From positions 1-42,020 of IMG/VR virus record IMGVR_UViG_3300036852_000372: a stretch of 42,020 nucleotides of DNA; one strand, given 5' to 3'. Under the pieces are notes generated by a model that ran no database searches, had not been told where the DNA came from, and worked only from the letters and a program-made list of their open reading frames with translations. Shown here piece by piece: positions 1 to 42,020 of this stretch. The position numbers were made by a program, and so were the translations under genes. How positions within the stretch are numbered: position 1 is the stretch's first letter; every line of letters begins with the position of its first letter. The stretch comes from a virus.

Positions 1-127
1 CTGCTATTATCCAGCCATCCACACCAACCTATGCTTGGATCGGCTCAGGCCAGGATAACAGTGTTCAGTCCAATACGGTTAGCTGTTTAATCAACGGTGC
101 AACTATGACTTTCCAAATTGGAAATGG
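1..127. repeat. 127-bp terminal redundancy identical to 41894..42020 (assembly overlap of a circular or circularly permuted genome; unit length 41893 bp)
   Basis: Read directly: bases 1..127 (ctgctattatccagcc...ttggaaatgg) recur exactly at 41894..42020. The tail-fibre frame crosses the junction uninterrupted. Confidence 0.95.
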
Positions 128-209
128 AGCTCTCTGGACTAATGCGAATAACAAAGGTCTAGGAATAGTTGGATTTGCTCCCTCTGTAACTATTGTGTAC
201 GAAATGTAA
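1..209 (+). CDS. Tail fibre protein, C-terminal end (continuation of 40324..42020 across the circular junction)
   Basis: The frame entering from 41893 continues ...PAIIQPSTPTYAWIGSGQDNS...VTIVYEM and stops at TAA 207..209. The full protein is 592 aa on the 41893-bp circle. Confidence 0.85.
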   Translation, partial: AIIQPSTPTYAWIGSGQDNSVQSNTVSCLINGATMTFQIGNGALWTNANNKGLGIVGFAPSVTIVYEM

Positions 210-219
210 GGAGAAAAAG

Positions 220-444
220 ATGGAAGTAAAATTGACGGGGCCAAAGACTCTTGTTCTGCCTTCACCGGCAGTGGCGTATATTTTGGACAAATTGTCCGAG
301 TGTCCGTTCAAAGAGGTTAATCAGTTGATTAACGATATCTTTTCGCAGTTGAAATCACAGGAGATTAAAGATGAACCGAGTAATTCTGTTGATGGGTCTG
401 GCGAGCTTAACGGGATGCCAAGTTCTGGCCCCGCAGATCGATAA
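220..444 (+). CDS. Hypothetical small protein (74 aa) downstream of the tail fibre
   Basis: ATG 220 is preceded by AAGGAG (208..213). This is ORF-track 193..444 trimmed to that start. The 3' end overlaps the next gene by 74 nt. Confidence 0.5.
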   Translation: MEVKLTGPKTLVLPSPAVAYILDKLSECPFKEVNQLINDIFSQLKSQEIKDEPSNSVDGSGELNGMPSSGPADR

Positions 445-607
445 GGCCGCGAAGGCGGCAGGCAAAGCAGTGACTTTCTACTGCGAAAATGTCACGGTTC
501 CCGAAATCCGTGCCGAATTTCGTGCAAAGGTCAATGCGGCGGCTGCCCCCAACGCGATTGAAGTAACCTGCGCGAGTGGAGGTCCGTCTCTCAGGAGCGG
601 CGGCTGA
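371..607 (+). CDS. Predicted lipoprotein (78 aa)
   Basis: The N-terminus MNRVILLMGLASLTGC is a signal peptide plus lipobox L-T-G-C. It lies in the late/lysis-proximal region. A spanin or exclusion role is unproven. Confidence 0.65.
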   Translation: MNRVILLMGLASLTGCQVLAPQIDKAAKAAGKAVTFYCENVTVPEIRAEFRAKVNAAAAPNAIEVTCASGGPSLRSGG

Positions 608-608
608 T

Positions 609-785
609 ATGGAAAACCTTGATTTCTTTTCTATCTTGCAAGCTGGGGGTACCCCAGTCATGGGATTCGTTGGGTACTTCCTGTGGCGGCTGAGCCAGCA
701 GATGACTGAACTCAAGGTTTCCATTGACACCCTAGTTTCGACGCTCATCCGATTCGTCCCGGGGATTAAGGAGAATTCAAAATGA
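609..785 (+). CDS. Small single-pass membrane protein (58 aa), holin- or i-spanin-like candidate
   Basis: ATG 609 lies 2 nt after the stop of 371..607, with AGGAG upstream. Hydrophobic GGTPVMGFVGYFLWRL is followed by a charged helical tail. Confidence 0.5.
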   Translation: MENLDFFSILQAGGTPVMGFVGYFLWRLSQQMTELKVSIDTLVSTLIRFVPGIKENSK

Positions 786-1165
786 AGAAGTTTCTGTTCT
801 TATTGTTCATGCTGCCGGGGCTCGCCTCTGCGGCCAACATCACCCTCAATTGGTCTCTTCCTTCGCTAGCTGCGGACGGAACTGCGTTGACCGGAACTCA
901 GGCACTGACTTCAGTGCAGGTGTTCCTTTCGACGAGCCCCATTGCTGACTCCAGCACGATGGCGGCTACCGTGACATTGACCCCAGCAGCTTCGACGACT
1001 ACGCAGGTCTTTGCAGCTAGTGCGGGACAGACGATATATGGTCGTATCAAGGCATGCAATTCGGGAGGCTGTAGCGACTTTAGCGCGCAGGCTTCACGAT
1101 TAGTGCCAGTCGCTGTACCTGGAGTTCCCACCAGTGTGACTATCACTTTAACGATCACACCATAA
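782..1165 (+). CDS. Secreted protein with a fibronectin type III-like domain
   Basis: Signal peptide MKKFLFLLFMLPGLASA/AN. ITLNWSLP...DG... and ...YGRIKACNSGGCSDFS resemble FN3 strands. ATGA start/stop overlap with the previous gene. Confidence 0.6.
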   Translation: MKKFLFLLFMLPGLASAANITLNWSLPSLAADGTALTGTQALTSVQVFLSTSPIADSSTMAATVTLTPAASTTTQVFAASAGQTIYGRIKACNSGGCSDFSAQASRLVPVAVPGVPTSVTITLTITP

Positions 1166-1174
1166 ATCCCCGCA

Positions 1175-1193
1175 GCGACGGAAACGTCGCTTT
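1175..1193 (+). terminator. Small hairpin with a short T-run
   Basis: GCGACG-GAAA-CGTCGC followed by TTT. Confidence 0.4.
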
Positions 1194-1223
1194 AGGCCCT
1201 GTCGCCCGGCAGGGCCTCTTTTT
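1194..1223 (+). terminator. Rho-independent terminator
   Basis: AGGCCCTG (1194..1201) pairs with CAGGGCCT (1210..1217), followed by CTTTTT. It lies immediately upstream of the endolysin RBS. Confidence 0.75.
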
Positions 1224-1236
1224 CTGGAGGATGATC

Positions 1237-1611
1237 ATGCGGTACTTCAAAATCGAAGAATTCAATTGTCGCTGCTGCGGTCAGAATAAGATGGACGAGA
1301 ATTTTCTAGCTAGGCTGGATGACTTCCGCCATCTGATGGGTTTCGCCTTCCTAGTGAATTCTGGATACAGATGTTCCAAGCACAATCAGTCCATTTCAAC
1401 CACGGGCGAAAACGGACCCCACACTCTAGGTCGTGCGGTTGATCTTCGGTGCAGCCACGAACGGGCGCTGCGACTTGTTTCCCACGCCCGGCAATTTGGT
1501 TTCACCGGTGTTGGTCTTATGCAACATGGGGCGGTTGAGTCCAGATATATTCATCTTGATGATTTGCCCGGAAAGGTGGGTCAACCCAGACCCTCTATTT
1601 GGACCTATTGA
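1237..1611 (+). CDS. Peptidase M15-type (zinc D-Ala-D-Ala carboxypeptidase-like) endolysin
   Basis: NSGYRCSKHN...GPHTLGRAVDL...YIHLDD matches the His/Asp/His zinc-ligand pattern of the Peptidase_M15 / DUF882-like cell-wall peptidases. GGAGG at 1226..1230 favours ATG 1237; ATG 1231 is also in frame. Confidence 0.8.
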   Translation: MRYFKIEEFNCRCCGQNKMDENFLARLDDFRHLMGFAFLVNSGYRCSKHNQSISTTGENGPHTLGRAVDLRCSHERALRLVSHARQFGFTGVGLMQHGAVESRYIHLDDLPGKVGQPRPSIWTY

Positions 1612-1613
1612 TT

Positions 1614-1796
1614 TCACGTTCCCTCCAATACGACTAGCAGACTTGGGTCCACCGGCTCAGCCAGAAACTGCCCGGGGAAAGCCACGAAAATGAGTTGTTC
1701 TTGCACGGCCACGACAAACCCATTGTCGCAGCTTGGGTGGTGAGGGTCACCCTGTGCTTTCTTCGGCACTAACCTCACGTAATCCCCCTGTCGCAC
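1614..1796 (-). CDS. Hypothetical protein (60 aa), last gene of the leftward operon
   Basis: GTG start at 1796 with AAGGAGG 5 nt upstream. The stop lies only 2 nt from the convergent endolysin stop. Confidence 0.55.
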   Translation of the reverse strand: MRQGDYVRLVPKKAQGDPHHPSCDNGFVVAVQEQLIFVAFPGQFLAEPVDPSLLVVLEGT

Positions 1797-2016
1797 TTGG
1801 ACCTCCTTGGTGGAATGGTAGAAGGGCTAGATCGGCTGTAGGGATCCAGTAGGGGTAGACCGTAACATTTCGCATCATGGTTTCTACCCGTGTGCGAAGC
1901 CACCCGCTACTCCCCTCATATCCATCTGGAGTATTGCGGTATGCGAGGATGTAGCCGTTGGCGTCTTCATTTCTTCGTGTGGGTTGGTACCTCTTAGTCT
2001 CTCTTATCCCAGCCAT
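1747..2016 (-). CDS. Hypothetical protein (89 aa)
   Basis: ATG 2016 is preceded by AAGGGA. It overlaps the next gene by 50 nt. Confidence 0.5.
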   Translation of the reverse strand: MAGIRETKRYQPTRRNEDANGYILAYRNTPDGYEGSSGWLRTRVETMMRNVTVYPYWIPTADLALLPFHQGGPSATGGLREVSAEESTG

Positions 2017-2050
2017 CGCAATCCCTTGTTTTTGTTACGGTTTTTACCAT

Positions 2051-2065
2051 AACACTCGGAGTGTT
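2051..2065. promoter_or_regulatory. Perfect palindrome AACACTC-g-GAGTGTT (candidate operator)
   Basis: 7-bp arms, 35-50 nt upstream of the 2016 start. The AACACT/AGTGTT half-site also recurs in the 18845..18941 repeat array. Confidence 0.3.
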
Positions 2066-2145
2066 GGATTAACACCCCCTCCACCTGTGTATTGCCTAGG
2101 GGGAGATCGCCCGTCGAAGGCGATCGAGTAAGGCCAGTTTTGCGA

Positions 2146-2862
2146 TCAAAGCCTTGCAGCTAGCGCCTTGATGCGTGCTGTGGCCTCTTCTTGTTCTGAT
2201 AGCTGTCTGGTTAGCCTTATGATCAACTTGTTGGCTCCTTCTACAGCTAACTTCAAATTATCAATTACTAGCTTCGCTTCTCCGGGCAATACAGGGTCCA
2301 TTTGTACTTCTTGAGGTGATTCTACCACTGGAGAGTCAAGAGCTATATCTGCACTTGTAGCTCTGTAGTATCCCTTATTCAGGTTGGAAACCTTACCTGA
2401 AGCTTTCAACATGACCAATCGTTGGTGGATGCTTGTGCTGTTCACCCCCGGGTGATTCAAGCTTACCTTCATTTTCAGTGTTGTAAAGTCCACTTCATTT
2501 GGGTAGGCACCCTTGAGTACTGCCAAAATATCCTTTTCCATTCCGGCCCGGCTTGTTCGTGTTTTACGAGTATGGGCGAATTTGTCAGCTTCTGTGAAGC
2601 TGGTTCCTTCTCCGTTAACTCTAATCAAATCATTAACTGTTGGCATTTCTTTCACCAGCTTAGGTATTTCAAATAAAAACCCGGCGTTCTTTAGGTGCGC
2701 CTTGAAGTTTTTCATAGAGCGATGATCGCTGGGAGTCTTTGGGGCGACGGCCACCATTCGGCCTTCCTTATTGTAGAACTTCCAGTGACTATTGCGACTC
2801 AGCTCGTAGTGCCAGCCTTGTCGCTTGGCTAGGCGGCCTATTTCGTCTATTTCGTCTGCCAT
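2146..2862 (-). CDS. HicA-fold (YcfA-like) N-terminal domain fused to winged-helix-like and coiled-coil regions
   Basis: GWHYELSRNSHWKFYNKEGRMVAVAPKTPSDHRSMKNFKAHLKNAGF parallels the HicA pattern GW..(G)SH..F....V.V.....L..GTL..I.KQAG. The middle part, DILAVLK...SIHQRLVMLKASGKV, looks wHTH-like. Strong RBS TAGGAGG. Confidence 0.5.
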   Translation of the reverse strand: MADEIDEIGRLAKRQGWHYELSRNSHWKFYNKEGRMVAVAPKTPSDHRSMKNFKAHLKNAGFLFEIPKLVKEMPTVNDLIRVNGEGTSFTEADKFAHTRKTRTSRAGMEKDILAVLKGAYPNEVDFTTLKMKVSLNHPGVNSTSIHQRLVMLKASGKVSNLNKGYYRATSADIALDSPVVESPQEVQMDPVLPGEAKLVIDNLKLAVEGANKLIIRLTRQLSEQEEATARIKALAARL

Positions 2863-2998
2863 ACAACCTCCTAAAAGATGGCGCGGTGCCGATCACCTCC
2901 CCGCGCCGGTAGAGTCTAGGCTGGTTCCCCAACATTGCGGGAGTCTTGATGGCGTCGGGGGCACGCGTTCGGCTACGTGGTATGCTTACCATCAATTC

Positions 2999-3367
2999 TT
3001 ACGCCTTTCGTGCAGAACGTACTTTTCGCCTAGAAATTTCTTTGCCGCCAGCACTTTCTGCTCCATGGCTGGCGACCATGTTCCCATCTTTCTGCTCAAC
3101 CTTCCAGCCGGTAACGGCCTTGACGACTTCCTCAGCCGCCTTATCCATCGCCTTCTGAGTCTCCACCTCAATGTACTTATCCAAGAAGTGGCGAGCCTTT
3201 TCAAGGTCTTGAATTCCACCTTTACCCTTCCATCTTTCCACATATTTGGTGATTTGACCCTGGAAGTAATCGAGTCCCAATCGGGCCACACGGTCCCAAT
3301 GTTCCTCGCCTCCAACTTTGTAGTGGGCTCCACCGACTTGCCTATCATTCGCACCCATATTGGGCAC
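2999..3367 (-). CDS. DUF3310 (SaV-like) family protein
   Basis: QVGGAHYKVGGEEHWDRVARLGLDYFQGQITKYVERWKGKGGIQDLEKARHFL matches the GG.HY...W.....F..GN..KY..R...K....DL.KA..Y pattern. The start is GTG 3367, or ATG 3358 with GGGGTG upstream. Confidence 0.6.
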   Translation of the reverse strand: MPNMGANDRQVGGAHYKVGGEEHWDRVARLGLDYFQGQITKYVERWKGKGGIQDLEKARHFLDKYIEVETQKAMDKAAEEVVKAVTGWKVEQKDGNMVASHGAESAGGKEISRRKVRSARKA

Positions 3368-3382
3368 CCCTGTAGTATACGC

Positions 3383-3889
3383 TTAGAAATTACCCGGAGC
3401 CACTTGAAAACAAGTGTATCCAGCCCTGCGCCACGCATCAACTACGCGCTGGCGATCCTCGAAAATACACAAGACCTTCGCCTTAATGCCGAGCTCTTCT
3501 ACCCAGCGCAGCTTCAACACATCATCTTGTGTCCTGTCTTCAATGCCACGAAGCATTAATTTGTCATAGACTACTCCTTGTTCGTGAAGCCACTTTCTGG
3601 TGACGTCTCTTGTACTTTCGGACCTTCCACTGAGAATGTAAATCTTGTGCCATCGGGCGAGATCGTTACAGACTTTGATGATGTTGGGTTTAGGGAGATC
3701 GTTACCCGCCGCCGCGAAATAGCGATCCCAATCTCGTCTTTTTCCACATCTACAAATCCCTGCTTGGTGGTAAATTTCATCACACCCAATAGCGTGTAGA
3801 GGATGTAAATAGTGTGCTCTGTGTCCGTCATCTGCTAACGTCCCGTCGAGGTCGAAGATGCAGATTTCCTCTCCACCCATTCTAAGCAT
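3383..3889 (-). CDS. HAD-superfamily phosphatase (polynucleotide/nucleotide 3'- or 5'-phosphatase-like)
   Basis: HAD motif I is IFDLDGTLADD. ILSGR(S) is motif II-like and FEDRQRVVDAW is motif III/IV-like. RBS GGAG lies upstream of ATG 3889. Confidence 0.75.
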   Translation of the reverse strand: MLRMGGEEICIFDLDGTLADDGHRAHYLHPLHAIGCDEIYHQAGICRCGKRRDWDRYFAAAGNDLPKPNIIKVCNDLARWHKIYILSGRSESTRDVTRKWLHEQGVVYDKLMLRGIEDRTQDDVLKLRWVEELGIKAKVLCIFEDRQRVVDAWRRAGYTCFQVAPGNF

Positions 3890-4827
3890 GCCTTTCTCCA
3901 GTCAGTTGCCTGTATTTTATTGATAAAGTGCTCATTCTTACTGCCCCCGTCCTTCCGGTGGTACCATGCCAGATACATCGGCACCGCCACCTCGTTCATC
4001 CACCGGGTGCGGTACCGACTCCCGGTTGTGTGGACGAAGTCATAACAGTCCATGAGGAGATCCTTCATCTCCTCTTCCCCAAGAATTAGAAGTGGGTAGG
4101 GAGAAACGACTCCATCTCGGTAAGGGTCCACCGGAGACCTCGTATTGAGCATCTCCTTGATCTTGGGAAGCGCCGTGTAGACGTGTGCGTTATTGGACAT
4201 AACCATGTACGACCCCACCCCAAGACCTGCCCCGTGAGCGATCAATTCTTGAAGAAGAGTCATGTGAACCACATTAGCTCCGAGCATGCCCCAGATGATA
4301 TCGTTGCTTCGGTTGCACACGGTCATGTGAAGCGCATCGGATTCCACACGGAAGTAGATGTGAGTATTGCAAGGAAGATCCCGGTGTGGCTCCAGATCAA
4401 CTCGCGGGTCCCACATCCCCAGTACAGCTCTTCGGGTTGTCCGATCCTTCTTAAGTTGATCAGCAACTGCAACGATTTGATCCACGCCGTTAAAATGATT
4501 AATCCAGCGATGGCCGTAAGCCCCGTGGACAATACCGTCTGGCTCAGCATATTCGTGATACCTCTTGTTGAATTGTGCGATCCACTCCACTTTGTTTGAC
4601 CCACTCATCATCCAGATGAACTCCATCAGATGAAAGAATGGATTCGCATCGCGAATTGGGTCAAAGATCACCCGCTCCCTGGGATCGATGATCTCCAGGA
4701 AGAATGGGTCCAGGAAAGACAGGACTGGCCCATTCCTGCTCTCCTGTTCCTCCCCTTCCAAGCTCAACCGAATCATCACTTCTGGATAGATGCTTGGAAG
4801 ATTCTCCTCGGTCACCTCAATTGCCAT
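3835..4827 (-). CDS. Thymidylate synthase (ThyA) family enzyme; dUMP methylase or hydroxymethylase
   Basis: ThyA landmarks are EFIWMMSGS, YGHRW, DQI..V..QLKKD..TRRAVLGMWD, catalytic LPCNTH, CNRSNDIIWG, GAN (Asn retained, uracil-type) and NAHVY. Confidence 0.85.
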   Translation of the reverse strand: MAIEVTEENLPSIYPEVMIRLSLEGEEQESRNGPVLSFLDPFFLEIIDPRERVIFDPIRDANPFFHLMEFIWMMSGSNKVEWIAQFNKRYHEYAEPDGIVHGAYGHRWINHFNGVDQIVAVADQLKKDRTTRRAVLGMWDPRVDLEPHRDLPCNTHIYFRVESDALHMTVCNRSNDIIWGMLGANVVHMTLLQELIAHGAGLGVGSYMVMSNNAHVYTALPKIKEMLNTRSPVDPYRDGVVSPYPLLILGEEEMKDLLMDCYDFVHTTGSRYRTRWMNEVAVPMYLAWYHRKDGGSKNEHFINKIQATDWRKACLEWVERKSASSTSTGR

Positions 4828-4994
4828 TAGATTTTCTCCTCAAAGGCCTTAAAATCCTTTAATTTCTCCTTGAATAATGTAAGATCATATTGACTCACAG
4901 TGGATAACTTCTTCCACCCCCACCATGTCTTGATATAGACTTTATAGTAGAGATAATCCCTGTTGAAAACAGGTATGAATTTAAAGTCCTGCAT
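4827..4994 (-). CDS. Unlisted 55-aa ORF (MQDFKFIPVFNRDYLYYKVYIKTWWGWKK...FEEKI)
   Basis: Found by hand translation because it falls below the track cutoff. ATG 4994 has AAGAGG upstream. Its TAA shares one base with the ThyA-homologue ATG (TAATG), and it fills an otherwise empty 150-nt gap. Confidence 0.45.
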   Translation of the reverse strand: MQDFKFIPVFNRDYLYYKVYIKTWWGWKKLSTVSQYDLTLFKEKLKDFKAFEEKI

Positions 4995-5844
4995 AATTCC
5001 TCTTTGATTTTCCGGTACCTGTCGTCACCCGGCAGTATTTGTCAAATTCGCACAGACAGTTCTGGAGGTCCTGGTTGTCCACCGGAGTTACTCCCGGAGG
5101 CCAGTGCTGATCAACCCATGTGCGAAGGTTGTTGAAGTAATGCATGAAATTTGATTCTGTGACCCCCTTTGGTCCACCTGAAAAGATCCAACTTAATCCA
5201 CGGAGACTGCCCGGCCCCGGAGTGACGAAGAAGGGTTTGTCAAACGCCTTGCTCAAAGGGTGCCCCGGAGTGTTCTTTAAGTCAGCTACAATCTGCCCAG
5301 CCAGAAAACTTCCGACTCCCTCGATCTCCTGCAGAGCCTCGGCGGCTAGGGTGCAGCTACCGCCCCGGGCTGGGTGCCCCGGCCGCTCGAGGGCTCGGAA
5401 TGCAGCGCCGAGCACGTTATCACACAGGTACCGGGCCTTGGGCATAGGTATGCCATGAGTCGTGATAACGTAGGCTCCACCCCAGACTTTTAACCCGTCG
5501 GTCGCTCGCTGCTCGAGATACTCTAGCAGTTCGTCCGGATTATGATCTTCTAAGTACCCGCAATCTTCTAGAGTCGCTACATTATTAATGAAGCGACTAA
5601 AGATGATATTATACTCAAACATACGATCACCAACGCGACGTGAATAAAACGATCGAATCCATCGCGTAACTTTGTCGTCTTCCCGGTGTACGTTACAGAA
5701 GTACGTCTTCTGGAATATGGGGTCGGAAGTCCAAGGTTTATCACGATTAGCTTCCTTCTTTATCCGGATTGACTCCCGTTCTGCCACCCAATACATAAGC
5801 AGATCCTGCGGCGTATAATCTCTTCCATTGGCATGTATAATCAT
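4981..5844 (-). CDS. aGPT-Pplase / 5-HMUDK-helical-domain-like DNA base hypermodification protein (HhH glycosylase-related)
   Basis: YWVAERESIRIKKEANRDKPWTSDPIFQKTYFCNVHREDDKVTRWI, the HhH-like GVGSFLAGQIVADLK, and LCEFDKYCRVTTGTGKSKRNY. This is recalled family resemblance and was not searched. RBS GAGGA precedes ATG 5844. Confidence 0.6.
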   Translation of the reverse strand: MIIHANGRDYTPQDLLMYWVAERESIRIKKEANRDKPWTSDPIFQKTYFCNVHREDDKVTRWIRSFYSRRVGDRMFEYNIIFSRFINNVATLEDCGYLEDHNPDELLEYLEQRATDGLKVWGGAYVITTHGIPMPKARYLCDNVLGAAFRALERPGHPARGGSCTLAAEALQEIEGVGSFLAGQIVADLKNTPGHPLSKAFDKPFFVTPGPGSLRGLSWIFSGGPKGVTESNFMHYFNNLRTWVDQHWPPGVTPVDNQDLQNCLCEFDKYCRVTTGTGKSKRNYAGL

Positions 5845-6583
5845 AGCGTACCCCGTCCTCATTTGCTAGCCACTTATCTTTTGTATTCCGCGCGACGACC
5901 TTGACGTAATCAGGGAAGCGAGCAGATAGATACTCAACCGCCTTCGTTTGCATGTCGCTTGTGCGATAGATTGAGCAACCTCCCGGGGCTTGGCAAGGCC
6001 CATGGTCTTGGAAATGGGTTGTGATAATCTTGTTTCCCTGCCCACGTGCCAAGAGTGTACAATTGAGTACCACGTCAGCCAGAATTGGAAATTGATCCAC
6101 TTTAACTTTTCCAATTAACCTCCTGTTAATTCCTTGGATGCAGATAATTCTACCGTTGTCAACGTACGGGGGCTTCGTGTTCTGCCCCATCTGTCTGGGG
6201 TGGACTCCGACCAGTGCTGTGTCTTCGAGGAGCTCTTCCATGTAATCGAAGAGTACCCCAGTTTCTTCAACATCTTCGATAGTTCTAAGACTTGGTCTTC
6301 CATCGACGAGTACTCGTCTGGAAAAGACAAGATCATCGTCAAGAATGCAGGCTTTTTCATTTGTATCATAGCCCCCAAACGCAGATGGGAATCCGTCTAG
6401 GATGTATTGGAATTTTTCACTGTAGTTAGTAATTCGTTCTGGCACAGCATACGTTTGATGTACATGCTGTATAGCTTCTTCAGCTGGACAGACCAGCCAC
6501 GTTTTATCTTTCCACCGTTGGGGCAGACGCCCCAACGTATACTGTCTTCCGACGCGTCCACGAGTCATAATATACAGGTTCAT
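5747..6583 (-). CDS. GT-A-like nucleotide-sugar transferase fold candidate (function uncertain)
   Basis: ATG 6583 with GGAGG upstream; the track start at 6625 lies inside a terminator. The first strand is NLYIMTRGR and the acidic ILDDDLVF sits about 90 aa in, like a DxD motif. There is no Walker A motif. Confidence 0.4.
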   Translation of the reverse strand: MNLYIMTRGRVGRQYTLGRLPQRWKDKTWLVCPAEEAIQHVHQTYAVPERITNYSEKFQYILDGFPSAFGGYDTNEKACILDDDLVFSRRVLVDGRPSLRTIEDVEETGVLFDYMEELLEDTALVGVHPRQMGQNTKPPYVDNGRIICIQGINRRLIGKVKVDQFPILADVVLNCTLLARGQGNKIITTHFQDHGPCQAPGGCSIYRTSDMQTKAVEYLSARFPDYVKVVARNTKDKWLANEDGVRYDYTCQWKRLYAAGSAYVLGGRTGVNPDKEGS

Positions 6584-6592
6584 AACCCTCCT

Positions 6593-6618
6593 AAAAATCC
6601 GGGGCCGTGAGGCCCCGG
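6593..6618 (-). terminator. Rho-independent terminator (leftward)
   Basis: On the minus strand, CCGGGGCC-TCAC-GGCCCCGG is followed by ATTTTT. It lies between the stop of 6622..6813 and the RBS of 6583. Confidence 0.7.
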
Positions 6619-6621
6619 TCG

Positions 6622-6813
6622 TCAATATCGCCGGCCAGACCGGCGGACCTCGGCTCTCGCTAACATTTTCAGGAATTCATTCCTTGCATCATCTTTAGCA
6701 GTGCGTTCTGGGGGTGCCGTTCCAAGAGTATCTTTGATATTGAGTATATCGTAACCTTTGTAGTCACTACTCATTATCAGATCATCTTTGGATGGTGCAT
6801 CCCAGAAGCTCAC
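6622..6813 (-). CDS. Hypothetical protein (63 aa)
   Basis: ATGA start/stop coupling with the upstream gene. No recognisable motif. Confidence 0.6.
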   Translation of the reverse strand: MSFWDAPSKDDLIMSSDYKGYDILNIKDTLGTAPPERTAKDDARNEFLKMLARAEVRRSGRRY

Positions 6814-7061
6814 CCGAAAGGGCGGGCCAGAACGGTCACCTCGTCTAAGTTGACATCTTCCGGTACCTTCTTGATCGCCATGCGCTCGGCCGCAGCCTTG
6901 TCCTTCGCGAGCACCGACTGAATCGGTACGACGATCGACTCTTTCTTTTCTTCACTCTTGTGAAGTACAGCAATTTCAAACAACATCGTCTGTTCTCCTA
7001 TAGTTTCATCAAATATCTTCCAACCAATCTTCTGTCCTCTGTATGGAGGTGCGGGAATCAT
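6810..7061 (-). CDS. Hypothetical protein (83 aa)
   Basis: Strong RBS TGGAGGAG upstream of ATG 7061. Confidence 0.65.
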   Translation of the reverse strand: MIPAPPYRGQKIGWKIFDETIGEQTMLFEIAVLHKSEEKKESIVVPIQSVLAKDKAAAERMAIKKVPEDVNLDEVTVLARPFG

Positions 7062-7091
7062 CTAACTCCTCCAATTTGTTTCGAAGACTTC

Positions 7092-7113
7092 AAGACCCCC
7101 TTTCGGGGGTCTT
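7092..7113 (-). other. Intergenic 9-bp-stem hairpin (AAGACCCCC/GGGGGTCTT) without a clear U-tract
   Basis: Seen in the 200-nt gap between 7263 and 7061. It could be a processing or stabilising element or a weak terminator. Confidence 0.3.
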
Positions 7114-7262
7114 TGCAGGTAGCTGCCGACATCTTGTTTCTACCTAACTCAAATACCTGTGTCGGCTTCGGAAGCCTCGTTATCCACTTTCATGTACTCA
7201 TAGGCTCAAAGAGGTTTCCCCTTCCGATCCGAAGACCCAGCGGGGTGTGGACCCTCAATTCC

Positions 7263-7655
7263 TCAATTCGCCTTGGCAGGTTCCGCAGCCGCCGGAGCAG
7301 GGACAGCGATCAGGGCGACGGTGCCGTCCTGAATGAAAAATCGCAGCCAGCCACGCGGGGGATCCTTCTCGCCCGCCGCCTTCTGCGAATCACTCCATTC
7401 CTTCACGCTCTTGCCTGCAAGAGCGACGACGGAGTCGTACCACTTCTTGCGCGCACCGCGATACTTGTTTTCCTTGCCCGTGAGCGAGATGAGGCTCGTC
7501 TCGGCGTAGCCGTAGTTCTGGCGCGGCGCACGCTCTTTCTTGGGGGCATTCGGGTCAGCGGGGGCCTTTTCAACCTTGGGGGCCTTCGGAGCCTTCGCTT
7601 CTTTCTTGCCATTGGTCTTGCCCGGGGGCGTCAGATCGAGAGATTCAGCAGTCAT
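7263..7655 (-). CDS. Lys/Ala/Pro-rich protein with a conserved C-terminal domain; paralogue of 18336..18689
   Basis: RBS AGGAG. The N-terminus is KKEAKAPKAPKVEKAPADPNAPKK. The C-terminal YRGARKKWYDSVVALAGKSVKEW...PPRGWLRFFIQDGTV aligns with LRGARASWYAVLLQYNGKPVAEF...KPTGWLGWFTRTGV. Confidence 0.7.
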   Translation of the reverse strand: MTAESLDLTPPGKTNGKKEAKAPKAPKVEKAPADPNAPKKERAPRQNYGYAETSLISLTGKENKYRGARKKWYDSVVALAGKSVKEWSDSQKAAGEKDPPRGWLRFFIQDGTVALIAVPAPAAAEPAKAN

Positions 7656-7712
7656 TTTCTTTCTCCTAAGGGGATTATTCCCCGCTATTGTGACTATACC
7701 AGGACCGGTCAG

Positions 7713-7979
7713 CTAATGCAAGCCCCCAAATGCAACGAGTAACACATCATTGGTCTCTGGATTTACAAGTCCTATTTTCGTTTTCCTGGGGATATCCGCG
7801 AAAAATTTGCTGGGTTCCTCCTCTATTTCGATTTCATTCCCCATCTTGTGGCCGGGCATCAGCGCATGGAGTAAGATTTCGCCTAGAATTGATTGAGATC
7901 GTGCTAAGATACGTCCGCCCTCGTCTGCCCAGATCATGATATCAAAGCCCCTACTTTGTTCAGCGGTGGGCTTGGTCAT
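7713..7979 (-). CDS. Hypothetical protein (88 aa)
   Basis: ORF in the operon orientation directly downstream of SNF2. No clear SD sequence. Confidence 0.55.
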   Translation of the reverse strand: MTKPTAEQSRGFDIMIWADEGGRILARSQSILGEILLHALMPGHKMGNEIEIEEEPSKFFADIPRKTKIGLVNPETNDVLLVAFGGLH

Positions 7980-7994
7980 ATTGTAGGCATTATA

Positions 7995-9431
7995 CTACGC
8001 CTCGGGGTTATTGTTAAAGTCATTAATCGCCATCAGGAGGTCTTGCTGAAGTCGATCTTTAGACGACAAGACTTTGACAACTTTTTCGTCGTAAGTATCC
8101 TTTGCAACGAGATGATAGACGACCACGTGATCACTCTTTTGCCCCTGCCGGTAGACTCGCGCAATCGCTTGGTCATAATGCTCTAAGTTCCAGGTTATGC
8201 CGTACCAGATTATATGATGACAACTTCCCTGAAGATTGAGACCGTGGCCCATAGAAGCAGGATGCCCCATGAGCACAGGAATCCTCCCGCTATTAAAAGC
8301 GTCAATCGTACTAGCCAAACGGGCTCCTGTCTGCCCTTTAAGATCGATAATAGACCTAAAGCGATCGGCGATACGCTGACGATCGTGATCAAACTCATAA
8401 AGAACCAAGACGGGATGTCCATTTAGTTCCTCCAGAAGCCCTTCCAGGGCTTCAAGCTTTTCATCGTGAAGAGCTACCCATGCTGTGTCTTCTTTGTAGA
8501 CGGCCCCGTTTGCCACCTGACGGCACTTCCCGCTCGCTACGGCTGAGTTTGCCGCTACGATCTCTCCGTCTTTTATCTTGCAGATAAACTCTTCCTGGAG
8601 GGACTTGTACATCGTCATTACGGAAGGAGGCAAAGACACTGAAATCGTCCGGTAGTCTAGCGCGGGCATTCGCAGATATTCTTCTGCTGACAACTGGAGT
8701 AAAAGTGGGGAGATTCGTTCTACGATTCTTGGGAATGCGTCCTTCTGTGGAGTCCAATCGTACAGATTTCGGCCTTGCACGAAGAACTCTCTGCGATAGT
8801 GTGTAATGAAACGACCTAAGGATCTCCCTAAGTCCAGGATGAACATCTGCCCAAAGAGATCTAATAATCCGTTTGGTGCTGGAGTACCCGTGAGAATCCA
8901 ACGTCTCTTGAAGCAAGGAAGAAATGGCTTCAACAGCTTGAATCTCTGCGTCTGTGAATCTTTGAATTTTGAGCTTTCGTCGATTATGAGGACGTCGTAC
9001 GGATTCCCGTGAGTCGTCATATGTGTGATTAACCACTTCAACCCCTCCGGATTTATAAGATGGATCTGTGCATCACTCGCAAGCGTTGCTTCCTTCTGAC
9101 CCCCGTGGAGAATCCCGTAGGTCATCTCCTTGAACTCTTCCCACTTCTGGATTTCCCCCGGCCAAACGGAGTACATTGGTCTTAAAGGTGCTACGATCAG
9201 ACATTTCCGAATTAAAGATTTTTGGAACAGTATTTTCAGTGCTGCCAGACAAATTGACGTCTTCCCCAGACCCGGGTCCAAGAACAGACCCGCTGCGGCT
9301 TGGGAAAGTAGCAACCGAATCGCTCGGGTCTGGTAGTCGTGCGGGTTCCACAGCGGCTTTGAGGATGTTGATTCCTTCAACGGTGTTATCTGTCCAGGCT
9401 GCTGGGATGCCTCGTTTTCTAAGCTGGTCAA
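7995..9431 (-). CDS. SNF2/Rad54-family helicase
   Basis: PHDYQTRAI (Q motif), LDPGLGKT (motif I), LIIDESSKFK (DExx, motif II), ILTGTP (III), and a C-terminal HPASMGHGLNLQ...QAIARVYRQGQ (V/VI). TTG start at 9431 with AGGAG 7 nt upstream. Confidence 0.9.
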   Translation of the reverse strand: MTSLENEASQQPGQITPLKESTSSKPLWNPHDYQTRAIRLLLSQAAAGLFLDPGLGKTSICLAALKILFQKSLIRKCLIVAPLRPMYSVWPGEIQKWEEFKEMTYGILHGGQKEATLASDAQIHLINPEGLKWLITHMTTHGNPYDVLIIDESSKFKDSQTQRFKLLKPFLPCFKRRWILTGTPAPNGLLDLFGQMFILDLGRSLGRFITHYRREFFVQGRNLYDWTPQKDAFPRIVERISPLLLQLSAEEYLRMPALDYRTISVSLPPSVMTMYKSLQEEFICKIKDGEIVAANSAVASGKCRQVANGAVYKEDTAWVALHDEKLEALEGLLEELNGHPVLVLYEFDHDRQRIADRFRSIIDLKGQTGARLASTIDAFNSGRIPVLMGHPASMGHGLNLQGSCHHIIWYGITWNLEHYDQAIARVYRQGQKSDHVVVYHLVAKDTYDEKVVKVLSSKDRLQQDLLMAINDFNNNPEA

Positions 9432-9624
9432 GACGAAACTCCTGTAGAGGATCGGGCTTATATCCCGGTCGTTTGAACTCTATGAAAATGGTGTGGCCGA
9501 TAGGACTTATGAATAGTCGGTCGGGCCAACCTGCTTCGGAGAACTTAACCTTCGGGGCTAGGAAGCCGTGCTTCAACGCCCAATTCACCACCACTTGCTC
9601 TATATCTTTCTCTAAACCGCTCAT
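9073..9624 (-). CDS. VRR-NUC domain nuclease whose frame stays open about 95 codons past the domain
   Basis: MSGLEKDIEQVVVNWALKHGF...GWPDRLFISPIGHTIFIEFKRPG...LQEFRLDQLRKRG is the VRR-NUC pattern (E...PD...E.K...Q). RBS GGAGA. The stop comes only at 9073, 359 nt inside SNF2. Confidence 0.75.
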   Translation of the reverse strand: MSGLEKDIEQVVVNWALKHGFLAPKVKFSEAGWPDRLFISPIGHTIFIEFKRPGYKPDPLQEFRLDQLRKRGIPAAWTDNTVEGINILKAAVEPARLPDPSDSVATFPSRSGSVLGPGSGEDVNLSGSTENTVPKIFNSEMSDRSTFKTNVLRLAGGNPEVGRVQGDDLRDSPRGSEGSNACE

Positions 9625-9745
9625 CTTCTGTCTCCAGGTATTTGATGGCACGATCTAAGATCGCATTTACTTCCCACGACTTCGGTACTCTAGCTCCTGT
9701 GTAGATGCTAGCCCTTAGAGCTTTAAGCTCGTCTAAAACTTGCAT
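9545..9745 (-). CDS. Hypothetical protein (66 aa)
   Basis: ATG 9745 (MQVLDELKALRA...). It overlaps the VRR-NUC start by 80 nt. Confidence 0.45.
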   Translation of the reverse strand: MQVLDELKALRASIYTGARVPKSWEVNAILDRAIKYLETEDERFRERYRASGGELGVEARLPSPEG

Positions 9746-10377
9746 GGTCCACCATTCATTCGTGAAAAAGAACAATAACGGCACATGAAATTAGGATTCG
9801 GAAGCCACTCCGTTTCCTGTTCCAGCTTTAGAACTCTGGAATTCCACGAAGCCCGCAATTCGTGCAACTGCTGACGATCATACGTCTTTTCTCGATTCTT
9901 TCCAAGGTCAAGGTATACGTGGATCGCCCGCACCCTCTGCACAGTAGGGGATTCGGAAAATGCTGCGAGACTGTATAGGGACTTTTGATCGTCGTGCTCA
10001 GGGTAGATCTTGCCAGTCTTCCAATCAATAATGGTGATTTCTTCCCCTGTTCCACAGACTTTGAGATCGAAAATTCCTCTATACCAGCATAGATCTCCAT
10101 CCCATTCTGTAACTTCCCAATCACGCGTGAGGGCGACTTTGTGTTCAGGATAGATTTCCCGGCCTTTGAGCTGCGTGAGGTACTGCGTATAGAAGTTGAT
10201 TTCATTGGGTAACTCTGTGATAGTTCCTTTAAGGAATGATTCAATCGTTGCATGCAGCTCAGTTCCTCTGGCAGCAGCGTCCGATTTAAAGTTGACAGGT
10301 AGACGTTCAATATGTCGGTACTTATATTGAGCAGGGCACTTTTCGTAGGATGATAACGCACTTAATGACCACCTCAT
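9733..10377 (-). CDS. Cas4/RecB-like PD-(D/E)XK exonuclease with a 4-Cys cluster
   Basis: YEKCPAQYKY gives the N-terminal Cys. The nuclease core is GIFDLKV...IIDWKTGK. The C-terminal Cys triad is CRYCSF...GGPC. ATGA overlap with the polymerase stop. Confidence 0.8.
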   Translation of the reverse strand: MRWSLSALSSYEKCPAQYKYRHIERLPVNFKSDAAARGTELHATIESFLKGTITELPNEINFYTQYLTQLKGREIYPEHKVALTRDWEVTEWDGDLCWYRGIFDLKVCGTGEEITIIDWKTGKIYPEHDDQKSLYSLAAFSESPTVQRVRAIHVYLDLGKNREKTYDRQQLHELRASWNSRVLKLEQETEWLPNPNFMCRYCSFSRMNGGPCKF

Positions 10378-12236
10378 TCGCAGGACTCCAATTCGCACCA
10401 ATTAGGGCCGACAAACCCTTCGCTGAGCATTGGTACGTCAAAGCGGTCGGCATTCATACACTCTTTGAGGAATTTCATTTCCTCTTTCCAACACTCCTGT
10501 GGCGCGCTAATATTGATCTCATCATGGACTGTGGCGAGAAAGATAGTTGTTCGAGAGGTGTCGCGATCGCTATACCATTGACAGAGACTTTCCTTAGTTT
10601 GGTCCGCTGCGGACCCTTGGATAAGGTAATTGAGGAGTTTATACGAGAAATCCCAAACTCTTCCGTCCACCTCTTTACTAGGCTCTGCAAAGTAGACTCT
10701 ACCGCCCCACGTACGAATGGGTTGTCCGGACTTACCTCTACGCTGAACGTCACGCATAAGGTCGCGGATTCCGGGCATTGCCGCGAGGTACGCTTCCTTG
10801 ATTTCGTACGCTTCGTGATATGGGCGGTGTAATTGACCGGATAAGCCGTTAACGCCGGATCCATAGATGATGGAGAAGCCGGTGATTTTGATGTCTTTTC
10901 TCGCATACAGTACTCCTACGATACCGAAGGCGATCTGCCTCGCCATCTCGTGGGGGTCTAGAGAAGGATCAGCCCGGTAGGCCTCACACAAAGATCCATC
11001 TTCGAAATGAGCAAGGATACGGATTTCCTGAGAGCTGAAATCTCTCTTAAGCCAGACATGTCCTGGCTCAGGAAGACAGTATACTCGGAGCTGAGGGAGT
11101 GGATGTAACCCCTCGGGAACAGGTAGCGGCTGTCCAGTAAGATCAGTGAATTGGGTGGGGACGTTCTGGAAATTAGGACTGTCGCTGGAAAGGCGGCCAG
11201 TTTGAGTTCCCTTCTTATCCTTGAAGCTATCACCTCGCATCTGCTTGACTTGATTCCAGTTGGGATGTAGACGTCCGTCATATTTACTAAACTCCAGCCA
11301 CGGTCGCATGAATGTCTGTAGACAAGTGGAAAGACCGCTGCGGTAATCCATCAAGATCTTGACATCCGGCATCGTAATCTTGAGGTTTTCCTTAGACATA
11401 GACCGCTTTCCGGTCTTCGTTAGTGTCCAGTCAACGACTGCACCAGATTTCTCAAGCCCATCAGCCAAAGACTCATCACTATCAAGTGCAGGAACAGATA
11501 TACCGAGACGACCCGCAAGACGTTCTTCAGCGATCGAGAGGCATTTAGTGTAGACGTTGGTGTGATGATCAAGGGTATCGCGATCAACGCGAATACCGCG
11601 ACAGGTCCCACCATAAACCAGAGGAAACAAACGTCGCTCACGGTCATAGGCAGCCTCCATTCCCTCGTTTACGATCTTGGCATGAAGAAGATCAAAGAGA
11701 TGACGTGTCCTAACCACATCCCCAATTGCATAACGACTAACCAGTTCAACAGGGGCCTTTGAGATGTAAGCTCCAGCAGTCTTCTTAGTCGCTCCTGCAA
11801 TATTCGCCAGAACCCAATTGGTGACGTCTGACTGTTCGTCAGGAGCCATGCCAAGGTAACGATCAGCACTAGGTTTGAGGCTAAGAGTAGGAGCGTATGG
11901 ATCTGCCAAGAAGAGGAGATACATGGTATCATGGATTCTGCTCCAATAGTCCTTACCAATCATTTCAAAGCGATGCCTGATGAACCATCTATTCCAGACA
12001 CTGAGATCAAACCCAGCGTTGTGGAATAGAAGTGGGCGACCGCTTTGTGCGAGTTTTCCTAGGTACTCGCCAACCGTTGATTCGTCATGGGTGTTGCCCG
12101 TCGGGTGCCCCCATGCGAGATATTGAGGCTCTTGTCCTGGAATCCATATTGCAACCCCGACAGGTTTCGGAGGGTTGACAATAGGGTTCCCGACGATAGC
12201 TTCTGTTTCGAAGTCAATCGTAATAGGATCGTGCAT
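10374..12236 (-). CDS. Family A DNA polymerase with 3'-5' exonuclease domain
   Basis: ExoI is ITIDFETEA. Motif A is LKRDFSSQEIRILAH. Motif B region is ...ITGFSIIYGSG. Motif C is ATVHDEI. RBS AAGGGG. Confidence 0.95.
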   Translation of the reverse strand: MHDPITIDFETEAIVGNPIVNPPKPVGVAIWIPGQEPQYLAWGHPTGNTHDESTVGEYLGKLAQSGRPLLFHNAGFDLSVWNRWFIRHRFEMIGKDYWSRIHDTMYLLFLADPYAPTLSLKPSADRYLGMAPDEQSDVTNWVLANIAGATKKTAGAYISKAPVELVSRYAIGDVVRTRHLFDLLHAKIVNEGMEAAYDRERRLFPLVYGGTCRGIRVDRDTLDHHTNVYTKCLSIAEERLAGRLGISVPALDSDESLADGLEKSGAVVDWTLTKTGKRSMSKENLKITMPDVKILMDYRSGLSTCLQTFMRPWLEFSKYDGRLHPNWNQVKQMRGDSFKDKKGTQTGRLSSDSPNFQNVPTQFTDLTGQPLPVPEGLHPLPQLRVYCLPEPGHVWLKRDFSSQEIRILAHFEDGSLCEAYRADPSLDPHEMARQIAFGIVGVLYARKDIKITGFSIIYGSGVNGLSGQLHRPYHEAYEIKEAYLAAMPGIRDLMRDVQRRGKSGQPIRTWGGRVYFAEPSKEVDGRVWDFSYKLLNYLIQGSAADQTKESLCQWYSDRDTSRTTIFLATVHDEINISAPQECWKEEMKFLKECMNADRFDVPMLSEGFVGPNWCELESCE

Positions 12237-12300
12237 TTTATCCCCTTAGTTATGGCGGCAGACGATTTTATGCCACGCGGTCTGCCAGCGCGAGTGATCT

Positions 12301-13047
12301 TCAATACTTGCGATTCTTGGTTGTGTCGGCAGACTCACCGGGATAGGAACCTTCAATGTTCCCGCTGTTGTCGTACGGGGCCAGCAAGATGTCCTGGATT
12401 GCCGGGATCCGCTTGTGGAGATCCGTCAGCATATCATCGTTGATCATGCCTATCGTCTTGAAGCGGATTTGGAACTGCGTCTTCGGATCCGGCTCCGTGT
12501 ACACTTCCGTAATCAGAGCCCACGGGGGCCTCGCATACTCCGCAGAACACTGGTTCACGTAATTCGCCCAATTCTTGGCCGAGGTGACCGGGACAGACAG
12601 TAAGGCTACCTCTGCTGTTTTGGCATTCCCGTCTTTTACAGAACCAGACGGGATGAGTGCAAGCCTGCGGACTGATTTGCATGCCTTCCCCTTTGATCCT
12701 TCGCCTGCGCTGCCCCACTGGAAATTGGGGCAAGAATCACAGGCCTCCGCAACCGGAGTTTTGACATGGTCCGGAATTGGAGCCATGTTTTCTCCATCAA
12801 GAGATAGAGCCCAGCACGTCGGATTTTCGCGCTTGTTGGGGTCAAACTTCCCCTTGTAGAATCGATTCTCAAACGCAGATGCGACTACGATGCATGCGAG
12901 TTTGTTGCCCGGGATCGGCTGATCCTGGTACTTTAAGAAGCCTCCCCTTGTTGAAATCTGGCTCAGTGCAGGACGCTCTAGAGCCGCTACGTCCTTTGCC
13001 TCTTTGGCAAGGACTTCATCCCATCGAGTCACAGCATTTTCCGTCAT
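12301..13047 (-). CDS. Conserved replication-module protein; candidate ssDNA-binding/annealing protein with a Cys-rich motif
   Basis: ACDSCPNFQWGSAGEGSKGKACKSVRRLA is a zinc-ribbon-like motif. The gene sits next to the polymerase, and RBS AGGAGC is present. The functional call is tentative. Confidence 0.5.
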   Translation of the reverse strand: MTENAVTRWDEVLAKEAKDVAALERPALSQISTRGGFLKYQDQPIPGNKLACIVVASAFENRFYKGKFDPNKRENPTCWALSLDGENMAPIPDHVKTPVAEACDSCPNFQWGSAGEGSKGKACKSVRRLALIPSGSVKDGNAKTAEVALLSVPVTSAKNWANYVNQCSAEYARPPWALITEVYTEPDPKTQFQIRFKTIGMINDDMLTDLHKRIPAIQDILLAPYDNSGNIEGSYPGESADTTKNRKY

Positions 13048-13109
13048 ATTAGCTCCTAGCTCTTAGTTGGACTACGACGCGTAGTCCGGAAATTGAGCGG
13101 ATAGGATAA

Positions 13110-13135
13110 CAAAAAGGGCCTGCGAGCGCAAGCCC
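13110..13135 (-). terminator. Rho-independent terminator (leftward; A-run/T-run on both sides)
   Basis: GGGCCTGCG/CGCAAGCCC stem with one mismatch, followed on the minus strand by TTTTT. Confidence 0.6.
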
Positions 13136-13158
13136 TCTTTGCTCGGCACTAGCCGATC

Positions 13159-13488
13159 TTACTCATCGTTGGCAAGGGTTTCGATAAGGCGACGGAAAGC
13201 AGCAGCCTCCAGCTCGTGCTCTTCGAATTCCTGGATGCCGGGCCACGGCGTCTTGGTGGATGCTTCCCAGGCAGCCTTGAGCTTGTCCTGCGCCGACTCG
13301 ATGGCGGCCTTGATCTGTTCATCGGACACGCCGGCGACCAACGCTTTGTACACGTGATCGTGGAAGTTGCGTGGAGAATTCGCGGCAGCGTCCTGTTGGA
13401 GCTGTTGCGAGAGACCAGCGCCGCTGGCTTCCGTATTGGCGGCCATGAGCATCGCAACTCCAGCCATCAGATTCATCGTGCTTTTCAT
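13159..13488 (-). CDS. Small secreted/periplasmic protein (109 aa)
   Basis: ATG 13488 with AAGAGG upstream. The N-terminus MKSTMNLMAGVAMLMAANTEA looks like a signal peptide. Confidence 0.6.
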   Translation of the reverse strand: MKSTMNLMAGVAMLMAANTEASGAGLSQQLQQDAAANSPRNFHDHVYKALVAGVSDEQIKAAIESAQDKLKAAWEASTKTPWPGIQEFEEHELEAAAFRRLIETLANDE

Positions 13489-13498
13489 TGTATACCTC

Positions 13499-13744
13499 TT
13501 ACAGTTTGTAGAACGGATTATCCTCAACATGCCTCTTGTGCTGGCAGACCTTGTGGTATGCCCTCACAAGTATTTCGTGGTAGTGATGCCCTCCGCTGGT
13601 TTCACGCATAGTGTATGTGGCGAACAAATATAGATAAACGAAATTGCCGTGGTAGATAATCAGCCACACACAGATACTGATTTCCCCACCAGTCAAGATC
13701 AGAGCAAGCCAACACTGAACTAATTCTTTCTTCGTTGTAAGCAT
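13499..13744 (-). CDS. Hypothetical membrane protein (81 aa, two hydrophobic segments)
   Basis: VQCWLALILTGG and ISICVWLIIYHGNFVYLYLF. It competes with alternative-frame ORF 13602..13802, which has an ATGA coupling. Confidence 0.45.
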   Translation of the reverse strand: MLTTKKELVQCWLALILTGGEISICVWLIIYHGNFVYLYLFATYTMRETSGGHHYHEILVRAYHKVCQHKRHVEDNPFYKL

Positions 13745-13798
13745 GACCAGTGCTCAAGTGAAGTTGGGGGCGGACAGTATAGTCCGCCCCCGTGGGCG

Positions 13799-14161
13799 TC
13801 ATACTGCCGCCGCCACCGCCCGACGTGCATCGGCTTCTTCCAGATCCAGGGCATCCAAAAAGTCAGCCAGCACCTTATCGCGCAATTCAGGTGTACGGTG
13901 GGAGAGGGTCAGCATGATCTGCCCCGCACGCTTCTCACCGAACACCGCCCCCATCAACTCCGGGCTGAAGCACAGAGTGTCCGCGCTGGGGATCTCATTA
14001 GGCTCCTCATCGGGCACCAAATACACGATGTGGTGTGCAACCAGAACTTCCACATCATCACGCTTCAGCGCCTTGCGGATAAAACGCTCAAACGTCTTGT
14101 GACCATCGTGGTTGCGCTGGTTCTCGGACACCAGAAAGTCCTTAAACTTCGGGTTTGCCAT
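13799..14161 (-). CDS. Hypothetical protein (120 aa), first sizeable gene of the leftward operon
   Basis: ATG 14161 (MANPKFKDFL...) with AAGGAGG upstream. The track start at 14215 lacks an RBS. Confidence 0.65.
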   Translation of the reverse strand: MANPKFKDFLVSENQRNHDGHKTFERFIRKALKRDDVEVLVAHHIVYLVPDEEPNEIPSADTLCFSPELMGAVFGEKRAGQIMLTLSHRTPELRDKVLADFLDALDLEEADARRAVAAAV

Positions 14162-14163
14162 CG

Positions 14164-14283
14164 CTAATTGCCTCCTTTGTTGAATATTTGCCACCAGAAT
14201 TCTCGCAAACTCCACCAGAAGCGCTGGAAATATGTGGCTTGAGCCAGATAGTCTTCATATTCTTGTTGGCTTTCGTCGCCCAT
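14164..14283 (-). CDS. Possible 39-aa Trp-rich leader ORF (MGDESQQEYEDYLAQATYFQRFWWSLREFWWQIFNKGGN)
   Basis: Hand-translated. GGGGAG lies 8 nt upstream of ATG 14283, and the TAG stop lies 2 nt before ATG 14161. Confidence 0.25.
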   Translation of the reverse strand: MGDESQQEYEDYLAQATYFQRFWWSLREFWWQIFNKGGN

Positions 14284-14390
14284 TGCAGTAACTCCCCAGC
14301 CTGTAAGCCTAGGCCTACATAATAAGGTATGAAGGTATTATCTGCTAGGGGCGGATTGCAGATCTATTACGAGTGGCGCACAATAGCTGC

Positions 14391-14439
14391 CCGGTGAAGG
14401 GGCCCGATGGTGTTCATACCCATCGGGCCCCTTCACCGG
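14391..14439. repeat. Perfect inverted repeat, 20-bp arms with a 9-nt spacer, in the divergent control region
   Basis: CCGGTGAAGGGGCCCGATGG-tgttcatac-CCATCGGGCCCCTTCACCGG. There is no flanking T-run on either strand. Confidence 0.9.
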
Positions 14440-14507
14440 ACAATCCCGTAACAGCGGCCCGGTTGCAGCTAGTATAGCCGGACGCAACAGAATTACAAGG
14501 CTGAAAT

Positions 14508-16466
14508 ATGGAAGTCGTCTCCTTCCGTCCGTTTCGTATTCCCAAGCCTGCTGAAACTCAATTCTTTTCCCCTGATGACTCCGCCAATCTCCGATTTATG
14601 GAGGAAGATTTAGCTAGAAGCGGTCTTCTTCCTGATGACATGATGGCGTATACGACTCCTTTCATCAAGAAAGATGGGGCGACAGCAGCTTATTCAATCC
14701 CTTACTTCGGCTTAGACGGAAAGCCATTGACAGATGATAAGGGATTCCCAGTAATGTATCGCACGCGATTCAAACTCCCTGAGTTTAGCCGCGAACAGCG
14801 ATATACCCAACCAAGTAAAGAAGCCTTACTGAAGTTTGATCTTCCCTCTACGGTTCCGTACATCCATCCGAAGACTTTGGAGCTGAAACATGACTACATC
14901 ATCTGTTGTGAGGGAGAAAAGAAGACAGCAGCAGTTATCAAACACCTCGGAATTCCCGCTTTTGGGATCGGTGGATGTCAAATGTGGCGTGACCCATCTG
15001 GTAGTGGAGGTCCGCATCCCTGGATACGAAAGCTACTCTCCGGAAATAAGAAGCTTGTTATCATCCCAGATGGAGATGTTCTTAGGTACGATATCTGCAA
15101 CGCTTATGGAACTTTTGCCGCAACCCTTCGCTCTGAAGGCTATGATGTTGAACTCCTCAATCCCCCAGGAAAAATTGACGACCTCCTTGCGCTTTGGGAA
15201 GACAAGATTGGGAGTTTCAATGCTCTGCCTCGGCTTGATCCAACGGCCCTCGTTCAAAGCTCTGTATCACTTGCCAAACGGTACAATCTTGCTTTCAAGC
15301 AGAATGACAAAGGGGTCATCACAGTCCATCAGCACACGTCCAACGTAATGAAGCTGATGGAGGAACACCCAGCATTCCCGAAAGTATGGCGTAATACAGA
15401 CAATAACCGTGTGATGCTTGGCGACAATTACGCGCAGCCCGATTTGACTGAGATGGATATCGCCAATTATTTCCAGCACAATCTTGGATTTGACAAGGTT
15501 GGCTCAAAGATGATCTATTCATGCGTTCAAGCTCTGGCACGGCGAAATTCGCGGTCGCCGATGCTTGAATATGTGAAAAGTCTGGAATGGGATAAGACCC
15601 CTCGTCTTGAAGATTGGATGATTCGTCTATGGGGAGCAGAAGATGACAATTTTACACGGGAGGTTTCAGCCAAATGGCTCACATCTGCATGTGCCCGAAT
15701 GGATCGCCCAGGAACTAAGATTGACTGGATGCTCATTGTCGTTGGACCTCAAGGAACTGGAAAAACTTCTATGCCAGGAATTCTGTTTCGAGGTAACAAC
15801 GTCACACTCTATGGAGACCATAACGACAAAGATCTCCACATGCTACTTCATTCAGCCCTGTGCGTTGGATTTGATGAGCTGGATTCCTTCGGTAAAAGGG
15901 AGAGCTCTAATCTTAAAGCAATGGTCACAAGAAACGAGGACGCGTTTAGGCCTCCATACGGAGCATCAGTGGAGATCTTTCCACGTCGGTTTACACTCTA
16001 TGGCTGTGGCAATCGCTATGAGTTTCTACAACACGACCCGAGCGGATATCGTCGATATGCTATATTGGAAATTGATAAACTCTTGGACTTCAAAGGGCTT
16101 GAGGCTGAGCGTGACCAACTGTGGGCCGAAGCATGGCAACGCTATTCATCTGGTGATCGATTCTGGGAAATAGAGGGCGCGAGTAAACATGCGGAAGAAT
16201 ACGTAGCTCCGAACCCAATGGAAGATCAGATAATCAACATAATTGAGGGTTGGAAAAAGGGGAAGGCGAATACTAATGTAAAAGACGGAGTGGTGTACTT
16301 CACCATGACTGGTCTACTGTGTGCGCTCAATATGGAGCGTGAATCACGGAATACACATGTCACAAGAGAAATTTCAGCAATCCTAAGGGCACTAGGGGCA
16401 GAAAGAAATAACGGTTCTTGCCCTACTGGGATGATTCGCGGACGCTATTACAGCCTGCCTATATAG
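14508..16466 (+). CDS. Primase-helicase: TOPRIM domain plus VirE/D5-like P-loop NTPase plus C-terminal wHTH-like tail
   Basis: TOPRIM is IICCEGEKKTAAV...LVIIPDGDV. Walker A is VVGPQGTGKTS and Walker B is VGFDELD. The VirE-like stretch is RPPYGASVEIFPRRFTLYGCGN...GYRRYAIL. Confidence 0.85.
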   Translation: MEVVSFRPFRIPKPAETQFFSPDDSANLRFMEEDLARSGLLPDDMMAYTTPFIKKDGATAAYSIPYFGLDGKPLTDDKGFPVMYRTRFKLPEFSREQRYTQPSKEALLKFDLPSTVPYIHPKTLELKHDYIICCEGEKKTAAVIKHLGIPAFGIGGCQMWRDPSGSGGPHPWIRKLLSGNKKLVIIPDGDVLRYDICNAYGTFAATLRSEGYDVELLNPPGKIDDLLALWEDKIGSFNALPRLDPTALVQSSVSLAKRYNLAFKQNDKGVITVHQHTSNVMKLMEEHPAFPKVWRNTDNNRVMLGDNYAQPDLTEMDIANYFQHNLGFDKVGSKMIYSCVQALARRNSRSPMLEYVKSLEWDKTPRLEDWMIRLWGAEDDNFTREVSAKWLTSACARMDRPGTKIDWMLIVVGPQGTGKTSMPGILFRGNNVTLYGDHNDKDLHMLLHSALCVGFDELDSFGKRESSNLKAMVTRNEDAFRPPYGASVEIFPRRFTLYGCGNRYEFLQHDPSGYRRYAILEIDKLLDFKGLEAERDQLWAEAWQRYSSGDRFWEIEGASKHAEEYVAPNPMEDQIINIIEGWKKGKANTNVKDGVVYFTMTGLLCALNMERESRNTHVTREISAILRALGAERNNGSCPTGMIRGRYYSLPI

Positions 16467-16490
16467 TGGTGTGAAGCATGCATACCAGCC

Positions 16491-16519
16491 TTGCACCCGA
16501 GTGCAGGCTATGCCATACT
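16491..16519 (+). promoter_or_regulatory. Sigma70-like promoter candidate TTGCAC-N17-CATACT
   Basis: It lies in the 80-nt gap after the primase gene. It shares the ATGCCATACT -10 region with the candidate at 17837..17865. Confidence 0.35.
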
Positions 16520-16545
16520 AGGCTTACTAGGCTAATGGAGGTTGT

Positions 16546-16779
16546 ATGCGCTGGCAGAAAGGTGAAAAGATCAGGGTGCGGGCTAGCAAGAGTCTGGGCA
16601 CGGCGCCCACTCTGGCTACGATCAAAAAGATAATCGCACCCATTGGCGACAAAGACTATCCACAGGGCCTTGCTCTGGTACTAACGCATGATGATCGTCA
16701 GGTTGGTGCCGAGGTTGATTGTCTGGGCTACGTCTACAGTGGCCCTCCGCTCAATGGCAAAATGGTGAAATTCCCCTAA
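16546..16779 (+). CDS. Hypothetical protein (77 aa)
   Basis: RBS GGAGG lies 4 nt upstream of ATG. Confidence 0.65.
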   Translation: MRWQKGEKIRVRASKSLGTAPTLATIKKIIAPIGDKDYPQGLALVLTHDDRQVGAEVDCLGYVYSGPPLNGKMVKFP

Positions 16780-16791
16780 ACTGGAGGTCTT

Positions 16792-17061
16792 ATGTGTACG
16801 ATCCTGTTCTGTCTGGCCAACCTTTACATCAATGTGGAGCTGAGCCAGCCAATTTCAAGCAACCAGCGTGAAGAAGGCTACTGGTGTGTGAACCACTGGT
16901 GCCGAGGCCCACAGGCCATTGTGAAGGTGGGCATGCCGATCCCAGTGGGCGACAAGATGTTGATTTACTATGGGTTCAAGCACACCAGCTTCCCCATGGA
17001 ATCAATGGACAAGGGGCAGGATATGCCCTTCGTGTCCTTTACATGGGTGCCATTCCGATGA
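16792..17061 (+). CDS. Hypothetical Cys-containing protein (89 aa)
   Basis: RBS GGAGG upstream of ATG 16792. Confidence 0.6.
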   Translation: MCTILFCLANLYINVELSQPISSNQREEGYWCVNHWCRGPQAIVKVGMPIPVGDKMLIYYGFKHTSFPMESMDKGQDMPFVSFTWVPFR

Positions 17062-17258
17062 ACAAGAAAGAGGCACGCGCGATTCTTGCTTGTAGCCGGA
17101 AGGTAATTGCTGCGGTTGAGTCCTGCATGAAACAGCTGGGGCCCGAACTGCAATCCCACGCGAAGGGTTACTGGGCTGGACAACTGGACCAGATTGCCTA
17201 CGGGTCCATCTACGGCGGCATGCCGATTCAACAGTCTATGGAGGTGTTAGATGAGTAA
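17058..17258 (+). CDS. Hypothetical protein (66 aa)
   Basis: ATGA coupling at 17058..17061 (MNKKEARAILA...). This is ORF-track 16884..17258 trimmed. Confidence 0.6.
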   Translation: MNKKEARAILACSRKVIAAVESCMKQLGPELQSHAKGYWAGQLDQIAYGSIYGGMPIQQSMEVLDE

Positions 17259-17523
17259 CGAAGTGGCAGCAGCTCTGGTAGTGCTTGAGGTCTTTCGCAC
17301 CAAAGGCACTGAATCGAAAATCACACTGACGGAGGATGAGCTTCATGCGGCGATTATGGAAGCGATTGATCTCGCAATTGACGGAGGCGCCCATTACGCC
17401 CCCGAGATTCAAAGAGCACGACCGCGTGTTCCTGATCGGACCCGAGTGGGACCCCGACGCGGGATGGGAACAGCCGATAGCGACGGTAGTAGCTCCTGGA
17501 CGCTACACGCTGGTCCGGCTTGA
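17251..17523 (+). CDS. Hypothetical protein; the C-terminal about 35 aa look off-frame
   Basis: RBS GGAGG precedes ATG 17251. A plausible acidic helical N-half is followed by RARPRVPDRTRVGPRRGMG.... Confidence 0.5.
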   Translation: MSNEVAAALVVLEVFRTKGTESKITLTEDELHAAIMEAIDLAIDGGAHYAPEIQRARPRVPDRTRVGPRRGMGTADSDGSSSWTLHAGPA

Positions 17524-17644
17524 TCCTGAGTACCGTGAGTTTCAAGATGAGTGCCTGATGGAGGTGCCAGAAGAGCATCTCCATCTGGTGCAAGGCGACT
17601 ATTCAGTCCCGGAAGGGGCCATGTTCAGGAGACAAGCGCAATGA
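17345..17644 (+). CDS. Hypothetical protein (99 aa) overlapping the previous gene by 179 nt
   Basis: GGAGG lies 9 nt upstream of ATG 17345. The C-part, HDRVFLIGPEWDPDAGWEQPIATVVAPGRYTLVRL, looks genuinely coding. Confidence 0.55.
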   Translation: MRRLWKRLISQLTEAPITPPRFKEHDRVFLIGPEWDPDAGWEQPIATVVAPGRYTLVRLDPEYREFQDECLMEVPEEHLHLVQGDYSVPEGAMFRRQAQ

Positions 17645-17856
17645 GTACGTTTACGATGGAGGAATTCATTGCTCAGCACAAGCTGGGGGTGGATATTGGA
17701 AATCCACAGGCCACTCGTCTTGTGGCCAAGAAGCTGAAGGAACTCGGCTATCGGCAAGAGCGCAGGGGGAGCCGAGGCACGCGGCAGATCGTATGGACCA
17801 ATGAGCCGAACACCATGGAAGAGTTAAAGTCCAAGCTTGCTTCGCTAAAGCTCTAA
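17641..17856 (+). CDS. Small winged-helix-like DNA-binding protein candidate (71 aa)
   Basis: ATGA coupling. RLVAKKLKELGYRQERRGSRGTRQIVW resembles the C-terminal tail of the primase (ISAILRALGAER...GRYY). Confidence 0.5.
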   Translation: MSTFTMEEFIAQHKLGVDIGNPQATRLVAKKLKELGYRQERRGSRGTRQIVWTNEPNTMEELKSKLASLKL

Positions 17857-17865
17857 TGCCATACT
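17837..17865 (+). promoter_or_regulatory. Sigma70-like promoter candidate TTGCTT-N17-CATACT
   Basis: It overlaps the last codons of 17641..17856. It points into a gene-free stretch that ends at the 17972..18005 terminator. Confidence 0.3.
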
Positions 17866-17971
17866 GGCCGCAGCTTGGCCAGTTCCATGTCAGCCATTGG
17901 CCGAGCGGGCAAAAGATCTATAGGCCTAAGATGACGTGGTATTAACGCGTGAACTTGAACTGTTGATCCGT

Positions 17972-18005
17972 AAGGCCGAAGGCACGCTCCTTCGGCCTTT
18001 CGTTA
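17972..18005 (+). terminator. Rho-independent terminator of the primase operon
   Basis: Perfect 11-bp stem AAGGCCGAAGG/CCTTCGGCCTT with a 6-nt loop, followed by TTCGTT. Confidence 0.7.
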
Positions 18006-18100
18006 TAGGCCCCCAGGTCATCTTGAAGACGATTGGATTATCGATGACGACTCTGAAATGCTGGGCCAAAGATCGTCACGAGTAGATAGGCGACGAGTCG

Positions 18101-18168
18101 GGATTATGTTAAATCCAGATTATGTTAAGTGGCACGAAACTTGCTAGCCCAAAGACACTTATGTTAAA
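18101..18168. repeat. Left cluster of the (G)ATTATGTTAA motif (3 copies)
   Basis: GGATTATGTTAAATCC (18101..18116), GATTATGTTAA (18118..18128) and CTTATGTTAAA (18158..18168). Confidence 0.85.
18130..18145 (+). promoter_or_regulatory. Sigma54-type -24/-12 promoter element 1
   Basis: TGGCACGAAACTTGCT is exactly TGGCAC-N5-TTGC, with the G after GGCAC and the T after TTGC. Confidence 0.6.
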
Positions 18169-18175
18169 CGTCCAT

Positions 18176-18191
18176 TGGCACGGAACTTGCT
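18176..18191 (+). promoter_or_regulatory. Sigma54-type -24/-12 promoter element 2
   Basis: (T)TGGCACGGAACTTGCT matches the extended consensus YTGGCACGR-N3-TTGCW at every specified position. It is part of a 26-bp imperfect direct repeat with element 1. Confidence 0.6.
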
Positions 18192-18193
18192 AG

Positions 18194-18209
18194 GCAAAAG
18201 ACGTGCCAG
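18194..18209 (-). promoter_or_regulatory. Sigma54-type -24/-12 element 3 on the opposite strand
   Basis: The minus strand reads CTGGCACGTCTTTTGC. Together with element 2 it forms a 33-bp imperfect palindrome. Confidence 0.4.
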
Positions 18210-18335
18210 CTGGGCTGTCATAATACAAAACTATTTTAGGCTGCTTAAGGGTTACCCCTATGGTAAGGCTGGCGCACTGGGCGCATAGTAGCAGCGTACC
18301 AATACGGTACTTTTCGTTAAGGCAAGGGTATACAC

Positions 18336-18689
18336 ATGGCAAAGGCAAACAAGGGTGGCAACGCCACCAAAGGCACCGGCGCACAGGCCCCGGCGGCTAC
18401 CACGGTGCAGGCTGCAACGGTGGTGCAGGCTGGCAAACCCGCGCAGCCGGGCGTGCTGCAGGTAAAGCCGGGCGTGGCGCTGCGTGGCGCGCGGGCCAGC
18501 TGGTACGCAGTGTTACTGCAGTACAACGGCAAGCCGGTTGCGGAATTTTTGGCGGCCACGGCGGCAAACCCCCCCAGCCTGCCCAAAAGCGGTGTTGCCG
18601 AAAAGCCCACGGGCTGGCTGGGCTGGTTTACCCGCACGGGCGTGGCGCAGGTGGTGCAGCCCGGTACCGAATCGGTGCAGGGTAGCTAA
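18336..18689 (+). CDS. GC-rich gene for an Ala/Gly/Lys-rich protein (117 aa), paralogue of 7263..7655
   Basis: Third codon positions are almost all G/C (gcg, ccg, ctg, cag, ggc), unlike the rest of the genome. It shares the C-terminal RGAR..WY..GK.V.E...P.GWL..F...G.V motif. It has its own terminator. Confidence 0.75.
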   Translation: MAKANKGGNATKGTGAQAPAATTVQAATVVQAGKPAQPGVLQVKPGVALRGARASWYAVLLQYNGKPVAEFLAATAANPPSLPKSGVAEKPTGWLGWFTRTGVAQVVQPGTESVQGS

Positions 18690-18711
18690 GAACCCGTAAG
18701 GGTTCCACCTA

Positions 18712-18742
18712 GGGGCGCAGCCTAAGGGTTGCGCCCCTTTTT
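18712..18742 (+). terminator. Rho-independent terminator of the GC-rich gene
   Basis: GGGGCGCA/TGCGCCCC stem followed by TTTTT. It is preceded by a smaller hairpin, GAACCC-GTAA-GGGTTC (18690..18705). Confidence 0.8.
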
Positions 18743-18751
18743 AGTGCGTAT

Positions 18752-18941
18752 GGATTTAACATAATACTTCTGCAACAGTAGCGCAACAGTCTGCAACATA
18801 ATACTGTTGCGGGGATTATGTTAAAAAACATTATGTTACATTTCGCAACACTTGCAACACTTAACATAACGTACGTGTATTATGTTATAGATAATTTGTA
18901 GGTGTGCAAAAGTTACTGTTGCGAGTGTTTTGTAGTGTTGC
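18752..18941. repeat. AT-rich array of short direct and inverted repeats (iteron/operator-like)
   Basis: ATTATGTTA/TAACATAAT copies lie at 18756, 18795, 18814, 18830, 18861 and 18880. GCAACAGT/ACTGTTGC copies lie at 18772, 18783, 18803 and 18915. GCAACACTT occurs in tandem x2 at 18845..18862, with inverted AGTGTTGC at 18934. Confidence 0.85.
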
Positions 18942-19023
18942 AGACTAACCCAACGCACCCATTTACGCCCGATCTCGCGGACAATCAGCCTACTTCCGAC
19001 TCATCCCTCCGGGAATAGGGAGG

Positions 19024-19206
19024 ATGAAAGACGACGGCGAGACGGAGATCCTCGTCCGGATGAGGAGGATCAGGGTCATAATGCAACGACTCGGGAAAAA
19101 GACCTCCCCCGGAGTGTCTTACAACAAAATGAAAGAGAAAGAGAACCTCCTGGTGGAGACATACGATATCAAGTGTCATGATTTGATTTTCGACGAGAGA
19201 GTTTGA
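19024..19206 (+). CDS. Doubtful small ORF (60 aa, Lys/Glu/Arg-rich)
   Basis: The codons look coding-like. However, GGGAGG abuts the ATG with no spacer and is sequestered in the hairpin CATCCCTCC/GGAGGGATG (19003..19027). It also competes with the minus-strand ORF 18985..19224. Confidence 0.25.
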   Translation: MKDDGETEILVRMRRIRVIMQRLGKKTSPGVSYNKMKEKENLLVETYDIKCHDLIFDERV

Positions 19207-19381
19207 TGTAGAGACTCGTGCCATCAGTACTGATCATAACCTTTGTGATTCGTCGACCAACTTGGTCACCGCGAATAATAGGCCAGTAGGGCTCCGCCAG
19301 ACGAATGAATCCCTGTTCCTCCATTTTCCTCTTTTGTCTTCGATAAGCAAGGGCTTTCTTCGTGTATTCAGTAACGATCAT
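19169..19381 (-). CDS. Hypothetical protein (70 aa)
   Basis: ATGA coupling at 19378..19381 with GGAGGGGG upstream. The track start at 19441 was trimmed. Confidence 0.55.
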   Translation of the reverse strand: MIVTEYTKKALAYRRQKRKMEEQGFIRLAEPYWPIIRGDQVGRRITKVMISTDGTSLYIKLSRRKSNHDT

Positions 19382-19728
19382 TCCCCCTCCAACCACTTCG
19401 GGAATTTGCCTGTCCGCAGAATCCTTGATACCGATGCCCAACGGGTCGTACTGTCGAAGAGATAGTTGGCTTGTCCATTAGTCAGTTCCAAATACTCTTT
19501 ACCATATTCGTAGGCACTCTTTGTTGAAAATGGTCCGCTCAATTTGTCTGGAGAGACCCCACTTCTCTTTCTGATCCCCAGCACTCGAAGCTCACAGAAT
19601 CCAGCGACACAGTGGACGCTGAGGCACTCCCCTACTTCAGGATTACGCCCATGGTACGACCCTTGGTCATAGTTCTTCCAGTGTTTCTTGATGTCGCGGT
19701 AAACCGCCATTGCTCGTCGTTTATTCAT
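19378..19728 (-). CDS. Hypothetical protein (116 aa)
   Basis: RBS GGAG lies 5 nt upstream. ATGA coupling with the upstream gene. Confidence 0.65.
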   Translation of the reverse strand: MNKRRAMAVYRDIKKHWKNYDQGSYHGRNPEVGECLSVHCVAGFCELRVLGIRKRSGVSPDKLSGPFSTKSAYEYGKEYLELTNGQANYLFDSTTRWASVSRILRTGKFPKWLEGE

Positions 19729-19922
19729 TGTAACTCCAACCTTGATAACCAGATGAGATGAAAAGCGATGGACAAGACCGTTATGATCTTGAGCACCATG
19801 GAAATTCCGGGGGGCTTATGACCAGCTGCACGAACCTTCGCGTCTGCCCGTAGGAGTCTATAGAGGTTGTACACCCACAGGCTTAGAGCCAGGACTAGAA
19901 ACATCTGTGCTGCGTTCATCAT
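19725..19922 (-). CDS. Small membrane protein (two hydrophobic helices)
   Basis: MMNAAQMFLVLALSLWVYNLY and ISMVLKIITVLSIAFHLIW. The start is uncertain (19922, 19919 or 19988). Confidence 0.55.
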   Translation of the reverse strand: MMNAAQMFLVLALSLWVYNLYRLLRADAKVRAAGHKPPGISMVLKIITVLSIAFHLIWLSRLELQ

Positions 19923-20178
19923 CGGGCCACCCCACGTCTTTAGAGACTTCGACGGCCGCTTTCGGCCACCGCTTAGTGAATTGGTCAATTCCTATCAAAG
20001 CGAACCGAAGGAATTCGTGATTCATCTTGTCGGCATGGAACCGAGTCAGCCACAGACGAATCGCTTGCTGAGGAATCTTCTCAGCTAGTTCGTGGTCTTC
20101 TTCAGACAGTTCAACATCTGCCTTTGCTCGTTGAACGAAGTCCAATATAAGTCGCGATCCGGCAGGGGGTCGTTCCAT
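19858..20178 (-). CDS. Hypothetical protein (106 aa)
   Basis: GGAG lies 8 nt upstream of ATG 20178. Confidence 0.6.
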   Translation of the reverse strand: MERPPAGSRLILDFVQRAKADVELSEEDHELAEKIPQQAIRLWLTRFHADKMNHEFLRFALIGIDQFTKRWPKAAVEVSKDVGWPDDERSTDVSSPGSKPVGVQPL

Positions 20179-20285
20179 TTTCTCACTCCTGAATAATCAT
20201 CAGATACGTCCAACACGAACACGCGCCCGAACTTACTGGCGTCCGCCCGTGTAGGGGGTGTTTCGTTCCACCGCTTCCATTTCAT
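20085..20285 (-). CDS. Hypothetical protein (66 aa)
   Basis: ATGA coupling at 20282..20285 and GAGGG upstream. It overlaps the next gene by 94 nt. Confidence 0.5.
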   Translation of the reverse strand: MKWKRWNETPPTRADASKFGRVFVLDVSDDYSGVRKWNDPLPDRDLYWTSFNEQRQMLNCLKKTTN

Positions 20286-20443
20286 CCGCGTACCCTCGCA
20301 TTGAGTTTAGCCAGGATGGTCTCTAAGTCTTTTTCGGCGCACTTCGCATGAGTCATTATCTCAAGATCAGTGTCCTTTTTGAGCTCGCGCATAAGCTCCA
20401 TGACCTGCCAGATTTTGCGCCTGTCGTCAGCGTTCAAGGTCAT
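20282..20443 (-). CDS. Hypothetical protein (53 aa)
   Basis: ATG 20443 (MTLNADDRRKIWQVMELMRELKK...) with GGAG 7 nt upstream. The track N-terminal extension looks non-coding. Confidence 0.55.
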   Translation of the reverse strand: MTLNADDRRKIWQVMELMRELKKDTDLEIMTHAKCAEKDLETILAKLNARVRG

Positions 20444-20621
20444 TGAGCCGCTCCAGCGATTCCAAGATGGCGTCCGCATATTCCAACTCACCTTCAGGCC
20501 AGACTTCAGGCTGGGTTCGGACCAGATCGCGGAAAGTCCGCTGAAACACGATCTGTTCTTCAAGCGTCGGCCGCGCCATCGCCCGCACTAAGAATTCAGG
20601 TTGTGTGTCGTCGCGGTTCAC
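20427..20621 (-). CDS. Hypothetical protein (64 aa)
   Basis: GTG start overlaps the upstream TGA (GTGA). Confidence 0.5.
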   Translation of the reverse strand: MNRDDTQPEFLVRAMARPTLEEQIVFQRTFRDLVRTQPEVWPEGELEYADAILESLERLNDLER

Positions 20622-20917
20622 TCTCCCACCGCCTTCCGGAGCATACGCAGAACTTCGTCGTCCGTGTGGTCGTCGTTGTATTCTCCCAGATCGTAAATGC
20701 CCAGAAACTCACCCACACGTTTCACGGTCTCGTGTGCCTGACGACTCATGTTATGCATCGTCACAAGGTGGCCCACCGAGTGAGCAATAGCTCCCGGCAG
20801 GTTGCGGGAAGTCTCACCAATAGTCTGAAGGCGGCCCTTCTGCCGACCGTTGGTTTCCAGGTCCTTAATGGTGGCTCGGATGATATCCACCACTGGTGCG
20901 TCCTTAGGAAGGCTCAT
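20618..20917 (-). CDS. Hypothetical protein (99 aa)
   Basis: ORF in the operon. It contains LPGAIAHSVGH and ...GEYNDDHTDDEVLRMLRKA. No firm family assignment. Confidence 0.6.
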   Translation of the reverse strand: MSLPKDAPVVDIIRATIKDLETNGRQKGRLQTIGETSRNLPGAIAHSVGHLVTMHNMSRQAHETVKRVGEFLGIYDLGEYNDDHTDDEVLRMLRKAVGE

Positions 20918-21089
20918 ACGTCTGCGCCTTCAACTTCAGCGCTTCGGCCACCAGCTGCCGAATCGCCACGGCCTTGGGAATATTGCCTCGCCATTTGTTC
21001 ACCTCATTGTCCAATTTTTCATCGGCGGTGAGCTTCCACTCAACCTTGGATACACCGTCCTTTCGGTACGGACCAATATCTCTTGCCAT
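20904..21089 (-). CDS. Hypothetical small protein (61 aa), possibly ribbon-helix-helix-like
   Basis: RBS GGGAGG. The C-terminal IPKAVAIRQLVAEALKL is helix-like. The call is weak. Confidence 0.5.
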   Translation of the reverse strand: MARDIGPYRKDGVSKVEWKLTADEKLDNEVNKWRGNIPKAVAIRQLVAEALKLKAQTYEPS

Positions 21090-21099
21090 AACCAGCCTC

Positions 21100-21127
21100 C
21101 CAGAAAGAAGGGCCCCTTGCGGGGCCC
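21100..21127 (-). terminator. Rho-independent terminator inside the small-gene block (leftward)
   Basis: The minus strand reads GGGCCCC-GCAA-GGGGCCC followed by the T-rich CTTCTTTCT. Confidence 0.6.
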
Positions 21128-21132
21128 GGAAT

Positions 21133-21459
21133 TTACGCTGCTTCGAGATACCGCAGAGCTTCCGCCCCGGTTACCCCACTTCCCTTTTCGTGTGAGGATT
21201 CATCAAACCGCGCAACGAATCGCGTAAGCCACGACGGAGCCCTGTGGTCTTGGGCAACAATAAGAGTTTGCAACCCTTCGTGTACGACTTGATGTGTGCG
21301 GAACAATGAGGTTCCCACAGCGGGGTGAACATACCCCTTGTCCGTGAGAAATCTCGCATACGCGCAGCCGTGGGGATCATTTCTGTTCCCCACATGTTCA
21401 AACGCACGGCTGACCAGCCATGCCTTGAATGCTTCTCTCCCAATATCAGTGATCTGCAT
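21133..21459 (-). CDS. Hypothetical protein (108 aa)
   Basis: Strong RBS TAGGAGG upstream of ATG 21459. Confidence 0.65.
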   Translation of the reverse strand: MQITDIGREAFKAWLVSRAFEHVGNRNDPHGCAYARFLTDKGYVHPAVGTSLFRTHQVVHEGLQTLIVAQDHRAPSWLTRFVARFDESSHEKGSGVTGAEALRYLEAA

Positions 21460-21467
21460 TCTACCTC

Positions 21468-21779
21468 CTAGTTGGATTTTCCCTTTTGCTCAGCATACAC
21501 AGTTTCAAGGAAGCCCTTGTCGCCTGTGAGCTGTGAAATTGCCTTCTGCAAAATGGGAACGGTTGCAGAAGGCGGTGCGTTTCCGGTCATGACGGCAATG
21601 GCCCCATCAGTTCGGAACATAACAAGAAACCCGCCCACGATGTTCGGATCCAATTGCTGTGTCTGCTCCAGCAACATGGGAACTGCGGGGGCGGCAATTG
21701 CGAAGATGGACTCAGAAAGCTTGCGCTCCTCTTCCGTCATTTCTTCGTCTTCTCTTTCAATTATCTTTTCAATTTCCAC
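21468..21779 (-). CDS. Hypothetical protein with an acidic N-terminus (103 aa)
   Basis: GTG start with AAGGA 8 nt upstream. The N-terminus is EIEKIIEREDEEMTEEERK. Confidence 0.6.
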   Translation of the reverse strand: MEIEKIIEREDEEMTEEERKLSESIFAIAAPAVPMLLEQTQQLDPNIVGGFLVMFRTDGAIAVMTGNAPPSATVPILQKAISQLTGDKGFLETVYAEQKGKSN

Positions 21780-22065
21780 GTGGGGGTTCCTTCTTTAGGG
21801 TTTCCACTTTCGCGGTCACCCTGTCAATGAATTGAGTGTTTTCTTTCAGACTTTGTGTGAGCCGAAGTAGGGTTTTCTCATCGCCGCCAGTTCGCACTAT
21901 GTCAGTAAGTGCTACGAGGACGATTACGTCATTGGCTATCAGCTGAACTCCAATTTCAATTTGAAGCGCAGCTAGCTTTTCAGCTAGTGTGATCAATTTG
22001 TGTTGCCTCTGTTTAAGGGGACGATGGTAATGTCGCCCAAGGCACCAGTAAAGATAGTTTCGCAT
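21769..22065 (-). CDS. Hypothetical protein (98 aa, or 75 aa from TTG 21996)
   Basis: ATG 22065 has a weak RBS. The alternative TTG 21996 overlaps the upstream TGA and has AGAGG 9 nt upstream. Confidence 0.5.
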   Translation of the reverse strand: MRNYLYWCLGRHYHRPLKQRQHKLITLAEKLAALQIEIGVQLIANDVIVLVALTDIVRTGGDEKTLLRLTQSLKENTQFIDRVTAKVETLKKEPPRGN

Positions 22066-22256
22066 GCTTTCCGCCAGCGGTTTTGGACTTCTTCTTTCCA
22101 GGCGTTGAAATCAGCCTGGTCGTTGATCAGCTTGACAGCGATCGTGGCCAGCAATCTAGCATTGCGGCTCTTGTAATCTTCTGCGCTGGGGTGCCAGATG
22201 CAAGCGTAGTCGCTCCCATCTGTCAAGAAAGTTAGGTCGCCTATTGCTTTTTCCAT
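21993..22256 (-). CDS. Hypothetical protein (87 aa), first gene of the leftward small-gene block
   Basis: ATG 22256 (MEKAIGDLTF...) with AGGAG 8 nt upstream. The track start at 22352 was trimmed. Confidence 0.6.
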   Translation of the reverse strand: MEKAIGDLTFLTDGSDYACIWHPSAEDYKSRNARLLATIAVKLINDQADFNAWKEEVQNRWRKACETIFTGALGDITIVPLNRGNTN

Positions 22257-22346
22257 ACACCATACTCCTAGTAAGCCATGCCCTACGCACACAGTATAGT
22301 AGTGGAACACTTGCGGAGCCAGTGCCGAGTGTGGTACACTCGCCTG

Positions 22347-22718
22347 ATGCAAGAACTCATCCCCAAAGAGCCAGATTTCAGCGACCGAGTCCTTGAATAC
22401 TCAGACCAATTGGACGATTTTCTGTCCGATCAGGCCAAAGTCGCGAAAAATATCAACCGAGTACCGCGAAATGGCAGCCCGCGTGACCGATATATGCAGG
22501 CGCTTGCAGAAGCGTTTGAAATTGTCGGTGGCGTGCCTCGTCTCGCCCTCTGGGCAGACAAGAATTACGGCGAATTTGCTAAAATTCTTGGAAAACAGGT
22601 GCCGGGTCTTGTTCAGAACGCCTTCGCTATCAAGGCAAGCGGAAATGTCACCATTGTTTCTGCGATCCCTGCGTCATTTCTGGATGACGAACAGCCGAAA
22701 GCTTTAGAAAATGAGTGA
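22347..22718 (+). CDS. terS: Putative terminase small subunit
   Basis: It sits immediately upstream of, and overlaps, the large terminase. It is about 120 aa. The start is taken at ATG 22347 to leave a divergent promoter region; ATG 22278 is also possible. Confidence 0.5.
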   Translation: MQELIPKEPDFSDRVLEYSDQLDDFLSDQAKVAKNINRVPRNGSPRDRYMQALAEAFEIVGGVPRLALWADKNYGEFAKILGKQVPGLVQNAFAIKASGNVTIVSAIPASFLDDEQPKALENE

Positions 22719-24078
22719 TGAGAATGAAATTCGGGTAGAATATGAGCCACGAAAACAATTTCTGCCTTTTCATCTGCGAAAAACACGATTCGCATGTCTT
22801 GTTGCACACCGCCGAGCAGGAAAGACAGTTGCGTGTGTTAACGAACTTGTGGCACGAGCTATATACTCTAAGAAAAAGCGCCCCAGATACGCATACATTG
22901 GTCCTCTTCTCAAACAGGCGAAGAAAATCGCCTGGGAATACCTGAAGGAGTACACTCGTGGACTCGAATCCAAGAAACCCTCAGAATCTGAGCTCACAGT
23001 GCGATTGCGCCACAACGAAAGCGAAATCTGCATCTACGGAGCAGATAACCCTGACGCTTTCCGTGGTCAGTATTTTGACGGGGTTGTCCTCGACGAGTAC
23101 GGCGACATGTCTCCGTCCGTTTGGTCAAAAGTTCTCCTGCCCACTCTAGCAGATCGCAAAGGATGGGCCGTTTTCATCGGCACATTTAAGGGAAGGAACC
23201 ATTTCTACAAGATCTGGCGCAACGCTCAGGGTTTTGATCTTCCGGAGAACATGAACTCTTCTGAGTTCACGAAAGACTGGTATCATTTCACGTTAAAGGC
23301 CTCCGAATCTGGTATTCTGCCTGAATCGGAACTCGCTCTGCAGAAAATGCAGATGGACGAGGAAGAATATCAACAGGAATACGAGTGTAACCCGAATGCA
23401 GTCGTCAAAGGCACCTACTTCTCCAAGATCATCGCTAAACTTGAGCAAAATGGGCAAATCTACGCAGATGTGGACTGGGAACCAGATCAGCCAGTTGAAG
23501 TTGCGGCAGATCTCGGGTACACAGACTCATCTGCGTACTGGTTCTTTCAGAAGAGGCCGGGTGGTCTAGCGATCATTGATTACTTAGAGGCTCACAGTAA
23601 GCCCCTTGATTATTACTTCGATGAACTCAGGTCTCGTGGATATACGTACAATACGATCTGGCTTCCGCATGACGCTCGGGCTAAGTCGTTGCAAACTGGA
23701 CGATCCACTGTTGAGCAATTCCTGTACAATCAGTTCCCGGTGCAAATTGCTCCGCACATGGGAATTCAGGACGGTATTGAAGCTTGCCGTCTCATGCTTC
23801 CACTCTGCCACTTTAATGTGAGAACTGAATATGGCGTGGAAGCTCTCAGAGCATACAAAAGATCTTGGGATGAGGACAGAAAGGTATTTTCTGACACTCC
23901 TTACCATGACTGGTCTTCGCATGGCGCGGATGCTTTCAGATATCTCGCTCTGGTCGCTAAAGAGATTAGAGTTGATAGCGAAAAGCCGACAAGAGTGATC
24001 CCAGTCCCCAAAATTCAACTTGAGCCGTTATTTCTCGACAGGGAGAGACGTCTTAGGACTACTCGGAGCCGTATATGA
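22711..24078 (+). CDS. terL: Terminase large subunit
   Basis: Walker A is AHRRAGKT and Walker B is VVLDEYGDM. The RNaseH-like nuclease residues are AADLGYTDSSAYW and HGADAFRYLA. Confidence 0.9.
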   Translation: MSDENEIRVEYEPRKQFLPFHLRKTRFACLVAHRRAGKTVACVNELVARAIYSKKKRPRYAYIGPLLKQAKKIAWEYLKEYTRGLESKKPSESELTVRLRHNESEICIYGADNPDAFRGQYFDGVVLDEYGDMSPSVWSKVLLPTLADRKGWAVFIGTFKGRNHFYKIWRNAQGFDLPENMNSSEFTKDWYHFTLKASESGILPESELALQKMQMDEEEYQQEYECNPNAVVKGTYFSKIIAKLEQNGQIYADVDWEPDQPVEVAADLGYTDSSAYWFFQKRPGGLAIIDYLEAHSKPLDYYFDELRSRGYTYNTIWLPHDARAKSLQTGRSTVEQFLYNQFPVQIAPHMGIQDGIEACRLMLPLCHFNVRTEYGVEALRAYKRSWDEDRKVFSDTPYHDWSSHGADAFRYLALVAKEIRVDSEKPTRVIPVPKIQLEPLFLDRERRLRTTRSRI

Positions 24079-26174
24079 AAGAGAAAGATGAGAAAAAGGA
24101 AACCAGTGCTGACCTCTATAAGCATTGGGTCAAGGAATTCAGTGCGGCCAAGAAAAGTGTGTCTAAGTGGCACAAAGAGGGCGAAAAGACTGTCCAGAAA
24201 TTTCTGGACGACCGCCGTGGGGATCTCAACGATTTTTCTGAAAATACAACGAGGTTAAACCTCTACCATGCAAACATCACTACTCTTATGTCCATGTTGT
24301 ATGGACGAATACCGAAAGTGGAAGTTGATCGACGATTCGCCGACGCAGACGATGATCCAGCTCGCGTCGCCGGGGAAATTTTGTCACGGATGCTTAACAC
24401 AGATATCGAAGAAGCCGGAGAGGACATCGCCTCCGTCTTCCGCAACTGCCTGCAAGATAGACTCATCCCAGGTCTCGGAAACGCTCGGGTAAAGTACGAA
24501 TTTGAGGAAAAAGACGGACAAATTCACAACGAGTGGGTGGACATCGTCTACACCTATTGGAAAGATACCCTCTGGTCTCCGGCGCGCACGTACTCAGAAC
24601 TTCGTTGGAAAGCGTTCCGCTCATATCTCACCAAGGAGCAGGTGAAGGATCGATTCCCGAAATGCGACATCAACAAGGTTTCCTTCACGTCGAAAGGTCC
24701 AATGGCAAAGGGCCGGTACGACAAAGAGGATGAGACGAACCCACAGGCCGAAATTTGGGAAATCTGGAACAAAACCACTCGGCAGGTCATGTACTGGACC
24801 GAGGGCTACGAAAACATGCTCGAAGTCGTAGAAGATCCGCTGGAGCTCGAAGGGTTCTGGCCTGATCCGCCGCCTCTGATCGCGAATCTCACCACGACGC
24901 GCTACATGCCTCGCAGTGACTACGCCATTGCTCAGGACCTCTACACTGAGATTGACGAGCTAGAGACTCGCATCACCATGCTCACGCGAGCCTGCAAGGT
25001 CATCGGCTTGTATGACAAGAAGCAGGAAGGCCTCCAGCGTATGTTCACGGAAGGAGTGGAGAACGATCTCATCCCAGTGGACAACTGGGCGATGTTCGCC
25101 GAGAAGAACGGTCTGGTAGGTGTGGTTCAGTGGTTGCCTCTGGCAGATATCGTCAACGCAGTGGACACACTCACCCAGAAACAGAGTGAGAAGATCCAGA
25201 AGCTGTACCAGATCACGGGCATGAATGACGTGATGCGCGGCGCAGCGACGCAGGCATCGGCCCGTATTTCTGCGACTCAGCGCCAGCTGGAGGCGAACTA
25301 CGGATCGATTCGTATCGAAGCTCTACAGAACGAGTTTGCTCGCTGGGTGTCGGATATTCAAGCCCTGAAGGCTGAGATTATCGCCAAGCACTTCCAGCCG
25401 TACTGCATCATCCAGCAGTCCAATATCACGATGACTCCGGATGCTCAGTTCGCTGAGGCTGCGATCAAACTTATCAAGGCCCCCGGCGCGAGCCGCTGGC
25501 GGATTTCGGTCCGGCCGGAGACTCTCGCCATCGCTGACTACGCTCAGCTCAAGCAGGAGCGTACTGAGTATATCATGGGCATGTCTCAGTTCTTACAGTC
25601 CTCGGCACCCATTGCGGAACAGATGCCCGAGTCTGTGCCGTTCCTCATGAAGATGCTCAAGTGGGGCATGGCTGGATTCCGTGGCAGTAGCGAGATCGAA
25701 GGGGTCATGGACCAAGAAATCGCTAAGATGGAGAAGATGCCTCCGAAGCCGAAGACGGATCCGGCTCAGGCCAAGGCGCAGGCTGAATCTCAGAAACTGC
25801 AGATGGAAATGCAGATGCGGCAACAGGAAATGCAGGCAGAAATGCAGCGCGACCAACAGAAGCATCAGTTGGAAATGCAGCAGATGCACGCTAAGTTCCA
25901 ACTTGAAATGAGGCAGCAGACCCAAGAAATGCGGATGGAGATGCAGAAACTGCTAATGACTCTTGACTTCAAGAGACAAGAACTCGGGCTGAAGATTCAA
26001 GAGAAACAGGTAGAAGCAGAAGCGAATGAACAGGAACAGGCGGCTCAGTTCGCCTACAACACAGCGGAGAGGCAACATGAGGCGCAGGTATCGGCAGAAT
26101 CCGGAGACCTTGAACTTCGAAGAGATAAAGAACGAGCCAAGCTCAAGGACACAAAGCCATCTGGTAATGCCTGA
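24075..26174 (+). CDS. Portal protein with a Gln/Met/Glu-rich C-terminal extension
   Basis: 699 aa, directly after terL with an ATGA overlap. The C-terminal about 145 aa are coiled-coil-like, with EMQ repeats. Confidence 0.8.
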   Translation: MKEKDEKKETSADLYKHWVKEFSAAKKSVSKWHKEGEKTVQKFLDDRRGDLNDFSENTTRLNLYHANITTLMSMLYGRIPKVEVDRRFADADDDPARVAGEILSRMLNTDIEEAGEDIASVFRNCLQDRLIPGLGNARVKYEFEEKDGQIHNEWVDIVYTYWKDTLWSPARTYSELRWKAFRSYLTKEQVKDRFPKCDINKVSFTSKGPMAKGRYDKEDETNPQAEIWEIWNKTTRQVMYWTEGYENMLEVVEDPLELEGFWPDPPPLIANLTTTRYMPRSDYAIAQDLYTEIDELETRITMLTRACKVIGLYDKKQEGLQRMFTEGVENDLIPVDNWAMFAEKNGLVGVVQWLPLADIVNAVDTLTQKQSEKIQKLYQITGMNDVMRGAATQASARISATQRQLEANYGSIRIEALQNEFARWVSDIQALKAEIIAKHFQPYCIIQQSNITMTPDAQFAEAAIKLIKAPGASRWRISVRPETLAIADYAQLKQERTEYIMGMSQFLQSSAPIAEQMPESVPFLMKMLKWGMAGFRGSSEIEGVMDQEIAKMEKMPPKPKTDPAQAKAQAESQKLQMEMQMRQQEMQAEMQRDQQKHQLEMQQMHAKFQLEMRQQTQEMRMEMQKLLMTLDFKRQELGLKIQEKQVEAEANEQEQAAQFAYNTAERQHEAQVSAESGDLELRRDKERAKLKDTKPSGNA

Positions 26175-26397
26175 CATTCCGGAGTTTGTATCCCCTGTTG
26201 ATGGCTCAGTCATCACAGGGCGTGCGGCGCTGCGTGAACACAACAAACGTCACAATGTGACGAATGTCGCTGACTTCACGAATCAGTGGGCGAATCAGGC
26301 AAAGGAACGGGAAAGAATGTATTCCGGCGACAAGGGCTTTGATGCCAAGCGCCGGAAAGATGCGATTATTCGGGCAGTCAACAAACACTGGAGATGA
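26167..26397 (+). CDS. Small head-module protein (76 aa)
   Basis: ATG 26167 overlaps the portal stop. Sequence MPDIPEFVSPVDGSVITGRAALREHNKRHNV.... Confidence 0.6.
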   Translation: MPDIPEFVSPVDGSVITGRAALREHNKRHNVTNVADFTNQWANQAKERERMYSGDKGFDAKRRKDAIIRAVNKHWR

Positions 26398-27527
26398 AAA
26401 TGGATCGCCGACAAGCATTAGAAGAAGCCTTCGACAAACTGGAGTCGGATGACGATGATGTCGTCACAACGGAGGTTCCTGCAAATGAGACTCACGAAGA
26501 AGGAACTCAAGGCGTTGAGGGAGAAGGGAAATCGGAACCGGGTGCAGAAGCGCCTCAAGGCGTGGAGGCAGGAAAGAGCGGAAAGAAAGAGGAAAAAGTT
26601 CCATCCGCTGAACCCGCTGCAGATGGAAAGAAAGGCGCTCAAAAGACTGAGAAAACGGATGATGCTCTTAACCGAGCTGCGCAGGCTGCTGCGGGAAATC
26701 AGCCCGAGGTCGGAAAAGCCCCTGTGTCTTGGAAACCCGCCGCGAAAGCCGCTTGGGACAAGCTTCCGGTGGACGTGAGACAGGATGTTCTGCGCCGGGA
26801 ACAAGAAATTAATAAGTACATCTCCCAGAATGACCATCACCGTAAATTCACTGAAGGGTTTGGGAATGTCGTGCGACCCTTTATGCCACTGATACAGGCT
26901 CAGGGATCCACACCGCTTCAGGCCGTACGGAACATGATGGTCACAGCGGCGGGGCTTACGACCGGTTCGGAAGAGCAGAAAGCTCGTATTGTCGCTGAAA
27001 TCATCGGCAACTACAAGGTGAGCGTCGAAGTTCTGGATAAGATTCTGTCTGATGGTGGGGTTCCTGCCAGTCGTGGGAACGCGTCAATCGATCCTACTAT
27101 CATGCAGGCACTTCAGCCAGTCTACGGCTTTATGAATGAAGTTCAGCAGGCCCGTGAGGCCAAAAGACAGAGACAGGTCGCTGAGGCAGAGTCGCTCATT
27201 GAACAGAACGCGGACAAGCCGTTCTTTGATGATCTGTCAGACGATATGGCGGATATCATGGAAATTGCTGCGAAGCGTGGACAGGAACTTACTCTCGATC
27301 AGGCATATGAAAAAGCACTTGCCCTCAACCCGGAAATTTCGAAGATCGTCGCCCAGCAGAAGGCTGCTGAAGAAGCCCGCGCAAATGGAGGCACCCGTCT
27401 TGCGAAAGCCAGACGAGCTTCTTCAACTCTTACTGGAGCCCCTTCAGGATCCCCGGACGGAAAGGGCAAAGCAACGACTCGGCGCGAGGCATTAGAGGCT
27501 GCGTGGGATGAACACGCGACGCATTAA
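26394..27527 (+). CDS. Scaffolding protein
   Basis: It lies between the portal and capsid genes. It has an acidic/Lys-rich low-complexity N-half and a helical C-half. The start is ATG 26394 or 26400. Confidence 0.7.
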   Translation: MKMDRRQALEEAFDKLESDDDDVVTTEVPANETHEEGTQGVEGEGKSEPGAEAPQGVEAGKSGKKEEKVPSAEPAADGKKGAQKTEKTDDALNRAAQAAAGNQPEVGKAPVSWKPAAKAAWDKLPVDVRQDVLRREQEINKYISQNDHHRKFTEGFGNVVRPFMPLIQAQGSTPLQAVRNMMVTAAGLTTGSEEQKARIVAEIIGNYKVSVEVLDKILSDGGVPASRGNASIDPTIMQALQPVYGFMNEVQQAREAKRQRQVAEAESLIEQNADKPFFDDLSDDMADIMEIAAKRGQELTLDQAYEKALALNPEISKIVAQQKAAEEARANGGTRLAKARRASSTLTGAPSGSPDGKGKATTRREALEAAWDEHATH

Positions 27528-27531
27528 GGGC

Positions 27532-27560
27532 TTGCATTTCGCAAAAACTTGGTGTAGGAT
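27532..27560 (+). promoter_or_regulatory. Sigma70-like promoter candidate TTGCAT-N17-TAGGAT upstream of the capsid gene
   Basis: Read in the 146-nt gap before the capsid gene. It has the same TTGC-type -35 as the two other candidates. Confidence 0.35.
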
Positions 27561-27673
27561 CGCTCCTTGCAAGCTGAAGACTAGGATTGCCCATCCGGCC
27601 ACGGAAGTGATCCCCAAGTTGGCGGCGATAGTGTGACAAAACTTCGTTCAATAACTTTAGGAGGATAATTTCC

Positions 27674-28636
27674 GTGGCATTTCCAAATGTCTCAGACTTG
27701 GTCGCAACCACAATTGAATCGCGTAGCGGTGAAATTGCGGACAACGTGACCAAGAACAACGCGCTGCTCAGCAAGCTGAAGCAGCGTGGAAACATTCGGA
27801 CGTTCTCGGGCGGAACCCTGATTTTTGAGGAGCTCAGCTTCGCAGAAAACGGTAACGCCGGGTACTATTCCGGATACGATCTCCTGCCCGTCGCGGCGCA
27901 GGACGTACTGAGCGCTGCTCAGTATGCAATCAAACAGGCGGCGGTTCCCGTCGTCATGTCCGGCCTGGAGATGCTCCAGAACGCCGGAAAAGAGAAGATC
28001 ATCGATCTGATGGACGGCCGCATGGCCGTCGCCGAAGCTTCTCTCGCCAACCTGCTTGCCTCGGGTATCTACTCGGACGGCACGGGCTCTGGTGGCAAGG
28101 AAATCACCGGCCTCAACGCTGCGGTCCCGGTCAATCCGGCGACTGGAACGTATGGTGGTATCGATCGTGCGACGTGGACCTTCTGGGCCTCGAAGATCAA
28201 CAATACCTCGGGCATCGTGGCTTCCACGATCCAAGGTGCATTGAACACTCTTTGGGCGCAGCTCATCCGCGGCAGCGATCGTCCGGACTTCCTGGTCTCG
28301 GACAATACGGTCTGGGCTCTTTACATGGCGTCTCTCCAGGCGCAGCAGCGTTTCGTGGATGTGAGCACTGGAAACCTCGGTTTCCCGAGCATCAAGTACA
28401 TGGACGCGGACTACATCCTGGACGGCGGCATCGGTGGCTTCTGCCCAGCAGGAACTCTGTTCATGCTGAACACGAAGTACATCTTCTGGCGCCCGCACCG
28501 CGATCGCAACATGGTCCCACTCAGCCCGAACAAGCGTTACGCGGTCAATCAGGACGCGGAAGTGCAGATTCTCGGCTGGGCTGGGAACCTCACCACGTCG
28601 GGCGCCCAGTTCCAGGGCCGCTTTGACAACAACTAA
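27674..28636 (+). CDS. Major capsid protein (HK97-fold expected)
   Basis: GTG start with AGGAGG 9 nt upstream. It is 320 aa and follows the scaffold gene. The GTYGGIDRATWTFW type motif is common in podovirus capsid proteins. Confidence 0.8.
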   Translation: MAFPNVSDLVATTIESRSGEIADNVTKNNALLSKLKQRGNIRTFSGGTLIFEELSFAENGNAGYYSGYDLLPVAAQDVLSAAQYAIKQAAVPVVMSGLEMLQNAGKEKIIDLMDGRMAVAEASLANLLASGIYSDGTGSGGKEITGLNAAVPVNPATGTYGGIDRATWTFWASKINNTSGIVASTIQGALNTLWAQLIRGSDRPDFLVSDNTVWALYMASLQAQQRFVDVSTGNLGFPSIKYMDADYILDGGIGGFCPAGTLFMLNTKYIFWRPHRDRNMVPLSPNKRYAVNQDAEVQILGWAGNLTTSGAQFQGRFDNN

Positions 28637-28648
28637 GGAGTAGCGAAA

Positions 28649-29218
28649 ATGGTATCTCTCGCAATGGCTACTCCTGTCATCGGCGCCAACGTGAACAACG
28701 TGGACACCGGCACGACCACCAATGGTGAAAATGCCAAGTTCCAGTTGGGCACAAAGATCCAGGGGCCGGATGGCAACGAGTACATGTACGTTCAGGCAGC
28801 GGAAGCGATCACGACTGCGATCACGAGTCCCAATGCCGTAGCGATTGACGAGGACTTCCAGGCGTCTCTCATGACGACTGCGCTTGCCCTCAACAACTAC
28901 GAGCTGGGTTTCGCTCCGATTGGGTCGGGTATTGCGCTCATTCCGGACAACGCGTTCTTCTGGGCGCGTGTGAATGGTGCAACGTTCAATGCGCGAGTCG
29001 CAGCTTCGGCTGCGGCAGACACGTATCTGCGAACGACCATCACTGCCGGTCGTCTCGGTACGGCCTCCACGGCTTCCGCTGTGGTGTTCTACGGTGTCGT
29101 GATCGTCGCGGCGGCTTCTGCCTCCACGTCGGCCAACAACACCATCCGAGAAGTGCTGATGACCAAGGGCCGCGCGATCCGTCAGGGTCAGCCGGTCGCT
29201 GCTGGCTTCGTCAACTAA
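28649..29218 (+). CDS. Putative capsid decoration/cement protein
   Basis: AAGGAG RBS. It is 189 aa, lies immediately after the capsid gene, and is followed by a strong terminator. It is Ala/Ser/Thr-rich. The function is inferred from position. Confidence 0.5.
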   Translation: MVSLAMATPVIGANVNNVDTGTTTNGENAKFQLGTKIQGPDGNEYMYVQAAEAITTAITSPNAVAIDEDFQASLMTTALALNNYELGFAPIGSGIALIPDNAFFWARVNGATFNARVAASAAADTYLRTTITAGRLGTASTASAVVFYGVVIVAAASASTSANNTIREVLMTKGRAIRQGQPVAAGFVN

Positions 29219-29243
29219 TGGTTGGCGAGTCACAAGAGAAGGT

Positions 29244-29277
29244 GGAGGGGCTCCAAACCGGAGCCCCTCCTTTGGGG
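29244..29277 (+). terminator. Rho-independent terminator after the capsid/decoration genes
   Basis: Perfect 11-bp stem GGAGGGGCTCC/GGAGCCCCTCC followed by TTTGGGG. Confidence 0.7.
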
Positions 29278-29292
29278 CTCCTCCAACTGGAG

Positions 29293-30573
29293 ATGAAGGT
29301 AAATGTCAGCGACGGACAGTTGCTGAAAAACCTCAACTACGTTAAGGAGCTTGGCGTCCCAGCGATTCAGCTGATGGAGCCAAACAAGAAAACTCTCGCA
29401 ATCTGCGGAAGTGGCCCGTCATTACGAAATACGTGCAACATCATTCCTAATGATGCAGATATCATGGCTCTTAACGGGGCTTATCGTTTTCTGCGTAAGA
29501 AGGGAAAGACTCCGACGTATTTCGCAATGCTGGACTCTCGTGAAGTCAACGTAAATCTTCTGGAAGAGCTGAATACCGAAACGACTTATCTGCTGGCCTC
29601 ACAGTGCCACCCGAAAGTCTTTGATCGTCTTTGCTCAAATGAGTTTGTGGTGGGAACTTTTCACCTCGGTACCCCCACTACGAGGTCCGTATTCCCAGAC
29701 CAGGACCTCTATGTTGGCGGTGGGGGCACGATAGGCCTTACTGCTATCGCTTTGGCGGTGGCTCTGGGCTATCGGTCTGTGATCCTGTACGGCATGGACT
29801 CATCCTTCGATGGTGACAAGAAACATGTGATTCACCAGCCGCAGAATGATGGTGAAGAGATTATCCCCGTGTGGGTAGATGATCGTAAATACATGACCAG
29901 CATGGCGATGGCTGATCAAGTCATGCAGTTCTTCCCTTTCCACAAGGCTTTGAGGGAGGCGTACCCAGATGTCACGATTGATATCATTGGTGATGGCCTC
30001 TTTTATGATTTTGTTGTCACCAACAATAATCCAAGCTCCCGAGATCGTGAACTCGCCAAGTACGTGGATGCTTACAAAGAAGACAACTACGGGATGTCTC
30101 TTGAGAGAGCAAAAGGTCTGGCGGCGCTGTTATCTCGTATTCCATTCAACGGGTCGTATCTGGACGTCTCATGCGGCCGTGCAGAGAGTCTGAATCTCGC
30201 CCGTCAACTCGGTTTCGGCACCGTGCAGGGAACGGAGACAGTGGAAGCACTGTGTGGACCCAACGTGGTTCATGCGGTGCTCCCTACTATTCCTTTCGCG
30301 GATAAGTCGTTTGACACCGTGTCTTTAATCGAGGTCATCGAGCACTTAGTTCCTGATGACATTGTTCCGACGCTCAATGAACTGACACGTCTGGCGCGTC
30401 ACCACATTCTCATTTCCGCGGCCATCTACGAACATTGGATCGCTGGTGTCAACTTGCATCCGTCGGCCATGCCGGTGGAAAAGTGGGAAGAAATCTTCAA
30501 GTCTGTCTGGGGCGATAACGTCTATCGTGTCGGTAGCCTTGGGAGCTCGCCATGCTGGCGCGTGGACTTATAA
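29293..30573 (+). CDS. Fusion protein: MptE/Maf-like (PF01973, ex-DUF115) domain plus class I SAM-dependent methyltransferase
   Basis: The N-half carries LAICGSGPSL, ADIMALNGAY, PTYFAMLDSRE and GGGGTIGLTAIALAVALGYRSVILYGMDSSF. The C-half carries YLDVSCGRAESL (motif I) and FDTVSLIEVIEHL. The start is taken after the terminator. Confidence 0.7.
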   Translation: MKVNVSDGQLLKNLNYVKELGVPAIQLMEPNKKTLAICGSGPSLRNTCNIIPNDADIMALNGAYRFLRKKGKTPTYFAMLDSREVNVNLLEELNTETTYLLASQCHPKVFDRLCSNEFVVGTFHLGTPTTRSVFPDQDLYVGGGGTIGLTAIALAVALGYRSVILYGMDSSFDGDKKHVIHQPQNDGEEIIPVWVDDRKYMTSMAMADQVMQFFPFHKALREAYPDVTIDIIGDGLFYDFVVTNNNPSSRDRELAKYVDAYKEDNYGMSLERAKGLAALLSRIPFNGSYLDVSCGRAESLNLARQLGFGTVQGTETVEALCGPNVVHAVLPTIPFADKSFDTVSLIEVIEHLVPDDIVPTLNELTRLARHHILISAAIYEHWIAGVNLHPSAMPVEKWEEIFKSVWGDNVYRVGSLGSSPCWRVDL

Positions 30574-31226
30574 AGGGAACGATCTGCTGCGTTCTTAAGA
30601 GTGGTGGTGACTTCACCCCTGCGCACGTCGCATGGCTGAAGCAGATGTGCCATGAAAAGATGCCTGATTGGGATTTCTGCTGCTGGTCGGATATGGACGT
30701 TCCGGGCCGCATCCCATTGAAGATGAATCTCCCCAAATGGTGGTCCAAGATGGAGATCTACCGGACCGAATTCGGTGGCCCGGCTCTCGTAATCGATCTG
30801 GACACCGTTTTCCTGAAAGAATTCACAATTAGGCCTGAACATGAAGATGAAATGCTGGTTATTCGCTGCCCTTGGAAGAACGGGTTCCGATCACCGGAAC
30901 GTCTTGCTGGTGGATTCATGTATCTGCCTTCCTGGGCCCGCGCGCAGATCTGGCAAGCGTGGCGTCTGGCGGGCGAAGATACCATTGGACTATACGACGA
31001 CAATGACCAGATATTTCTGCACAAGTACTTCGCCGATAAGGCACTCCGTATTCAGGACCACTACATTGATGAGGTAGTGTCCTACAAAGTTCACGTTCTC
31101 GGGATAGGTTTACAATCCGAGAATAAGGTGGTATATTTCCACGGTGAACCTCGTCCCTGGAATGTAGATCTACCCTGGATTCCGAAATGCTCGCACCCGG
31201 ATCAGTCTTCAGCTCAGGCCGCGTAG
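30552..31226 (+). CDS. GT-A-like glycosyltransferase
   Basis: RBS GGGAG. ICCVLKSGGDFTPAHVAWL, the DxD motif in ALVIDLDTVF, and ...VVYFHGEPRPW. Confidence 0.55.
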   Translation: MLARGLIKGTICCVLKSGGDFTPAHVAWLKQMCHEKMPDWDFCCWSDMDVPGRIPLKMNLPKWWSKMEIYRTEFGGPALVIDLDTVFLKEFTIRPEHEDEMLVIRCPWKNGFRSPERLAGGFMYLPSWARAQIWQAWRLAGEDTIGLYDDNDQIFLHKYFADKALRIQDHYIDEVVSYKVHVLGIGLQSENKVVYFHGEPRPWNVDLPWIPKCSHPDQSSAQAA

Positions 31227-31522
31227 ATATCACGGCTGGAGCCGCTCAGACACCCGACTACTTCAATCAAGGAGTTGGGTTTATGAATGATGGGTCTCTG
31301 GCAGTGGATACAGATGCCCCTTCTGGGGATCTTTATCGTGCTGGCATCCGCCAGTCAGCTGTTGGAGCATTCTACGGGACCACGACGGCTGCCGGAACGG
31401 ATAATTGGGTTGGTGGCATTAGAGTCTCCAACCTTGGACAGATTGTTTACGAAGCCGCCGCAGCGGTGAGCTTCCAGAACGGCGATCCTGCAACCTCAAA
31501 TGGTCGCTTTGCGACCGCCTAG
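31187..31522 (+). CDS. Hypothetical virion-module protein (111 aa, or 79 aa from ATG 31283)
   Basis: The sequence upstream of Met 31283 (YFNQGVGF) looks coding. GGAG lies 8 nt before ATG 31283. The start is unresolved. Confidence 0.5.
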   Translation: MLAPGSVFSSGRVDITAGAAQTPDYFNQGVGFMNDGSLAVDTDAPSGDLYRAGIRQSAVGAFYGTTTAAGTDNWVGGIRVSNLGQIVYEAAAAVSFQNGDPATSNGRFATA

Positions 31523-31530
31523 GAGTTTTT

Positions 31531-31740
31531 ATGGCGATTTCTCTAGATACTGCTTCCTCACGTTTGCTGGCGAACGCTGCTGCTGTCGCGACTGCGATGG
31601 CTGGTGGTACGACAACTGCTGAGGTTCAGGCGATTTCCGAATTCCTGAAGACGATGTCCATCCGAAATGACATTGCCATTCCGGCCATGTCTCTCGGATT
31701 GGCCTCGCGACAGGGCCAACTCAAACCAAATAAAGGATAA
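31531..31740 (+). CDS. Hypothetical small protein (69 aa)
   Basis: AGGAG lies 5 nt upstream of ATG. Confidence 0.6.
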   Translation: MAISLDTASSRLLANAAAVATAMAGGTTTAEVQAISEFLKTMSIRNDIAIPAMSLGLASRQGQLKPNKG

Positions 31741-31743
31741 TCT

Positions 31744-32358
31744 ATGCGCGGGTTAGCAGAAGCCAGTTACGACATGACAGATGCCGCCTTTGCGAAAGGC
31801 GACAAAGCTGACGAGCGACTGCTCGTTCAGTTTTCCATGTACCCACACCCCGACAAAGACGAGACGGCCAAACAGGGACGTCCTGTCTACAAGGAGCGTG
31901 AGTATGTCATGATCATGGTTCCGGGCGATAAGGAATCAATCGTTCATCGCCCGGCCTGGGAAAAAGACTTTCAGCGTTTCCCACGCCAGTATCAGGCGTT
32001 CAAGAACAAGCAGAGTCAGGAAGCTGTCGCTGGCACCCCACTTCGTATGGTGGGTTTCGTGACTCTTGGTCAGATCAAGGAGTTGGAGTACTTCAACTGT
32101 TACACGGTGGAACAGCTCGCCAACATTTCCGATGCCCATGCGTCCAAGTTCATGGGTATCCAGAAGATGAAACAGATGGCGAACGACTACCTCACTGCAG
32201 CGAGAGAAGCAGCCCCTCTTACGTCCATCAGAGCGGAGATCGAGAAGAAGGACAACGAACTGGCGGCGGCGAATAACGCCATCAGCGAGCAGGGCAAGCG
32301 AATCCAGGCGCTGGAAGCTCTTATTTCCAAGATGGGCGAAAAGGAAAAGGGGAAGTAA
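31744..32358 (+). CDS. Conserved head/neck-module protein with a coiled-coil C-terminus
   Basis: GRPVYKEREYVMIMVPGDK...RFPRQYQAFK...GTPL...ELEYFNCYTVEQLA. The exact role is unknown. Confidence 0.6.
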   Translation: MRGLAEASYDMTDAAFAKGDKADERLLVQFSMYPHPDKDETAKQGRPVYKEREYVMIMVPGDKESIVHRPAWEKDFQRFPRQYQAFKNKQSQEAVAGTPLRMVGFVTLGQIKELEYFNCYTVEQLANISDAHASKFMGIQKMKQMANDYLTAAREAAPLTSIRAEIEKKDNELAAANNAISEQGKRIQALEALISKMGEKEKGK

Positions 32359-33105
32359 ATGGCCCGATACGACACAGCAGGAGACATCATCAACGCAGCC
32401 GCTGTTGAGTGTGGACTCACTGCTGTGGCGGATCCCTTTGCTTCAACAGATCCGGCTTTTATTCAGCTGGTACAACTCCTGACCAACACCGGTCGGGAGT
32501 TGCTCGGCTTATTCCAGTGGAACAGGTTTGTGGTGGAACATTCCATCACCACCGCAGTTCCTCCGGATACAGGTAACTACGATCTTCCGGATGACTTTGC
32601 ATACTTCATTGACCAGACCGGCTGGACCCCGACCAATGCTGGCCTCGGCCTGCCATTGGGAGGCCCACTCTCGGAACAAGATTGGGCGTATCTGGTCAAC
32701 ACGAATTTGGCTTCCAGCACCATTTTCGTATCCTTCAAGATGTCACAGGGTCAGTTCCAAGTTCTGCCTCAGCCGCCCCCGGATGGAATAGACATCAACT
32801 TTAAGTACATCAGTCGCTGGTGGGTTGCTCTTGCAGCTGCCGCGACTGTCGCAGTTCAGGATCGAATCACGGCCAGCGACAACGTAGTGCTCTATGAGCC
32901 TATTTTGATCACTAAATTCCTGAAACTCAGGTTCTTGGAGGCTAAGGGCTTTGACACCTCAGGTGCCTCCCAGCAATTTCATTCTGTATTCATGCAGTGG
33001 ACAGGAAAAGATGTGTCTGCCCCTGTCCTCAACGCCGCCCGTATGAGGTTGTTCCCGTATCTGGGCTGGCGGAACATCCCTGAGACTAACTATGGGCTCC
33101 CGTGA
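32359..33105 (+). CDS. Putative adaptor / tail tubular protein A-like
   Basis: 248 aa. It lies between the head genes and the large nozzle-like protein. Assigned by synteny only. Confidence 0.4.
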   Translation: MARYDTAGDIINAAAVECGLTAVADPFASTDPAFIQLVQLLTNTGRELLGLFQWNRFVVEHSITTAVPPDTGNYDLPDDFAYFIDQTGWTPTNAGLGLPLGGPLSEQDWAYLVNTNLASSTIFVSFKMSQGQFQVLPQPPPDGIDINFKYISRWWVALAAAATVAVQDRITASDNVVLYEPILITKFLKLRFLEAKGFDTSGASQQFHSVFMQWTGKDVSAPVLNAARMRLFPYLGWRNIPETNYGLP

Positions 33106-34721
33106 TGCTTGGGTACAGACCTACGAAGCTGAATCATCCCTCGCCGCAACGGACCTCTGTAAGCAAAATTCCTGCTCCGATCGCGGGGATCAATGCCCAG
33201 ACGGGCCTGAGCGAAATGTCGCCCAACGAGGCGATATTTCTCAAGAATATCTACCCGTCACGTTACGGTTGTCGTGTCAGGAGCGGTTATCGTGAATTTG
33301 CCACTAATGTCGGTACAGGTGGCACACGAACTATCCTTCCATATGTCGGCTCCTCTGATGCCCAGAATCGCCTGTTTGCATGCGCAGAGGATGGCATATA
33401 CAATATCACTGCTGGAGGAGCTGCTCCGACTCTCGCGCTGGCCTTTGGAGCAGCAGACGTTGAGTCTGGATATGGCCAGTGGACGCTATACGTTACGACA
33501 GCCGGACACTTCCTGGTTTATTGCGACGAGTCCAATGGTTATAAACTCTACACAGAGTCCACGGGTCTCTGGACTACCGTCGCTCTGGGTGGCGGTGCGG
33601 GTCAGATCACTCCCCAAGACCCTGCGACCTTCGCAGGCTGCGTAATCTTCAAGAGTCGTCTCTGGTTCATTGAGAAAGACTCTGCATCCGCATGGTATCT
33701 GCCAGTTGGGCAGATCACTGGCACAGTCACAGAGTTTAACTTCGGTAATAAGTTCAAACATGGTGGCACCCTTGTCGCTCTCTACAACTGGACTATTGAC
33801 GGTGGTGAAGGCATCGACGATTATCTGGTCGCTGTGTCTTCTACTGGTGACGTTGTCATATATAAGGGAAATGATCCGAACACTGCGACAGACTTCATCC
33901 AACATGGACAGTGGTACATCGGACAAACTCCAGTGGGTAGGAGGATTGCTGGCTCTTTTGGCGGCGAACTATATATCCTATCAGCTTACGGCCTCATTCC
34001 TCTCACTAAACTCATCGCCGGGGCGCTGATCCAGCAGGAGGACATCTATGTGTCCCGTAAGATCAACCCGCTCATCAATGATCAGATGGGAGTCACCCGT
34101 ACCGATCTCGGCTGGGAAGTCAGACTCATACCGGCCGACAATCTCCTCTTAATTTCCACCCCGAAGCGGACGGGACTGTCCTACCTTCAATTCATACAGT
34201 CGCTCAACACTGAGGGGTGGTCCACCTTTATAGACATCCCGTACCTTACCGGAGATGTTTATCTTGATGACTTCTACATTGGGGATGAAGACAACCGGGT
34301 CCTCATCTACGACGGAAATGCCGACAATGTCTTGCTTGACGGTACAGGCGGAATTGACATCGAGTTTTCATTACTTCAAACCTTCCAAGAAGAAGGACAA
34401 GTTGGAAACTACAAGAGATCTCAGTTTCTTCGCCCGGTATTCATTGCCTCAGCTGCCCCCGCGTATATTGCGGAGGTTCGGTATGATTACAATCTGTCTG
34501 AACTTTTTGGAGCCCCTTCAAGCAGTTCCGTATCTGGCGCTCTCTGGGACGTTGCAATATGGGATGCGGCTTTGTGGTCCGTTGAACTCGCTACAGCAGA
34601 CCAGTTACGAGGAGGGAATGGTATGGGGCGAACAATCGCTATCGGCCTCAATGGCAACGTACAGGCTGAGACGATTCTCGTACGTACAGACCTCTATAAG
34701 GACGAGGGATGGAGCTTATAA
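33105..34721 (+). CDS. Putative nozzle / tail tubular protein B-like (beta-rich)
   Basis: 538 aa with TGATG coupling. It is a repetitive beta-strand-rich sequence. Assigned by synteny with podovirus tail genes. Confidence 0.45.
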   Translation: MLGYRPTKLNHPSPQRTSVSKIPAPIAGINAQTGLSEMSPNEAIFLKNIYPSRYGCRVRSGYREFATNVGTGGTRTILPYVGSSDAQNRLFACAEDGIYNITAGGAAPTLALAFGAADVESGYGQWTLYVTTAGHFLVYCDESNGYKLYTESTGLWTTVALGGGAGQITPQDPATFAGCVIFKSRLWFIEKDSASAWYLPVGQITGTVTEFNFGNKFKHGGTLVALYNWTIDGGEGIDDYLVAVSSTGDVVIYKGNDPNTATDFIQHGQWYIGQTPVGRRIAGSFGGELYILSAYGLIPLTKLIAGALIQQEDIYVSRKINPLINDQMGVTRTDLGWEVRLIPADNLLLISTPKRTGLSYLQFIQSLNTEGWSTFIDIPYLTGDVYLDDFYIGDEDNRVLIYDGNADNVLLDGTGGIDIEFSLLQTFQEEGQVGNYKRSQFLRPVFIASAAPAYIAEVRYDYNLSELFGAPSSSSVSGALWDVAIWDAALWSVELATADQLRGGNGMGRTIAIGLNGNVQAETILVRTDLYKDEGWSL

Positions 34722-35143
34722 GGAGATCTACTCGTGATGAGATGGAGAGGATGTGTCGTGAGCTCCCATATAACCCGACATCTGGGTTGCGAGGAATTAC
34801 TTACGGAGATGGATTGGCTGTCGTCGCCTACGATAACTGGACAGAAAATGCCGTCTTCATCCACTGTTGGTCACGAGCAACTAGACCCTGGTTTGACAGA
34901 CGATTTCTTACAGAAATCTTTAGATACCCCTTCGAAATCTGCAATAAGGGGCTTGTAATCGCCAGTACTCAGGGGGATAATACCCCTGTTTTAGAACTCA
35001 GTCGCAAACTCGGCTTCAGGATAACCTACCGAGTCCCGGACGGCTGGAGTCTTGGAACCGACTTGGTCATCCAAGAGATGCGACGTGATGAATGTCGTTG
35101 GCTCAGGAGGACTCAGGTATGGGATGGTTCAGTGACGCATTAA
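34709..35143 (+). CDS. GNAT-like acetyltransferase fold candidate
   Basis: ...LVIASTQGDNTPVLELSRKLGFRITYRVPDGW resembles the GNAT beta4-alpha3 / C-terminal (..A..L..KLGF...G) region. It is 144 aa. Confidence 0.4.
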   Translation: MELIRRSTRDEMERMCRELPYNPTSGLRGITYGDGLAVVAYDNWTENAVFIHCWSRATRPWFDRRFLTEIFRYPFEICNKGLVIASTQGDNTPVLELSRKLGFRITYRVPDGWSLGTDLVIQEMRRDECRWLRRTQVWDGSVTH

Positions 35144-35601
35144 ATCCGGTCAAACACTTCAAGCATATGGCGAAAGGCGTGAAGGCCACCAATAAGGGTG
35201 ACTTTGCGACTATGCTTGACCCATCTGGGCTTACTGCTCCAAAGAAATCCAAATCTGCTCTGGCGGCTGCTAAGACTCCGGCCCCTGTTGACCGAGGAAT
35301 GTATATGGGCTCACGTGGACCAACTATGTTTCTTGGTGGGGGCCCGAATGGGCGATCGTACACCCCAAACCCTTTCATGGCTAGCCCGACAGCTCAGTCC
35401 ATGGCGCCCCCGCAGACGGGGATGGCACCTCCGCCGATGATGGGGAAGATGGGGCCCGGCCCGGCTCCCATGCCGATGTCTTCTCCGAAGATGCCCATGC
35501 CAATGATGCAAGGGGCTCCGCAGCAGGGTGGACCACCACAGAATATTCCGAATCAAGCCATGATTATGGCTCTTCGTAAACGTGGTCAGGTGATGGGATG
35601 A
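35119..35601 (+). CDS. Pro/Met/Gly-rich low-complexity internal virion protein candidate
   Basis: AGGAGG lies 8 nt upstream of ATG 35119. Sequence includes ...MAPPQTGMAPPPMMGKMGPGPAPMPMSSPKMPMPMMQGAPQQGGPPQ.... Confidence 0.6.
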   Translation: MGWFSDALNPVKHFKHMAKGVKATNKGDFATMLDPSGLTAPKKSKSALAAAKTPAPVDRGMYMGSRGPTMFLGGGPNGRSYTPNPFMASPTAQSMAPPQTGMAPPPMMGKMGPGPAPMPMSSPKMPMPMMQGAPQQGGPPQNIPNQAMIMALRKRGQVMG

Positions 35602-37013
35602 AGAGTACCCCCGAAGCCCCTGATTACCGAGCAGCAGCGGAGGAGACCGCAGCCTCTAGCCGAAATGTCACGGAGCAACAGACGTGGTCCAATCGTCCCA
35701 CGATCAATACTCCGTTCGGCCAGCAGACATGGAACGTTACCCCACAGTGGGACGAAGCCACTGGACAGTATTTGAATTCGTGGGAACAGAACACCAATCT
35801 GACCCCCGAAGCTCAGTCTGCTCTCGATTCTCAGCTGCGCCTGACGCAAGGTCGCAGCGACCTTGCAGAAGGTTTGCTGGGACGAGTGCAGGATGAGTAT
35901 GGTGAGCCAATGGATTGGAGCCAGTTCCAAGAACAGGCTACCACCCCCGAAGCTAACCAGTACGATGCGTCTACCCTCCCCGCATTCGGAGAGACCCCGG
36001 ACGTCGCCAACTATACCCCGGAGGAAATTCAGCGCAATCTTAGCACTGAAGGACTTCAGGGCGTTGACCCATCCCAGAGGTATTACGACAATGCTGGAAA
36101 TGCTATCTATAATCAGTTCTCTAGTCGTGCTGAGCCTCAGTTTACACGTGATGCTGAAGCTCTGCGCACTCAACTCTACAATCAGGGACTACGAGAAGGT
36201 GATGAAGCTTATGACCGGGAGCTTGAAAACCTCAGACAGTCACAAAACGATGCTCGCCAACAAGCCTCTTATCAGGCTACTATCGGCGCTGGGTCCGAAG
36301 CCTCCCGGATGCACGGAATGGATACGTCCACTCGAGGACAGCAGTTTGGAGAGCGACAAGCTGGTGGAGCCTTTGCCAATTCGGCGGCGGAGCAGGCGCT
36401 GGCCCAGAAGTTAGGCATTGGAGGTCAGCAGTTCACGCAGCAGTCTGCTGCGGCGGGCATGGATGATGCCCGTCGTCAGCAGGCTGGGCAGGAATCCCTC
36501 GCATTCGGTCAGAATCGCTTTGCAGAGGAAATGCAGGCTGCCAACTTCCAGAATCAGGGCCGTCAGCAGCAGATCGCTGAGGAGATGCAGCGCCGGGGCT
36601 TCAGCCTCAACGAAATTCAGGCGCTTCTCTCTGGGCAGCAGGTCAACATGCCGAACATGCCCGGCTTCAACTCGGCCCAGCGCAGTGAAACGACTGATTA
36701 CTCTGGTGCTGCCAATGATCAGTATGGTGCTGCGATGGATGCCTTCAATGCTCAGCAGCAGCAGATGCAGGGCTTGATGCAGGGGGGTATGAGCGCTGCG
36801 ATGATGTTCTCTGACCGTCGTCTAAAGACGGCTGTCAAAACTTTGGTCAAGGATTTCAAAGGACTTCAGTGGTATCTGTACCGCTATTTTTGGGATTGTC
36901 CGAGTGTCATACGCATGGGCGTCATGGCTGACGAAGTTGCTCATATTCCGGGTGTCGTACACACCCATCCTTCTGGCTACCTGATGGTGAACTATGGCCT
37001 TCTTACCTCCTGA
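35598..37013 (+). CDS. Gln-rich internal/tail protein with a C-terminal Peptidase_S74-type intramolecular chaperone domain
   Basis: The C-terminus SDRRLKTAVKTL...WYLYRY...MGVMADEVAHIPGVVHTHPSGYLMVNYGLL matches the pattern SD.RLK.NI...Y.Y....G..AQEV....P..V.....G...V.Y..L. Confidence 0.7.
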   Translation: MKSTPEAPDYRAAAEETAASSRNVTEQQTWSNRPTINTPFGQQTWNVTPQWDEATGQYLNSWEQNTNLTPEAQSALDSQLRLTQGRSDLAEGLLGRVQDEYGEPMDWSQFQEQATTPEANQYDASTLPAFGETPDVANYTPEEIQRNLSTEGLQGVDPSQRYYDNAGNAIYNQFSSRAEPQFTRDAEALRTQLYNQGLREGDEAYDRELENLRQSQNDARQQASYQATIGAGSEASRMHGMDTSTRGQQFGERQAGGAFANSAAEQALAQKLGIGGQQFTQQSAAAGMDDARRQQAGQESLAFGQNRFAEEMQAANFQNQGRQQQIAEEMQRRGFSLNEIQALLSGQQVNMPNMPGFNSAQRSETTDYSGAANDQYGAAMDAFNAQQQQMQGLMQGGMSAAMMFSDRRLKTAVKTLVKDFKGLQWYLYRYFWDCPSVIRMGVMADEVAHIPGVVHTHPSGYLMVNYGLLTS

Positions 37014-37368
37014 TGCCACCGAGGAGATGACGGATGAAGAGCTTCAGCAGCTCATGGCGCTGGGCATCATCCCCGATCAGCAGGGTGCGCTGGAAAAGCA
37101 GATGGCTCTGGCTGAGCAGCTTCGTTATCGGAATAATCCTGAGATGCGCGGCAATGGCCGAGTTCAGACAGCGGCGCATCCGTTGGAGTTTCTCGCCAGT
37201 GGAATTCAGGGATACAAGGCTGGCAAGCAGATTGAAGAACTTCGGAAGAAGCAAGACGAATTACTCCAGCAACAGGTCTCTGGACGAAAACTCTTCTATC
37301 AAAATCTCCGCAAACGTCCCTCACAGCCGGGATTGGGAGACATGCCGGAATTGGAGGAGTACCTCTAA
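36994..37368 (+). CDS. Hypothetical virion-module protein (124 aa)
   Basis: ORF in the operon with a 20-nt overlap with the previous gene. Confidence 0.6.
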   Translation: MAFLPPDATEEMTDEELQQLMALGIIPDQQGALEKQMALAEQLRYRNNPEMRGNGRVQTAAHPLEFLASGIQGYKAGKQIEELRKKQDELLQQQVSGRKLFYQNLRKRPSQPGLGDMPELEEYL

Positions 37369-38312
37369 TGGAAGATATCTACGAAGCGATTATCGGCGAA
37401 GGTGCGGGCAAGGGACAGCGTGCCGCTCTGATCGCGGCTGCGCTTCGTCGTCGCAACAACATGGGTCTGCTCGGCCAGATCACCGGGGACAAAGCTCTGG
37501 CCCCCGCCGGTCGTGAGCTAAGTAATTCATCTGACGCTTACTCCGAGATGCTTCAACAGATTCGTCAGAATGACAATCGCGCCGCACAGACGAATCAGTA
37601 CCAGACGGGACAGTTGGATCACATGGCCGCTGCGCTCGCTGAGACAAAGCGCAACAACGATTTGGACCATGAATATCAGATGGCGATGGCTCGGGCCGCT
37701 GGTATCAAGGCTGACAAGGCCGGAACTGGTGGAAAAATCCCCAAGCTGCGACAAGGCGACATCAAGGAAATGCAGGATCTTTCACAGACCATTGGTGCTG
37801 TGGATGATCTCTCCAAATTCTTGGAAGAAGGTGGCAAATTCGGTGCTGTGACCGTCGCTGGTCTTCCAGTTCCGGGAGCTCGTACATTCAAGAATTACGC
37901 TGCGTCAAAAGGTTACGGTAATGAGGGAGATAAGAAGTCTTTCCTCGCCAAACAGAAATGGGATCTCTTCTACAATATCGCGGAGCGCAACCGTATGTTC
38001 GGTGCGACTCTTACCGATGCTGAGAAGAAGTCCTGGGCTGACGCCAATCCGTCTGTTGGTCAGACGGATGAGCAGATCGCCAAGGCGCTGCCGATCATGC
38101 GCAAGGTCTTTGATCACAGGCTCAAGCAGAAGGCTTCTGGCCTCCTAAAAGAGGGCTACAGCGGTGAAGCGTTGGCTGATTATACAGATATCCCAGGGGT
38201 TAATATCTTGGATCCTACGGAGGGTGCTCCGGCGGCAGATGGAGAAGCACCAGCGCCGAAACGAAGACTCAAAAAAGTCGACGGAAAGTGGGTTGAAATA
38301 AGTGGAAATTGA
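37368..38312 (+). CDS. Internal virion protein candidate (314 aa)
   Basis: TAATG coupling. Helical, charged sequence. Confidence 0.6.
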   Translation: MEDIYEAIIGEGAGKGQRAALIAAALRRRNNMGLLGQITGDKALAPAGRELSNSSDAYSEMLQQIRQNDNRAAQTNQYQTGQLDHMAAALAETKRNNDLDHEYQMAMARAAGIKADKAGTGGKIPKLRQGDIKEMQDLSQTIGAVDDLSKFLEEGGKFGAVTVAGLPVPGARTFKNYAASKGYGNEGDKKSFLAKQKWDLFYNIAERNRMFGATLTDAEKKSWADANPSVGQTDEQIAKALPIMRKVFDHRLKQKASGLLKEGYSGEALADYTDIPGVNILDPTEGAPAADGEAPAPKRRLKKVDGKWVEISGN

Positions 38313-40134
38313 ACTTGAAGACGGCACAATCTTGGAAGCTCCGGATGATGCAAATCCGGACGAGGTTGAGCGCGACTACAAGCGTCAAATCGGCATAGCT
38401 GCACTTCAGGCAAAGAATCCTGGCGAATACGATCCGAATTCAAGTCTCTACAAAGCGAAGTATGGTGCGCAGGGAAAAGTTGACGTCCCTGTCCTGAACA
38501 TGGACCCTACCGAAAGACAAAAGTATCTAGATATGGGTCTGGATTCCAACACCATTGACCGTCTTTTTAAGAGTCGTGGCTCCACTAAGAGTATGATTCC
38601 TGGGAGTGATCACACCGCTGCCGTCGGTAGTGGCATGCTTCGTGGATGGAAGGGTGTGACGAATCTAGCTTTGCCAGATTCTCTCACTCCCTCGTGGGCG
38701 AGTGATGAAACTCTCAAGAATATGGATGAGAGAGATGCAGAGCTTCCTCTTTCTGGTAAAATTATCGGCGGCGCGGCAGCCACGGCACCCCTTAGCATGG
38801 GCACCGGAGCACTCCTCTCGACAGCCTCGAAGGCCGCTCCTGCGGCGAGCGTGCTGGCCCGCACCATGGCTAGCCCCTACGCCCGCTCGGCGATCGAGGG
38901 GGCCACACAGGGCGCTATTTATGCGGACCCCGACAAGCAGGGGCAAGGAGCTCTAGTAGGTGGTGTACTCGGCCCGACACTCACTGGCCTTGGCAAGGTC
39001 GGTGGACGTATACTTCGCGGCACTATTGCGAAAAGCGAAGCAGCCAAAGCTCTTGAACAACTCGCCGGCCAGCATGGGGACGATATATTCCTCCCCATTT
39101 CGCAGGCTGCCAGTGAGGAAGATATCGTCAGCCGTCTAGGAAAGACCTTGTATAAGGATGCCCTCCCAATCGTTCCCGGAGTGAAGGGAAAGCTTCAGCG
39201 TCAGGGAGCGCAGGCTGCGGATAAACTCCGTGAAATTGCCCTAAAGGAAGCTCTGCCCCCTGGAGCGACGTTGCCAGCGAACGCAGGCACGAAGGTTTCG
39301 GCTGCTGTTGACCAGATGGCTCAGCAATTTGACGATGTATACGACAAGACTGTTAAGTCGTATGCCTTCAATGTTCCTAAAGATCTTAAGACGGAAGTGG
39401 CCGCCACAGTCAAGAAGATGACTGATCCGAAGACAACAGTCAACAAGACTACCCTGAATAAGGTGACGTCCGAAGTTGAAGCATTGATGAAGCAGTTTTC
39501 GGATGGGAAGCCTTCTATTGACGGCCAAAACCTCCTCAATGTGAAGCGAGAAATCAGTGAGCTTCTCAAACAGGCTCGTAATCACGAAAAGCCTGTTTGG
39601 AAAGCTGCTGATAAATGGATCGATGACCATATTATCGCCGAAATGAAGCAGGGCGGCTCCAAGCTTAACCTGGATGATCTCAAGTCGTACCTTGAGTTGA
39701 CTCCAGCGTATCGTGCGTTTGCTCCTGTCAAGGCTGCGGCGGGTCAAGCTGCGGATAAAGAGGGGCGTTTCCTCTTTCGTACTCTTGCACGCGTAGCCAA
39801 GAATAGTCCTGAGCAGCGTGCGATCGGCCAGATCGGTGCCGAAACCGTGGATAAGTCAGCTGCGGCTGGTGGTTTGACTGGTAAGATCCTCGCTGGACTC
39901 GGTATGGGTGGTGCTGGCTTCGGTGCTATGATGTCACCAGGAGCGACCGTGGCTGCGCTAGCCGGAGGTAATGCTCTGGCGACCAAGCCAGTGCAGAGAG
40001 CTCTGTTGGGCGACACTAAATTGCAGAAGCTTATCGTTGAATTACTCCGTAATAACCCGAATGCTGCACGACGGGCGGGCGCTCTTGCTCGTGGCGCAGC
40101 TGTCCAATCCACAGTAGGTGAAGAAAATGAGTGA
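38302..40134 (+). CDS. Large internal virion/ejection protein candidate (610 aa) with Gly/Ala-rich hydrophobic segments
   Basis: GTG start overlaps the previous gene. The GGAAATAPLSMGTGALLS and GLGMGGAGFGAMMSPGATVAALAGG segments resemble membrane-inserting ejection proteins. Confidence 0.55.
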   Translation: MEIELEDGTILEAPDDANPDEVERDYKRQIGIAALQAKNPGEYDPNSSLYKAKYGAQGKVDVPVLNMDPTERQKYLDMGLDSNTIDRLFKSRGSTKSMIPGSDHTAAVGSGMLRGWKGVTNLALPDSLTPSWASDETLKNMDERDAELPLSGKIIGGAAATAPLSMGTGALLSTASKAAPAASVLARTMASPYARSAIEGATQGAIYADPDKQGQGALVGGVLGPTLTGLGKVGGRILRGTIAKSEAAKALEQLAGQHGDDIFLPISQAASEEDIVSRLGKTLYKDALPIVPGVKGKLQRQGAQAADKLREIALKEALPPGATLPANAGTKVSAAVDQMAQQFDDVYDKTVKSYAFNVPKDLKTEVAATVKKMTDPKTTVNKTTLNKVTSEVEALMKQFSDGKPSIDGQNLLNVKREISELLKQARNHEKPVWKAADKWIDDHIIAEMKQGGSKLNLDDLKSYLELTPAYRAFAPVKAAAGQAADKEGRFLFRTLARVAKNSPEQRAIGQIGAETVDKSAAAGGLTGKILAGLGMGGAGFGAMMSPGATVAALAGGNALATKPVQRALLGDTKLQKLIVELLRNNPNAARRAGALARGAAVQSTVGEENE

Positions 40135-40315
40135 CGGACCCACCCCAGAAATGGTCGCAGCGGCTCTTCGCAACAGGAAGAATCCTGTCAACAAGAAGCT
40201 CAAGCCCATGGAAATGCATGCCCGAGGCTACCAGCTCTACGTGAAGGAGCAACAGGCCATGGGCGAACCCGCCGTTCCGTACGAAGAATGGATGAAGACT
40301 CAGCAGCCGATGTAA
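40127..40315 (+). CDS. Hypothetical small protein (62 aa)
   Basis: ATG 40127 overlaps the previous stop, and AGGTGA lies 5 nt upstream. Confidence 0.55.
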   Translation: MSDGPTPEMVAAALRNRKNPVNKKLKPMEMHARGYQLYVKEQQAMGEPAVPYEEWMKTQQPM

Positions 40316-40323
40316 GGTGAACT

Positions 40324-42020
40324 ATGCCTCGTAACAGTAGCGGAACATACAGCCTCCCGGCAGGCAATCCGGTCGTAACCGGGACAACGATTAGCACCGT
40401 CTGGGCTAATACGACCCTGTCCGATATCGGAACCGCCATGACTGACTCCCTCAGTCGGTCTGGGGATGGTGGTATGCTCGCTCCTCTGGAGTTGGTGGCT
40501 GGCGCGATCGGCGCCCCCGCGCTGACGTGGGGTGCGGAAACTACCTCTGGACTTTATCGAGCTGGAGCAGGGGACTTCAGATTTGCAATAGCTGGAGTAG
40601 ATGTTTGGTCCGTAGGTTCTTCTGGTTCTTATTCCCTTCGAATTCTTGCAGGGGATGGAACTGTAGCTGCTCCTGGAATTGCGTTTAATTCAGATCAAGA
40701 TACTGGGTTCTACCGCATAGGGGCAAATGAACTTCGCATGGCCGTCGGCGGCGCTGCGATGGCCATATTTAGTTCTGCAGTTGCTCAATTCAATGCAACA
40801 CAGACTTTAGTCGGAGATGGTCTGGTTGGTACTCCGGGTATCTCTTTCTCTAATGATCCAGATACGGGCATATATCGTATCGGAGCAAATGAACTTCGTA
40901 TTGCGGTTGGTGGGGCCGCGATGGTTGTCCTCAATTCCTCCGTAGCACAGTTTAATTCGTCACAAGTTCTCGTTAATGACGGTCTCGTAGGAACTCCCGG
41001 ACTTTCATTCTTCAATGATCCGGATACGGGCATGTATCGTCCAGGAGCGGACACCATTCGTTTCGCCACGGGAGGAGTCCTGCGCCTCGACATGTCCTCT
41101 GGAGGATTCAAACCCACGACTGTGATCCTTCCCACGGTGGATGGAGCTGTGGGCGCCCCCCTGTATTCGTTTGATAATGACCCGGATACCGGCATCTACC
41201 GCCCCGGAGCAGATGAAATTCGTATTGCGACGGGGGGTGTACTCCGTCTGGCGTTGTCTTCTGGAGGGTTAAAGTCGGCCGTCGTAAACTTACCTTTGAT
41301 TGACGGTACAGCGGGAGCTCCGGTTTACTCATTTGACAATGACTCCAACACTGGAGTATTCCGTGCTGGTGCCGATGATATGAGCTTCAGCGCCGGTGGC
41401 ACGACTCGTATGTCTGTCAACGGCACATCAGTCATTGTCAACACGGTACCATTTCACGTTCAGGATGGATCAGTCGGTGCTGCGTCTGTTTCTTTCTTCA
41501 ATGATCCCGATACGGGCCTCTATCGTCTGAACGCGAATGAGCTACGAATCACCACTGGTGGTTCGGCGATGATGATTGTTTCTTCTGCCGCAACCCAGAC
41601 AAATTCAACGCAATTCTTAACTGGCGACGGGGCTGTCGGAACTCCTTCTCACTCGTTTGCAAATGATCCTGACACTGGCTTTTTCCGTGATACGGCCAAT
41701 CAGATCGCCATCGCACTTGCGGGGGCTGCGGCTGGGCAGATAGCGCAGGGTAGCTTCACGATGACCCTTACTGGATTCACGGCTGCCCCAACTCCTTCTG
41801 CAACATGGCAGCGAATTGGAAATCTAGTTATAATCAGAGTGCCACAATTCGCCTCAACAAGTAATGGTGTAGGATTTACCTGCACGAATATTCCTGCTAT
41901 TATCCAGCCATCCACACCAACCTATGCTTGGATCGGCTCAGGCCAGGATAACAGTGTTCAGTCCAATACGGTTAGCTGTTTAATCAACGGTGCAACTATG
42001 ACTTTCCAAATTGGAAATGG
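40324..42020 (+). CDS. Tail fibre protein (N-terminal 565 aa; continues at 1..209)
   Basis: AAGGTG RBS. The N-terminus SGTYSLPAGNPVVTGTTISTVWANTTLSDIGTAMTDSLSRSGDGGM is a common phage tail-fibre anchor motif. No stop occurs before the window end. Hand-translated in full. Confidence 0.85.
   Translation, partial: MPRNSSGTYSLPAGNPVVTGTTISTVWANTTLSDIGTAMTDSLSRSGDGGMLAPLELVAGAIGAPALTWGAETTSGLYRAGAGDFRFAIAGVDVWSVGSSGSYSLRILAGDGTVAAPGIAFNSDQDTGFYRIGANELRMAVGGAAMAIFSSAVAQFNATQTLVGDGLVGTPGISFSNDPDTGIYRIGANELRIAVGGAAMVVLNSSVAQFNSSQVLVNDGLVGTPGLSFFNDPDTGMYRPGADTIRFATGGVLRLDMSSGGFKPTTVILPTVDGAVGAPLYSFDNDPDTGIYRPGADEIRIATGGVLRLALSSGGLKSAVVNLPLIDGTAGAPVYSFDNDSNTGVFRAGADDMSFSAGGTTRMSVNGTSVIVNTVPFHVQDGSVGAASVSFFNDPDTGLYRLNANELRITTGGSAMMIVSSAATQTNSTQFLTGDGAVGTPSHSFANDPDTGFFRDTANQIAIALAGAAAGQIAQGSFTMTLTGFTAAPTPSATWQRIGNLVIIRVPQFASTSNGVGFTCTNIPAIIQPSTPTYAWIGSGQDNSVQSNTVSCLINGATMTFQIGN
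40498..41751 (+). repeat. Eight in-frame tandem repeats (about 50-55 aa each) inside the tail fibre
   Basis: The recurring block is (G)DG.VG.P..SF.NDPDTG.YR.GA.E.R...GG.......S. It recurs at approximately aa 59, 110, 164, 218, 272, 325, 380 and 433. Confidence 0.85.
41894..42020. repeat. Second copy of the 127-bp terminal redundancy (identical to 1..127)
   Basis: Exact identity, read base by base. Confidence 0.95.

Follow-up and report, generated by a model that had tools for sequence, protein, structure and literature searches.

Phages of the M6/YuA/PaMx11/ViI/PhiW-14 type hypermodify thymidine with a dUMP hydroxymethylase, a 5-hmdU DNA kinase (5-HMUDK), a clade-2 aGPT-Pplase (AADT/DADT) and tailoring enzymes. 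In clade 2, a Cys acts as the covalent nucleophile, and borohydride then yields thymidine (PMC8989533; PMC11472151). PhiW-14, ViI, M6 and SP10 alike also carry a clade-1 protein, which in SP10 gp186 is fused to the kinase (PMC5889632), hence the Pfam name HMUDK_hel; the M6 protein, gp55, is dispensable in vitro for the kinase and glycine-transfer reactions (PMC8989533). In PhiW-14, T takes the place of the remaining hmU at the DNA level through an unexplained mechanism (PMC5977210). HTVC023P-type pelagiphages encode, near PolA, a thymidylate synthase (TS) and aG/PT-PPlase1 as 'partner AMGs', sometimes with a 5'-deoxynucleotidase as well as a 'beta-glucosyl-HMC-alpha-glucosyltransferase', and a broadened hypermodification function has already been proposed for this set (PMC9599517). 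Phage GT-A enzymes of the TAGT-like family glycosylate DNA hydroxymethylpyrimidines and resemble trypanosome JGT, and GT-A/ThyS neighbourhoods have been mined at scale (bioRxiv 10.1101/2023.12.21.572611).

We analysed a window of 42,020 nucleotides whose opening 127 bases recur at its end, a terminal repeat indicating that it spans an entire phage genome. Translation reproduced the six leftward, head-to-tail genes described in an earlier sequence-only reading, and all of the motifs quoted for them were found (LYIMTRGR, ILDDDLVF, GVGSFLAGQIVADLK, LCEFDKYCR, LPCNTH, RSNDIIWG, GAN, NAHVY and FDLDGT). On the minus strand, these genes encode a glycosyltransferase (GT; 5747..6583), an HhH protein (4981..5862, with possible ATG starts at 5862, 5844 or 5796), a 55-amino-acid ORF (4827..4994), a ThyA homologue (3835..4827), a HAD phosphatase (3383..3889) and a DUF3310 protein (2999..3367), whose gene closes the conserved cassette. 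The GT and HhH genes overlap by about 100 nt, the HhH gene and the 55-residue ORF by 14 nt, and the ThyA and HAD genes by about 50 nt, and the small ORF shares one base with the ThyA gene. A terminator-like hairpin (6599..6618), identified by pattern match only, lies on the same strand a short way upstream of where GT translation starts; it has eight G-C pairs, a 4-nt loop and the tail ATTTTT, and is a possible boundary of the cassette transcription unit. The 55-residue ORF had no Pfam or PHROG matches, and the corresponding gap in relatives is either empty or filled by small ORFs unrelated to it; it is a genuine but non-conserved ORF, probably a variable filler gene, and nothing tied it to the pathway.

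This locus shares with the M6-type systems a homologous hydroxymethylase (40% identity) and clade-1 protein (about 29%), and the order clade-1, hydroxymethylase, nucleotide hydrolase and DUF3310 near PolA. It differs from them in having no detectable genes for a 5-hmdU kinase, clade-2 transferase, PLP enzyme, radical-SAM enzyme or Nmad5, in carrying a TAGT-type GT at the kinase site, and in having a HAD phosphatase instead of an HD hydrolase. HTVC023P-type phages are tailed phages of similar size with the same gene families near PolA, so the novelty first ascribed to the cluster was overstated; the combination has been mentioned in passing (PMC9599517), and GT-A/ThyS neighbourhoods fall within the mining cited above. 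Our phage represents a different lineage, its PolA being 26-27% identical to those of HTVC023P types and 39% to that of Stenotrophomonas phage AXL3, and the absence of the kinase, the specificity residues and the exclusivity described below lie outside the scope of PMC9599517.

The ThyA homologue matched phrog_5131 (E 6e-92) and Pfam Thymidylat_synt (E 2e-24) and was 40% identical to M6 gp58 across 97% of its length. We applied the residue rules for ThyA-family specificity (PMC13326640) and found Asp143, Cys146, Asn147, Asp169 and Asn177 (E. coli numbering), a five-residue signature identical in M6 gp58 and the dUMP hydroxymethylase of SH-Ab 15599. Asn177, the Asn of the GAN motif, points to a uracil substrate, as MilA and dCMP enzymes carry Asp; retention of Asp169 argues against a 5-hydroxy-dCMP synthase; and Asp143 is the mark of hydroxymethylases. 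The enzyme is thus predicted to be a dUMP 5-hydroxymethyltransferase making 5-hmdUMP. It is highly improbable that the protein is instead a plain thymidylate synthase, or an enzyme of the hydroxymethyl or hydroxy type specific for cytosine, surrounded by unrelated nucleotide-metabolism and repair genes. Pfam and PHROGs do name it a thymidylate synthase, and the CMP hydroxymethylase MilA is its best PDB sequence match, but the signature contradicts this and the protein falls far under the cut-offs of all NCBIfam thymidylate-synthase equivalogs.

The longest ORF of the GT extends to a TTG at 6625; we took ATG 6583 as the start because the homologue consensus begins MNLYIM. The protein matched phrog_842 (E 1.7e-24), and R22, G23, R24 and D96-D97-D98 are invariant. 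Pfam TAGT was matched by 28 of 45 family members (best E 9e-9), whereas this phage's own GT scored only 14.7 bits, short of the 27.5 required. Structure prediction and Foldseek comparison, suggested for this ORF and the HhH protein by the sequence-only reading, gave an AlphaFold model (pLDDT 92) with a GT-A fold, matching POMGnT1, TarP and GnT-I in the PDB (E down to 3e-5). In BFVD, the best named neighbours were phiRSL1 TAGT-domain proteins and T-even-type beta-glucosyl-HMC-alpha-glucosyltransferase (E 1e-14 to 2.5e-18, TM 0.66-0.70), outscored by two unnamed entries (E to 4e-25, TM 0.79). We assign the GT, from sequence and modelled structure, to the phage DNA glycosyltransferases of the TAGT type and predict that it glycosylates 5-hmdU in DNA. 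With the TAGT-like phage GTs found beside 5mYOX/TET or ThyS (PMC8256090; bioRxiv 10.1101/2023.12.21.572611; PMC13229309) it has in common the GT-A fold, the N-terminal Arg, the DDD motif and a neighbouring hydroxymethylpyrimidine-making enzyme; of the TarP-like and JGT-like structural neighbours known for that group, TarP was found here. In the proven cases the sugar is placed on 5hmC formed after replication, whereas here the predicted acceptor is 5-hmdU that a ThyA homologue would supply before replication; a clade-1 aGPT-Pplase in the cassette is a further difference. A Pfam scan of 39 window ORFs revealed no TET/JBP domain.

The absence of a Walker-A 5-hmdU DNA kinase, originally reported for the cluster and its surroundings, holds genome-wide. 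In a six-frame scan, Walker-A matches were confined to the terminase, to the VapE primase-helicase and, once and apparently by chance, to ORF 26343..27527, which is unannotated and lies among the head genes. Profile HMM searches of ORFs of at least 40 amino acids, run with all filters off, gave nothing above noise for 5-HMUDK, clade-2 AADT, Nmad5, HD, PLP or radical-SAM proteins.

We surveyed 72 non-redundant IMG/VR loci, many on truncated contigs, using family HMMs and a tree built ad hoc. The cassette order was slot X, clade-1, hydroxymethylase, HD or HAD, and DUF3310. Slot X held only a TAGT-type GT in 43 loci, only a 5-HMUDK (always with N-terminal GxxGSGK[TS]) in 19 and other proteins in 10, among them one divergent TAGT. 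GT and kinase never occurred together (0 of 72, with about 11 expected under independence, although the loci are phylogenetically related and not independent). MAG contigs showed the same alternatives, and in a distance tree the clade-1 proteins with GT partners interleaved with those with kinase partners. The GT–clade-1–hydroxymethylase–HAD–DUF3310 synteny was conserved in loci L005-L008 and L010 at 42-79% protein identity (L010 without HAD), and the trio of TAGT-GT, clade-1 and ThyA homologue was also present in the unrelated cultured phages LuckyBarnes and phiRSL1. These comparative data favour sugar transfer onto 5-hmdU, one of the two chemistries originally suggested. The other, leaving-group activation by an MptE-like protein (29293..30573), fared poorly: that protein is a PseD/Maf-like and sugar-methyltransferase fusion whose gene is downstream of that for the major head protein, separated from it by 0.6 kb with one small ORF and followed directly by a second GT, and it probably serves protein glycosylation in a capsid-adjacent module.

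The presence of that second glycosylation module is compatible with a non-DNA acceptor for the cassette GT (protein, teichoic-acid-like polymer or host surface glycan), which would leave only unglycosylated 5-hmdU in the DNA, possibly handled further by clade-1. The nearest solved structures, POMGnT1 and TarP, modify proteins or teichoic acid, and the GT lies below the TAGT cut-off. We nevertheless consider a non-DNA target very unlikely, since in the 43 GT-type loci the GT adjoins clade-1 (usually upstream) less than about 2 kb from the hydroxymethylase, three lineages known from culture or MAGs and unrelated to each other show the same adjacency, GT and DNA kinase exclude each other, and the nearest viral structural neighbours are of the TAGT and T-even DNA glucosyltransferase types.

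The HhH protein had been called aGPT-Pplase-like. Superfamily membership was borne out by the suggested profile search, HMUDK_hel (PF18723) matching at E 3e-35 over 273 of 281 profile positions, but the protein is a full-length clade-1 member by sequence, not one of the characterised clade-2 transferases. It also matched phrog_2396 (E 4.5e-40), M6 ORF055 (gp55; about 29% identity), PhiW-14 gp72 and ViI gp160. Its model (pLDDT 91.7) has an HhH-glycosylase-like fold; the top PDB match, at E 0.03 and prob 0.91, was 8z2m, the 5-PmdU glycinyltransferase PaMx11 gp46, and the glycosylases Ogg, AlkA and MutY came next. In clade 1, a Cys271-Glu272 dyad is conserved, and Cys271, which falls in the same alignment column as the clade-2 catalytic Cys, is invariant.

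The adjacency of clade-1 and slot-X genes, in the same orientation in nearly all loci, suggests an alternative in which clade-1 is not an independent enzyme but a DNA-binding, base-flipping partner presenting 5-hmdU to the slot-X enzyme, which is a kinase in M6-like phages but the GT in this one; glycosylated 5-hmdU would still be the end product. The SP10 fusion, the dispensability of M6 gp55 in vitro and the glycosylase-like fold are consistent with such a role, which we regard as possible though unlikely. The 21 residues invariant across clade-1 lineages at 24-55% identity, including the clade-2 nucleophile Cys and the adjacent Glu and Lys, exceed the needs of a scaffold, and a base held in the clade-1 pocket would be out of the partner's reach. 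In addition, the 10.7-kb part of MW202897 examined contains a GT and a hydroxymethylase without clade-1, so clade-1 may not be needed for glycosylation.

Alternatively, clade-1 might consume the slot-X product, glycosylated here and phosphorylated elsewhere: Cys271 would attack C6, the O-linked group would leave, and the exocyclic methylene would be reduced or captured by a nucleophile, so that some or all 5-hmdU would end up not as a glycoside but as thymine or a different adduct. The proven Cys chemistry of clade 2, the replacement of hmU by T in PhiW-14 and the presence of clade-1 in all four phages named above fit this scheme; in 14 of 19 kinase-type cassettes no clade-2 transferase was seen in the stretch examined, and the order of slot X then clade-1, like the SP10 fusion, suggests consecutive steps. 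This wholly inferential scheme is doubtful, as a glycoside is a far worse leaving group than phosphate, a reductant-binding domain is not evident, and the clade-2 metal ligands Glu243/Thr244 are replaced by Gln267/Asn268 independently of the partner type. Against our preferred reading, glycosylation of 5-hmdU by the pathway set out below, it counts that the clade-1 enzyme gets no defined step and that the GT misses the TAGT cut-off.

The HAD protein, of the stand-alone PNKP phosphatase-domain type, matched HAD_PNKP at E 2.5e-25, with Pnkp1 and the T4 PNK phosphatase domain as PDB sequence matches. Its gene is kept at about +1.9 kb in the closest relatives; most other cassettes have an HD/YfbR-like 5'-deoxynucleotidase at this position, and SH-Ab 15599 has a dTTPase/dUTPase. 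The HAD protein may be a deoxynucleotide-pool phosphatase, for example removing dTMP, or alternatively a 3'-end phosphatase; among solved structures its nearest kin are polynucleotide 3'-phosphatases, which also counts against the pathway. The DUF3310 protein matched PF11753 (E 1.6e-5) and several 'nucleotide kinase' PHROGs. T7 gp1.7, a nucleotide kinase without a P-loop, has DUF3310 as its C-terminal domain (residues 122-184, E 4.5e-23), and a survey of 97 sources found DUF3310 downstream of the hydroxymethylase in 80, suggesting a nucleotide-level role, possibly 5-hmdUMP phosphorylation. The hydrolases found after the hydroxymethylase elsewhere and the gp1.7 kinship make pool shaping by both proteins, as earlier proposed, plausible. 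We found no dCMP deaminase, dUTPase or dTTPase in this phage, so exclusion of dTTP would depend on the uncharacterised HAD phosphatase.

Overall, the initial interpretation was partly supported, and its assignment of the cluster to the thymidine-hypermodification type stands on the dUMP-hydroxymethylase signature and a genuine aGPT-Pplase-superfamily protein. We favour, at a probability of roughly 0.55, a version of the phage thymidine-hypermodification system that lacks the kinase and follows a five-step pathway. Judging from its signature and homology, the ThyA homologue would convert dUMP to 5-hmdUMP; DUF3310, HAD and host kinases, as their position and distant homology suggest, would push the pool from dTTP to 5-hmdUTP; and the phage family-A polymerase would incorporate 5-hmdU instead of T. 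After replication, the TAGT-type GT-A would move the sugar of a host NDP-sugar onto the 5-hydroxymethyl oxygen, a step suggested by family membership and by the GT filling the kinase slot of sister cassettes. Fifth, the clade-1 core enzyme would most likely flip the 5-substituted uracil from DNA, with Cys271 attacking C6.

The same logic of a pre-replicative ThyA homologue, pool control and sugar transfer to DNA operates in the T-even hmC system (gp42 dCMP hydroxymethylase and alpha/beta-GT), and the T2/T6 beta-glucosyl-HMC-alpha-GT type has phrog_842 in common with the GT and is similar to it in structure. Our system differs in its uracil specificity (Asn177, not Asp); the T4 alpha- and beta-GTs are GT-B enzymes, and T-even phages lack an aGPT-Pplase-type gene. 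Base J of trypanosomatids (JBP1/2 and JGT) belongs to the same predicted product class, 5-hydroxymethyluracil O-glycosylated on DNA by a GT-A enzyme, although its hmU arises by dioxygenase oxidation of T in DNA, whereas here a nucleotide-level hydroxymethylase would supply it. The product in this phage would be a base-J-like 5-(glycosyloxymethyl)uracil, which would shield its DNA from host nucleases.

The gene cassette at 2999-6583 is real and well delimited. It is a form of the thymidine hypermodification cassette that lacks the kinase, and its product is predicted to be glycosylated 5-hmdU. We found that bases 1-127 of the window are an exact direct repeat of 41894-42020; given this 127-bp terminal repeat, the window is a complete phage genome of 41,893 bp (circular or terminally redundant), which makes claims of absence testable. 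Its other genes encode PolA, a VapE primase-helicase, an SNF2 helicase, a PD-(D/E)XK nuclease, a terminase, a portal and a major head protein. The SNF2-type helicase ORF (7995-9431, minus strand) overlaps a 9073-9651 ORF with a weak VRR-NUC match by about 360 nt; the true helicase start is probably downstream of the listed TTG, and the public gene call is 376 aa. Phage AXL3, which has the closest PolA among cultured phages, was considered as a model and rejected, as it lacks the cassette. A nucleotide search with 2900-6700 against 50,697 phage records returned no match, and the searches were therefore made at the protein level.

The sequence-only reading had described six minus-strand ORFs in this cassette. 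Their coordinates were right, every motif quoted from them was found in the translations, and its choice of the ATG at 6583 rather than an upstream TTG as the start of the glycosyltransferase (GT) is backed by the homologue consensus. The Pfam profile searches that it had proposed, and further searches against PHROGs, gave strong, full-length matches. On the minus strand, the GT (5747-6583) matched phrog_842, 'beta-glucosyl-HMC-alpha-glucosyltransferase' (E 1.7e-24); the HhH protein (4981-5862) matched HMUDK_hel (PF18723, E 3e-35, 273 of 281 profile positions); the ThyA homologue (3835-4827) matched Thymidylat_synt (E 2e-24) and phrog_5131 (E 6e-92); the HAD protein (3383-3889) matched HAD_PNKP (E 2.5e-25); and the DUF3310 protein (2999-3367) matched DUF3310 (E 1.6e-5). 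The 55-aa ORF was rejected as a conserved pathway member and is not counted in the system, because it belongs to no family and relatives carry unrelated small ORFs in its place. Just upstream of the GT start codon, after the stop of a 63-aa ORF, sits a strong terminator-like hairpin (6599-6618, minus strand; 8 G-C pairs and a T run). Transcription of the cassette may be regulated separately, as a unit of its own.

Residues of the ThyA homologue are numbered after what we take to be the E. coli ThyA reference sequence, the length and residues 143, 146, 169 and 177 of which fit the numbering of the published specificity rules. Under those rules (Lee et al. 2026, PMC13326640), the base of the substrate is uracil when position 177 is Asn and cytosine when it is Asp, a bulky Leu at position 143 gives a methyl product whereas an acidic residue gives water access and a hydroxymethyl product, and D169N is the mark of 5-hydroxy-dCMP synthases (PMC13326640). 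The window protein has Asp143 in RDLPC, Cys146 in LPCNTH, Asp169 in RSND and Asn177 in GAN, the same set as in M6 gp58 and the dUMP hydroxymethylase of SH-Ab 15599. On these signature residues we rejected a plain thymidylate synthase, a dCMP hydroxymethylase and a 5-hydroxy-dCMP synthase. The best PDB sequence match was the CMP hydroxymethylase MilA, in which an Asp aligns with the Asn here, and all NCBIfam thymidylate-synthase equivalogs scored far below their own cut-offs. The protein is 40% identical to M6 gp58 over 97% of its length; the hypermodified thymidine of phage M6 is derived from 5-hmdU (PMC8989533), and the SH-Ab 15599 enzyme is part of a reconstituted pathway (PMC13458397). We infer from the signature, which is that of the dUMP subgroup, that the ThyA homologue is a dUMP 5-hydroxymethyltransferase. 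Its counterpart in Brevibacterium phage LuckyBarnes (gp41, 4436-5989 of locus L002) is 517 aa long, with an insert of about 190 residues near the C terminus, and retains the Asp143/Cys146/Asn177 signature.

Thymidine hypermodification via a kinase and an amino-acid:DNA transferase (AADT) is well characterised (PMC5889632, PMC8989533, PMC11472151, PMC13458397). The predicted dUMP hydroxymethylase is common to that pathway (Lee et al. 2018, 2021) and the window, but the window lacks both the P-loop 5-hmdU DNA kinase (Pfam HMUDK_HMUD1), which makes 5-PmdU, and the clade-2 aGPT-Pplase, the amino-acid or diamine:DNA transferase. A six-frame Walker-A scan of the genome gave three matches: the terminase, VapE and an unannotated ORF among the head genes, the last apparently by chance. 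The kinase, clade-2 transferase, Nmad5, PLP, radical-SAM and HD proteins of M6 and Sonora had no tblastn match in the genome. Profile HMMs built from 25 5-hmdU DNA kinases and 9 clade-2 transferases, run with --max (filters off) on all window ORFs of at least 40 aa, produced noise-level scores only, and the HhH protein is the sole member of the aGPT-Pplase superfamily in the genome. At the sensitivity of profile searches, it is therefore a robust result that kinase and clade-2 transferase are absent, and the missing kinase that the sequence-only reading had reported for the cluster and its surroundings is missing genome-wide.

That reading had also called the HhH protein aGPT-Pplase-like. The superfamily assignment stands, with PF18723 matched over profile positions 5-277 of 281 at 122.3 bits (cut-off 25), but the protein belongs to clade 1, not to the characterised clade-2 transferases. 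Homologues include M6 gp55, Sonora gp42, PhiW-14 gp72, SH-Ab 15599 Orf49 and LuckyBarnes gp38; M6 gp55 is dispensable for glycine transfer in vitro (PMC8989533). PDB sequence searches with the clade-1 protein or the GT returned nothing useful, so we turned to fold searches. The AlphaFold model of the clade-1 protein (pLDDT 91.7) has the all-helical HhH glycosylase-like fold; its top PDB match, a weak one (E 0.03, probability 0.91), was the clade-2 enzyme PaMx11 gp46 (8z2m), followed by HhH DNA glycosylases of the Ogg, AlkA and MutY families.

The C-terminal Cys motif of clade 1 is C-E-x-[DS]-K-[YM], LCEFDKY in the window protein. All 13 clade-1 and clade-2 sequences compared have a Cys at the position of Cys271, which aligns with Cys247 of PUGT, the covalent nucleophile in clade 2 (PMC11472151); Glu272 and Lys275 are invariant inside clade 1. 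The clade-2 metal ligands Glu243/Thr244 align with Gln267/Asn268. This change from Glu-Thr to Gln-Asn was considered as a mark of the GT partner and rejected, as the proteins of kinase-bearing Pam3 and Bustleton are also Gln-Asn, and those of phiRSL1 and PhiW-14 are both Ser-Asn. Clade-1 lineages that are 24-55% identical have 21 invariant residues in common, Cys271, Glu272 and Lys275 among them, which argues for an enzyme rather than a scaffold. One candidate role for clade 1 is a Cys-dependent reaction on a flipped 5-substituted uracil.

Another candidate role is that of a subunit presenting the DNA to the enzyme encoded in the neighbouring gene position, here called slot X, and the fusion of a kinase to the helical domain in SP10 speaks for it. 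The clade-1 family comprises 4,281 representative clusters at 50% identity in a library of 1.84 billion proteins; among the best 150 of these representatives we identified no protein fused to a GT or kinase, and almost all stood alone, at a length of about 280 aa or as shorter fragments. Two representatives are longer, P0378 (578 aa) and P0384 (461 aa); they are extended at the C terminus by about 290 and 175 residues, respectively, and these extensions resisted identification. A clade-1 homologue also lies on a large cellular contig, a 1.16-Mb Terriglobia MAG contig (L100), with no cassette partner nearby, and the copy on a 0.98-Mb alphaproteobacterial MAG contig (L102) is split and probably decayed.

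The GT has a GT-A fold (AlphaFold pLDDT 92), with POMGnT1, TarP and GnT-I as Foldseek neighbours in the PDB (E down to 3e-5). Among viral models in BFVD, its closest named neighbours were TAGT-domain proteins of phiRSL1 and a T-even-type beta-glucosyl-HMC-alpha-glucosyltransferase (E 1e-14 to 2.5e-18, TM 0.66-0.70), and two unnamed viral proteins were closer (E to 4e-25, TM 0.79). The E values of the named TAGT-domain neighbours span 1e-11 to 2.5e-18. R22, G23 and R24 on the Arg-rich first strand and the D96-D98 DDD motif are invariant; the third published motif is EDY/F, for which QDH at residues 206-208 is the candidate equivalent. Pfam TAGT (PF20691) scored 14.7 bits on the window protein, below its cut-off of 27.5, and matched 28 of 45 close homologues (best E 9e-9). 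Genomic context suggests that the GT glycosylates a hydroxymethylpyrimidine in DNA: its gene adjoins the hydroxymethylase and alternates with a DNA kinase.

This alternation emerged from a survey of clade-1 loci. A locus search with the clade-1 protein alone as query returned none; an alignment query gave 80 IMG/VR loci, in which all ORFs were scanned with ad hoc profile HMMs. The conserved order is slot X, clade 1, hydroxymethylase (about +0.9 kb), HD or HAD (about +1.9 kb) and DUF3310 (about +2.4 kb). In the 72 non-redundant loci, many of them truncated and all related rather than independent, slot X held a TAGT-type GT in 43, a P-loop 5-hmdU DNA kinase in 19, something else in 10 and both GT and kinase in none, against about 11 loci with both expected under independence. 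Every slot-X kinase has an N-terminal GxxGSGK[TS]. The survey shows that GT and DNA kinase are alternative occupants of one slot beside an invariant clade-1 aGPT-Pplase, and six MAG contigs have the same alternatives. In a crude neighbour-joining tree, drawn without support values, GT- and kinase-associated clade-1 proteins interleave, which suggests repeated exchange of the slot-X occupant.

The block is conserved in close relatives: four loci (L005-L008) have GT, clade 1, hydroxymethylase, HAD and DUF3310 at 42-79% protein identity, and a fifth (L010) has the same without HAD. The trio of TAGT-type GT, clade 1 and ThyA homologue is also found in two unrelated cultured phages. In Brevibacterium phage LuckyBarnes the order is ThyA-GT-GT-clade-1, and in jumbo phage phiRSL1 the trio belongs to a larger block that also has NDP-sugar enzymes, an APS kinase and a sulfotransferase. 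This leftward block of the Ralstonia phage (locus L014, 161-172 kb) encodes the APS kinase, three TAGT-type GTs, an NDP-sugar pyrophosphorylase, a nucleotidyltransferase, a galactose-3-O-sulfotransferase-like protein, the clade-1 aGPT-Pplase and the ThyA homologue, and its content suggests a sulfated oligosaccharide on 5-hmdU.

No GT-type locus had a kinase or clade-2 transferase in the retrieved stretch, and a clade-2 gene was present in the retrieved stretch of only 5 of the 19 kinase-type loci. The others (L040, L046, L048, L049, L062, L068, L075, L078, L079, L082, L084, L085, L093 and L095) combine kinase and clade 1 with no clade-2 gene in that stretch; the transfer would then be made either by a clade-2 protein encoded elsewhere or by clade 1 itself. 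Searched against Pfam and PHROGs, the 10 loci with other slot-X occupants yielded one divergent TAGT, one weak GT4 and one radical-SAM protein, and the rest had no match. Radical-SAM genes occur in two of these loci, L074 and L087, one in slot X and the other one gene further upstream. Seven loci (L043, L054, L057, L060, L070, L087 and L092) have slot-X proteins of 300-380 aa with no Pfam or PHROG match; four of these proteins were compared by hhalign as possible divergent TAGT GTs, and none was similar to the GT. The unmatched slot-X proteins and the two radical-SAM proteins may represent further tailoring chemistries.

Among solved structures, the HAD protein is closest to the phosphatase domains of Pnkp1 and T4 PNK; its position is occupied by an HD 5'-deoxynucleotidase in M6, Pam3, MW202897 and most metagenomic cassettes, and by a proven dTTPase/dUTPase in SH-Ab 15599. 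T7 gp1.7, an annotated nucleotide kinase, has DUF3310 as its C-terminal domain; the gp1.7-type kinases combine it with an N-terminal part and act on dTMP and dGMP. The window protein (122 aa, against 196 aa for T7 gp1.7) has this domain in common with it and shows no similarity outside the domain (BLASTP E 0.1). T7 gp1.7 is not known to have a P-loop.

The sequence-only reading had put forward an MptE-like protein as a possible leaving-group activator, and both its family matches and its position in the capsid module speak against DNA-base chemistry. This protein (29218-30573, plus strand), a fusion of a PseD/Maf-like part with a sugar methyltransferase, matched PseD of flagellin modification, MftM, which is a sugar methyltransferase, and a PHROG of sialyltransferase-like proteins. 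Its gene lies 0.6 kb downstream of the one for the major head protein (27674-28636, plus strand), with one 189-aa ORF between, and is directly followed by a second GT (30552-31226, plus strand; phrog_1962). The stretch 27674-31226 (plus strand) looks like a capsid-adjacent module for protein glycosylation and sugar methylation. Most simply, the MptE-like protein is part of this virion-protein glycosylation module, not a DNA-base pyrophosphokinase.

The identities of the genes, their signature residues and folds, the synteny and the exclusivity of slot X are shown directly. In the pathway that we propose for the cassette, the ThyA homologue would hydroxymethylate dUMP, the HAD phosphatase would bias the nucleotide pool, to which the DUF3310 protein may add, and 5-hmdU would be incorporated in DNA, where the GT would glycosylate the hydroxymethyl group with a host NDP-sugar; the window has no sugar-nucleotide genes. 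The clade-1 enzyme is a core partner in the cassette. In the examined 10.7-kb part of MW202897, a GT and a hydroxymethylase occur without a clade-1 gene, which argues that glycosylation itself does not need clade 1. A third candidate role is that clade 1 consumes the slot-X product, as for example in the unexplained hmU-to-T conversion of PhiW-14 (PMC5977210). As a long shot, clade 1 could even be a universal second step, attacking C6 of the O-derivatised 5-hmdU made by the slot-X enzyme, be the group a phosphate, a sugar or another, expelling that group and resolving the exocyclic methylene, possibly to thymine; in the window phage the sugar would be a transient activating group instead of, or besides, the final modification. 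If so, the thymine outcome would supply the conversion of hmU to T that has long been missing for PhiW-14 and SP10-type phages. For the window cassette, the predicted product remains glycosylated 5-hmdU.

Earlier papers had already met this combination of genes, and the window itself is therefore not a discovery: TS and aG/PT-PPlase1 partner genes near PolA were reported in HTVC023P-type phages by Wittmers et al. 2022 (PMC9599517), about 20,000 GT-A contigs have been mined, many with the GT beside ThyS or 5mYOX genes (Pyle et al., bioRxiv 10.1101/2023.12.21.572611), and a 2026 T-dioxygenase paper linked phage hmU to GTs. Our literature search, incomplete in coverage, found no measured glycosylated 5-hmdU made via the ThyA route, no function assigned to clade 1 (M6 gp55 included) and no alternation of GT and kinase in one slot. 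The clade-1 family was named in 2013. With a length of about 3.6 kb, the complete cassette without a kinase lends itself well to testing what clade 1 does, and the window is a good test bed for the clade-1 enzyme because of its small complete genome, the firm absence of kinase and clade 2, and the slot alternation. If the virion DNA contains glycosylated 5-hmdU made via the ThyA route, bacterial viruses would have a route of their own to a base-J-like base, with neither a dioxygenase nor a 5-hmdU DNA kinase. It would add one more tailoring class to thymidine hypermodification and would bear on how DNA withstands restriction enzymes and type IV nucleases and on sequencing and enzymatic tools that handle hmU.

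Follow-up and report, generated by a model that had tools for sequence, protein, structure and literature searches.

A GC-rich transcription unit with sigma-54-type promoter boxes and a motif array is probably an inherited part of an uncultured phage lineage

The region 18101-18767 of the window, the whole 42,020-nt stretch of phage DNA that was analysed, is probably a vertically inherited, self-contained transcription unit of its phage lineage and not an insertion. It would encode a putative DNA-binding protein, be expressed strongly and autonomously, and carry a regulatory or origin-like motif array. Transcription would most likely start at two tandem sigma-54-type (-24/-12) promoters, run through a conserved stem-loop leader and a strong ribosome-binding site, and stop at a strong intrinsic terminator, all of these signals being predicted. 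The product, 117 aa long and from an uncharacterised family, would be a putative DNA binder with a disordered tail and a winged-helix-like domain. The inverted repeat that appears to bracket the unit is made up of two of the many copies of a 10-16-nt motif (GGAWTTAACATAAT) accompanying the gene on both sides across the lineage. These copies may serve the unit as operators or enhancer sites, or they may be iterons of an origin-like region, and they may be bound by the gene's own product or by the VapE primase-helicase.

The original prediction described the region as a moron-like cassette that was horizontally acquired or independently regulated and may have inserted into a pre-existing repeat array. 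The look of an independently transcribed unit held up, with predicted signals and a structured leader. Horizontal acquisition, mobility and insertion into an existing array found no support. The features are listed in Table 1.

Table 1. Features of the unit, of the DNA on either side of it, and of the paralogous gene
Feature	Position	Strand	Basis or remark
Paralogue, 130 aa, KAPK-rich basic tail	7263-7655	-	hmmsearch E = 1.6e-11; hhalign probability 97%
GC-rich hairpin and then TTTCGTT, probably terminating the rightward primase operon	17969-18002	+	inverted repeat I4, 14 nt, 93% complementary
Motif copy GGATTATGTTAAATCC, left "bracket"	18101-18116	.	family D1, pair I3
Motif copy ATTATGTTAAG, directly against the first sigma-54-like box	18119-18129	.	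repeat scan
Sigma-54-type -24/-12 element P1, TGGCACGAAACTTGCT; inferred start near 18156	18130-18145	+	exact consensus match; left unit of direct repeat D4
Motif copy CTTATGTTAAA	18158-18168	.	repeat scan
Sigma-54-type -24/-12 element P2, TGGCACGGAACTTGCT; inferred start near 18202	18176-18191	+	exact consensus match
33-nt palindrome TGGCACG-GAAC-TTGC-TAG-GCAA-AAGA-CGTGCCA; minus strand also reads TGGCACGTCTTTTGC	18176-18208	.	folding energy -15.2 kcal/mol
Leader stem-loop GTACC-AATAC-GGTAC, about 25 nt 5' of the start codon	18296-18310	+	kept by structure, not sequence
Shine-Dalgarno AAGGG within the conserved AGGGTAYACAYATG initiation region	18324-18328	+	read from sequence
CDS, 117 aa	18336-18689	+	61 homologues; 237 profile-search clusters
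Intrinsic terminator: 12-bp stem, loop CTAA, then T5	18711-18746	+	-27.1 kcal/mol
Motif copy TGGATTTAACATAATAC, right "bracket"	18751-18767	.	repeat scan
Non-coding array, AT-rich (about 43% GC), flanked by convergent terminators	18769-18945	.	candidate operator or origin region
Hairpin AAGACACTCC-GGG-GGAGGTCTT, then T5; probable terminator of the leftward small-gene block	19096-19120	-	read from sequence

Transcription signals of the unit

In a sigma-54 (RpoN) promoter, GG at -24 is followed at a fixed distance by GC at -12, and the consensus is TGGCACG-N4-TTGCW. Private promoter-like elements had been proposed upstream of the gene; a duplicated 27-nt unit is indeed present there (18130-18156 and 18176-18202, 89% identical), and its boxes are of the sigma-54 type, not the sigma-70 type. 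Both boxes match the consensus TGGCACG-N4-TTGCT perfectly. Exact matches to TGGCAC-N5-TTGC were found three times in the 42 kb, all within 18130-18208. Similar boxes lie 5' of the gene in the window and in L001, L004, L005, L008, L013, L016, L017 and L022; L033 and L043 have them as well. About 11 relatives have such boxes, the P2-type box being placed 137-205 nt from the ATG, and a recognisable -24/-12 box is missing in about half of the relatives.

The TGGCAC...GTGCCA sequences could instead be palindromic sites for a dimeric regulator of the phage or its host, or a hairpin, with transcription starting from an unrecognised sigma-70-type or phage-specific promoter. We consider this possible, although we lean against it. 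In the window and in at least eight relatives the promoter-proximal copy forms a 33-nt palindrome, which could be a dimer site, and its candidate roles are those of an operator or a face-to-face promoter. In relatives such as L007 and L044, A/T-rich sequence stands where the box would be. A Pfam scan of about 40 window proteins detected neither a sigma-54 activator (Sigma54_activat / AAA+) nor a sigma factor, which also favours a regulator site; since no phage-encoded activator was found, a sigma-54 promoter would need one from the host. However, in the non-palindromic copies (at 18130 in the window, and L008-1, L016-1, L022-1, L013-3 and L033) it is precisely the left half that is retained, including the complete TGGCAC-N5-TTGC consensus and the sigma-54 spacing of GG and GC. 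By our own arithmetic, about 0.01 chance matches to TGGCACG-N4-TTGCW would be expected in 84 kb. A scan for sigma-70-like sites on the + strand upstream of ORF 18336-18689 returned nothing, which likewise argues against this alternative.

If the sigma-54-type boxes are functional, as we prefer to read them, the unit would join phage YuA as a second, cleaner example of a phage exploiting the enhancer-dependent sigma factor of its host. Promoters of YuA have been annotated with the -24/-12 consensus and have measured activity (PMC10914365). The two phages are alike in their thymidine modification genes of the deoxyuridylate-hydroxymethylase type, a family A DNA polymerase, a primase and, as predicted here, -24/-12 promoters. 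The YuA sites drive structural and lysis genes and fit the consensus less well, whereas the boxes predicted here are perfect, in tandem and ahead of one small gene only. No member of the protein family was detected in the first 50 kb of YuA.

Downstream of the boxes, a leader hairpin was found at the equivalent place in 20 of 21 relatives with differing stem sequences. Compared with shuffles, the folding of the leader gave a mean z of -1.33 per sequence (t = -4.8). The strong private terminator that had been predicted at 18712-18742 was confirmed as a 12-bp stem followed by T5. Nine GC pairs are among the 12 bp of its stem (18711-18738); a terminator lies 3' of the gene in nearly all relatives, and the stems covary.

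Hairpins of the neighbouring operons probably insulate the unit on its left (17969-18002) and on its right (19096-19120). The folding energy of 17962-18012 is -21.5 kcal/mol, and L005 has an equivalent hairpin and T-run to that at 17969-18002. At the place of the right-hand hairpin, the word AAAAAGACCTCCCCCGGAG is kept in L007, L008, L010, L011 and L013. An Rfam scan of 17600-19300 gave sub-threshold chance matches only.

The motif array and the inverted repeat

The unit had been described as bracketed by two 16-mers forming a 15/16 inverted repeat. These correspond to a 15/15 inverted repeat (18103-18117 and 18751-18765, pair I3), but the pair is not unique, as the motif has at least eight copies. 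TTATGTTAA has six exact copies and two that differ at one position; all fall within 18104-18888, and the motif is absent elsewhere in the window. The spacing of the copies is irregular (15-49 nt). Four of them, at 18816, 18831, 18861 (minus strand) and 18880, lie in the array 18769-18945 together with TGCAACA/TGTTGCA repeats, and arrays of this kind are present in L001, L005 and L033.

The motif accompanies the gene beyond this genome. Of 26 loci, 22 have it flanking the gene, and there are 78 copies of TTATGTWA in the 19 kb adjoining the gene against 4 in 187 kb elsewhere, an approximately 190-fold enrichment. The juxtaposition of motif and box, ATTATGTWA-N2-TGGCAC, recurs in L001, L008, L013, L016, L017 and L022, and the extended form GGAWTTAACATAAT lies 3' of the terminator in L001, L004, L005, L007, L010 and L011. 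In L043, 6.4 tandem 18-nt motif units were found. Since the motif is kept on both sides of the gene throughout the lineage, we read it as a protein-binding cis-element.

An alternative, which overlaps with our explanation and which we regard as unlikely, is that the non-coding DNA of about 17860-19100, where the TTATGTTAA and TGCAACA repeats lie, is a phage replication origin in which the small gene is embedded. Such an origin would be comparable to P4 ori/crr or to lambda-type iterons and would be bound by the VapE primase-helicase or another initiator. Strong transcription of the gene and/or its product would then serve the origin, by transcriptional activation or as an accessory protein that binds it. 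The direct and inverted repeats on both sides of the gene, the tandem units of L043, the AT-rich stretch (42.7% GC) and the restriction of the motif to the gene locus genome-wide are all consistent with an origin. So is the location straight after the primase operon, at a strand switch and a local turning point of GC skew; however, the skew around 18-19 kb merely tracks gene orientation. No initiator has been identified for the proposed origin, and in many relatives the motif stands directly against the -24 box, as an operator or activator site would.

The arrangement resembles iteron-type origins with autoregulated winged-helix binders (plasmid Rep, lambda O, and P4 alpha with ori/crr), in which short direct and inverted repeats surround a small gene beside the replication module. 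A winged-helix-like fold, predicted here, is a further likeness to the Rep, O and alpha systems. In contrast, the protein does not resemble Rep, O or alpha in sequence, nor significantly in structure, and is much smaller, with a domain of about 68 aa.

The encoded protein and its domain

The gene belongs to an unannotated protein family that has no Pfam or PHROG model and is accompanied by a tightly co-inherited DNA motif, a conserved slot and sigma-54-type boxes. It comprises 61 homologues, and 237 clusters at 50% identity were recovered by profile search. Searches of Pfam, PHROGs, PADLOC and PDB sequences with the protein or its profile gave nothing significant. Nucleotide and protein queries with the locus and the protein had no match in the INPHARED phage set (50,697 phage records).

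Residues 1-38 of the 117-aa protein form a disordered tail rich in Ala, Thr, Val, Gln and Lys (also termed Ala/Gly/Thr/Val/Lys-rich), and residues 40-107 form a conserved beta-H1-H2-H3-beta domain with an AF2 pLDDT of about 90. In a Foldseek search against PDB, the best matches were winged-helix modules with E > 1 and TM of at most 0.52. Against BFVD, the best match was a weak one to an unnamed protein (E = 4.6e-3). We took these matches as a hint and not as a classification. Because they are weak, we only infer that the predicted beta-3-helix-beta domain looks like a winged helix and that DNA binding is its most likely role.

A few members are fusions in which the domain stands N-terminal to HNH, NOV_C or MrcB_N nuclease modules. 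It precedes an HNH module matching PADLOC 'mREase_IV' in P0194, NOV_C / PDC-S36 in P0187, and MrcB_N with NOV_C in P0192, the last within a Dnd island. Such fusions make up only a handful of the 237 clusters, and a search with the fused-domain profile returned stand-alone small proteins only, so fusions are rare. They are a testable lead to the ligand of the domain. For two distant members, P0097 and P0181, the contigs are too short to show a gene context.

In type IV or modification-dependent restriction nucleases, N-terminal DNA-reader domains precede nuclease modules in the same way. We give little credence to a reading built on this likeness, in which the family is an undescribed DNA-reader domain that recognises the GGAWTTAACATAAT arrays as an autoregulated nucleoprotein hub and might read the hypermodified thymidine DNA of the phage. 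Such a hub might serve as an origin, as a centromere-like site or as a sigma-54 enhancer. Because the bacterial fusions join the domain to HNH and NOV_C modules of type-IV-like defence nucleases, the phage protein could also shield modified DNA from such nucleases. Unlike the nuclease reader domains, the phage family proteins stand alone, and the fusions are few. The DNA-reader reading also draws on two paralogues that are presumably made in large amounts, one of them beside the 5-hmdU kinase cluster.

Composition and conserved position of the gene

ORF 18336-18689 had been reported as far richer in GC than its surroundings, and this was borne out (67.5% against a window mean of 51.8%). It ranked first of 55 curated ORFs, a strand-constrained set used for codon statistics, for GC, GC3 and GC1+2 (z 2.5-3.3). 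The peak 354-nt window of the contig begins at 18353 with 68.4% GC (z of about 3.9 among all sliding windows). The accompanying statements were too strong. GC3 is high at 0.77-0.78 (expected 0.552), but third positions are not almost all G/C, and the next-highest values are those of the major head protein gene (0.740; phrog_9953, E = 1.7e-107) and of the paralogue (0.721). The surrounding DNA is only mildly AT-rich (47.7% GC at 18000-18299 and 42.7% at 18750-19049).

The composition is thus an outlier, but a foreign origin was not borne out. From amino-acid composition alone, a GC content of 60.9% is predicted for the ORF. The richness in Ala, Gly, Pro and Val accounts for about half of the GC excess, and the remainder is a GC3 bias in common with the major head gene. 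In codon adaptation index relative to the head gene, the paralogue ranked second and ORF 18336-18689 third among the 55. The preference for GC-ending codons that it has in common with the head gene fits selection for high expression. Judging only from codon bias and the strength of its signals, we infer that the 117-aa gene is highly expressed.

The same composition was observed in the relatives. In more than 20 of them the gene has 56-69% GC and its flanks 48-56%, and in relatives of about 50% GC the homologue is richer in GC than its flanks. The excess is absent in two GC-rich contigs, L028 and L029. GC-richness is a property of the gene family. Between the domain of ORF 18336-18689 and that of L016, 19 changes fall at third positions and 4 and 3 at the other positions; on this sequence comparison, purifying selection acts in the frame. 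GC3 has stayed high through many, saturating synonymous changes.

The position of the gene is also conserved. On every related contig that bears a member, with identity as low as about 35-45%, the gene lies 3' of the VapE primase module and 5' of the terminase. The homologue occupies this slot between the two in L001-L005, L043, L044 and L046, and in L045 it adjoins the terminase. The single relative that spans the slot without a family member, L033, has a non-homologous gene there and the site is not empty; some gene turnover occurs in the slot. Among 185,579 species genomes of bacteria and archaea, none had a true copy of the family. The single genome-search match, L015, was rejected as an out-of-frame artefact.

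Morons of lambdoid and HK97-like phages are autonomous promoter-gene-terminator units that are patchy among close relatives and of foreign origin. The unit resembles them as one small gene with its own predicted promoter and terminator, between two operons and with a composition unlike its surroundings, yet this difference is explained by amino-acid make-up and the codon bias in common with the head gene. Patchy presence, with adjacent flanks in relatives, and acquisition from outside the lineage were not found. Unlike morons, the gene occupies one site across a deep lineage, has a paralogue elsewhere in the genome and no cellular homologue found, and has kept its composition through long divergence. 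The related phages, which hold the gene, its GC excess and its site in common, largely contradict the foreign cassette first proposed.

A recent acquisition from a GC-rich donor, as a moron or a small mobile cassette with terminal inverted repeats that inserted at the junction of primase and small genes, is highly improbable: the highest GC of the contig, the own boxes and terminator, the 15/15 repeat at the unit edges and, as one moron-like trait beyond anatomy, the other gene in the slot of L033 would fit it, but the shared site and GC excess, the bacterial genomes without the gene, the persistent GC3, a second GC-rich paralogue within the early operon and a repeat that is a motif family not limited to two ends all speak against it. 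Motif copies lie inside and beyond the ends of the unit, unlike terminal inverted repeats. No direct repeat abuts the arms as a target-site duplication, no transposase or integrase domain was detected among about 40 window proteins scanned with Pfam, and the window holds no second copy of the unit. An island of striking composition that has private signals and inverted repeats need not be an acquired moron but can be an old, core and, as we suppose here, highly expressed gene, which calls for caution in island-calling in phage genomes.

The paralogue (62% GC, GC3 0.72) lies inside the early operon and adjoins thymidine-hypermodification genes. The lineage is one of uncultured soil phages of roughly 42 kb with such genes. 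BUCT555, the best match of the head protein, differs in its early region and was set aside as an unhelpful comparator. Phages of Stenotrophomonas and Myxococcus have similar head proteins, but the GC content does not match that of those hosts.

Conservation of the gene, its slot and its flanking motif

The 117-aa protein had 61 homologues in metagenomes, and a profile search returned 237 clusters at 50% identity. Wherever a related contig was long enough for the position to be judged (L001, L002/L003, L004, L005, L043, L044 and the distant L046), the gene occupied the same slot: the VapE primase with its variable small genes came before it, and the terminase came after it. A long intergenic gap preceded it in all related contigs judged, and in another relative, L045, it adjoined the terminase. 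Two tandem family copies were found in several relatives. In the window, a paralogue (hmmsearch E = 1.6e-11, hhalign probability 97%) was found within the early operon, with the SNF2 helicase on one side and the hypermodification genes on the other. Pfam, PHROGs, PADLOC and the PDB contained no member of the family, and a search of the INPHARED phage set gave no match. A scan of 185,579 bacterial and archaeal species, each represented by a single genome, found no true copy; its one match was an out-of-frame artefact.

In the window, TTATGTTAA occurred in six exact and two one-mismatch copies, all within 18104-18888 and in both orientations. Across 26 distinct loci, the 19 kb beside the gene contained 78 copies of TTATGTWA and the remaining 187 kb contained 4, an enrichment of ~190-fold, and the motif was present at 22 loci. 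In L043, the 18-nt unit AATTGACATGTTATGTTA was repeated 6.4 times in tandem (4098-4210). This array lay 160-275 nt before the homologous gene and was followed by TGGCAC-N5-CTGCA boxes. In many relatives, the copy directly 3' of the terminator was extended to GGAWTTAACATAAT, which is why the two window copies match over 15 nt; the near-perfect inverted repeat that the original prediction placed at the edges of the unit was confirmed at 15/15. The many copies and their enrichment beside the gene indicate a conserved cis-element coupled to the gene, not transposon ends. The analysis shows that the coding sequence is conserved and selected, and that the slot and the flanking motif are conserved.

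Purine-rich short repeats (GAAGACGA and GAGGAT) were also observed at 19010-19080. In the flanks of L002, L007 and L012, such repeats again lay at the non-coding region's outer edges, and L012 had a long GAGATCTCTCCGA-type array there. In L033, a relative whose primase and terminase are 66% and 55% identical, a non-homologous 122-aa gene occupied the same slot (2622-3400) and shared the anatomy of the unit, with a TGGCACAGCCCTTGCA box, leader hairpin and strong terminator, and with TGTAACA/TGCAAC repeats nearby.

Features of the unit and of its genome setting
Feature	Position	Strand	Details
HAD/PNKP-type phosphatase	3383-3889	-	
Thymidylate-synthase-like enzyme	3835-4827	-	
5-hmdU DNA kinase	4981-5862	-	PF18723, E = 3e-35
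292-aa protein	5747-6625	-	faint glycosyltransferase match
Paralogue	7263-7655	-	130 aa, KAPK-rich basic tail; 62% GC, GC3 0.72
VapE-type primase-helicase	14508-16466	+	
Hairpin, probable terminator of primase operon	17969-18002		-21.5 kcal/mol
Three motif copies and two sigma-54-like boxes	18101-18208		
Inverted repeat	18103-18117 / 18751-18765		15/15
Duplicated 27-nt unit	18130-18156 and 18176-18202		
33-nt palindrome	18176-18208		
Stem-loop of ~130-nt leader	18296-18310		then conserved AGGGTAYACAYATG initiation region
CDS	18336-18689	+	117 aa
Terminator	18711-18738		12 base pairs + T5, -27.1 kcal/mol
AT-rich array	18751-18945		motif copies and TGCAACA repeats
Hairpin + T5, probable terminator of leftward small-gene block	19096-19120	-	sequence conserved in relatives
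Large terminase	22711-24078		
Portal	24075-26174		
Major head protein	27674-28636		

Promoter-like boxes, leader and terminator

Each copy of the 27-nt unit upstream of the gene holds TGGCACG-N4-TTGCT, which matches the -24/-12 consensus of sigma-54 (RpoN) promoters. TGGCAC-N5-TTGC had three exact matches in the window, all and only at 18130-18208, and no sigma-70-like site was found on the + strand in the duplicated-unit region. The private promoter-like elements of the original prediction were retained as a duplicated unit whose boxes are sigma-54-like by sequence only. The proximal box forms the left half of the palindrome, and the minus strand also matches the consensus, face to face. At least eight relatives had a palindromic proximal copy, and the non-palindromic copies retained exactly the + strand half, which favours the half-site with sigma-54 spacing as the unit under selection. 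GG-N10-GC elements with at least 8/10 consensus matches were located 137-205 nt upstream of the ATG in nine loci (the window, L001, L004, L005, L008, L013, L016, L017 and L022), often with ATTATGTWA directly 5'. Similar elements were found upstream of the L043 gene and of the unrelated slot gene in L033.

The balance tips modestly toward these boxes being sigma-54 promoters. Phage YuA provides a precedent: like the window phage, it encodes a deoxyuridylate-hydroxymethylase, a family A polymerase and a primase; three of its promoters are annotated "-24/-12 consensus, high activity", and a passage of PMC10914365 citing Ceyssens et al. 2008 describes it as sigma-54-dependent. However, no enhancer-binding ATPase or sigma factor was detectable among the ~40 window proteins scanned, the box was missing in about half of the relatives, and the palindrome is unexplained by this reading.

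Of 21 relatives, 20 had the leader hairpin in the same position, with differing stem sequences (mean z -1.33 versus shuffles, t = -4.8). The strong private terminator of the original prediction was also recovered. Its stems covaried between relatives (L001, L005, L007), with the loop and the neighbouring word CCTAAGGGT conserved. The related word TAAGGGTT recurred at 18246 in the leader and again at 18697, and L005 had a run of CCCTTAGG/CCTAAGGG words upstream. AAAAAGACCTCCCCCGGAG (+ strand reading), the highly conserved terminator-like word at 19096-19120, was also found at the corresponding sites in L007, L008, L010, L011 and L013; ORF 19024-19206(+), which overlaps it, is probably spurious.

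Predicted protein and candidate targets

In an AlphaFold2 model from a 33-sequence alignment, residues 1-38 were disordered and residues 40-107 formed a confident domain (pLDDT ~90) of order beta-H1-H2-H3-beta. Residues R50, A52, R53, W56, Y57, L60, G65, P80, S81, P83, E89, G93, W94, L95 and R100 were invariant. Foldseek matches in the PDB were weak (all E > 1) and were to winged-helix modules of RNA polymerase III C39, PriA and an RRE domain. BFVD matches were also weak; the best was an unnamed protein (E = 4.6e-3), and PhiJL001 gp18 had a probability of 0.77. A few bacterial proteins carry the same domain N-terminal to nuclease modules, and such fusions were rare. P0194 (L036-L038) joins the domain to an HNH module matching PADLOC mREase_IV and adjoins an AriA-like ATPase gene; P0187 joins it to PDC-S36/NOV_C; and P0192 (L035) joins it to MrcB_N and NOV_C in a Dnd-type island, beside DndE and Dnd-associated genes. 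The neighbourhoods of P0192 and P0194 were defence-like. The fold model, the weak winged-helix matches, the basic paralogue tail and the nuclease fusions together point to a nucleic-acid-binding module.

The unit would have its own transcription, driven by tandem sigma-54-type promoters, with an activator supplied by the host or by an unrecognised phage gene, and the leader hairpin may stabilise or regulate the mRNA. The 117-aa protein would be produced in quantity and bind DNA, most economically at the motif arrays around its own gene. Such binding could serve autoregulation and/or organise an origin-like region beside the replication module. By analogy with P4 ori/crr, the arrays may instead be bound by the VapE primase-helicase, which is a live alternative. 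With the 117-aa protein as the binder, the unit would combine known kinds of element: a putative autonomous small-gene unit, a phage sigma-54 promoter, and a putative winged-helix-like small binder with cognate repeats.

Composition and origin of the unit

The gene stands out as the contig's most GC-rich stretch (67.5% versus 51.8% window-wide). The maximal 354-nt sliding window begins at 18353 (68.4%, z ~3.9), and the gene ranked first of 55 strand-consistent ORFs in GC, GC3 and GC1+2, which bore out the predicted GC outlier. The claim that third positions are almost all G/C was overstated at a GC3 of 0.78, and the surrounding DNA, described as AT-rich, was only mildly so (flanks 43-48% GC).

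A protein this rich in Ala, Gly, Val, Thr, Pro and Gln predicts 60.9% GC at genome-average codon usage, so that amino-acid composition accounts for ~55% of the excess. The rest was GC3 (0.776 observed versus 0.552 expected). Next in GC3 came the major head protein at 0.740, the paralogue at 0.721 and the gene that follows the head gene at 0.702. With the head gene as reference, the paralogue ranked second and the gene third of 55 in codon adaptation index, and synonymous codon usage of the gene correlated with that of the head gene at r = 0.55 and with the rest of the genome at r = 0.22. These results show that the composition is explained by amino acids and a codon bias common to the head gene. 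Differences from relatives fell mainly at third positions (relative to L016, 19 in the domain against 4 and 3 at the other positions), and GC3 remained high across saturating divergence. Composition and substitution pattern fit purifying selection plus expression-linked codon preference; the third-position-heavy substitutions, persistently high GC3 and head-gene-like codon usage are at odds with unameliorated foreign DNA.

In more than 20 relatives with ~50% GC, the gene had 56-69% GC versus 48-56% in its flanks, and in the GC-rich contigs L028 and L029 it was no richer than its flanks; the composition is thus roughly constant whatever the genome. Related phages largely carry the gene with the same composition at the same site. 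This, together with the lack of a cellular copy and the GC-rich paralogue (third-highest GC window in the contig), speaks against horizontal acquisition. The unit resembles a moron in anatomy but differs in two defining features, patchy presence and outside origin, and only the anatomical part of the predicted likeness stands. A mobile, repeat-bracketed cassette is not supported, and the unit does not qualify as a transposable element: the bracket belongs to a multi-copy motif family, no target-site duplication or further copy of the unit was found in the window, and the window proteins scanned included no transposase.

The window is a complete metagenomic phage contig of 42,020 bp, whose leftward early block encodes a family A DNA polymerase, SNF2 helicase, PD-(D/E)XK nuclease, 5-hmdU DNA kinase and thymidylate-synthase-like enzyme. 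The minus-strand genes at 3383-6625 form a set for thymidine hypermodification, pointing to hypermodified thymidine in the phage DNA. The major head protein shared 75% identity with its counterpart in Stenotrophomonas phage BUCT555 and ~60% with the counterparts in Myxococcus phages Mx8 and Mx9; the early regions of these phages are unrelated to that of the window, indicating that the structural module is mosaic.

Follow-up and report, generated by a model that had tools for sequence, protein, structure and literature searches.

Clustered sigma-54-type boxes in a phage genome: candidate docking sites for host RNA polymerase

Three sigma-54-type boxes and the gene downstream

Why should a phage carry three copies of a -24/-12 promoter element within 80 bp of its genome? 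Sigma-54 (RpoN) is viewed as a host-side, signal-gated system, and its use by phages is barely documented, with reports on phage YuA being about the sole example found. The question is raised by a viral sequence of 42,020 nucleotides (IMG/VR record IMGVR_UViG_3300036852_000372, positions 1 to 42,020, here called the window), for which an earlier note, made from the sequence alone, had proposed three sigma-54-type elements. Neither megablast nor blastn found a DNA match to GenBank phages for the region, so the phage is taken to be new. Its portal protein shares approximately 43% identity with the portals of Myxococcus phage Mx8 and phage Mx9, its large terminase is approximately 41% identical to that of a Methylophilales phage, and no tRNA genes were found. 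Direct reading of the sequence confirmed the three elements, designated P1, P2 and P3, and the repeats that contain them:

18130 to 18145, plus strand: sigma-54 box P1, TGGCACGAAACTTGCT, an exact consensus match; unpaired, aimed at gene 18336, predicted start about 18156
18176 to 18191, plus strand: sigma-54 box P2, TGGCACGGAACTTGCT, an exact consensus match; left arm of a face-to-face pair, predicted start about 18202
18194 to 18209, minus strand: sigma-54 box P3, CTGGCACGTCTTTTGC, an exact consensus match; right arm of the pair, aimed leftwards, predicted start about 18182 on the minus strand
18176 to 18208: face-to-face double box of 33 bp, TGGCAC-N5-TTGC, a 3-nt gap, then GCAA-N5-GTGCCA
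18130 to 18156 and 18176 to 18202, plus strand: direct repeat of 27 nt in two copies, 89% identity, 46-nt spacing

In each of the three sites, TGGCAC-N5-TTGC places the GG doublet exactly 10 nt from the GC doublet. The palindrome at 18176-18208 reads TGGCACG-GAAC-TTGC / TAG / GCAA-AAGA-CGTGCCA, and its 33-bp length and the imperfect direct repeat were both as the earlier note described them, except that the repeat measures 27 nt and not 26 bp. The P1 copy of this repeat has lost its inverted partner. When both strands of the whole window were searched for TGGCACG-N4-TTGC with at most one mismatch, these three sites alone were returned, all exact and all inside 18130-18208, with no fourth site in the 42-kb genome. 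Shuffled sequence gave 0.76 matches at the same tolerance, and a naive expectation for exact matches would be about 0.02 per genome; the three sites are non-independent events, related by duplication and inversion. The TGGCAC hexamers elsewhere in the window are as poor as the note had judged them, the runners-up among all GG-N10-GC positions (33764 and 31605) reaching only 10 of the 12 consensus positions.

The boxes lie among the following features:

17969 to 18002, plus strand: terminator-like hairpin closing the upstream operon (primase and small genes), 14-nt arms, 93% complementary, followed by TTTCGTT
18102 to 18167, plus strand: three TTATGTTAA repeats (18104, 18120 and 18159) abutting P1 and P2, a family-wide accessory motif
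18284 to 18289, plus strand: sigma-70-like -10 hexamer CATAGT, with A18285 and T18289 invariant in an alignment of relatives
18296 to 18310, plus strand: leader hairpin GTACC-aatac-GGTAC, followed by TTTTCGTT; hairpin position kept in relatives
18336 to 18689, plus strand: gene for a conserved 117-aa protein with 61 homologues, a disordered basic N-terminus and a winged-helix-like core
18711 to 18738, plus strand: intrinsic terminator of gene 18336, a 12-bp stem with 9 G-C pairs, followed by TTTTT

The box cluster adjoins the terminator of the upstream plus-strand operon. P1 is 206 nt and P2 160 nt upstream of gene 18336, and both face the same way as the gene, in agreement with the earlier claim that the two plus-strand boxes are aimed at this gene; P3 is aimed at nothing coding. 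Where 0.17 exact copies of TTATGTTAA would be expected, the window has six, every one of them inside 18104-18869. Nearly every related locus carries the motif, frequently in the form TTATGTWA-N2-TGGCAC. Less than 600 nt from the box cluster, at 18740-18985, lies an origin-like stretch of TGCAACA iterons and A+T-rich DNA.

Gene 18336 had been singled out as GC-rich. Far from being a foreign cassette, it belongs to the conserved genes of this phage family, and its G+C richness probably reflects an Ala/Gly/Pro-rich protein. The homologues are metagenomic without exception, several of them on contigs of about 42 kb, and none was found in 185,579 bacterial genomes. In an AlphaFold model of the 117-aa protein, residues 40-107 form an ordered core (strand, three helices, strand); Foldseek structure searches returned only weak winged-helix-like matches. 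The protein had no match in Pfam, PHROGs or PDB sequences, and its profile was not similar to a hand-entered sequence of the E. coli sigma-54 C-terminal region.

CATAGT is a probable second, proximal promoter of gene 18336: hexamers of the TAGTAT, TATAGT or TAATAT type occupy the same place in relatives, including loci without sigma-54 boxes. A hairpin of 5-8 bp is found at the leader position in 20 of 21 related loci, with differing stem sequences, and hexamer and hairpin lie only about 50 nt from the ATG. Sigma-54 boxes are present upstream of the homologous gene in 12 of the 21 distinct related loci and absent from nine; given these box-less relatives and the conserved proximal -10 box and hairpin, the boxes cannot be the sole promoter. 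As judged by this sequence comparison, they are dispensable for expression of the gene family. A promoter swap, in which the box-less relatives would carry a sigma-70 promoter at the same place, gave only a weak and inconsistent signal in a simple scan. One relative (L022) encodes a sigma-70 region-4 protein, a homologue of which is absent from the window.

Conservation in relatives and a wider class of clusters

The boxes are maintained in related phages. TGGCA (18130-18134) and TGC (18142-18144) of P1 are invariant in six diverged relatives, in an alignment where the mean column identity is 56% and the N positions and flanks vary. Because the GG and GC blocks are conserved in this way, the cluster is not a chance occurrence. 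The minus-strand partner of the P1 box is still present in four of these six relatives. In seven relatives (L001, L003, L008, L014, L019, L021 and L022), a box homologous to P2 precedes the homologous gene by 98-206 nt, and the P3 arm TGGCACGTCTTTTGC recurs in L001, L008 and L022. Wherever an unpaired box precedes the gene in this family, it is on the gene's strand (position 18130 in the window, 2769 in L008, 839 in L001, 1284 in L003, 790 in L014, 2829 in L006 and 436 in L018).

The palindrome pointed out in the earlier note turned out to be no local oddity, as face-to-face pairs and head-to-tail arrays are found in hundreds of unrelated viral contigs. The face-to-face pair with N5 spacing and a gap of 3-4 nt was found in 104 IMG/VR stretches, and with a gap of 5-14 nt in at least 120. 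The same palindrome with N5 changed to N4 or N6 had no IMG/VR match at all. Among distinct pairs, the gap between the arms is 3, 4, 5, 6 or 7 nt in 22, 55, 33, 26 and 34 cases, so that, with 15 nt added to the gap, the arms are offset by about 18-22 nt. Head-to-tail arrays are roughly as common as face-to-face pairs and have a period of 26-27 nt, the spacing between adjacent pairs clusters at 10 and 20 bp, and additional sites in the arrays listed are near-perfect consensus matches although the search made no such demand. The contigs bearing these clusters range from 28 to 68% G+C and from 5 to 480 kb. In 596 Gb of bacterial genomes, 14 stretches match the paired form.

No neighbouring protein is common to the clusters, and no protein cluster is present in more than a third of the palindrome loci. 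The most widely shared neighbour is a terminase-like (large subunit) protein, found at 34 of 105 palindrome loci, and in all 34 the palindrome lies upstream of the terminase gene at a distance of 0.9-2.7 kb; no asymmetry of the arms relative to this gene was found. Next to head-to-tail arrays, the downstream ORF tends to be co-oriented (36:18) and the upstream ORF divergent (39:18). Unpaired boxes in the wider viral set have no orientation bias (10:13), and the protein family of gene 18336 is found at just two of approximately 100 other palindrome loci.

A similar palindrome is conserved across phages of P. aeruginosa, P. putida and P. plecoglossicida, including a conserved copy in the cultured Pseudomonas phages K5, K8 and EM and the P. 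putida phage KoPa-4. In the Pakpunavirus K5 it occupies 80419-80452, between genes for hypothetical proteins and an SprT-like protein, with no terminase within 2.5 kb on either side. Starts are predicted there at about 80445 (plus strand) and 80426 (minus strand), and K5 has a lone box at 80267. By their sequence and arrangement, the sites of the window are members of a widespread, phage-specific class of clustered sigma-54 boxes, often located at operon heads, including those of terminase operons. Such clusters are apparently undescribed in phages so far, and we found no account of paired or arrayed sigma-54 boxes in phages in the literature.

Sigma-54 holoenzyme as the candidate reader

The strict N5 spacing and the invariance of GG and GC in relatives support the -24/-12 identity first proposed for these elements, and so do their spacers. 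At the five unconstrained positions, 164 phage half-sites and 168 reference sigma-54 promoters have base preferences that correlate at r = 0.92, a value that none of 2000 permutations matched; with the flanks included, r = 0.79. In the spacer, the preferences run G over A, then rarely T, then T, T, and then C/T. The reference promoters (S2 Table of PMC12316311) are mostly RegPrecise sites of Desulfovibrio and Desulfomicrobium together with E. coli sites. The lack of a shared neighbouring protein, combined with the 28-68% G+C and 5-480 kb range of the contigs, points to a universally conserved host reader. Hosts of the Pakpunavirus examples are Pseudomonas, which possesses RpoN, and rpoN genetics are well developed in the hosts of K5, K8, EM and KoPa-4.

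We therefore favor, as rather probable, the reading in which the three elements would serve as docking sites for the host sigma-54 RNA polymerase holoenzyme and represent one instance of a phage-specific clustered cis-element. The -12 elements of P2 and P3 are 3 nt apart, and thus only one arm would be occupied at once. The holoenzyme would sit as a silent closed complex and fire only upon the action of an ATP-driven activator. Firing rightward from P1 or P2 would produce an mRNA of gene 18336 with a leader of 135-180 nt, adding a conditional input to the gene's proximal sigma-70-like promoter, and firing leftward from P3 would produce a short non-coding or antisense transcript. Either an enhancer-binding protein of the host or some phage factor that escaped recognition could be the activator. 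As the earlier note had stated for enhancer-binding proteins, neither an enhancer-binding ATPase nor a sigma-54 gene was found among the approximately 60 ORFs of the window, and the same was true of 930 kb around other palindromes, where, as in the window, the Sigma54_activat domain and the GAFTGA motif are absent. That expression is wired to a host enhancer-binding protein, as the note proposed, may be regarded as speculation. With a period of 26-27 nt in the arrays and an arm offset of about 18-22 nt in the pairs, neighbouring holoenzymes would be too crowded to bind simultaneously, and this tight packing, together with the 10 and 20 bp spacing of pairs, makes the clusters look more like a nucleoprotein array than like independent promoters. 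The phage also encodes a 5-hmdU DNA kinase and a thymidylate-synthase homologue, and for this reason thymines in the boxes may be hypermodified.

For the class as a whole, we tentatively suggest that the clusters (pairs with 3-7 nt gaps and arrays of about 26 nt) may be a widespread cis-element by which phages lacking a polymerase capture host sigma-54. They might do so as gated operon-head promoters with a non-recognisable activator, or as a DNA sink that depletes the host regulon.

Binding itself, and not transcription, could also be the function of these sites, although we consider this unlikely. As a sink, a replicating phage genome with many consensus sites would soak up the small sigma-54 pool and silence sigma-54-dependent host responses; as a roadblock, parked closed complexes would insulate adjoining transcription units, and the cluster of the window does lie just past the terminator of the upstream operon. 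Several observations fit either variant: the near-perfect consensus of the additional array sites, the density of the clusters and their near absence from bacterial chromosomes, the seeming irrelevance of orientation for pairs and unpaired boxes, and the failure to detect an activator in the window or the 930 kb of other loci. T-rich spacers favor tight sigma-54 binding, and the spacers of the phage boxes are T-rich. E. coli sigma-54 holoenzyme is reported to bind DNA stably without transcribing and to occupy many sites in a transcriptionally inactive state (PMC4591121). Against both variants stand the promoter-like polarity of the head-to-tail arrays and the placement of palindromes upstream of terminase operons. 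The sink has further difficulties, as the window has just three sites, a 26-27 nt packing would be wasteful of sites were the holoenzyme the bound species, and we found no earlier example of phage DNA acting as a sigma-factor sponge. The boxes could instead be operators for a phage DNA-binding protein whose half-site resembles that of sigma-54, or which is derived from the sigma-54 DNA-binding domain; the winged-helix-like product of gene 18336, regulating itself, is one candidate. Dyad symmetry, the clustering of array gaps at 10 and 20 bp, the location of the boxes immediately ahead of a gene whose product is probably a DNA-binding protein and the lack of an encoded activator would all suit an operator, and a Pectobacterium phage protein has weak HHpred similarity to sigma-54 (PMC7693777). 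We nevertheless regard this as quite improbable, and the earlier note's provision for another dimeric protein as the binder is disfavored, since an arm gap that varies from 3 to 7 nt is hard to square with a rigid dimer and the clusters share no neighbouring protein, the most frequent being terminase-like. Head-to-tail arrays being about as common as pairs is equally awkward, as are spacer preferences that copy those of sigma-54 promoters. The family of gene 18336 is nearly absent from other palindrome loci, and nine of its own 21 loci are box-less; its profile is unlike the hand-entered E. coli sigma-54 C-terminal region, and Pfam found no sigma-54 DNA-binding domain in the window.

A recognition site for packaging (pac/cos, or small terminase), or part of a replication origin, is very improbable in our estimation. 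Proximity is what recommends these functions: the 34 palindromes upstream of terminase large-subunit genes in the one case, and the iteron block near the cluster of the window in the other. In the window, however, the terminase gene is 4.5 kb away, past a minus-strand operon, and the K5 palindrome has no terminase nearby. The specificities of terminases and initiators diverge fast, whereas this motif is constant over 28-68% G+C, and neither function would explain the match to sigma-54 spacing and spacer preferences. That the palindrome acts as an RNA or DNA hairpin (terminator, cruciform or processing site), or that the matches arose by chance, is scarcely credible. The window does have an imperfect 33-bp palindrome in an intergenic position, and some of the bacterial matches are perfect hairpins, such as a Leptospira repeat. 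We rejected the hairpin reading because the N5 segments of the left and right arms, compared over 77 distinct viral palindromes, match no more often than composition predicts; in the window GGAAC stands opposite GTCTT, and there is no T-run after 18208 as a terminator would have. Rfam searches of the window region and K5, at the gathering threshold and at relaxed thresholds, returned nothing relevant. Chance is excluded by the exact, unique sites in the window and by the 104 stretches at N5 spacing against none at N4 or N6.

Relation to known sigma-54 and phage regulatory systems

If the clusters truly bind sigma-54, several hundred phage contigs would share one way to engage host transcription. 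They would do so without a recognisable activator, and in a geometry of mirror-image or tandem overlapping sites that bacterial genomes essentially lack. Phage biology would gain something new either way, be it a new route to sigma-54 activation or a DNA-based anti-sigma strategy. The clusters also offer an easily scanned marker for operon-head regulatory regions in the annotation of uncultured phage genomes.

A comparison with bacterial sigma-54 promoters (glnAp2, pspA and the RegPrecise/EcoCyc set in PMC12316311) shows the same TGGCAC-N5-TTGC, the same GG-N10-GC spacing and the same spacer preferences, alongside clear differences in organization. Bacterial promoters of this type are single and oriented, with an upstream activator site and a cognate ATPase, whereas the phage boxes are consensus-perfect, are clustered as pairs or arrays and have no recognisable activator. 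The closest phage parallel is the lytic Pseudomonas phage YuA, which lacks an RNA polymerase of its own and, according to PMC10914365, which cites Ceyssens et al. 2008, is reported to use host sigma-54 through sigma-54-like promoters. YuA (NC_010116) and the window both encode a thymidylate-synthase homologue, annotated in YuA as a putative dUMP hydroxymethylase. The annotated -24/-12 regions of YuA are weak matches (at least two mismatches), unpaired and inside the structural gene region, and we rejected them as relatives of the window cluster, as they are not homologous to it.

In a holoenzyme-binding study in E. coli, many of the sites found reportedly bear no fixed relation to gene starts, either in position or in orientation. 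These non-productive or intragenic sites are scattered singles in the chromosome, in contrast to the dense, symmetric and intergenic clusters of the phages. The operator arrays OR and OL of phage lambda have a fixed half-site spacing and a sequence private to one immunity group. They resemble the window in comprising several partly symmetric regulatory intergenic sites beside a gene for a small DNA-binding protein, but the phage boxes described here have a variable gap and are common to unrelated phages. Symmetric bidirectional sigma-70 promoters, in which a short symmetric segment is said to drive both directions, were reportedly described by Warman et al. 2021. Those promoters share a -10 hexamer and have diverging starts, whereas in the phage pair two complete -24/-12 promoters converge and overlap, and each predicted start falls within the -24 box of the opposite arm.

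Boxes and gene content of the phage genome

The three sigma-54-type (-24/-12) boxes P1, P2 and P3 lie inside a 480-nt gap between the terminator of the replication operon and gene 18336, a conserved ORF. The features of this region are:

17969-18002, terminator hairpin of the plus-strand replication operon
18130-18145, plus strand, P1 box, TGGCACGAAACTTGCT
18176-18191, plus strand, P2 box, TGGCACGGAACTTGCT
18209-18194, minus strand, P3 box, CTGGCACGTCTTTTGC
18284-18289, -10-like hexamer CATAGT
18336-18689, plus strand, gene 18336, 117 codons
18711-18738, terminator of gene 18336

Direct reading confirmed the sequences and positions of the boxes as given in the earlier note. Even with one mismatch allowed, TGGCACG-N4-TTGC matched only three sites on the two strands of the window, all exact, and the runner-up among all GG-N10-GC positions agrees with the consensus at 10 of 12 positions, bearing out the presumed uniqueness of P1-P3. 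P1 and P2 are contained in a direct repeat as described, though of 27 nt (89% identity) rather than 26, and the 33-bp imperfect palindrome noted for P2 and P3 is also there, at 18176-18208.

The window spans a complete phage genome whose assembly closes into a circle: its first 127 nt (1-127) recur identically, as a direct repeat, at its end (41894-42020). This terminal repeat is an assembly overlap, the complete genome being either circular or terminally redundant. DNA similarity searches found no relatives in GenBank. Its genes include a family A DNA polymerase, a VapE-type primase/helicase, an SNF2 helicase, a thymidylate-synthase homologue, a 5-hmdU DNA kinase, a terminase large subunit and a P22-like portal. 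A scan of approximately 60 ORFs turned up no gene for an RNA polymerase, a sigma factor or an enhancer-binding ATPase, and the GAFTGA motif is absent from every reading frame, in agreement with the earlier statement that no bEBP is encoded here. The thymidylate-synthase homologue and the kinase are grouped with a HAD/PNKP-type phosphatase at 3383-5862 on the minus strand, an arrangement suggestive of thymidine hypermodification in this phage's DNA; such modification may affect recognition of the boxes.

Several other sequence elements surround gene 18336. An origin-like block at 18740-18985 (39% G+C) carries TGCAACA/TGTTGCA iterons in both orientations flanking an A+T-rich core; in relatives a block of the same type, or one with GTAACCGA/GGTTACA iterons, is found upstream of the gene instead. 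The motif TTATGTTAA, whose complement includes CATAAT, occurs six times in the window (18104-18167 and 18756-18869) versus 0.17 expected, with all copies, in both orientations, confined to the two intergenic regions flanking gene 18336. Nearly every related locus has variants of the motif (TTATGTAA, TTATGACAG), in many cases 1-2 nt 5' of a sigma-54 box. The block GAAGACGA-TTGGATTATCGAT at 18026-18050, approximately 130-150 nt upstream of P2, is conserved in three comparison loci (L001, L008 and L020) and could be an activator or initiator site; more distant relatives have GAAGACGA-like repeats and low-complexity "gactccga" repeats in its place.

Gene 18336 and its relatives

Homologues of gene 18336 number 61, all metagenomic, and several are on contigs of about 42 kb; we therefore rejected the idea that the gene is a foreign cassette. 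Its product is predicted to have a basic disordered N-terminus and a winged-helix-like core, and neither the structure model nor structure and sequence searches gave an assignable function. We fetched 26 loci encoding a homologue, 21 of them distinct. In 12 of the 21 the homologue is preceded by boxes of this kind, mostly as face-to-face pairs (TGGCAC-N5-TTGC, gap, GCAA-N5-GTGCCA) with a gap of 3-4 nt and in some relatives as several boxes in a row, while nine relatives lack them entirely. Unpaired boxes upstream of homologues are all on the gene's strand. In an alignment of six diverged relatives (mean column identity 56%), TGGCA and TGC of P1 are invariant and the bases between them variable.

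A -10-like hexamer approximately 50 nt before the ATG is found in relatives with and without boxes, and A18285 and T18289 of the window copy, CATAGT, are invariant in the six-way alignment. A G+C-rich hairpin, GTACC-aatac-GGTAC, begins 6 nt past CATAGT (18284-18310 for the two together), and a small hairpin follows the hexamer in 20 of the 21 related loci, with different, covarying stems. This arrangement looks like a sigma-70-type promoter whose transcript would start with a 5' stem-loop. Since nine relatives have no boxes and the hexamer is present with or without them, gene 18336 very probably has a proximal sigma-70-type promoter, to which the sigma-54 boxes are very probably an additional, dispensable input. 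In one relative of approximately 42 kb (L022), the leftward operon is headed by a gene (5361-6098, minus strand) for a protein of 245 aa that has a sigma-70 region-4 domain; no homologue of this protein was found in the window.

Distribution, reader and role of the boxes

An exact scan found face-to-face pairs with a gap of 3-4 nt in 104 IMG/VR stretches, on contigs of 5-230 kb and 34-68% G+C. With N4 or N6 in place of the inner N5 there were no IMG/VR matches, an internal chance estimate of zero. At least 120 further stretches carry face-to-face pairs with gaps of 5-14 nt and at least 120 carry head-to-tail (same-strand) pairs with gaps of 3-14 nt, and the paired element is thus not private to the gene 18336 family. 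Among the matches listed, face-to-face gaps of 3, 4, 5, 6 and 7 nt account for 22, 55, 33, 26 and 34 distinct cases, longer ones being rare, and head-to-tail arrays reach ten boxes, with gaps of 11-12 nt commonest (a period of approximately 26-27 nt). Bacterial genomes (596 Gb) yielded only 14 face-to-face stretches; the enrichment of IMG/VR over these genomes is approximate, because the size of IMG/VR is not stated. Eight of the 14 are a Leptospira repeat; most of these and two from MAGs are set apart from the phage-type boxes by fully or nearly complementary arms and a T at the seventh position. The remainder includes at least two phage-like stretches, an array in Methylovulum and one from a Sphingomonadales MAG with an arm of the phage type. 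The Leptospira repeat (L134, L137, L138, L140, L143, L144, L146) is multi-copy and G+C-rich in genomes of 34% G+C, has the hairpin form TGGCAC(T/G)...TTGC...GCAA...GTGCCA, with complementarity full in L143 and partial in other copies, and is probably a structured RNA or mobile element unrelated to the phage boxes.

The N5 segments of the two phage arms agree no more than composition predicts (77 distinct pairs), and a hairpin is ruled out by this lack of complementarity. The earlier note had left room for another dimeric protein, but the variable arm gap and the abundant head-to-tail arrangements argue against a rigid dimer contacting both arms. Base frequencies at the five search-free spacer positions of 164 phage half-sites correlate at r = 0.92 (reached by 0 of 2000 permutations) with those of 168 sigma-54 promoters (S2 Table of PMC12316311), a reference composed mostly of RegPrecise sites of Desulfovibrio and Desulfomicrobium. 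The preferences common to both sets, taken in order along the spacer, are G over A; avoidance of T; T; T again; and C or T, with G rare. The published sigma-54 consensus is TGGCAC-N5-7-TTGCT, and rpoN is missing from Actinomycetota and most Cyanobacteria (PMC12316311). The only protein shared among the cluster neighbourhoods is a terminase-like one, found in one third, and contigs with clusters span a very wide range of G+C. Given these three tests, the lack of any other common neighbour and the G+C range, the most economical reader of the boxes is the universally conserved host factor sigma-54.

Evidence for promoter function comes from placement: in every one of the 34 loci that have a related terminase gene within 3.5 kb, the palindrome precedes this gene, with respect to its direction, by 0.9-2.7 kb, frequently between divergent genes and frequently as arrays of two to five. 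Head-to-tail arrays likewise show polarity: the ORF they point at downstream is mostly co-oriented (36:18) and the one upstream mostly divergent (39:18), ratios that rest on crude ORF calls in metagenomic loci. Against simple promoters count the lack of orientation bias of unpaired boxes in the wider viral set (10:13), the equal quality of the two arms, gaps between adjacent face-to-face pairs that cluster at 10 and 20 bp, the absence of an activator from 930 kb around palindromes, and adjoining sites that appear too close for simultaneous holoenzyme binding. Weighing the two sides, our preferred reading, held with moderate confidence, is that sigma-54 docks at the boxes and that they serve as promoters gated by an activator; P1 and P2 would then fire rightward, towards gene 18336, and P3 leftward. 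The main rival, a binding-only role of the boxes as a sink or roadblock, we consider unlikely. The regular spacing seen in arrays (L037, L040, L041, L110, L301, L313 and others), with pair gaps of 10 or 20 bp and head-to-tail boxes mostly every 26-27 nt, hints at a higher-order nucleoprotein assembly.

Cultured phages

Literature searches gave no account of phage sigma-54 boxes arranged as pairs or arrays. The nearest precedent is Pseudomonas phage YuA, for which dependence on sigma-54-like promoters has been reported (PMC10914365). Its GenBank record has three "-24/-12" promoter features; in sequence they are weak, unpaired matches. A homologue of thymidylate synthase is also encoded by YuA, where its annotation reads putative dUMP hydroxymethylase, and phages of the YuA/M6 type hypermodify their DNA.

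Cultured carriers of the pair are Pakpunaviruses of P. aeruginosa (K5, K8, C2-10_Ab1 and others) and, more distantly, EM, P. putida phage KoPa-4 and P. plecoglossicida phage SYP. In these phages, which offer a directly testable system for the paired element, the face-to-face pair lies in a long intergenic gap, its right arm invariant and its N5 bases variable. Directly downstream of the palindrome is a CT-rich non-coding block of approximately 90 nt (3000-3090 of the K5 locus L131; also L264, L265 and L266), conserved across the phages of all three host species. It contains several CCTCC-like motifs, has no match in Rfam, and may be a leader or small RNA. In PAK_P3 (L133), a phage with published start-site data, the intergenic gap between gp80 and gp81 contains two divergently oriented sigma-54-like boxes, at 50798-50812 (minus strand) and 50946-50960 (plus strand) of the PAK_P3 record.

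Follow-up and report, generated by a model that had tools for sequence, protein, structure and literature searches.

Maf proteins are flagellin nonulosonic-acid O-glycosyltransferases, described in Magnetospirillum magneticum (structure 5MU5), Clostridium botulinum and Geobacillus kaustophilus. In the cytoplasm, they O-glycosylate Ser and Thr residues of a structural protein that is abundant and has yet to self-assemble; their donors can be CMP-Kdo or CMP-Neu5Ac, sugar-modifying enzymes are often found alongside, and canonical members require flanking acceptor-binding domains. In E. coli, endogenous CMP-Kdo is the source of Kdo for Maf enzymes (PMC11339370). The family PF01973 also includes archaeal MptE, a 6-hydroxymethyl-7,8-dihydropterin pyrophosphokinase (8SD5).

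Among phages, mycobacteriophage glycosyltransferases, encoded near the structural genes, are reported to modify capsid or tail proteins with host donors (Freeman et al. 2023, Cell Host Microbe 31:1216; cited in PMC12582341 and PMC11256854). The locus described here is similar in that accessory genes lie near structural genes and host sugar donors are predicted to be used; it differs in that the hosts of those phages are Actinobacteria, while the host in the present case is probably a member of the Proteobacteria. The mycobacteriophage systems, in the work of Freeman et al. from 2023, reportedly include neither a Maf/PF01973 enzyme nor a fused methyltransferase, and are said to have no dedicated small acceptor protein moving with the enzymes. 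To our knowledge, phage-encoded virion glycosylation is documented essentially in mycobacteriophages, and head glycosylation is undescribed for phages of Gram-negative bacteria. Glycans on the particle alter the environmental persistence of phages, their adhesion to surfaces and mucus, and their recognition by antibodies.

A further point of comparison is the gene pair of phage P1 (pmgO/pmgQ; hdmD in P7) and of the Citrobacter phage phiNP (phiNP_031/phiNP_030), which encodes a Cst/Maf-like protein and a PmgQ-type GT8-like glycosyltransferase. We found in the literature no functional study of phage PF01973/Maf-like or PmgQ-type proteins.

Here, we analyzed a stretch of podophage DNA of 42,020 nucleotides (IMG/VR record IMGVR_UViG_3300036852_000372, positions 1 to 42,020), referred to as the window, in which comparable enzymes are encoded beside the capsid genes. 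We favor, with modest confidence and on the basis of sequence comparisons, a three-gene capsid-decoration glycosylation cassette, in which the gene of a small post-capsid protein (p189) is followed by one that fuses Maf-like and methyltransferase domains and by one for a GT8-like transferase. Most likely, the phage sugar-coats its own head.

Organization of the locus

The enzyme genes lie downstream of the gene for the major capsid protein and upstream of the adaptor/tail genes (32359..) (Table 1). This agrees with the original prediction, which had placed a PF01973-methyltransferase fusion and a GT-A glycosyltransferase between capsid and neck genes, and whose quoted motifs and features were all found where they had been located. 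The fusion ORF (29293..30573) starts with an ATG 7 nt after a GGAG, and overlaps the GT8-like ORF by 22 nt.

Table 1. Coordinates of the features considered in the window.
Feature	Position	Strand	Match
Major capsid protein	27674..28636		phrog_9953, E 1.7e-107
p189, small post-capsid putative virion protein, 189 aa, Ser/Thr/Ala-rich, predicted modification acceptor	28649..29218	+	
GC-rich hairpin between p189 and enzyme genes	29244..29270	+	
Maf-like (PF01973) glycosyltransferase domain, aa 1-250 of 426-aa fusion ORF	29293..30042	+	
Class I SAM-dependent methyltransferase domain, aa ~251-426 of fusion	30043..30573	+	
GT8-like retaining GT-A glycosyltransferase, 224 aa, PmgQ/HdmD family	30552..31226	+	phrog_1962
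Canonical 5-hmdU DNA kinase	4981..5862	-	PF18723 HMUDK_hel, E 3.1e-35

The hairpin that separates p189 from the enzyme genes is formed by the stems GGAGGGGCTCC (29244-29254) and GGAGCCCCTCC (29260-29270), with 11 perfect pairs. Its 85-nt context has a folding energy of -39.8 kcal/mol (z = -3.4), and none of 200 shuffles was equally stable. The element had been proposed as a strong hairpin terminator. The hairpin is real in this respect, but a + strand terminator was not called at this position by a consensus scan, and the 3' tail reads only UUUGGGG, a weak U-tract; we regard it as a strong hairpin that is at best a partial terminator. Probably it acts as a partial terminator or as an mRNA stabilizer, and would lower the expression of the enzymes with respect to that of the capsid protein and p189. 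Of 11 loci examined, 8 have a GC-rich hairpin, unrelated in sequence from case to case, in the gap that separates the p189 stop codon from the start of Maf (the window, L004, L005, L007, L008, L091, L145 and L147); it is weaker in L148, and none is seen in L095.

With a DNA polymerase of its own and a pathway for DNA hypermodification, the phage is probably lytic. Relatives of the capsid protein are found in Proteobacteria, which are also the probable hosts of the window phage.

The PF01973 half of the fusion protein

The fusion ORF matches the Pfam PF01973 model (MptE-like/DUF115 superfamily) over aa 9-173, covering model positions 2-169 of 171, with an E-value of 6.2e-22 and a score well above the cut-off (78.6 vs. 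34.6 bits). Searching a profile of this domain against the PDB gave Maf 5MU5 as the best match (E 1.1e-10), in two stretches that cover both halves. The AF2 model (pLDDT 92.7) led to the same structure, which was the best PDB match in Foldseek (E 3.5e-8). In the HMMER alignment, E324 and D415 of 5MU5 lie opposite D81 (in the ..MLD motif) and D169 (in YGMD), respectively. Both Maf residues are needed for the activity of the M. magneticum enzyme (bioRxiv 10.1101/2020.06.03.131540), and both window residues are invariant among the homologues (alignments of 46 and of 15). A nearly invariant histidine, H178, follows the GMDSS motif of the family.

The resemblance is limited to the catalytic core. 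The NCBIfam model FlagModPseD was matched at E 9.5e-6 (24.5 bits; cut-off 670), and only over positions 227-377 of 640. Unlike Maf proteins, whose full architecture spans about 600-650 aa, the window protein is a core of about 250 aa in which the flanking N- and C-terminal domains, thought to bind flagellin, are absent, and the remainder of the fusion is the methyltransferase; the absence of these domains weighs against the reading favored here. Moreover, the protein is encoded in a phage capsid module and not in a flagellar glycosylation island, and its predicted acceptor is a putative phage virion protein.

The original prediction suggested that profile searches and structure prediction be used to decide between a Maf-like and an MptE-like active site. 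MptE 8SD5 was the second-best profile match (E 1.5e-5), and the two proteins share PF01973, an N-terminal nucleotide-binding Rossmann-like segment and the GxGPS loop. However, the match is restricted to this N-terminal part (profile positions 14-91), and a second stretch was insignificant (i-E 1e+03). The C-terminal half, with its GxD-S motif, resembles Maf and Cst-II (GT42); the latter was matched by phmmer over residues 5-185 (E 6e-4), in an alignment that stops short of the catalytic His188. Since 5MU5 is the best match in both sequence and fold, the catalytic acids are aligned and MptE is matched in its N-terminal part only, the PF01973 half of the fusion is, by profile and predicted fold, Maf-like and not MptE-like.

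This bears on the proposal, also put forward in the original prediction, that the cassette might supply a missing hydroxymethyl (pyro)phosphorylating activity for 5-hmdU. In that scheme, an MptE-like pyrophosphokinase would activate 5-hydroxymethyl-dU, and the glycosyltransferase and methyltransferase would decorate the base. PF01973 does take its name from MptE, a gene cluster for thymidine hypermodification is present, and DNA-base glycosylation by phage glycosyltransferases is known (PMC13326640; bioRxiv 10.1101/2023.12.21.572611). The premise proved wrong, however, because the window already encodes a canonical 5-hmdU DNA kinase (Table 1). An IMG/VR scan for relatives of this kinase, using patterns drawn too strictly from a single protein, returned none. 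About 23 kb separate the enzyme genes from the DNA-modification cluster; the former are on the opposite strand, in the late operon. No pterin or folate context was seen in the window. In many lineages a capsid-adjacent protein is linked to the enzyme genes, and the partners found with PF01973 across lineages (GT2, GT8 and methyltransferases of four different families) are those expected of glycan assembly. We consider a role in DNA modification highly improbable.

At 50% identity, the Maf-like domain family comprises about 1,200 clusters (E ≤ 1e-10). The best fold matches in BFVD bear the automatic name '6-hydroxymethylpterin diphosphokinase MptE-like'. The searches carried out here are in line with the earlier supposition that the arrangement is undescribed, but related multi-domain proteins are present in public viral databases under the label 'MptE-like'.

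The methyltransferase half

As previously proposed, the C-terminal half is, judged by profile and motifs, a class I SAM-dependent methyltransferase. Methyltransf_11 was matched over aa 290-369 (E 4.7e-7; 30.8 bits vs. a cut-off of 21.2). Among 28 full-length homologues, D291 and G295 of the SAM motif show no variation, and at least 90% of the sequences conserve E315; H351, in the EVIEHL motif, is also invariant. The closest named relatives are sugar O-methyltransferases, namely MftM (E 1.5e-7) and AtmM (6uv6/6uvq), and the fold matches include many class I methyltransferases.

The GT8-like glycosyltransferase

The following ORF matches phrog_1962 'glycosyltransferase' (E 2.9e-35). Its aspartates D82 and D84, in VIDLDTVF, are invariant in 36 homologues, as are H197, G198 and P200, in agreement with the earlier assignment of a GT-A enzyme with a DxD motif. 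Profile searches against the PDB retrieved the GT8 enzymes AgtA (6mw5, E 6.7e-6), GlyE (5gvv, 1e-4) and glycogenin (2e-4), and the best Foldseek matches of the AF2 model (pLDDT 92.2) were GT6/GT8 enzymes with a TM-score of about 0.6. With glycogenin, Dictyostelium AgtA and pneumococcal GlyE the protein shares a GT-A fold with a DxD motif, as well as an aligned C-terminal H..G..(K/R)PW-type motif. It differs from them in having only 224 aa and in belonging to a phage-specific family; no Pfam GT8 model was reached, and only Nucleotid_trans was weakly matched (E 0.048). From sequence and model, it may be classified as a divergent GT8 member or as a sister family, and its donor is likely a UDP-hexose. 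The nearest solved relatives include enzymes that act on glycoproteins: glycogenin, AgtA (on Skp1) and GlyE (on PsrP).

The protein is about 30% identical to P1 PmgQ. Over the P1 and phiNP pairs, the glycosyltransferases are about 30-33% identical, and the Cst/Maf-like proteins align with the window N-domain profile with an hhalign probability of 95-96%. The P1 pair, like the window genes, lies in a late operon. On the other hand, the Cst/Maf-like proteins of these phages are shorter (177-220 aa) and have no fused methyltransferase.

The P1 and phiNP pairs are not beside capsid genes, and no p189 homologue is found nearby. This counts against the cassette reading and implies that the enzymes do not require a capsid context.

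p189 and its relatives

p189 adjoins the major capsid gene and has at least 150 homologues. In an alignment of 117 sequences, clusters of Ser and Thr are conserved at positions 22-24, 76-77, 129-132, 140-143 and 157-161. The family profile aligned with the post-capsid protein of locus L043 (phrog_29386, 'virion structural protein') with an hhalign probability of 92.6% (E 4.5e-7), and the link of p189 to that family depends on L043 alone: hhalign gave nothing significant against the corresponding proteins of L087 and L088, and that of the Stenotrophomonas phage BUCT555 showed no similarity. When used by itself against PHROGs, p189 reached phrog_26298 at E 0.0011 only, a weak match, and did not reach phrog_29386. 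Position and remote homology together suggest that p189 is a virion/decoration protein.

Linkage and mobility of the cassette

A Maf-like gene is found immediately 3' of the p189 homologue in all 12 distinct loci, the window included. The IMG/VR locus search yielded 5 loci with a narrower alignment, the 46-sequence alignment being too divergent. When loci were fetched through p189 alone (L145/146, L147 and L148), a PF01973 gene was directly downstream in every case. A sample of 102 loci was obtained through the capsid protein alone, each with at least 2.5 kb of downstream sequence; here, the Maf gene was present in both loci with p189, whereas it was present in 3 of the 100 without it (Fisher p = 0.002).

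The identity of the L091 proteins to those of the window is 37% for the capsid protein, and 69, 56, 62 and 57% for p189, Maf, methyltransferase and GT8, respectively. These values indicate that p189 and the enzyme genes were transferred jointly onto a divergent capsid backbone. L147 has a capsid protein with 87% identity to that of the window and keeps only p189 and a 272-aa Maf-like protein; this minimal form points to a direct action of Maf on protein. GT8, Maf and methyltransferase are joined in a single polypeptide in L087 (677 aa, with an FkbM-type methyltransferase), L118 (664 aa) and L142 (702 aa); in L089, the methyltransferase is unfused and lies beside Maf. In every case the enzymes come after a small post-capsid protein, which in L087, L088, L107 and L142 is a member of phrog_29386 'virion structural protein'. 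Proteins of this type occur without any enzyme in many relatives (e.g., L013, L043 and L082), which speaks against the reading favored here.

The segment between the major capsid and neck genes is a hypervariable accessory slot, which in the closest cultured backbone, that of the Stenotrophomonas phage BUCT555, holds holin and endolysin genes. The fusion protein gave no tblastn match in 50,697 GenBank phage records, and a cultured relative with the cassette is not available. GTDB species genomes gave no match either, so that neither a cellular nor a prophage source emerged from them.

These data weigh on the possibility that the three activities of the cassette (Maf/Cst-like transferase, methyltransferase, GT8-like enzyme) are directed at the LPS core, LOS or capsule of the host and not at a phage protein. 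Such a remodelling of the envelope could serve to mask receptors, exclude superinfection or keep progeny off cell debris. The GT8 and Cst families also contain LPS/LOS enzymes. GT8 includes LPS-core alpha-hexosyltransferases, LgtC is among the fold matches of the GT8-like protein, and the LOS-sialylating GT42 Cst enzymes are weak sequence matches. The same gene pair lies away from the capsid genes in temperate phages (P1 pmgO...pmgQ; in phiNP, phiNP_031/030 are flanked by lysis and terminase genes), PHROGs classifies phrog_1962 under 'moron, auxiliary metabolic gene and host takeover', and P1 forms plaques without pmgO and pmgQ (PMC10695390). An envelope target would, however, leave unexplained the strict linkage with p189, the co-transfer onto the divergent capsid of L091 and the minimal p189-Maf unit of L147. 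Besides, the genes are within the late structural operon, and LPS made minutes before lysis would scarcely get to the surface. We therefore judge a function on the host envelope unlikely.

Somewhat less probable still is that another virion protein (the major capsid protein, the 79-aa product of 31283..31522 or tail proteins) is the acceptor, with p189 as a specificity or adaptor factor. Some Maf systems need extra components for site-specific flagellin modification (bioRxiv 10.1101/2023.12.03.569772), and the capsid gene adjoins the cassette. Yet the capsid protein is 70-87% identical irrespective of the presence of the cassette, and p189 has the highly conserved Ser/Thr clusters and the kinship to virion structural proteins. 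The original prediction of a virion glycosylation/methylation module is supported by the comparative evidence, and of its two candidate acceptors p189 gained from the strict linkage and co-mobility. The other, the product of 31187..31522, has a likelier start at 31283 and is encoded in relatives devoid of the enzymes (L010, L012 and L035); it was rejected as a cassette-specific acceptor.

Discussion

The glycosylation of p189, which we prefer, can be set out as a series of steps. Domain identities, conserved catalytic residues, gene linkage, domain fusions and cassette mobility were established computationally, whereas the identity of acceptor and donors, the sequence of the reactions, the site of p189 at the head surface and the benefit to the phage are inferred. 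Late in infection, capsid protein and p189 would be made in bulk, and the hairpin would let transcription or mRNA stability extend past it only in part, so that the enzymes are present in catalytic amounts. The conserved Ser/Thr clusters of p189 would then receive an O-linked acidic keto-deoxy sugar from the Maf-like domain. With CMP-Kdo of the host as donor this sugar would be Kdo; a host that makes nonulosonic acids could supply one of those instead. A phage-encoded CMP-sugar pathway was considered and rejected, as the window yielded no genes for sugar-nucleotide synthesis; since the phage lacks such a pathway, the donor must be host-derived. The fused methyltransferase would O-methylate the sugar, and the GT8-like enzyme would add an alpha-linked hexose from a UDP-sugar. 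Finally, glycosylated p189 would decorate the head surface.

On a wider scale, and more tentatively than for the window itself, we propose a widespread dedicated capsid-glycosylation system in environmental podophages of Gram-negative bacteria. It would consist of a mobile cassette in which a head-decoration protein travels with its own Maf-type ulosonic-acid O-glycosyltransferase and, optionally, with methyltransferase and GT8 modules, and it would give a short methylated glycan on the virion.

If this is true, Gram-negative phages glycosylate their virions too, by another enzyme family and with host CMP-Kdo and UDP-sugars. Phage virion glycosylation would then reach past the actinobacteriophages, and Maf enzymes would gain a second natural class of acceptors, with a compact non-flagellin substrate that would be of use in glyco-engineering. 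The misleading 'MptE-like' annotation of such viral proteins would be corrected across the related clusters, and a testable function would be suggested for the long-unexplained pmgO and pmgQ of P1, which would be relatives of the cassette enzymes.

Genomic context of the cassette

The window is a podophage genome of roughly 42 kb, with a minus-strand early region (DNA polymerase, helicases and a thymidine-hypermodification cluster) and a plus-strand late structural operon. The latter comprises, in this order, terminase, portal, scaffold, major capsid protein and p189, a Ser/Thr/Ala-rich protein, followed by the genes of a 426-aa fusion protein and a GT8-like protein (together with p189, the cassette), several small ORFs, an SU10-type adaptor homologue, a nozzle-like protein and the tail genes.

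Coordinates of the main features of the window
Feature	Position	Strand	Remark
DUF3310/nucleotide-kinase-like ORF	2999..3367	-	
HAD/PNKP phosphatase	3383..3889	-	
Thymidylate-synthase-like, probable dUMP hydroxymethylase	3835..4827	-	
5-hmdU DNA kinase	4981..5862	-	PF18723
Glucosyl-HMC glucosyltransferase-like ORF	5747..6625	-	phrog_842
Portal	24075..26174	+	
Scaffold	26394..27527	+	
Major capsid protein	27674..28636	+	phrog_9953, E 1.7e-107
p189, 189 aa	28649..29218	+	
Hairpin, 11 bp, GC-rich	29244-29270	+	3' of p189 stop codon
Fusion protein, 426 aa	29293..30573	+	PF01973 + Methyltransf_11
GT8-like ORF, 224 aa	30552..31226	+	phrog_1962; overlaps fusion ORF
SU10-type adaptor homologue	32359..33105	+	

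The hairpin between p189 and the enzyme genes had been taken for a strong terminator. Its stem is indeed made of 11 perfect bp and the 85 nt around it have a folding energy of -39.8 kcal/mol (z = -3.4), but the U-tract is weak (UUUGGGG) and a consensus terminator scan did not call it on the plus strand. Its position is kept in 8/11 loci, whereas its sequence is not.

A 123-aa ORF in another frame (26026..26397, plus strand) overlaps the 3' end of the portal gene; in relatives, the portal-scaffold gap holds a called gene of 76-105 aa (L003, 2951..3181). Between the nozzle-like and tail-fibre-like genes lies a GNAT-like acyl-CoA N-acyltransferase gene (34709..35143, plus strand; phrog_4470, E = 7.7e-25), present in the same place in Stenotrophomonas phage BUCT555, which may encode a second virion-protein-modifying enzyme.

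Domain analysis of the enzymes

The fusion protein matched PF01973 (E = 6.2e-22) and Methyltransf_11, a class I SAM methyltransferase family (E = 4.7e-7), both beyond the Pfam thresholds; these matches confirmed the two assignments of the original prediction, whose quoted motifs were all found. The top PDB match of an AlphaFold2 model built from 46 homologues (pLDDT 92.7) was 5MU5, the Magnetospirillum magneticum Maf flagellin glycosyltransferase (E = 3.5e-8), the remaining top matches all being class I methyltransferases aligned to the C-terminal half. A profile of the N-domain only matched 5MU5 in two stretches (E = 1.1e-10), whereas the match to solved MptE (8SD5, E = 1.5e-5) was limited to the N-terminal nucleotide-binding part (positions 14-91); Cst-II was matched in the C-terminal part (about 2e-3). 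In the profile alignment, D81 and D169, which are invariant across the Maf-like domain family, stand opposite Maf E324 and D415, reported to be critical for activity (bioRxiv 10.1101/2020.06.03.131540). The closest NCBIfam model was flagellin modification protein PseD, with only the central part matched. Since 5MU5 is the best match by fold and profile, the MptE match is N-terminal only and the critical acidic residues are conserved, the N-domain is predicted to be a stripped-down Maf/GT42-type glycosyltransferase core and not a pterin-type pyrophosphokinase, so that the choice between a Maf-like and an MptE-like active site falls on the former. As it lacks the domains that flank the core in canonical Maf proteins, we do not call it a Maf orthologue. 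Among named proteins, sugar O-methyltransferases come closest to the methyltransferase half (MftM, E = 1.5e-7; AtmM and RebM among the structural matches), a resemblance that is suggestive only.

It had also been proposed that the fusion protein supplies a hydroxymethyl (pyro)phosphorylating activity missing from the 5-hmdU pathway. This does not hold: the window already encodes a 5-hmdU DNA kinase (helical domain PF18723, E = 3.1e-35), whose neighbours are a thymidylate-synthase-like gene, a HAD/PNKP phosphatase and a glucosyltransferase-like gene, and therefore nothing is left for an MptE-like enzyme to supply. The presence of this kinase also makes DNA modification by the cassette enzymes unlikely. 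The whole cluster (2999..6625, minus strand) is apparently complete.

The GT8-like protein belongs to phrog_1962 'glycosyltransferase' (E = 2.9e-35). Its 36-homologue profile matched the GT8 enzymes AgtA (E = 6.7e-6), GlyE and glycogenin, its model (pLDDT 92.2) resembles GT6/GT8 retaining GT-A enzymes, and both D82-x-D84 and a C-terminal H197-G-x-P-R-P-W segment are conserved, in agreement with the predicted GT-A-like gene with a DxD motif. It is ~30% identical to P1 PmgQ and P7 HdmD. The same enzyme pair occurs in P1 (L090, NC_005856; 2138..4696) as pmgO (Cst/Maf-like) and pmgQ (GT8-like), in the late operon LPpmgL with ppp in between, and in Citrobacter phage phiNP (L001, 5472..6657), where the two genes overlap each other. 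By CRISPRi, neither P1 gene proved essential (PMC10695390).

Linkage of p189 with the enzyme genes

Between the capsid gene and p204, the next conserved gene downstream, relatives have 0.3 to 5.4 kb of DNA with unrelated cargo; this interval is an accessory slot, and p189 does not count among the core structural genes. The slot is hypervariable among phages whose capsid proteins share 70-87% identity: some have nothing in it (0.3 kb), and others a 776-aa protein of 'SASGG..TGGAAT'-type repeats (L082 9557..11887, same protein in L077), a 1423-aa protein (L084 8716..12987), or a holin and an endolysin (BUCT555, L002 8043..9962).

The fusion protein has about 77 full-length homologues with 41-97% identity, nearly all from metagenomic contigs, many of 40-43 kb, and none in cultured-phage GenBank records or GTDB genomes. 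The gene order was capsid protein, p189 homologue, fusion protein and GT8 in every examined locus with such a homologue. For an unbiased test of linkage, 129 loci were retrieved by capsid protein alone and the 102 with enough downstream sequence were counted; a Maf gene was present in 2/2 loci with a p189 homologue vs. 3/100 without (Fisher p = 0.002). When p189 alone was used for retrieval (L145/146, L147, L148), a PF01973 gene lay directly downstream in all cases, and overall a Maf-like gene accompanies p189 in 12/12 distinct loci. The L091 capsid protein shares only 37% identity with that of the window, whereas identities are 69% for p189, 56% for Maf, 62% for the methyltransferase and 57% for GT8, which indicates that p189, the fusion gene and GT8 moved as one unit. 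L147, the closest backbone except L003 (capsid protein 87% identical), has a divergent p189 (53%) at 5001..6430, and the gene after it encodes a Maf-only protein of 272 aa; methyltransferase and GT8 are both absent. Thus, the minimal unit is p189 plus Maf, and cassette content varies independently of the backbone. These two loci and the accessory nature of the slot add to the case for linkage.

The main alternative to virion glycosylation is that the cassette enzymes remodel host LPS/LOS, as GT8 and Cst-type enzymes do in bacteria; in its favour, the homologous P1 (late, non-essential) and phiNP pairs lie away from capsid genes. LPS/LOS remodelling, however, leaves the linkage to p189 unexplained. 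A virion acceptor other than p189 is possible, but the one proposed originally, the product of 31187..31522, is not cassette-specific. This ORF most likely starts at ATG 31283 (79 aa; 31283..31522), the start called in L003, a 97%-identical relative; the long form would overlap the glycosyltransferase gene by 40 nt. Homologues of the ORF are present both with and without the cassette.

Related arrangements in distant podophages

Maf-like enzymes also follow other small post-capsid proteins, rich in Ser/Thr, in more distant podophages with 41-56% capsid protein identity. L087 (6001..8034) encodes a 677-aa GT8–Maf–FkbM-methyltransferase triple fusion, and similar ones occur in L118 (8621..10615, 664 aa) and L142 (8632..10740, 702 aa; FkbM type), all on distantly related podophage or prophage-like contigs and each preceded by a small post-capsid protein. 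Two Maf-like genes occur in both L088 and L107; in L088 one of them is fused to a methyltransferase, and L107 also encodes a methyltransferase. In L089 an unfused methyltransferase adjoins Maf. The family phrog_29386 'virion structural protein' includes the post-capsid proteins of L087, L088, L107 and L142, and the p189 profile showed remote homology to one of its members (hhalign probability 92.6%, E = 4.5e-7). An exhaustive HMMER search returned 1,201 cluster representatives of the Maf-like domain (E <= 1e-10), with architectures including Maf–methyltransferase–Maf, methyltransferase–Maf and GT2–x–Maf. The domain is found fused with four methyltransferase and two glycosyltransferase families, a variety to be expected of a glycan-building enzyme. 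BFVD holds several 'uncultured Caudovirales' proteins of this multi-domain kind, auto-named 'MptE-like'.

Proposed role of the cassette

In the mechanism that we propose, capsid protein and p189 would be made at high level, while the hairpin would attenuate expression of the enzymes. The Maf-like domain would O-glycosylate the Ser/Thr clusters of p189 (22-24, 140-143 and 157-161), each residue of which is conserved in 86-100% of 117 sequences. The donor would have to be host-made, because there are no sugar-nucleotide genes in the window, and CMP-Kdo would be the simplest candidate, considering that Maf enzymes use it in E. coli (PMC11339370) and that Proteobacteria contain relatives of the window capsid protein. 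The sugar would then be elaborated by the methyltransferase and the GT8-like enzyme, which are dispensable add-ons, since L147 lacks both.

Flagellins are established acceptors of Maf-type O-glycosylation. In mycobacteriophages, according to the account in PMC12582341, it is established that glycosyltransferases encoded by the phage glycosylate the virion (Freeman et al., 2023). For phages of Gram-negative hosts, we found no literature report of Maf-type core, methyltransferase and GT8 modules travelling with a small capsid-adjacent protein. The evidence, computational throughout but consistent, favours the cassette being a variant of virion glycosylation which, different from these known systems, would combine a Maf-type core with the capsid-adjacent p189.
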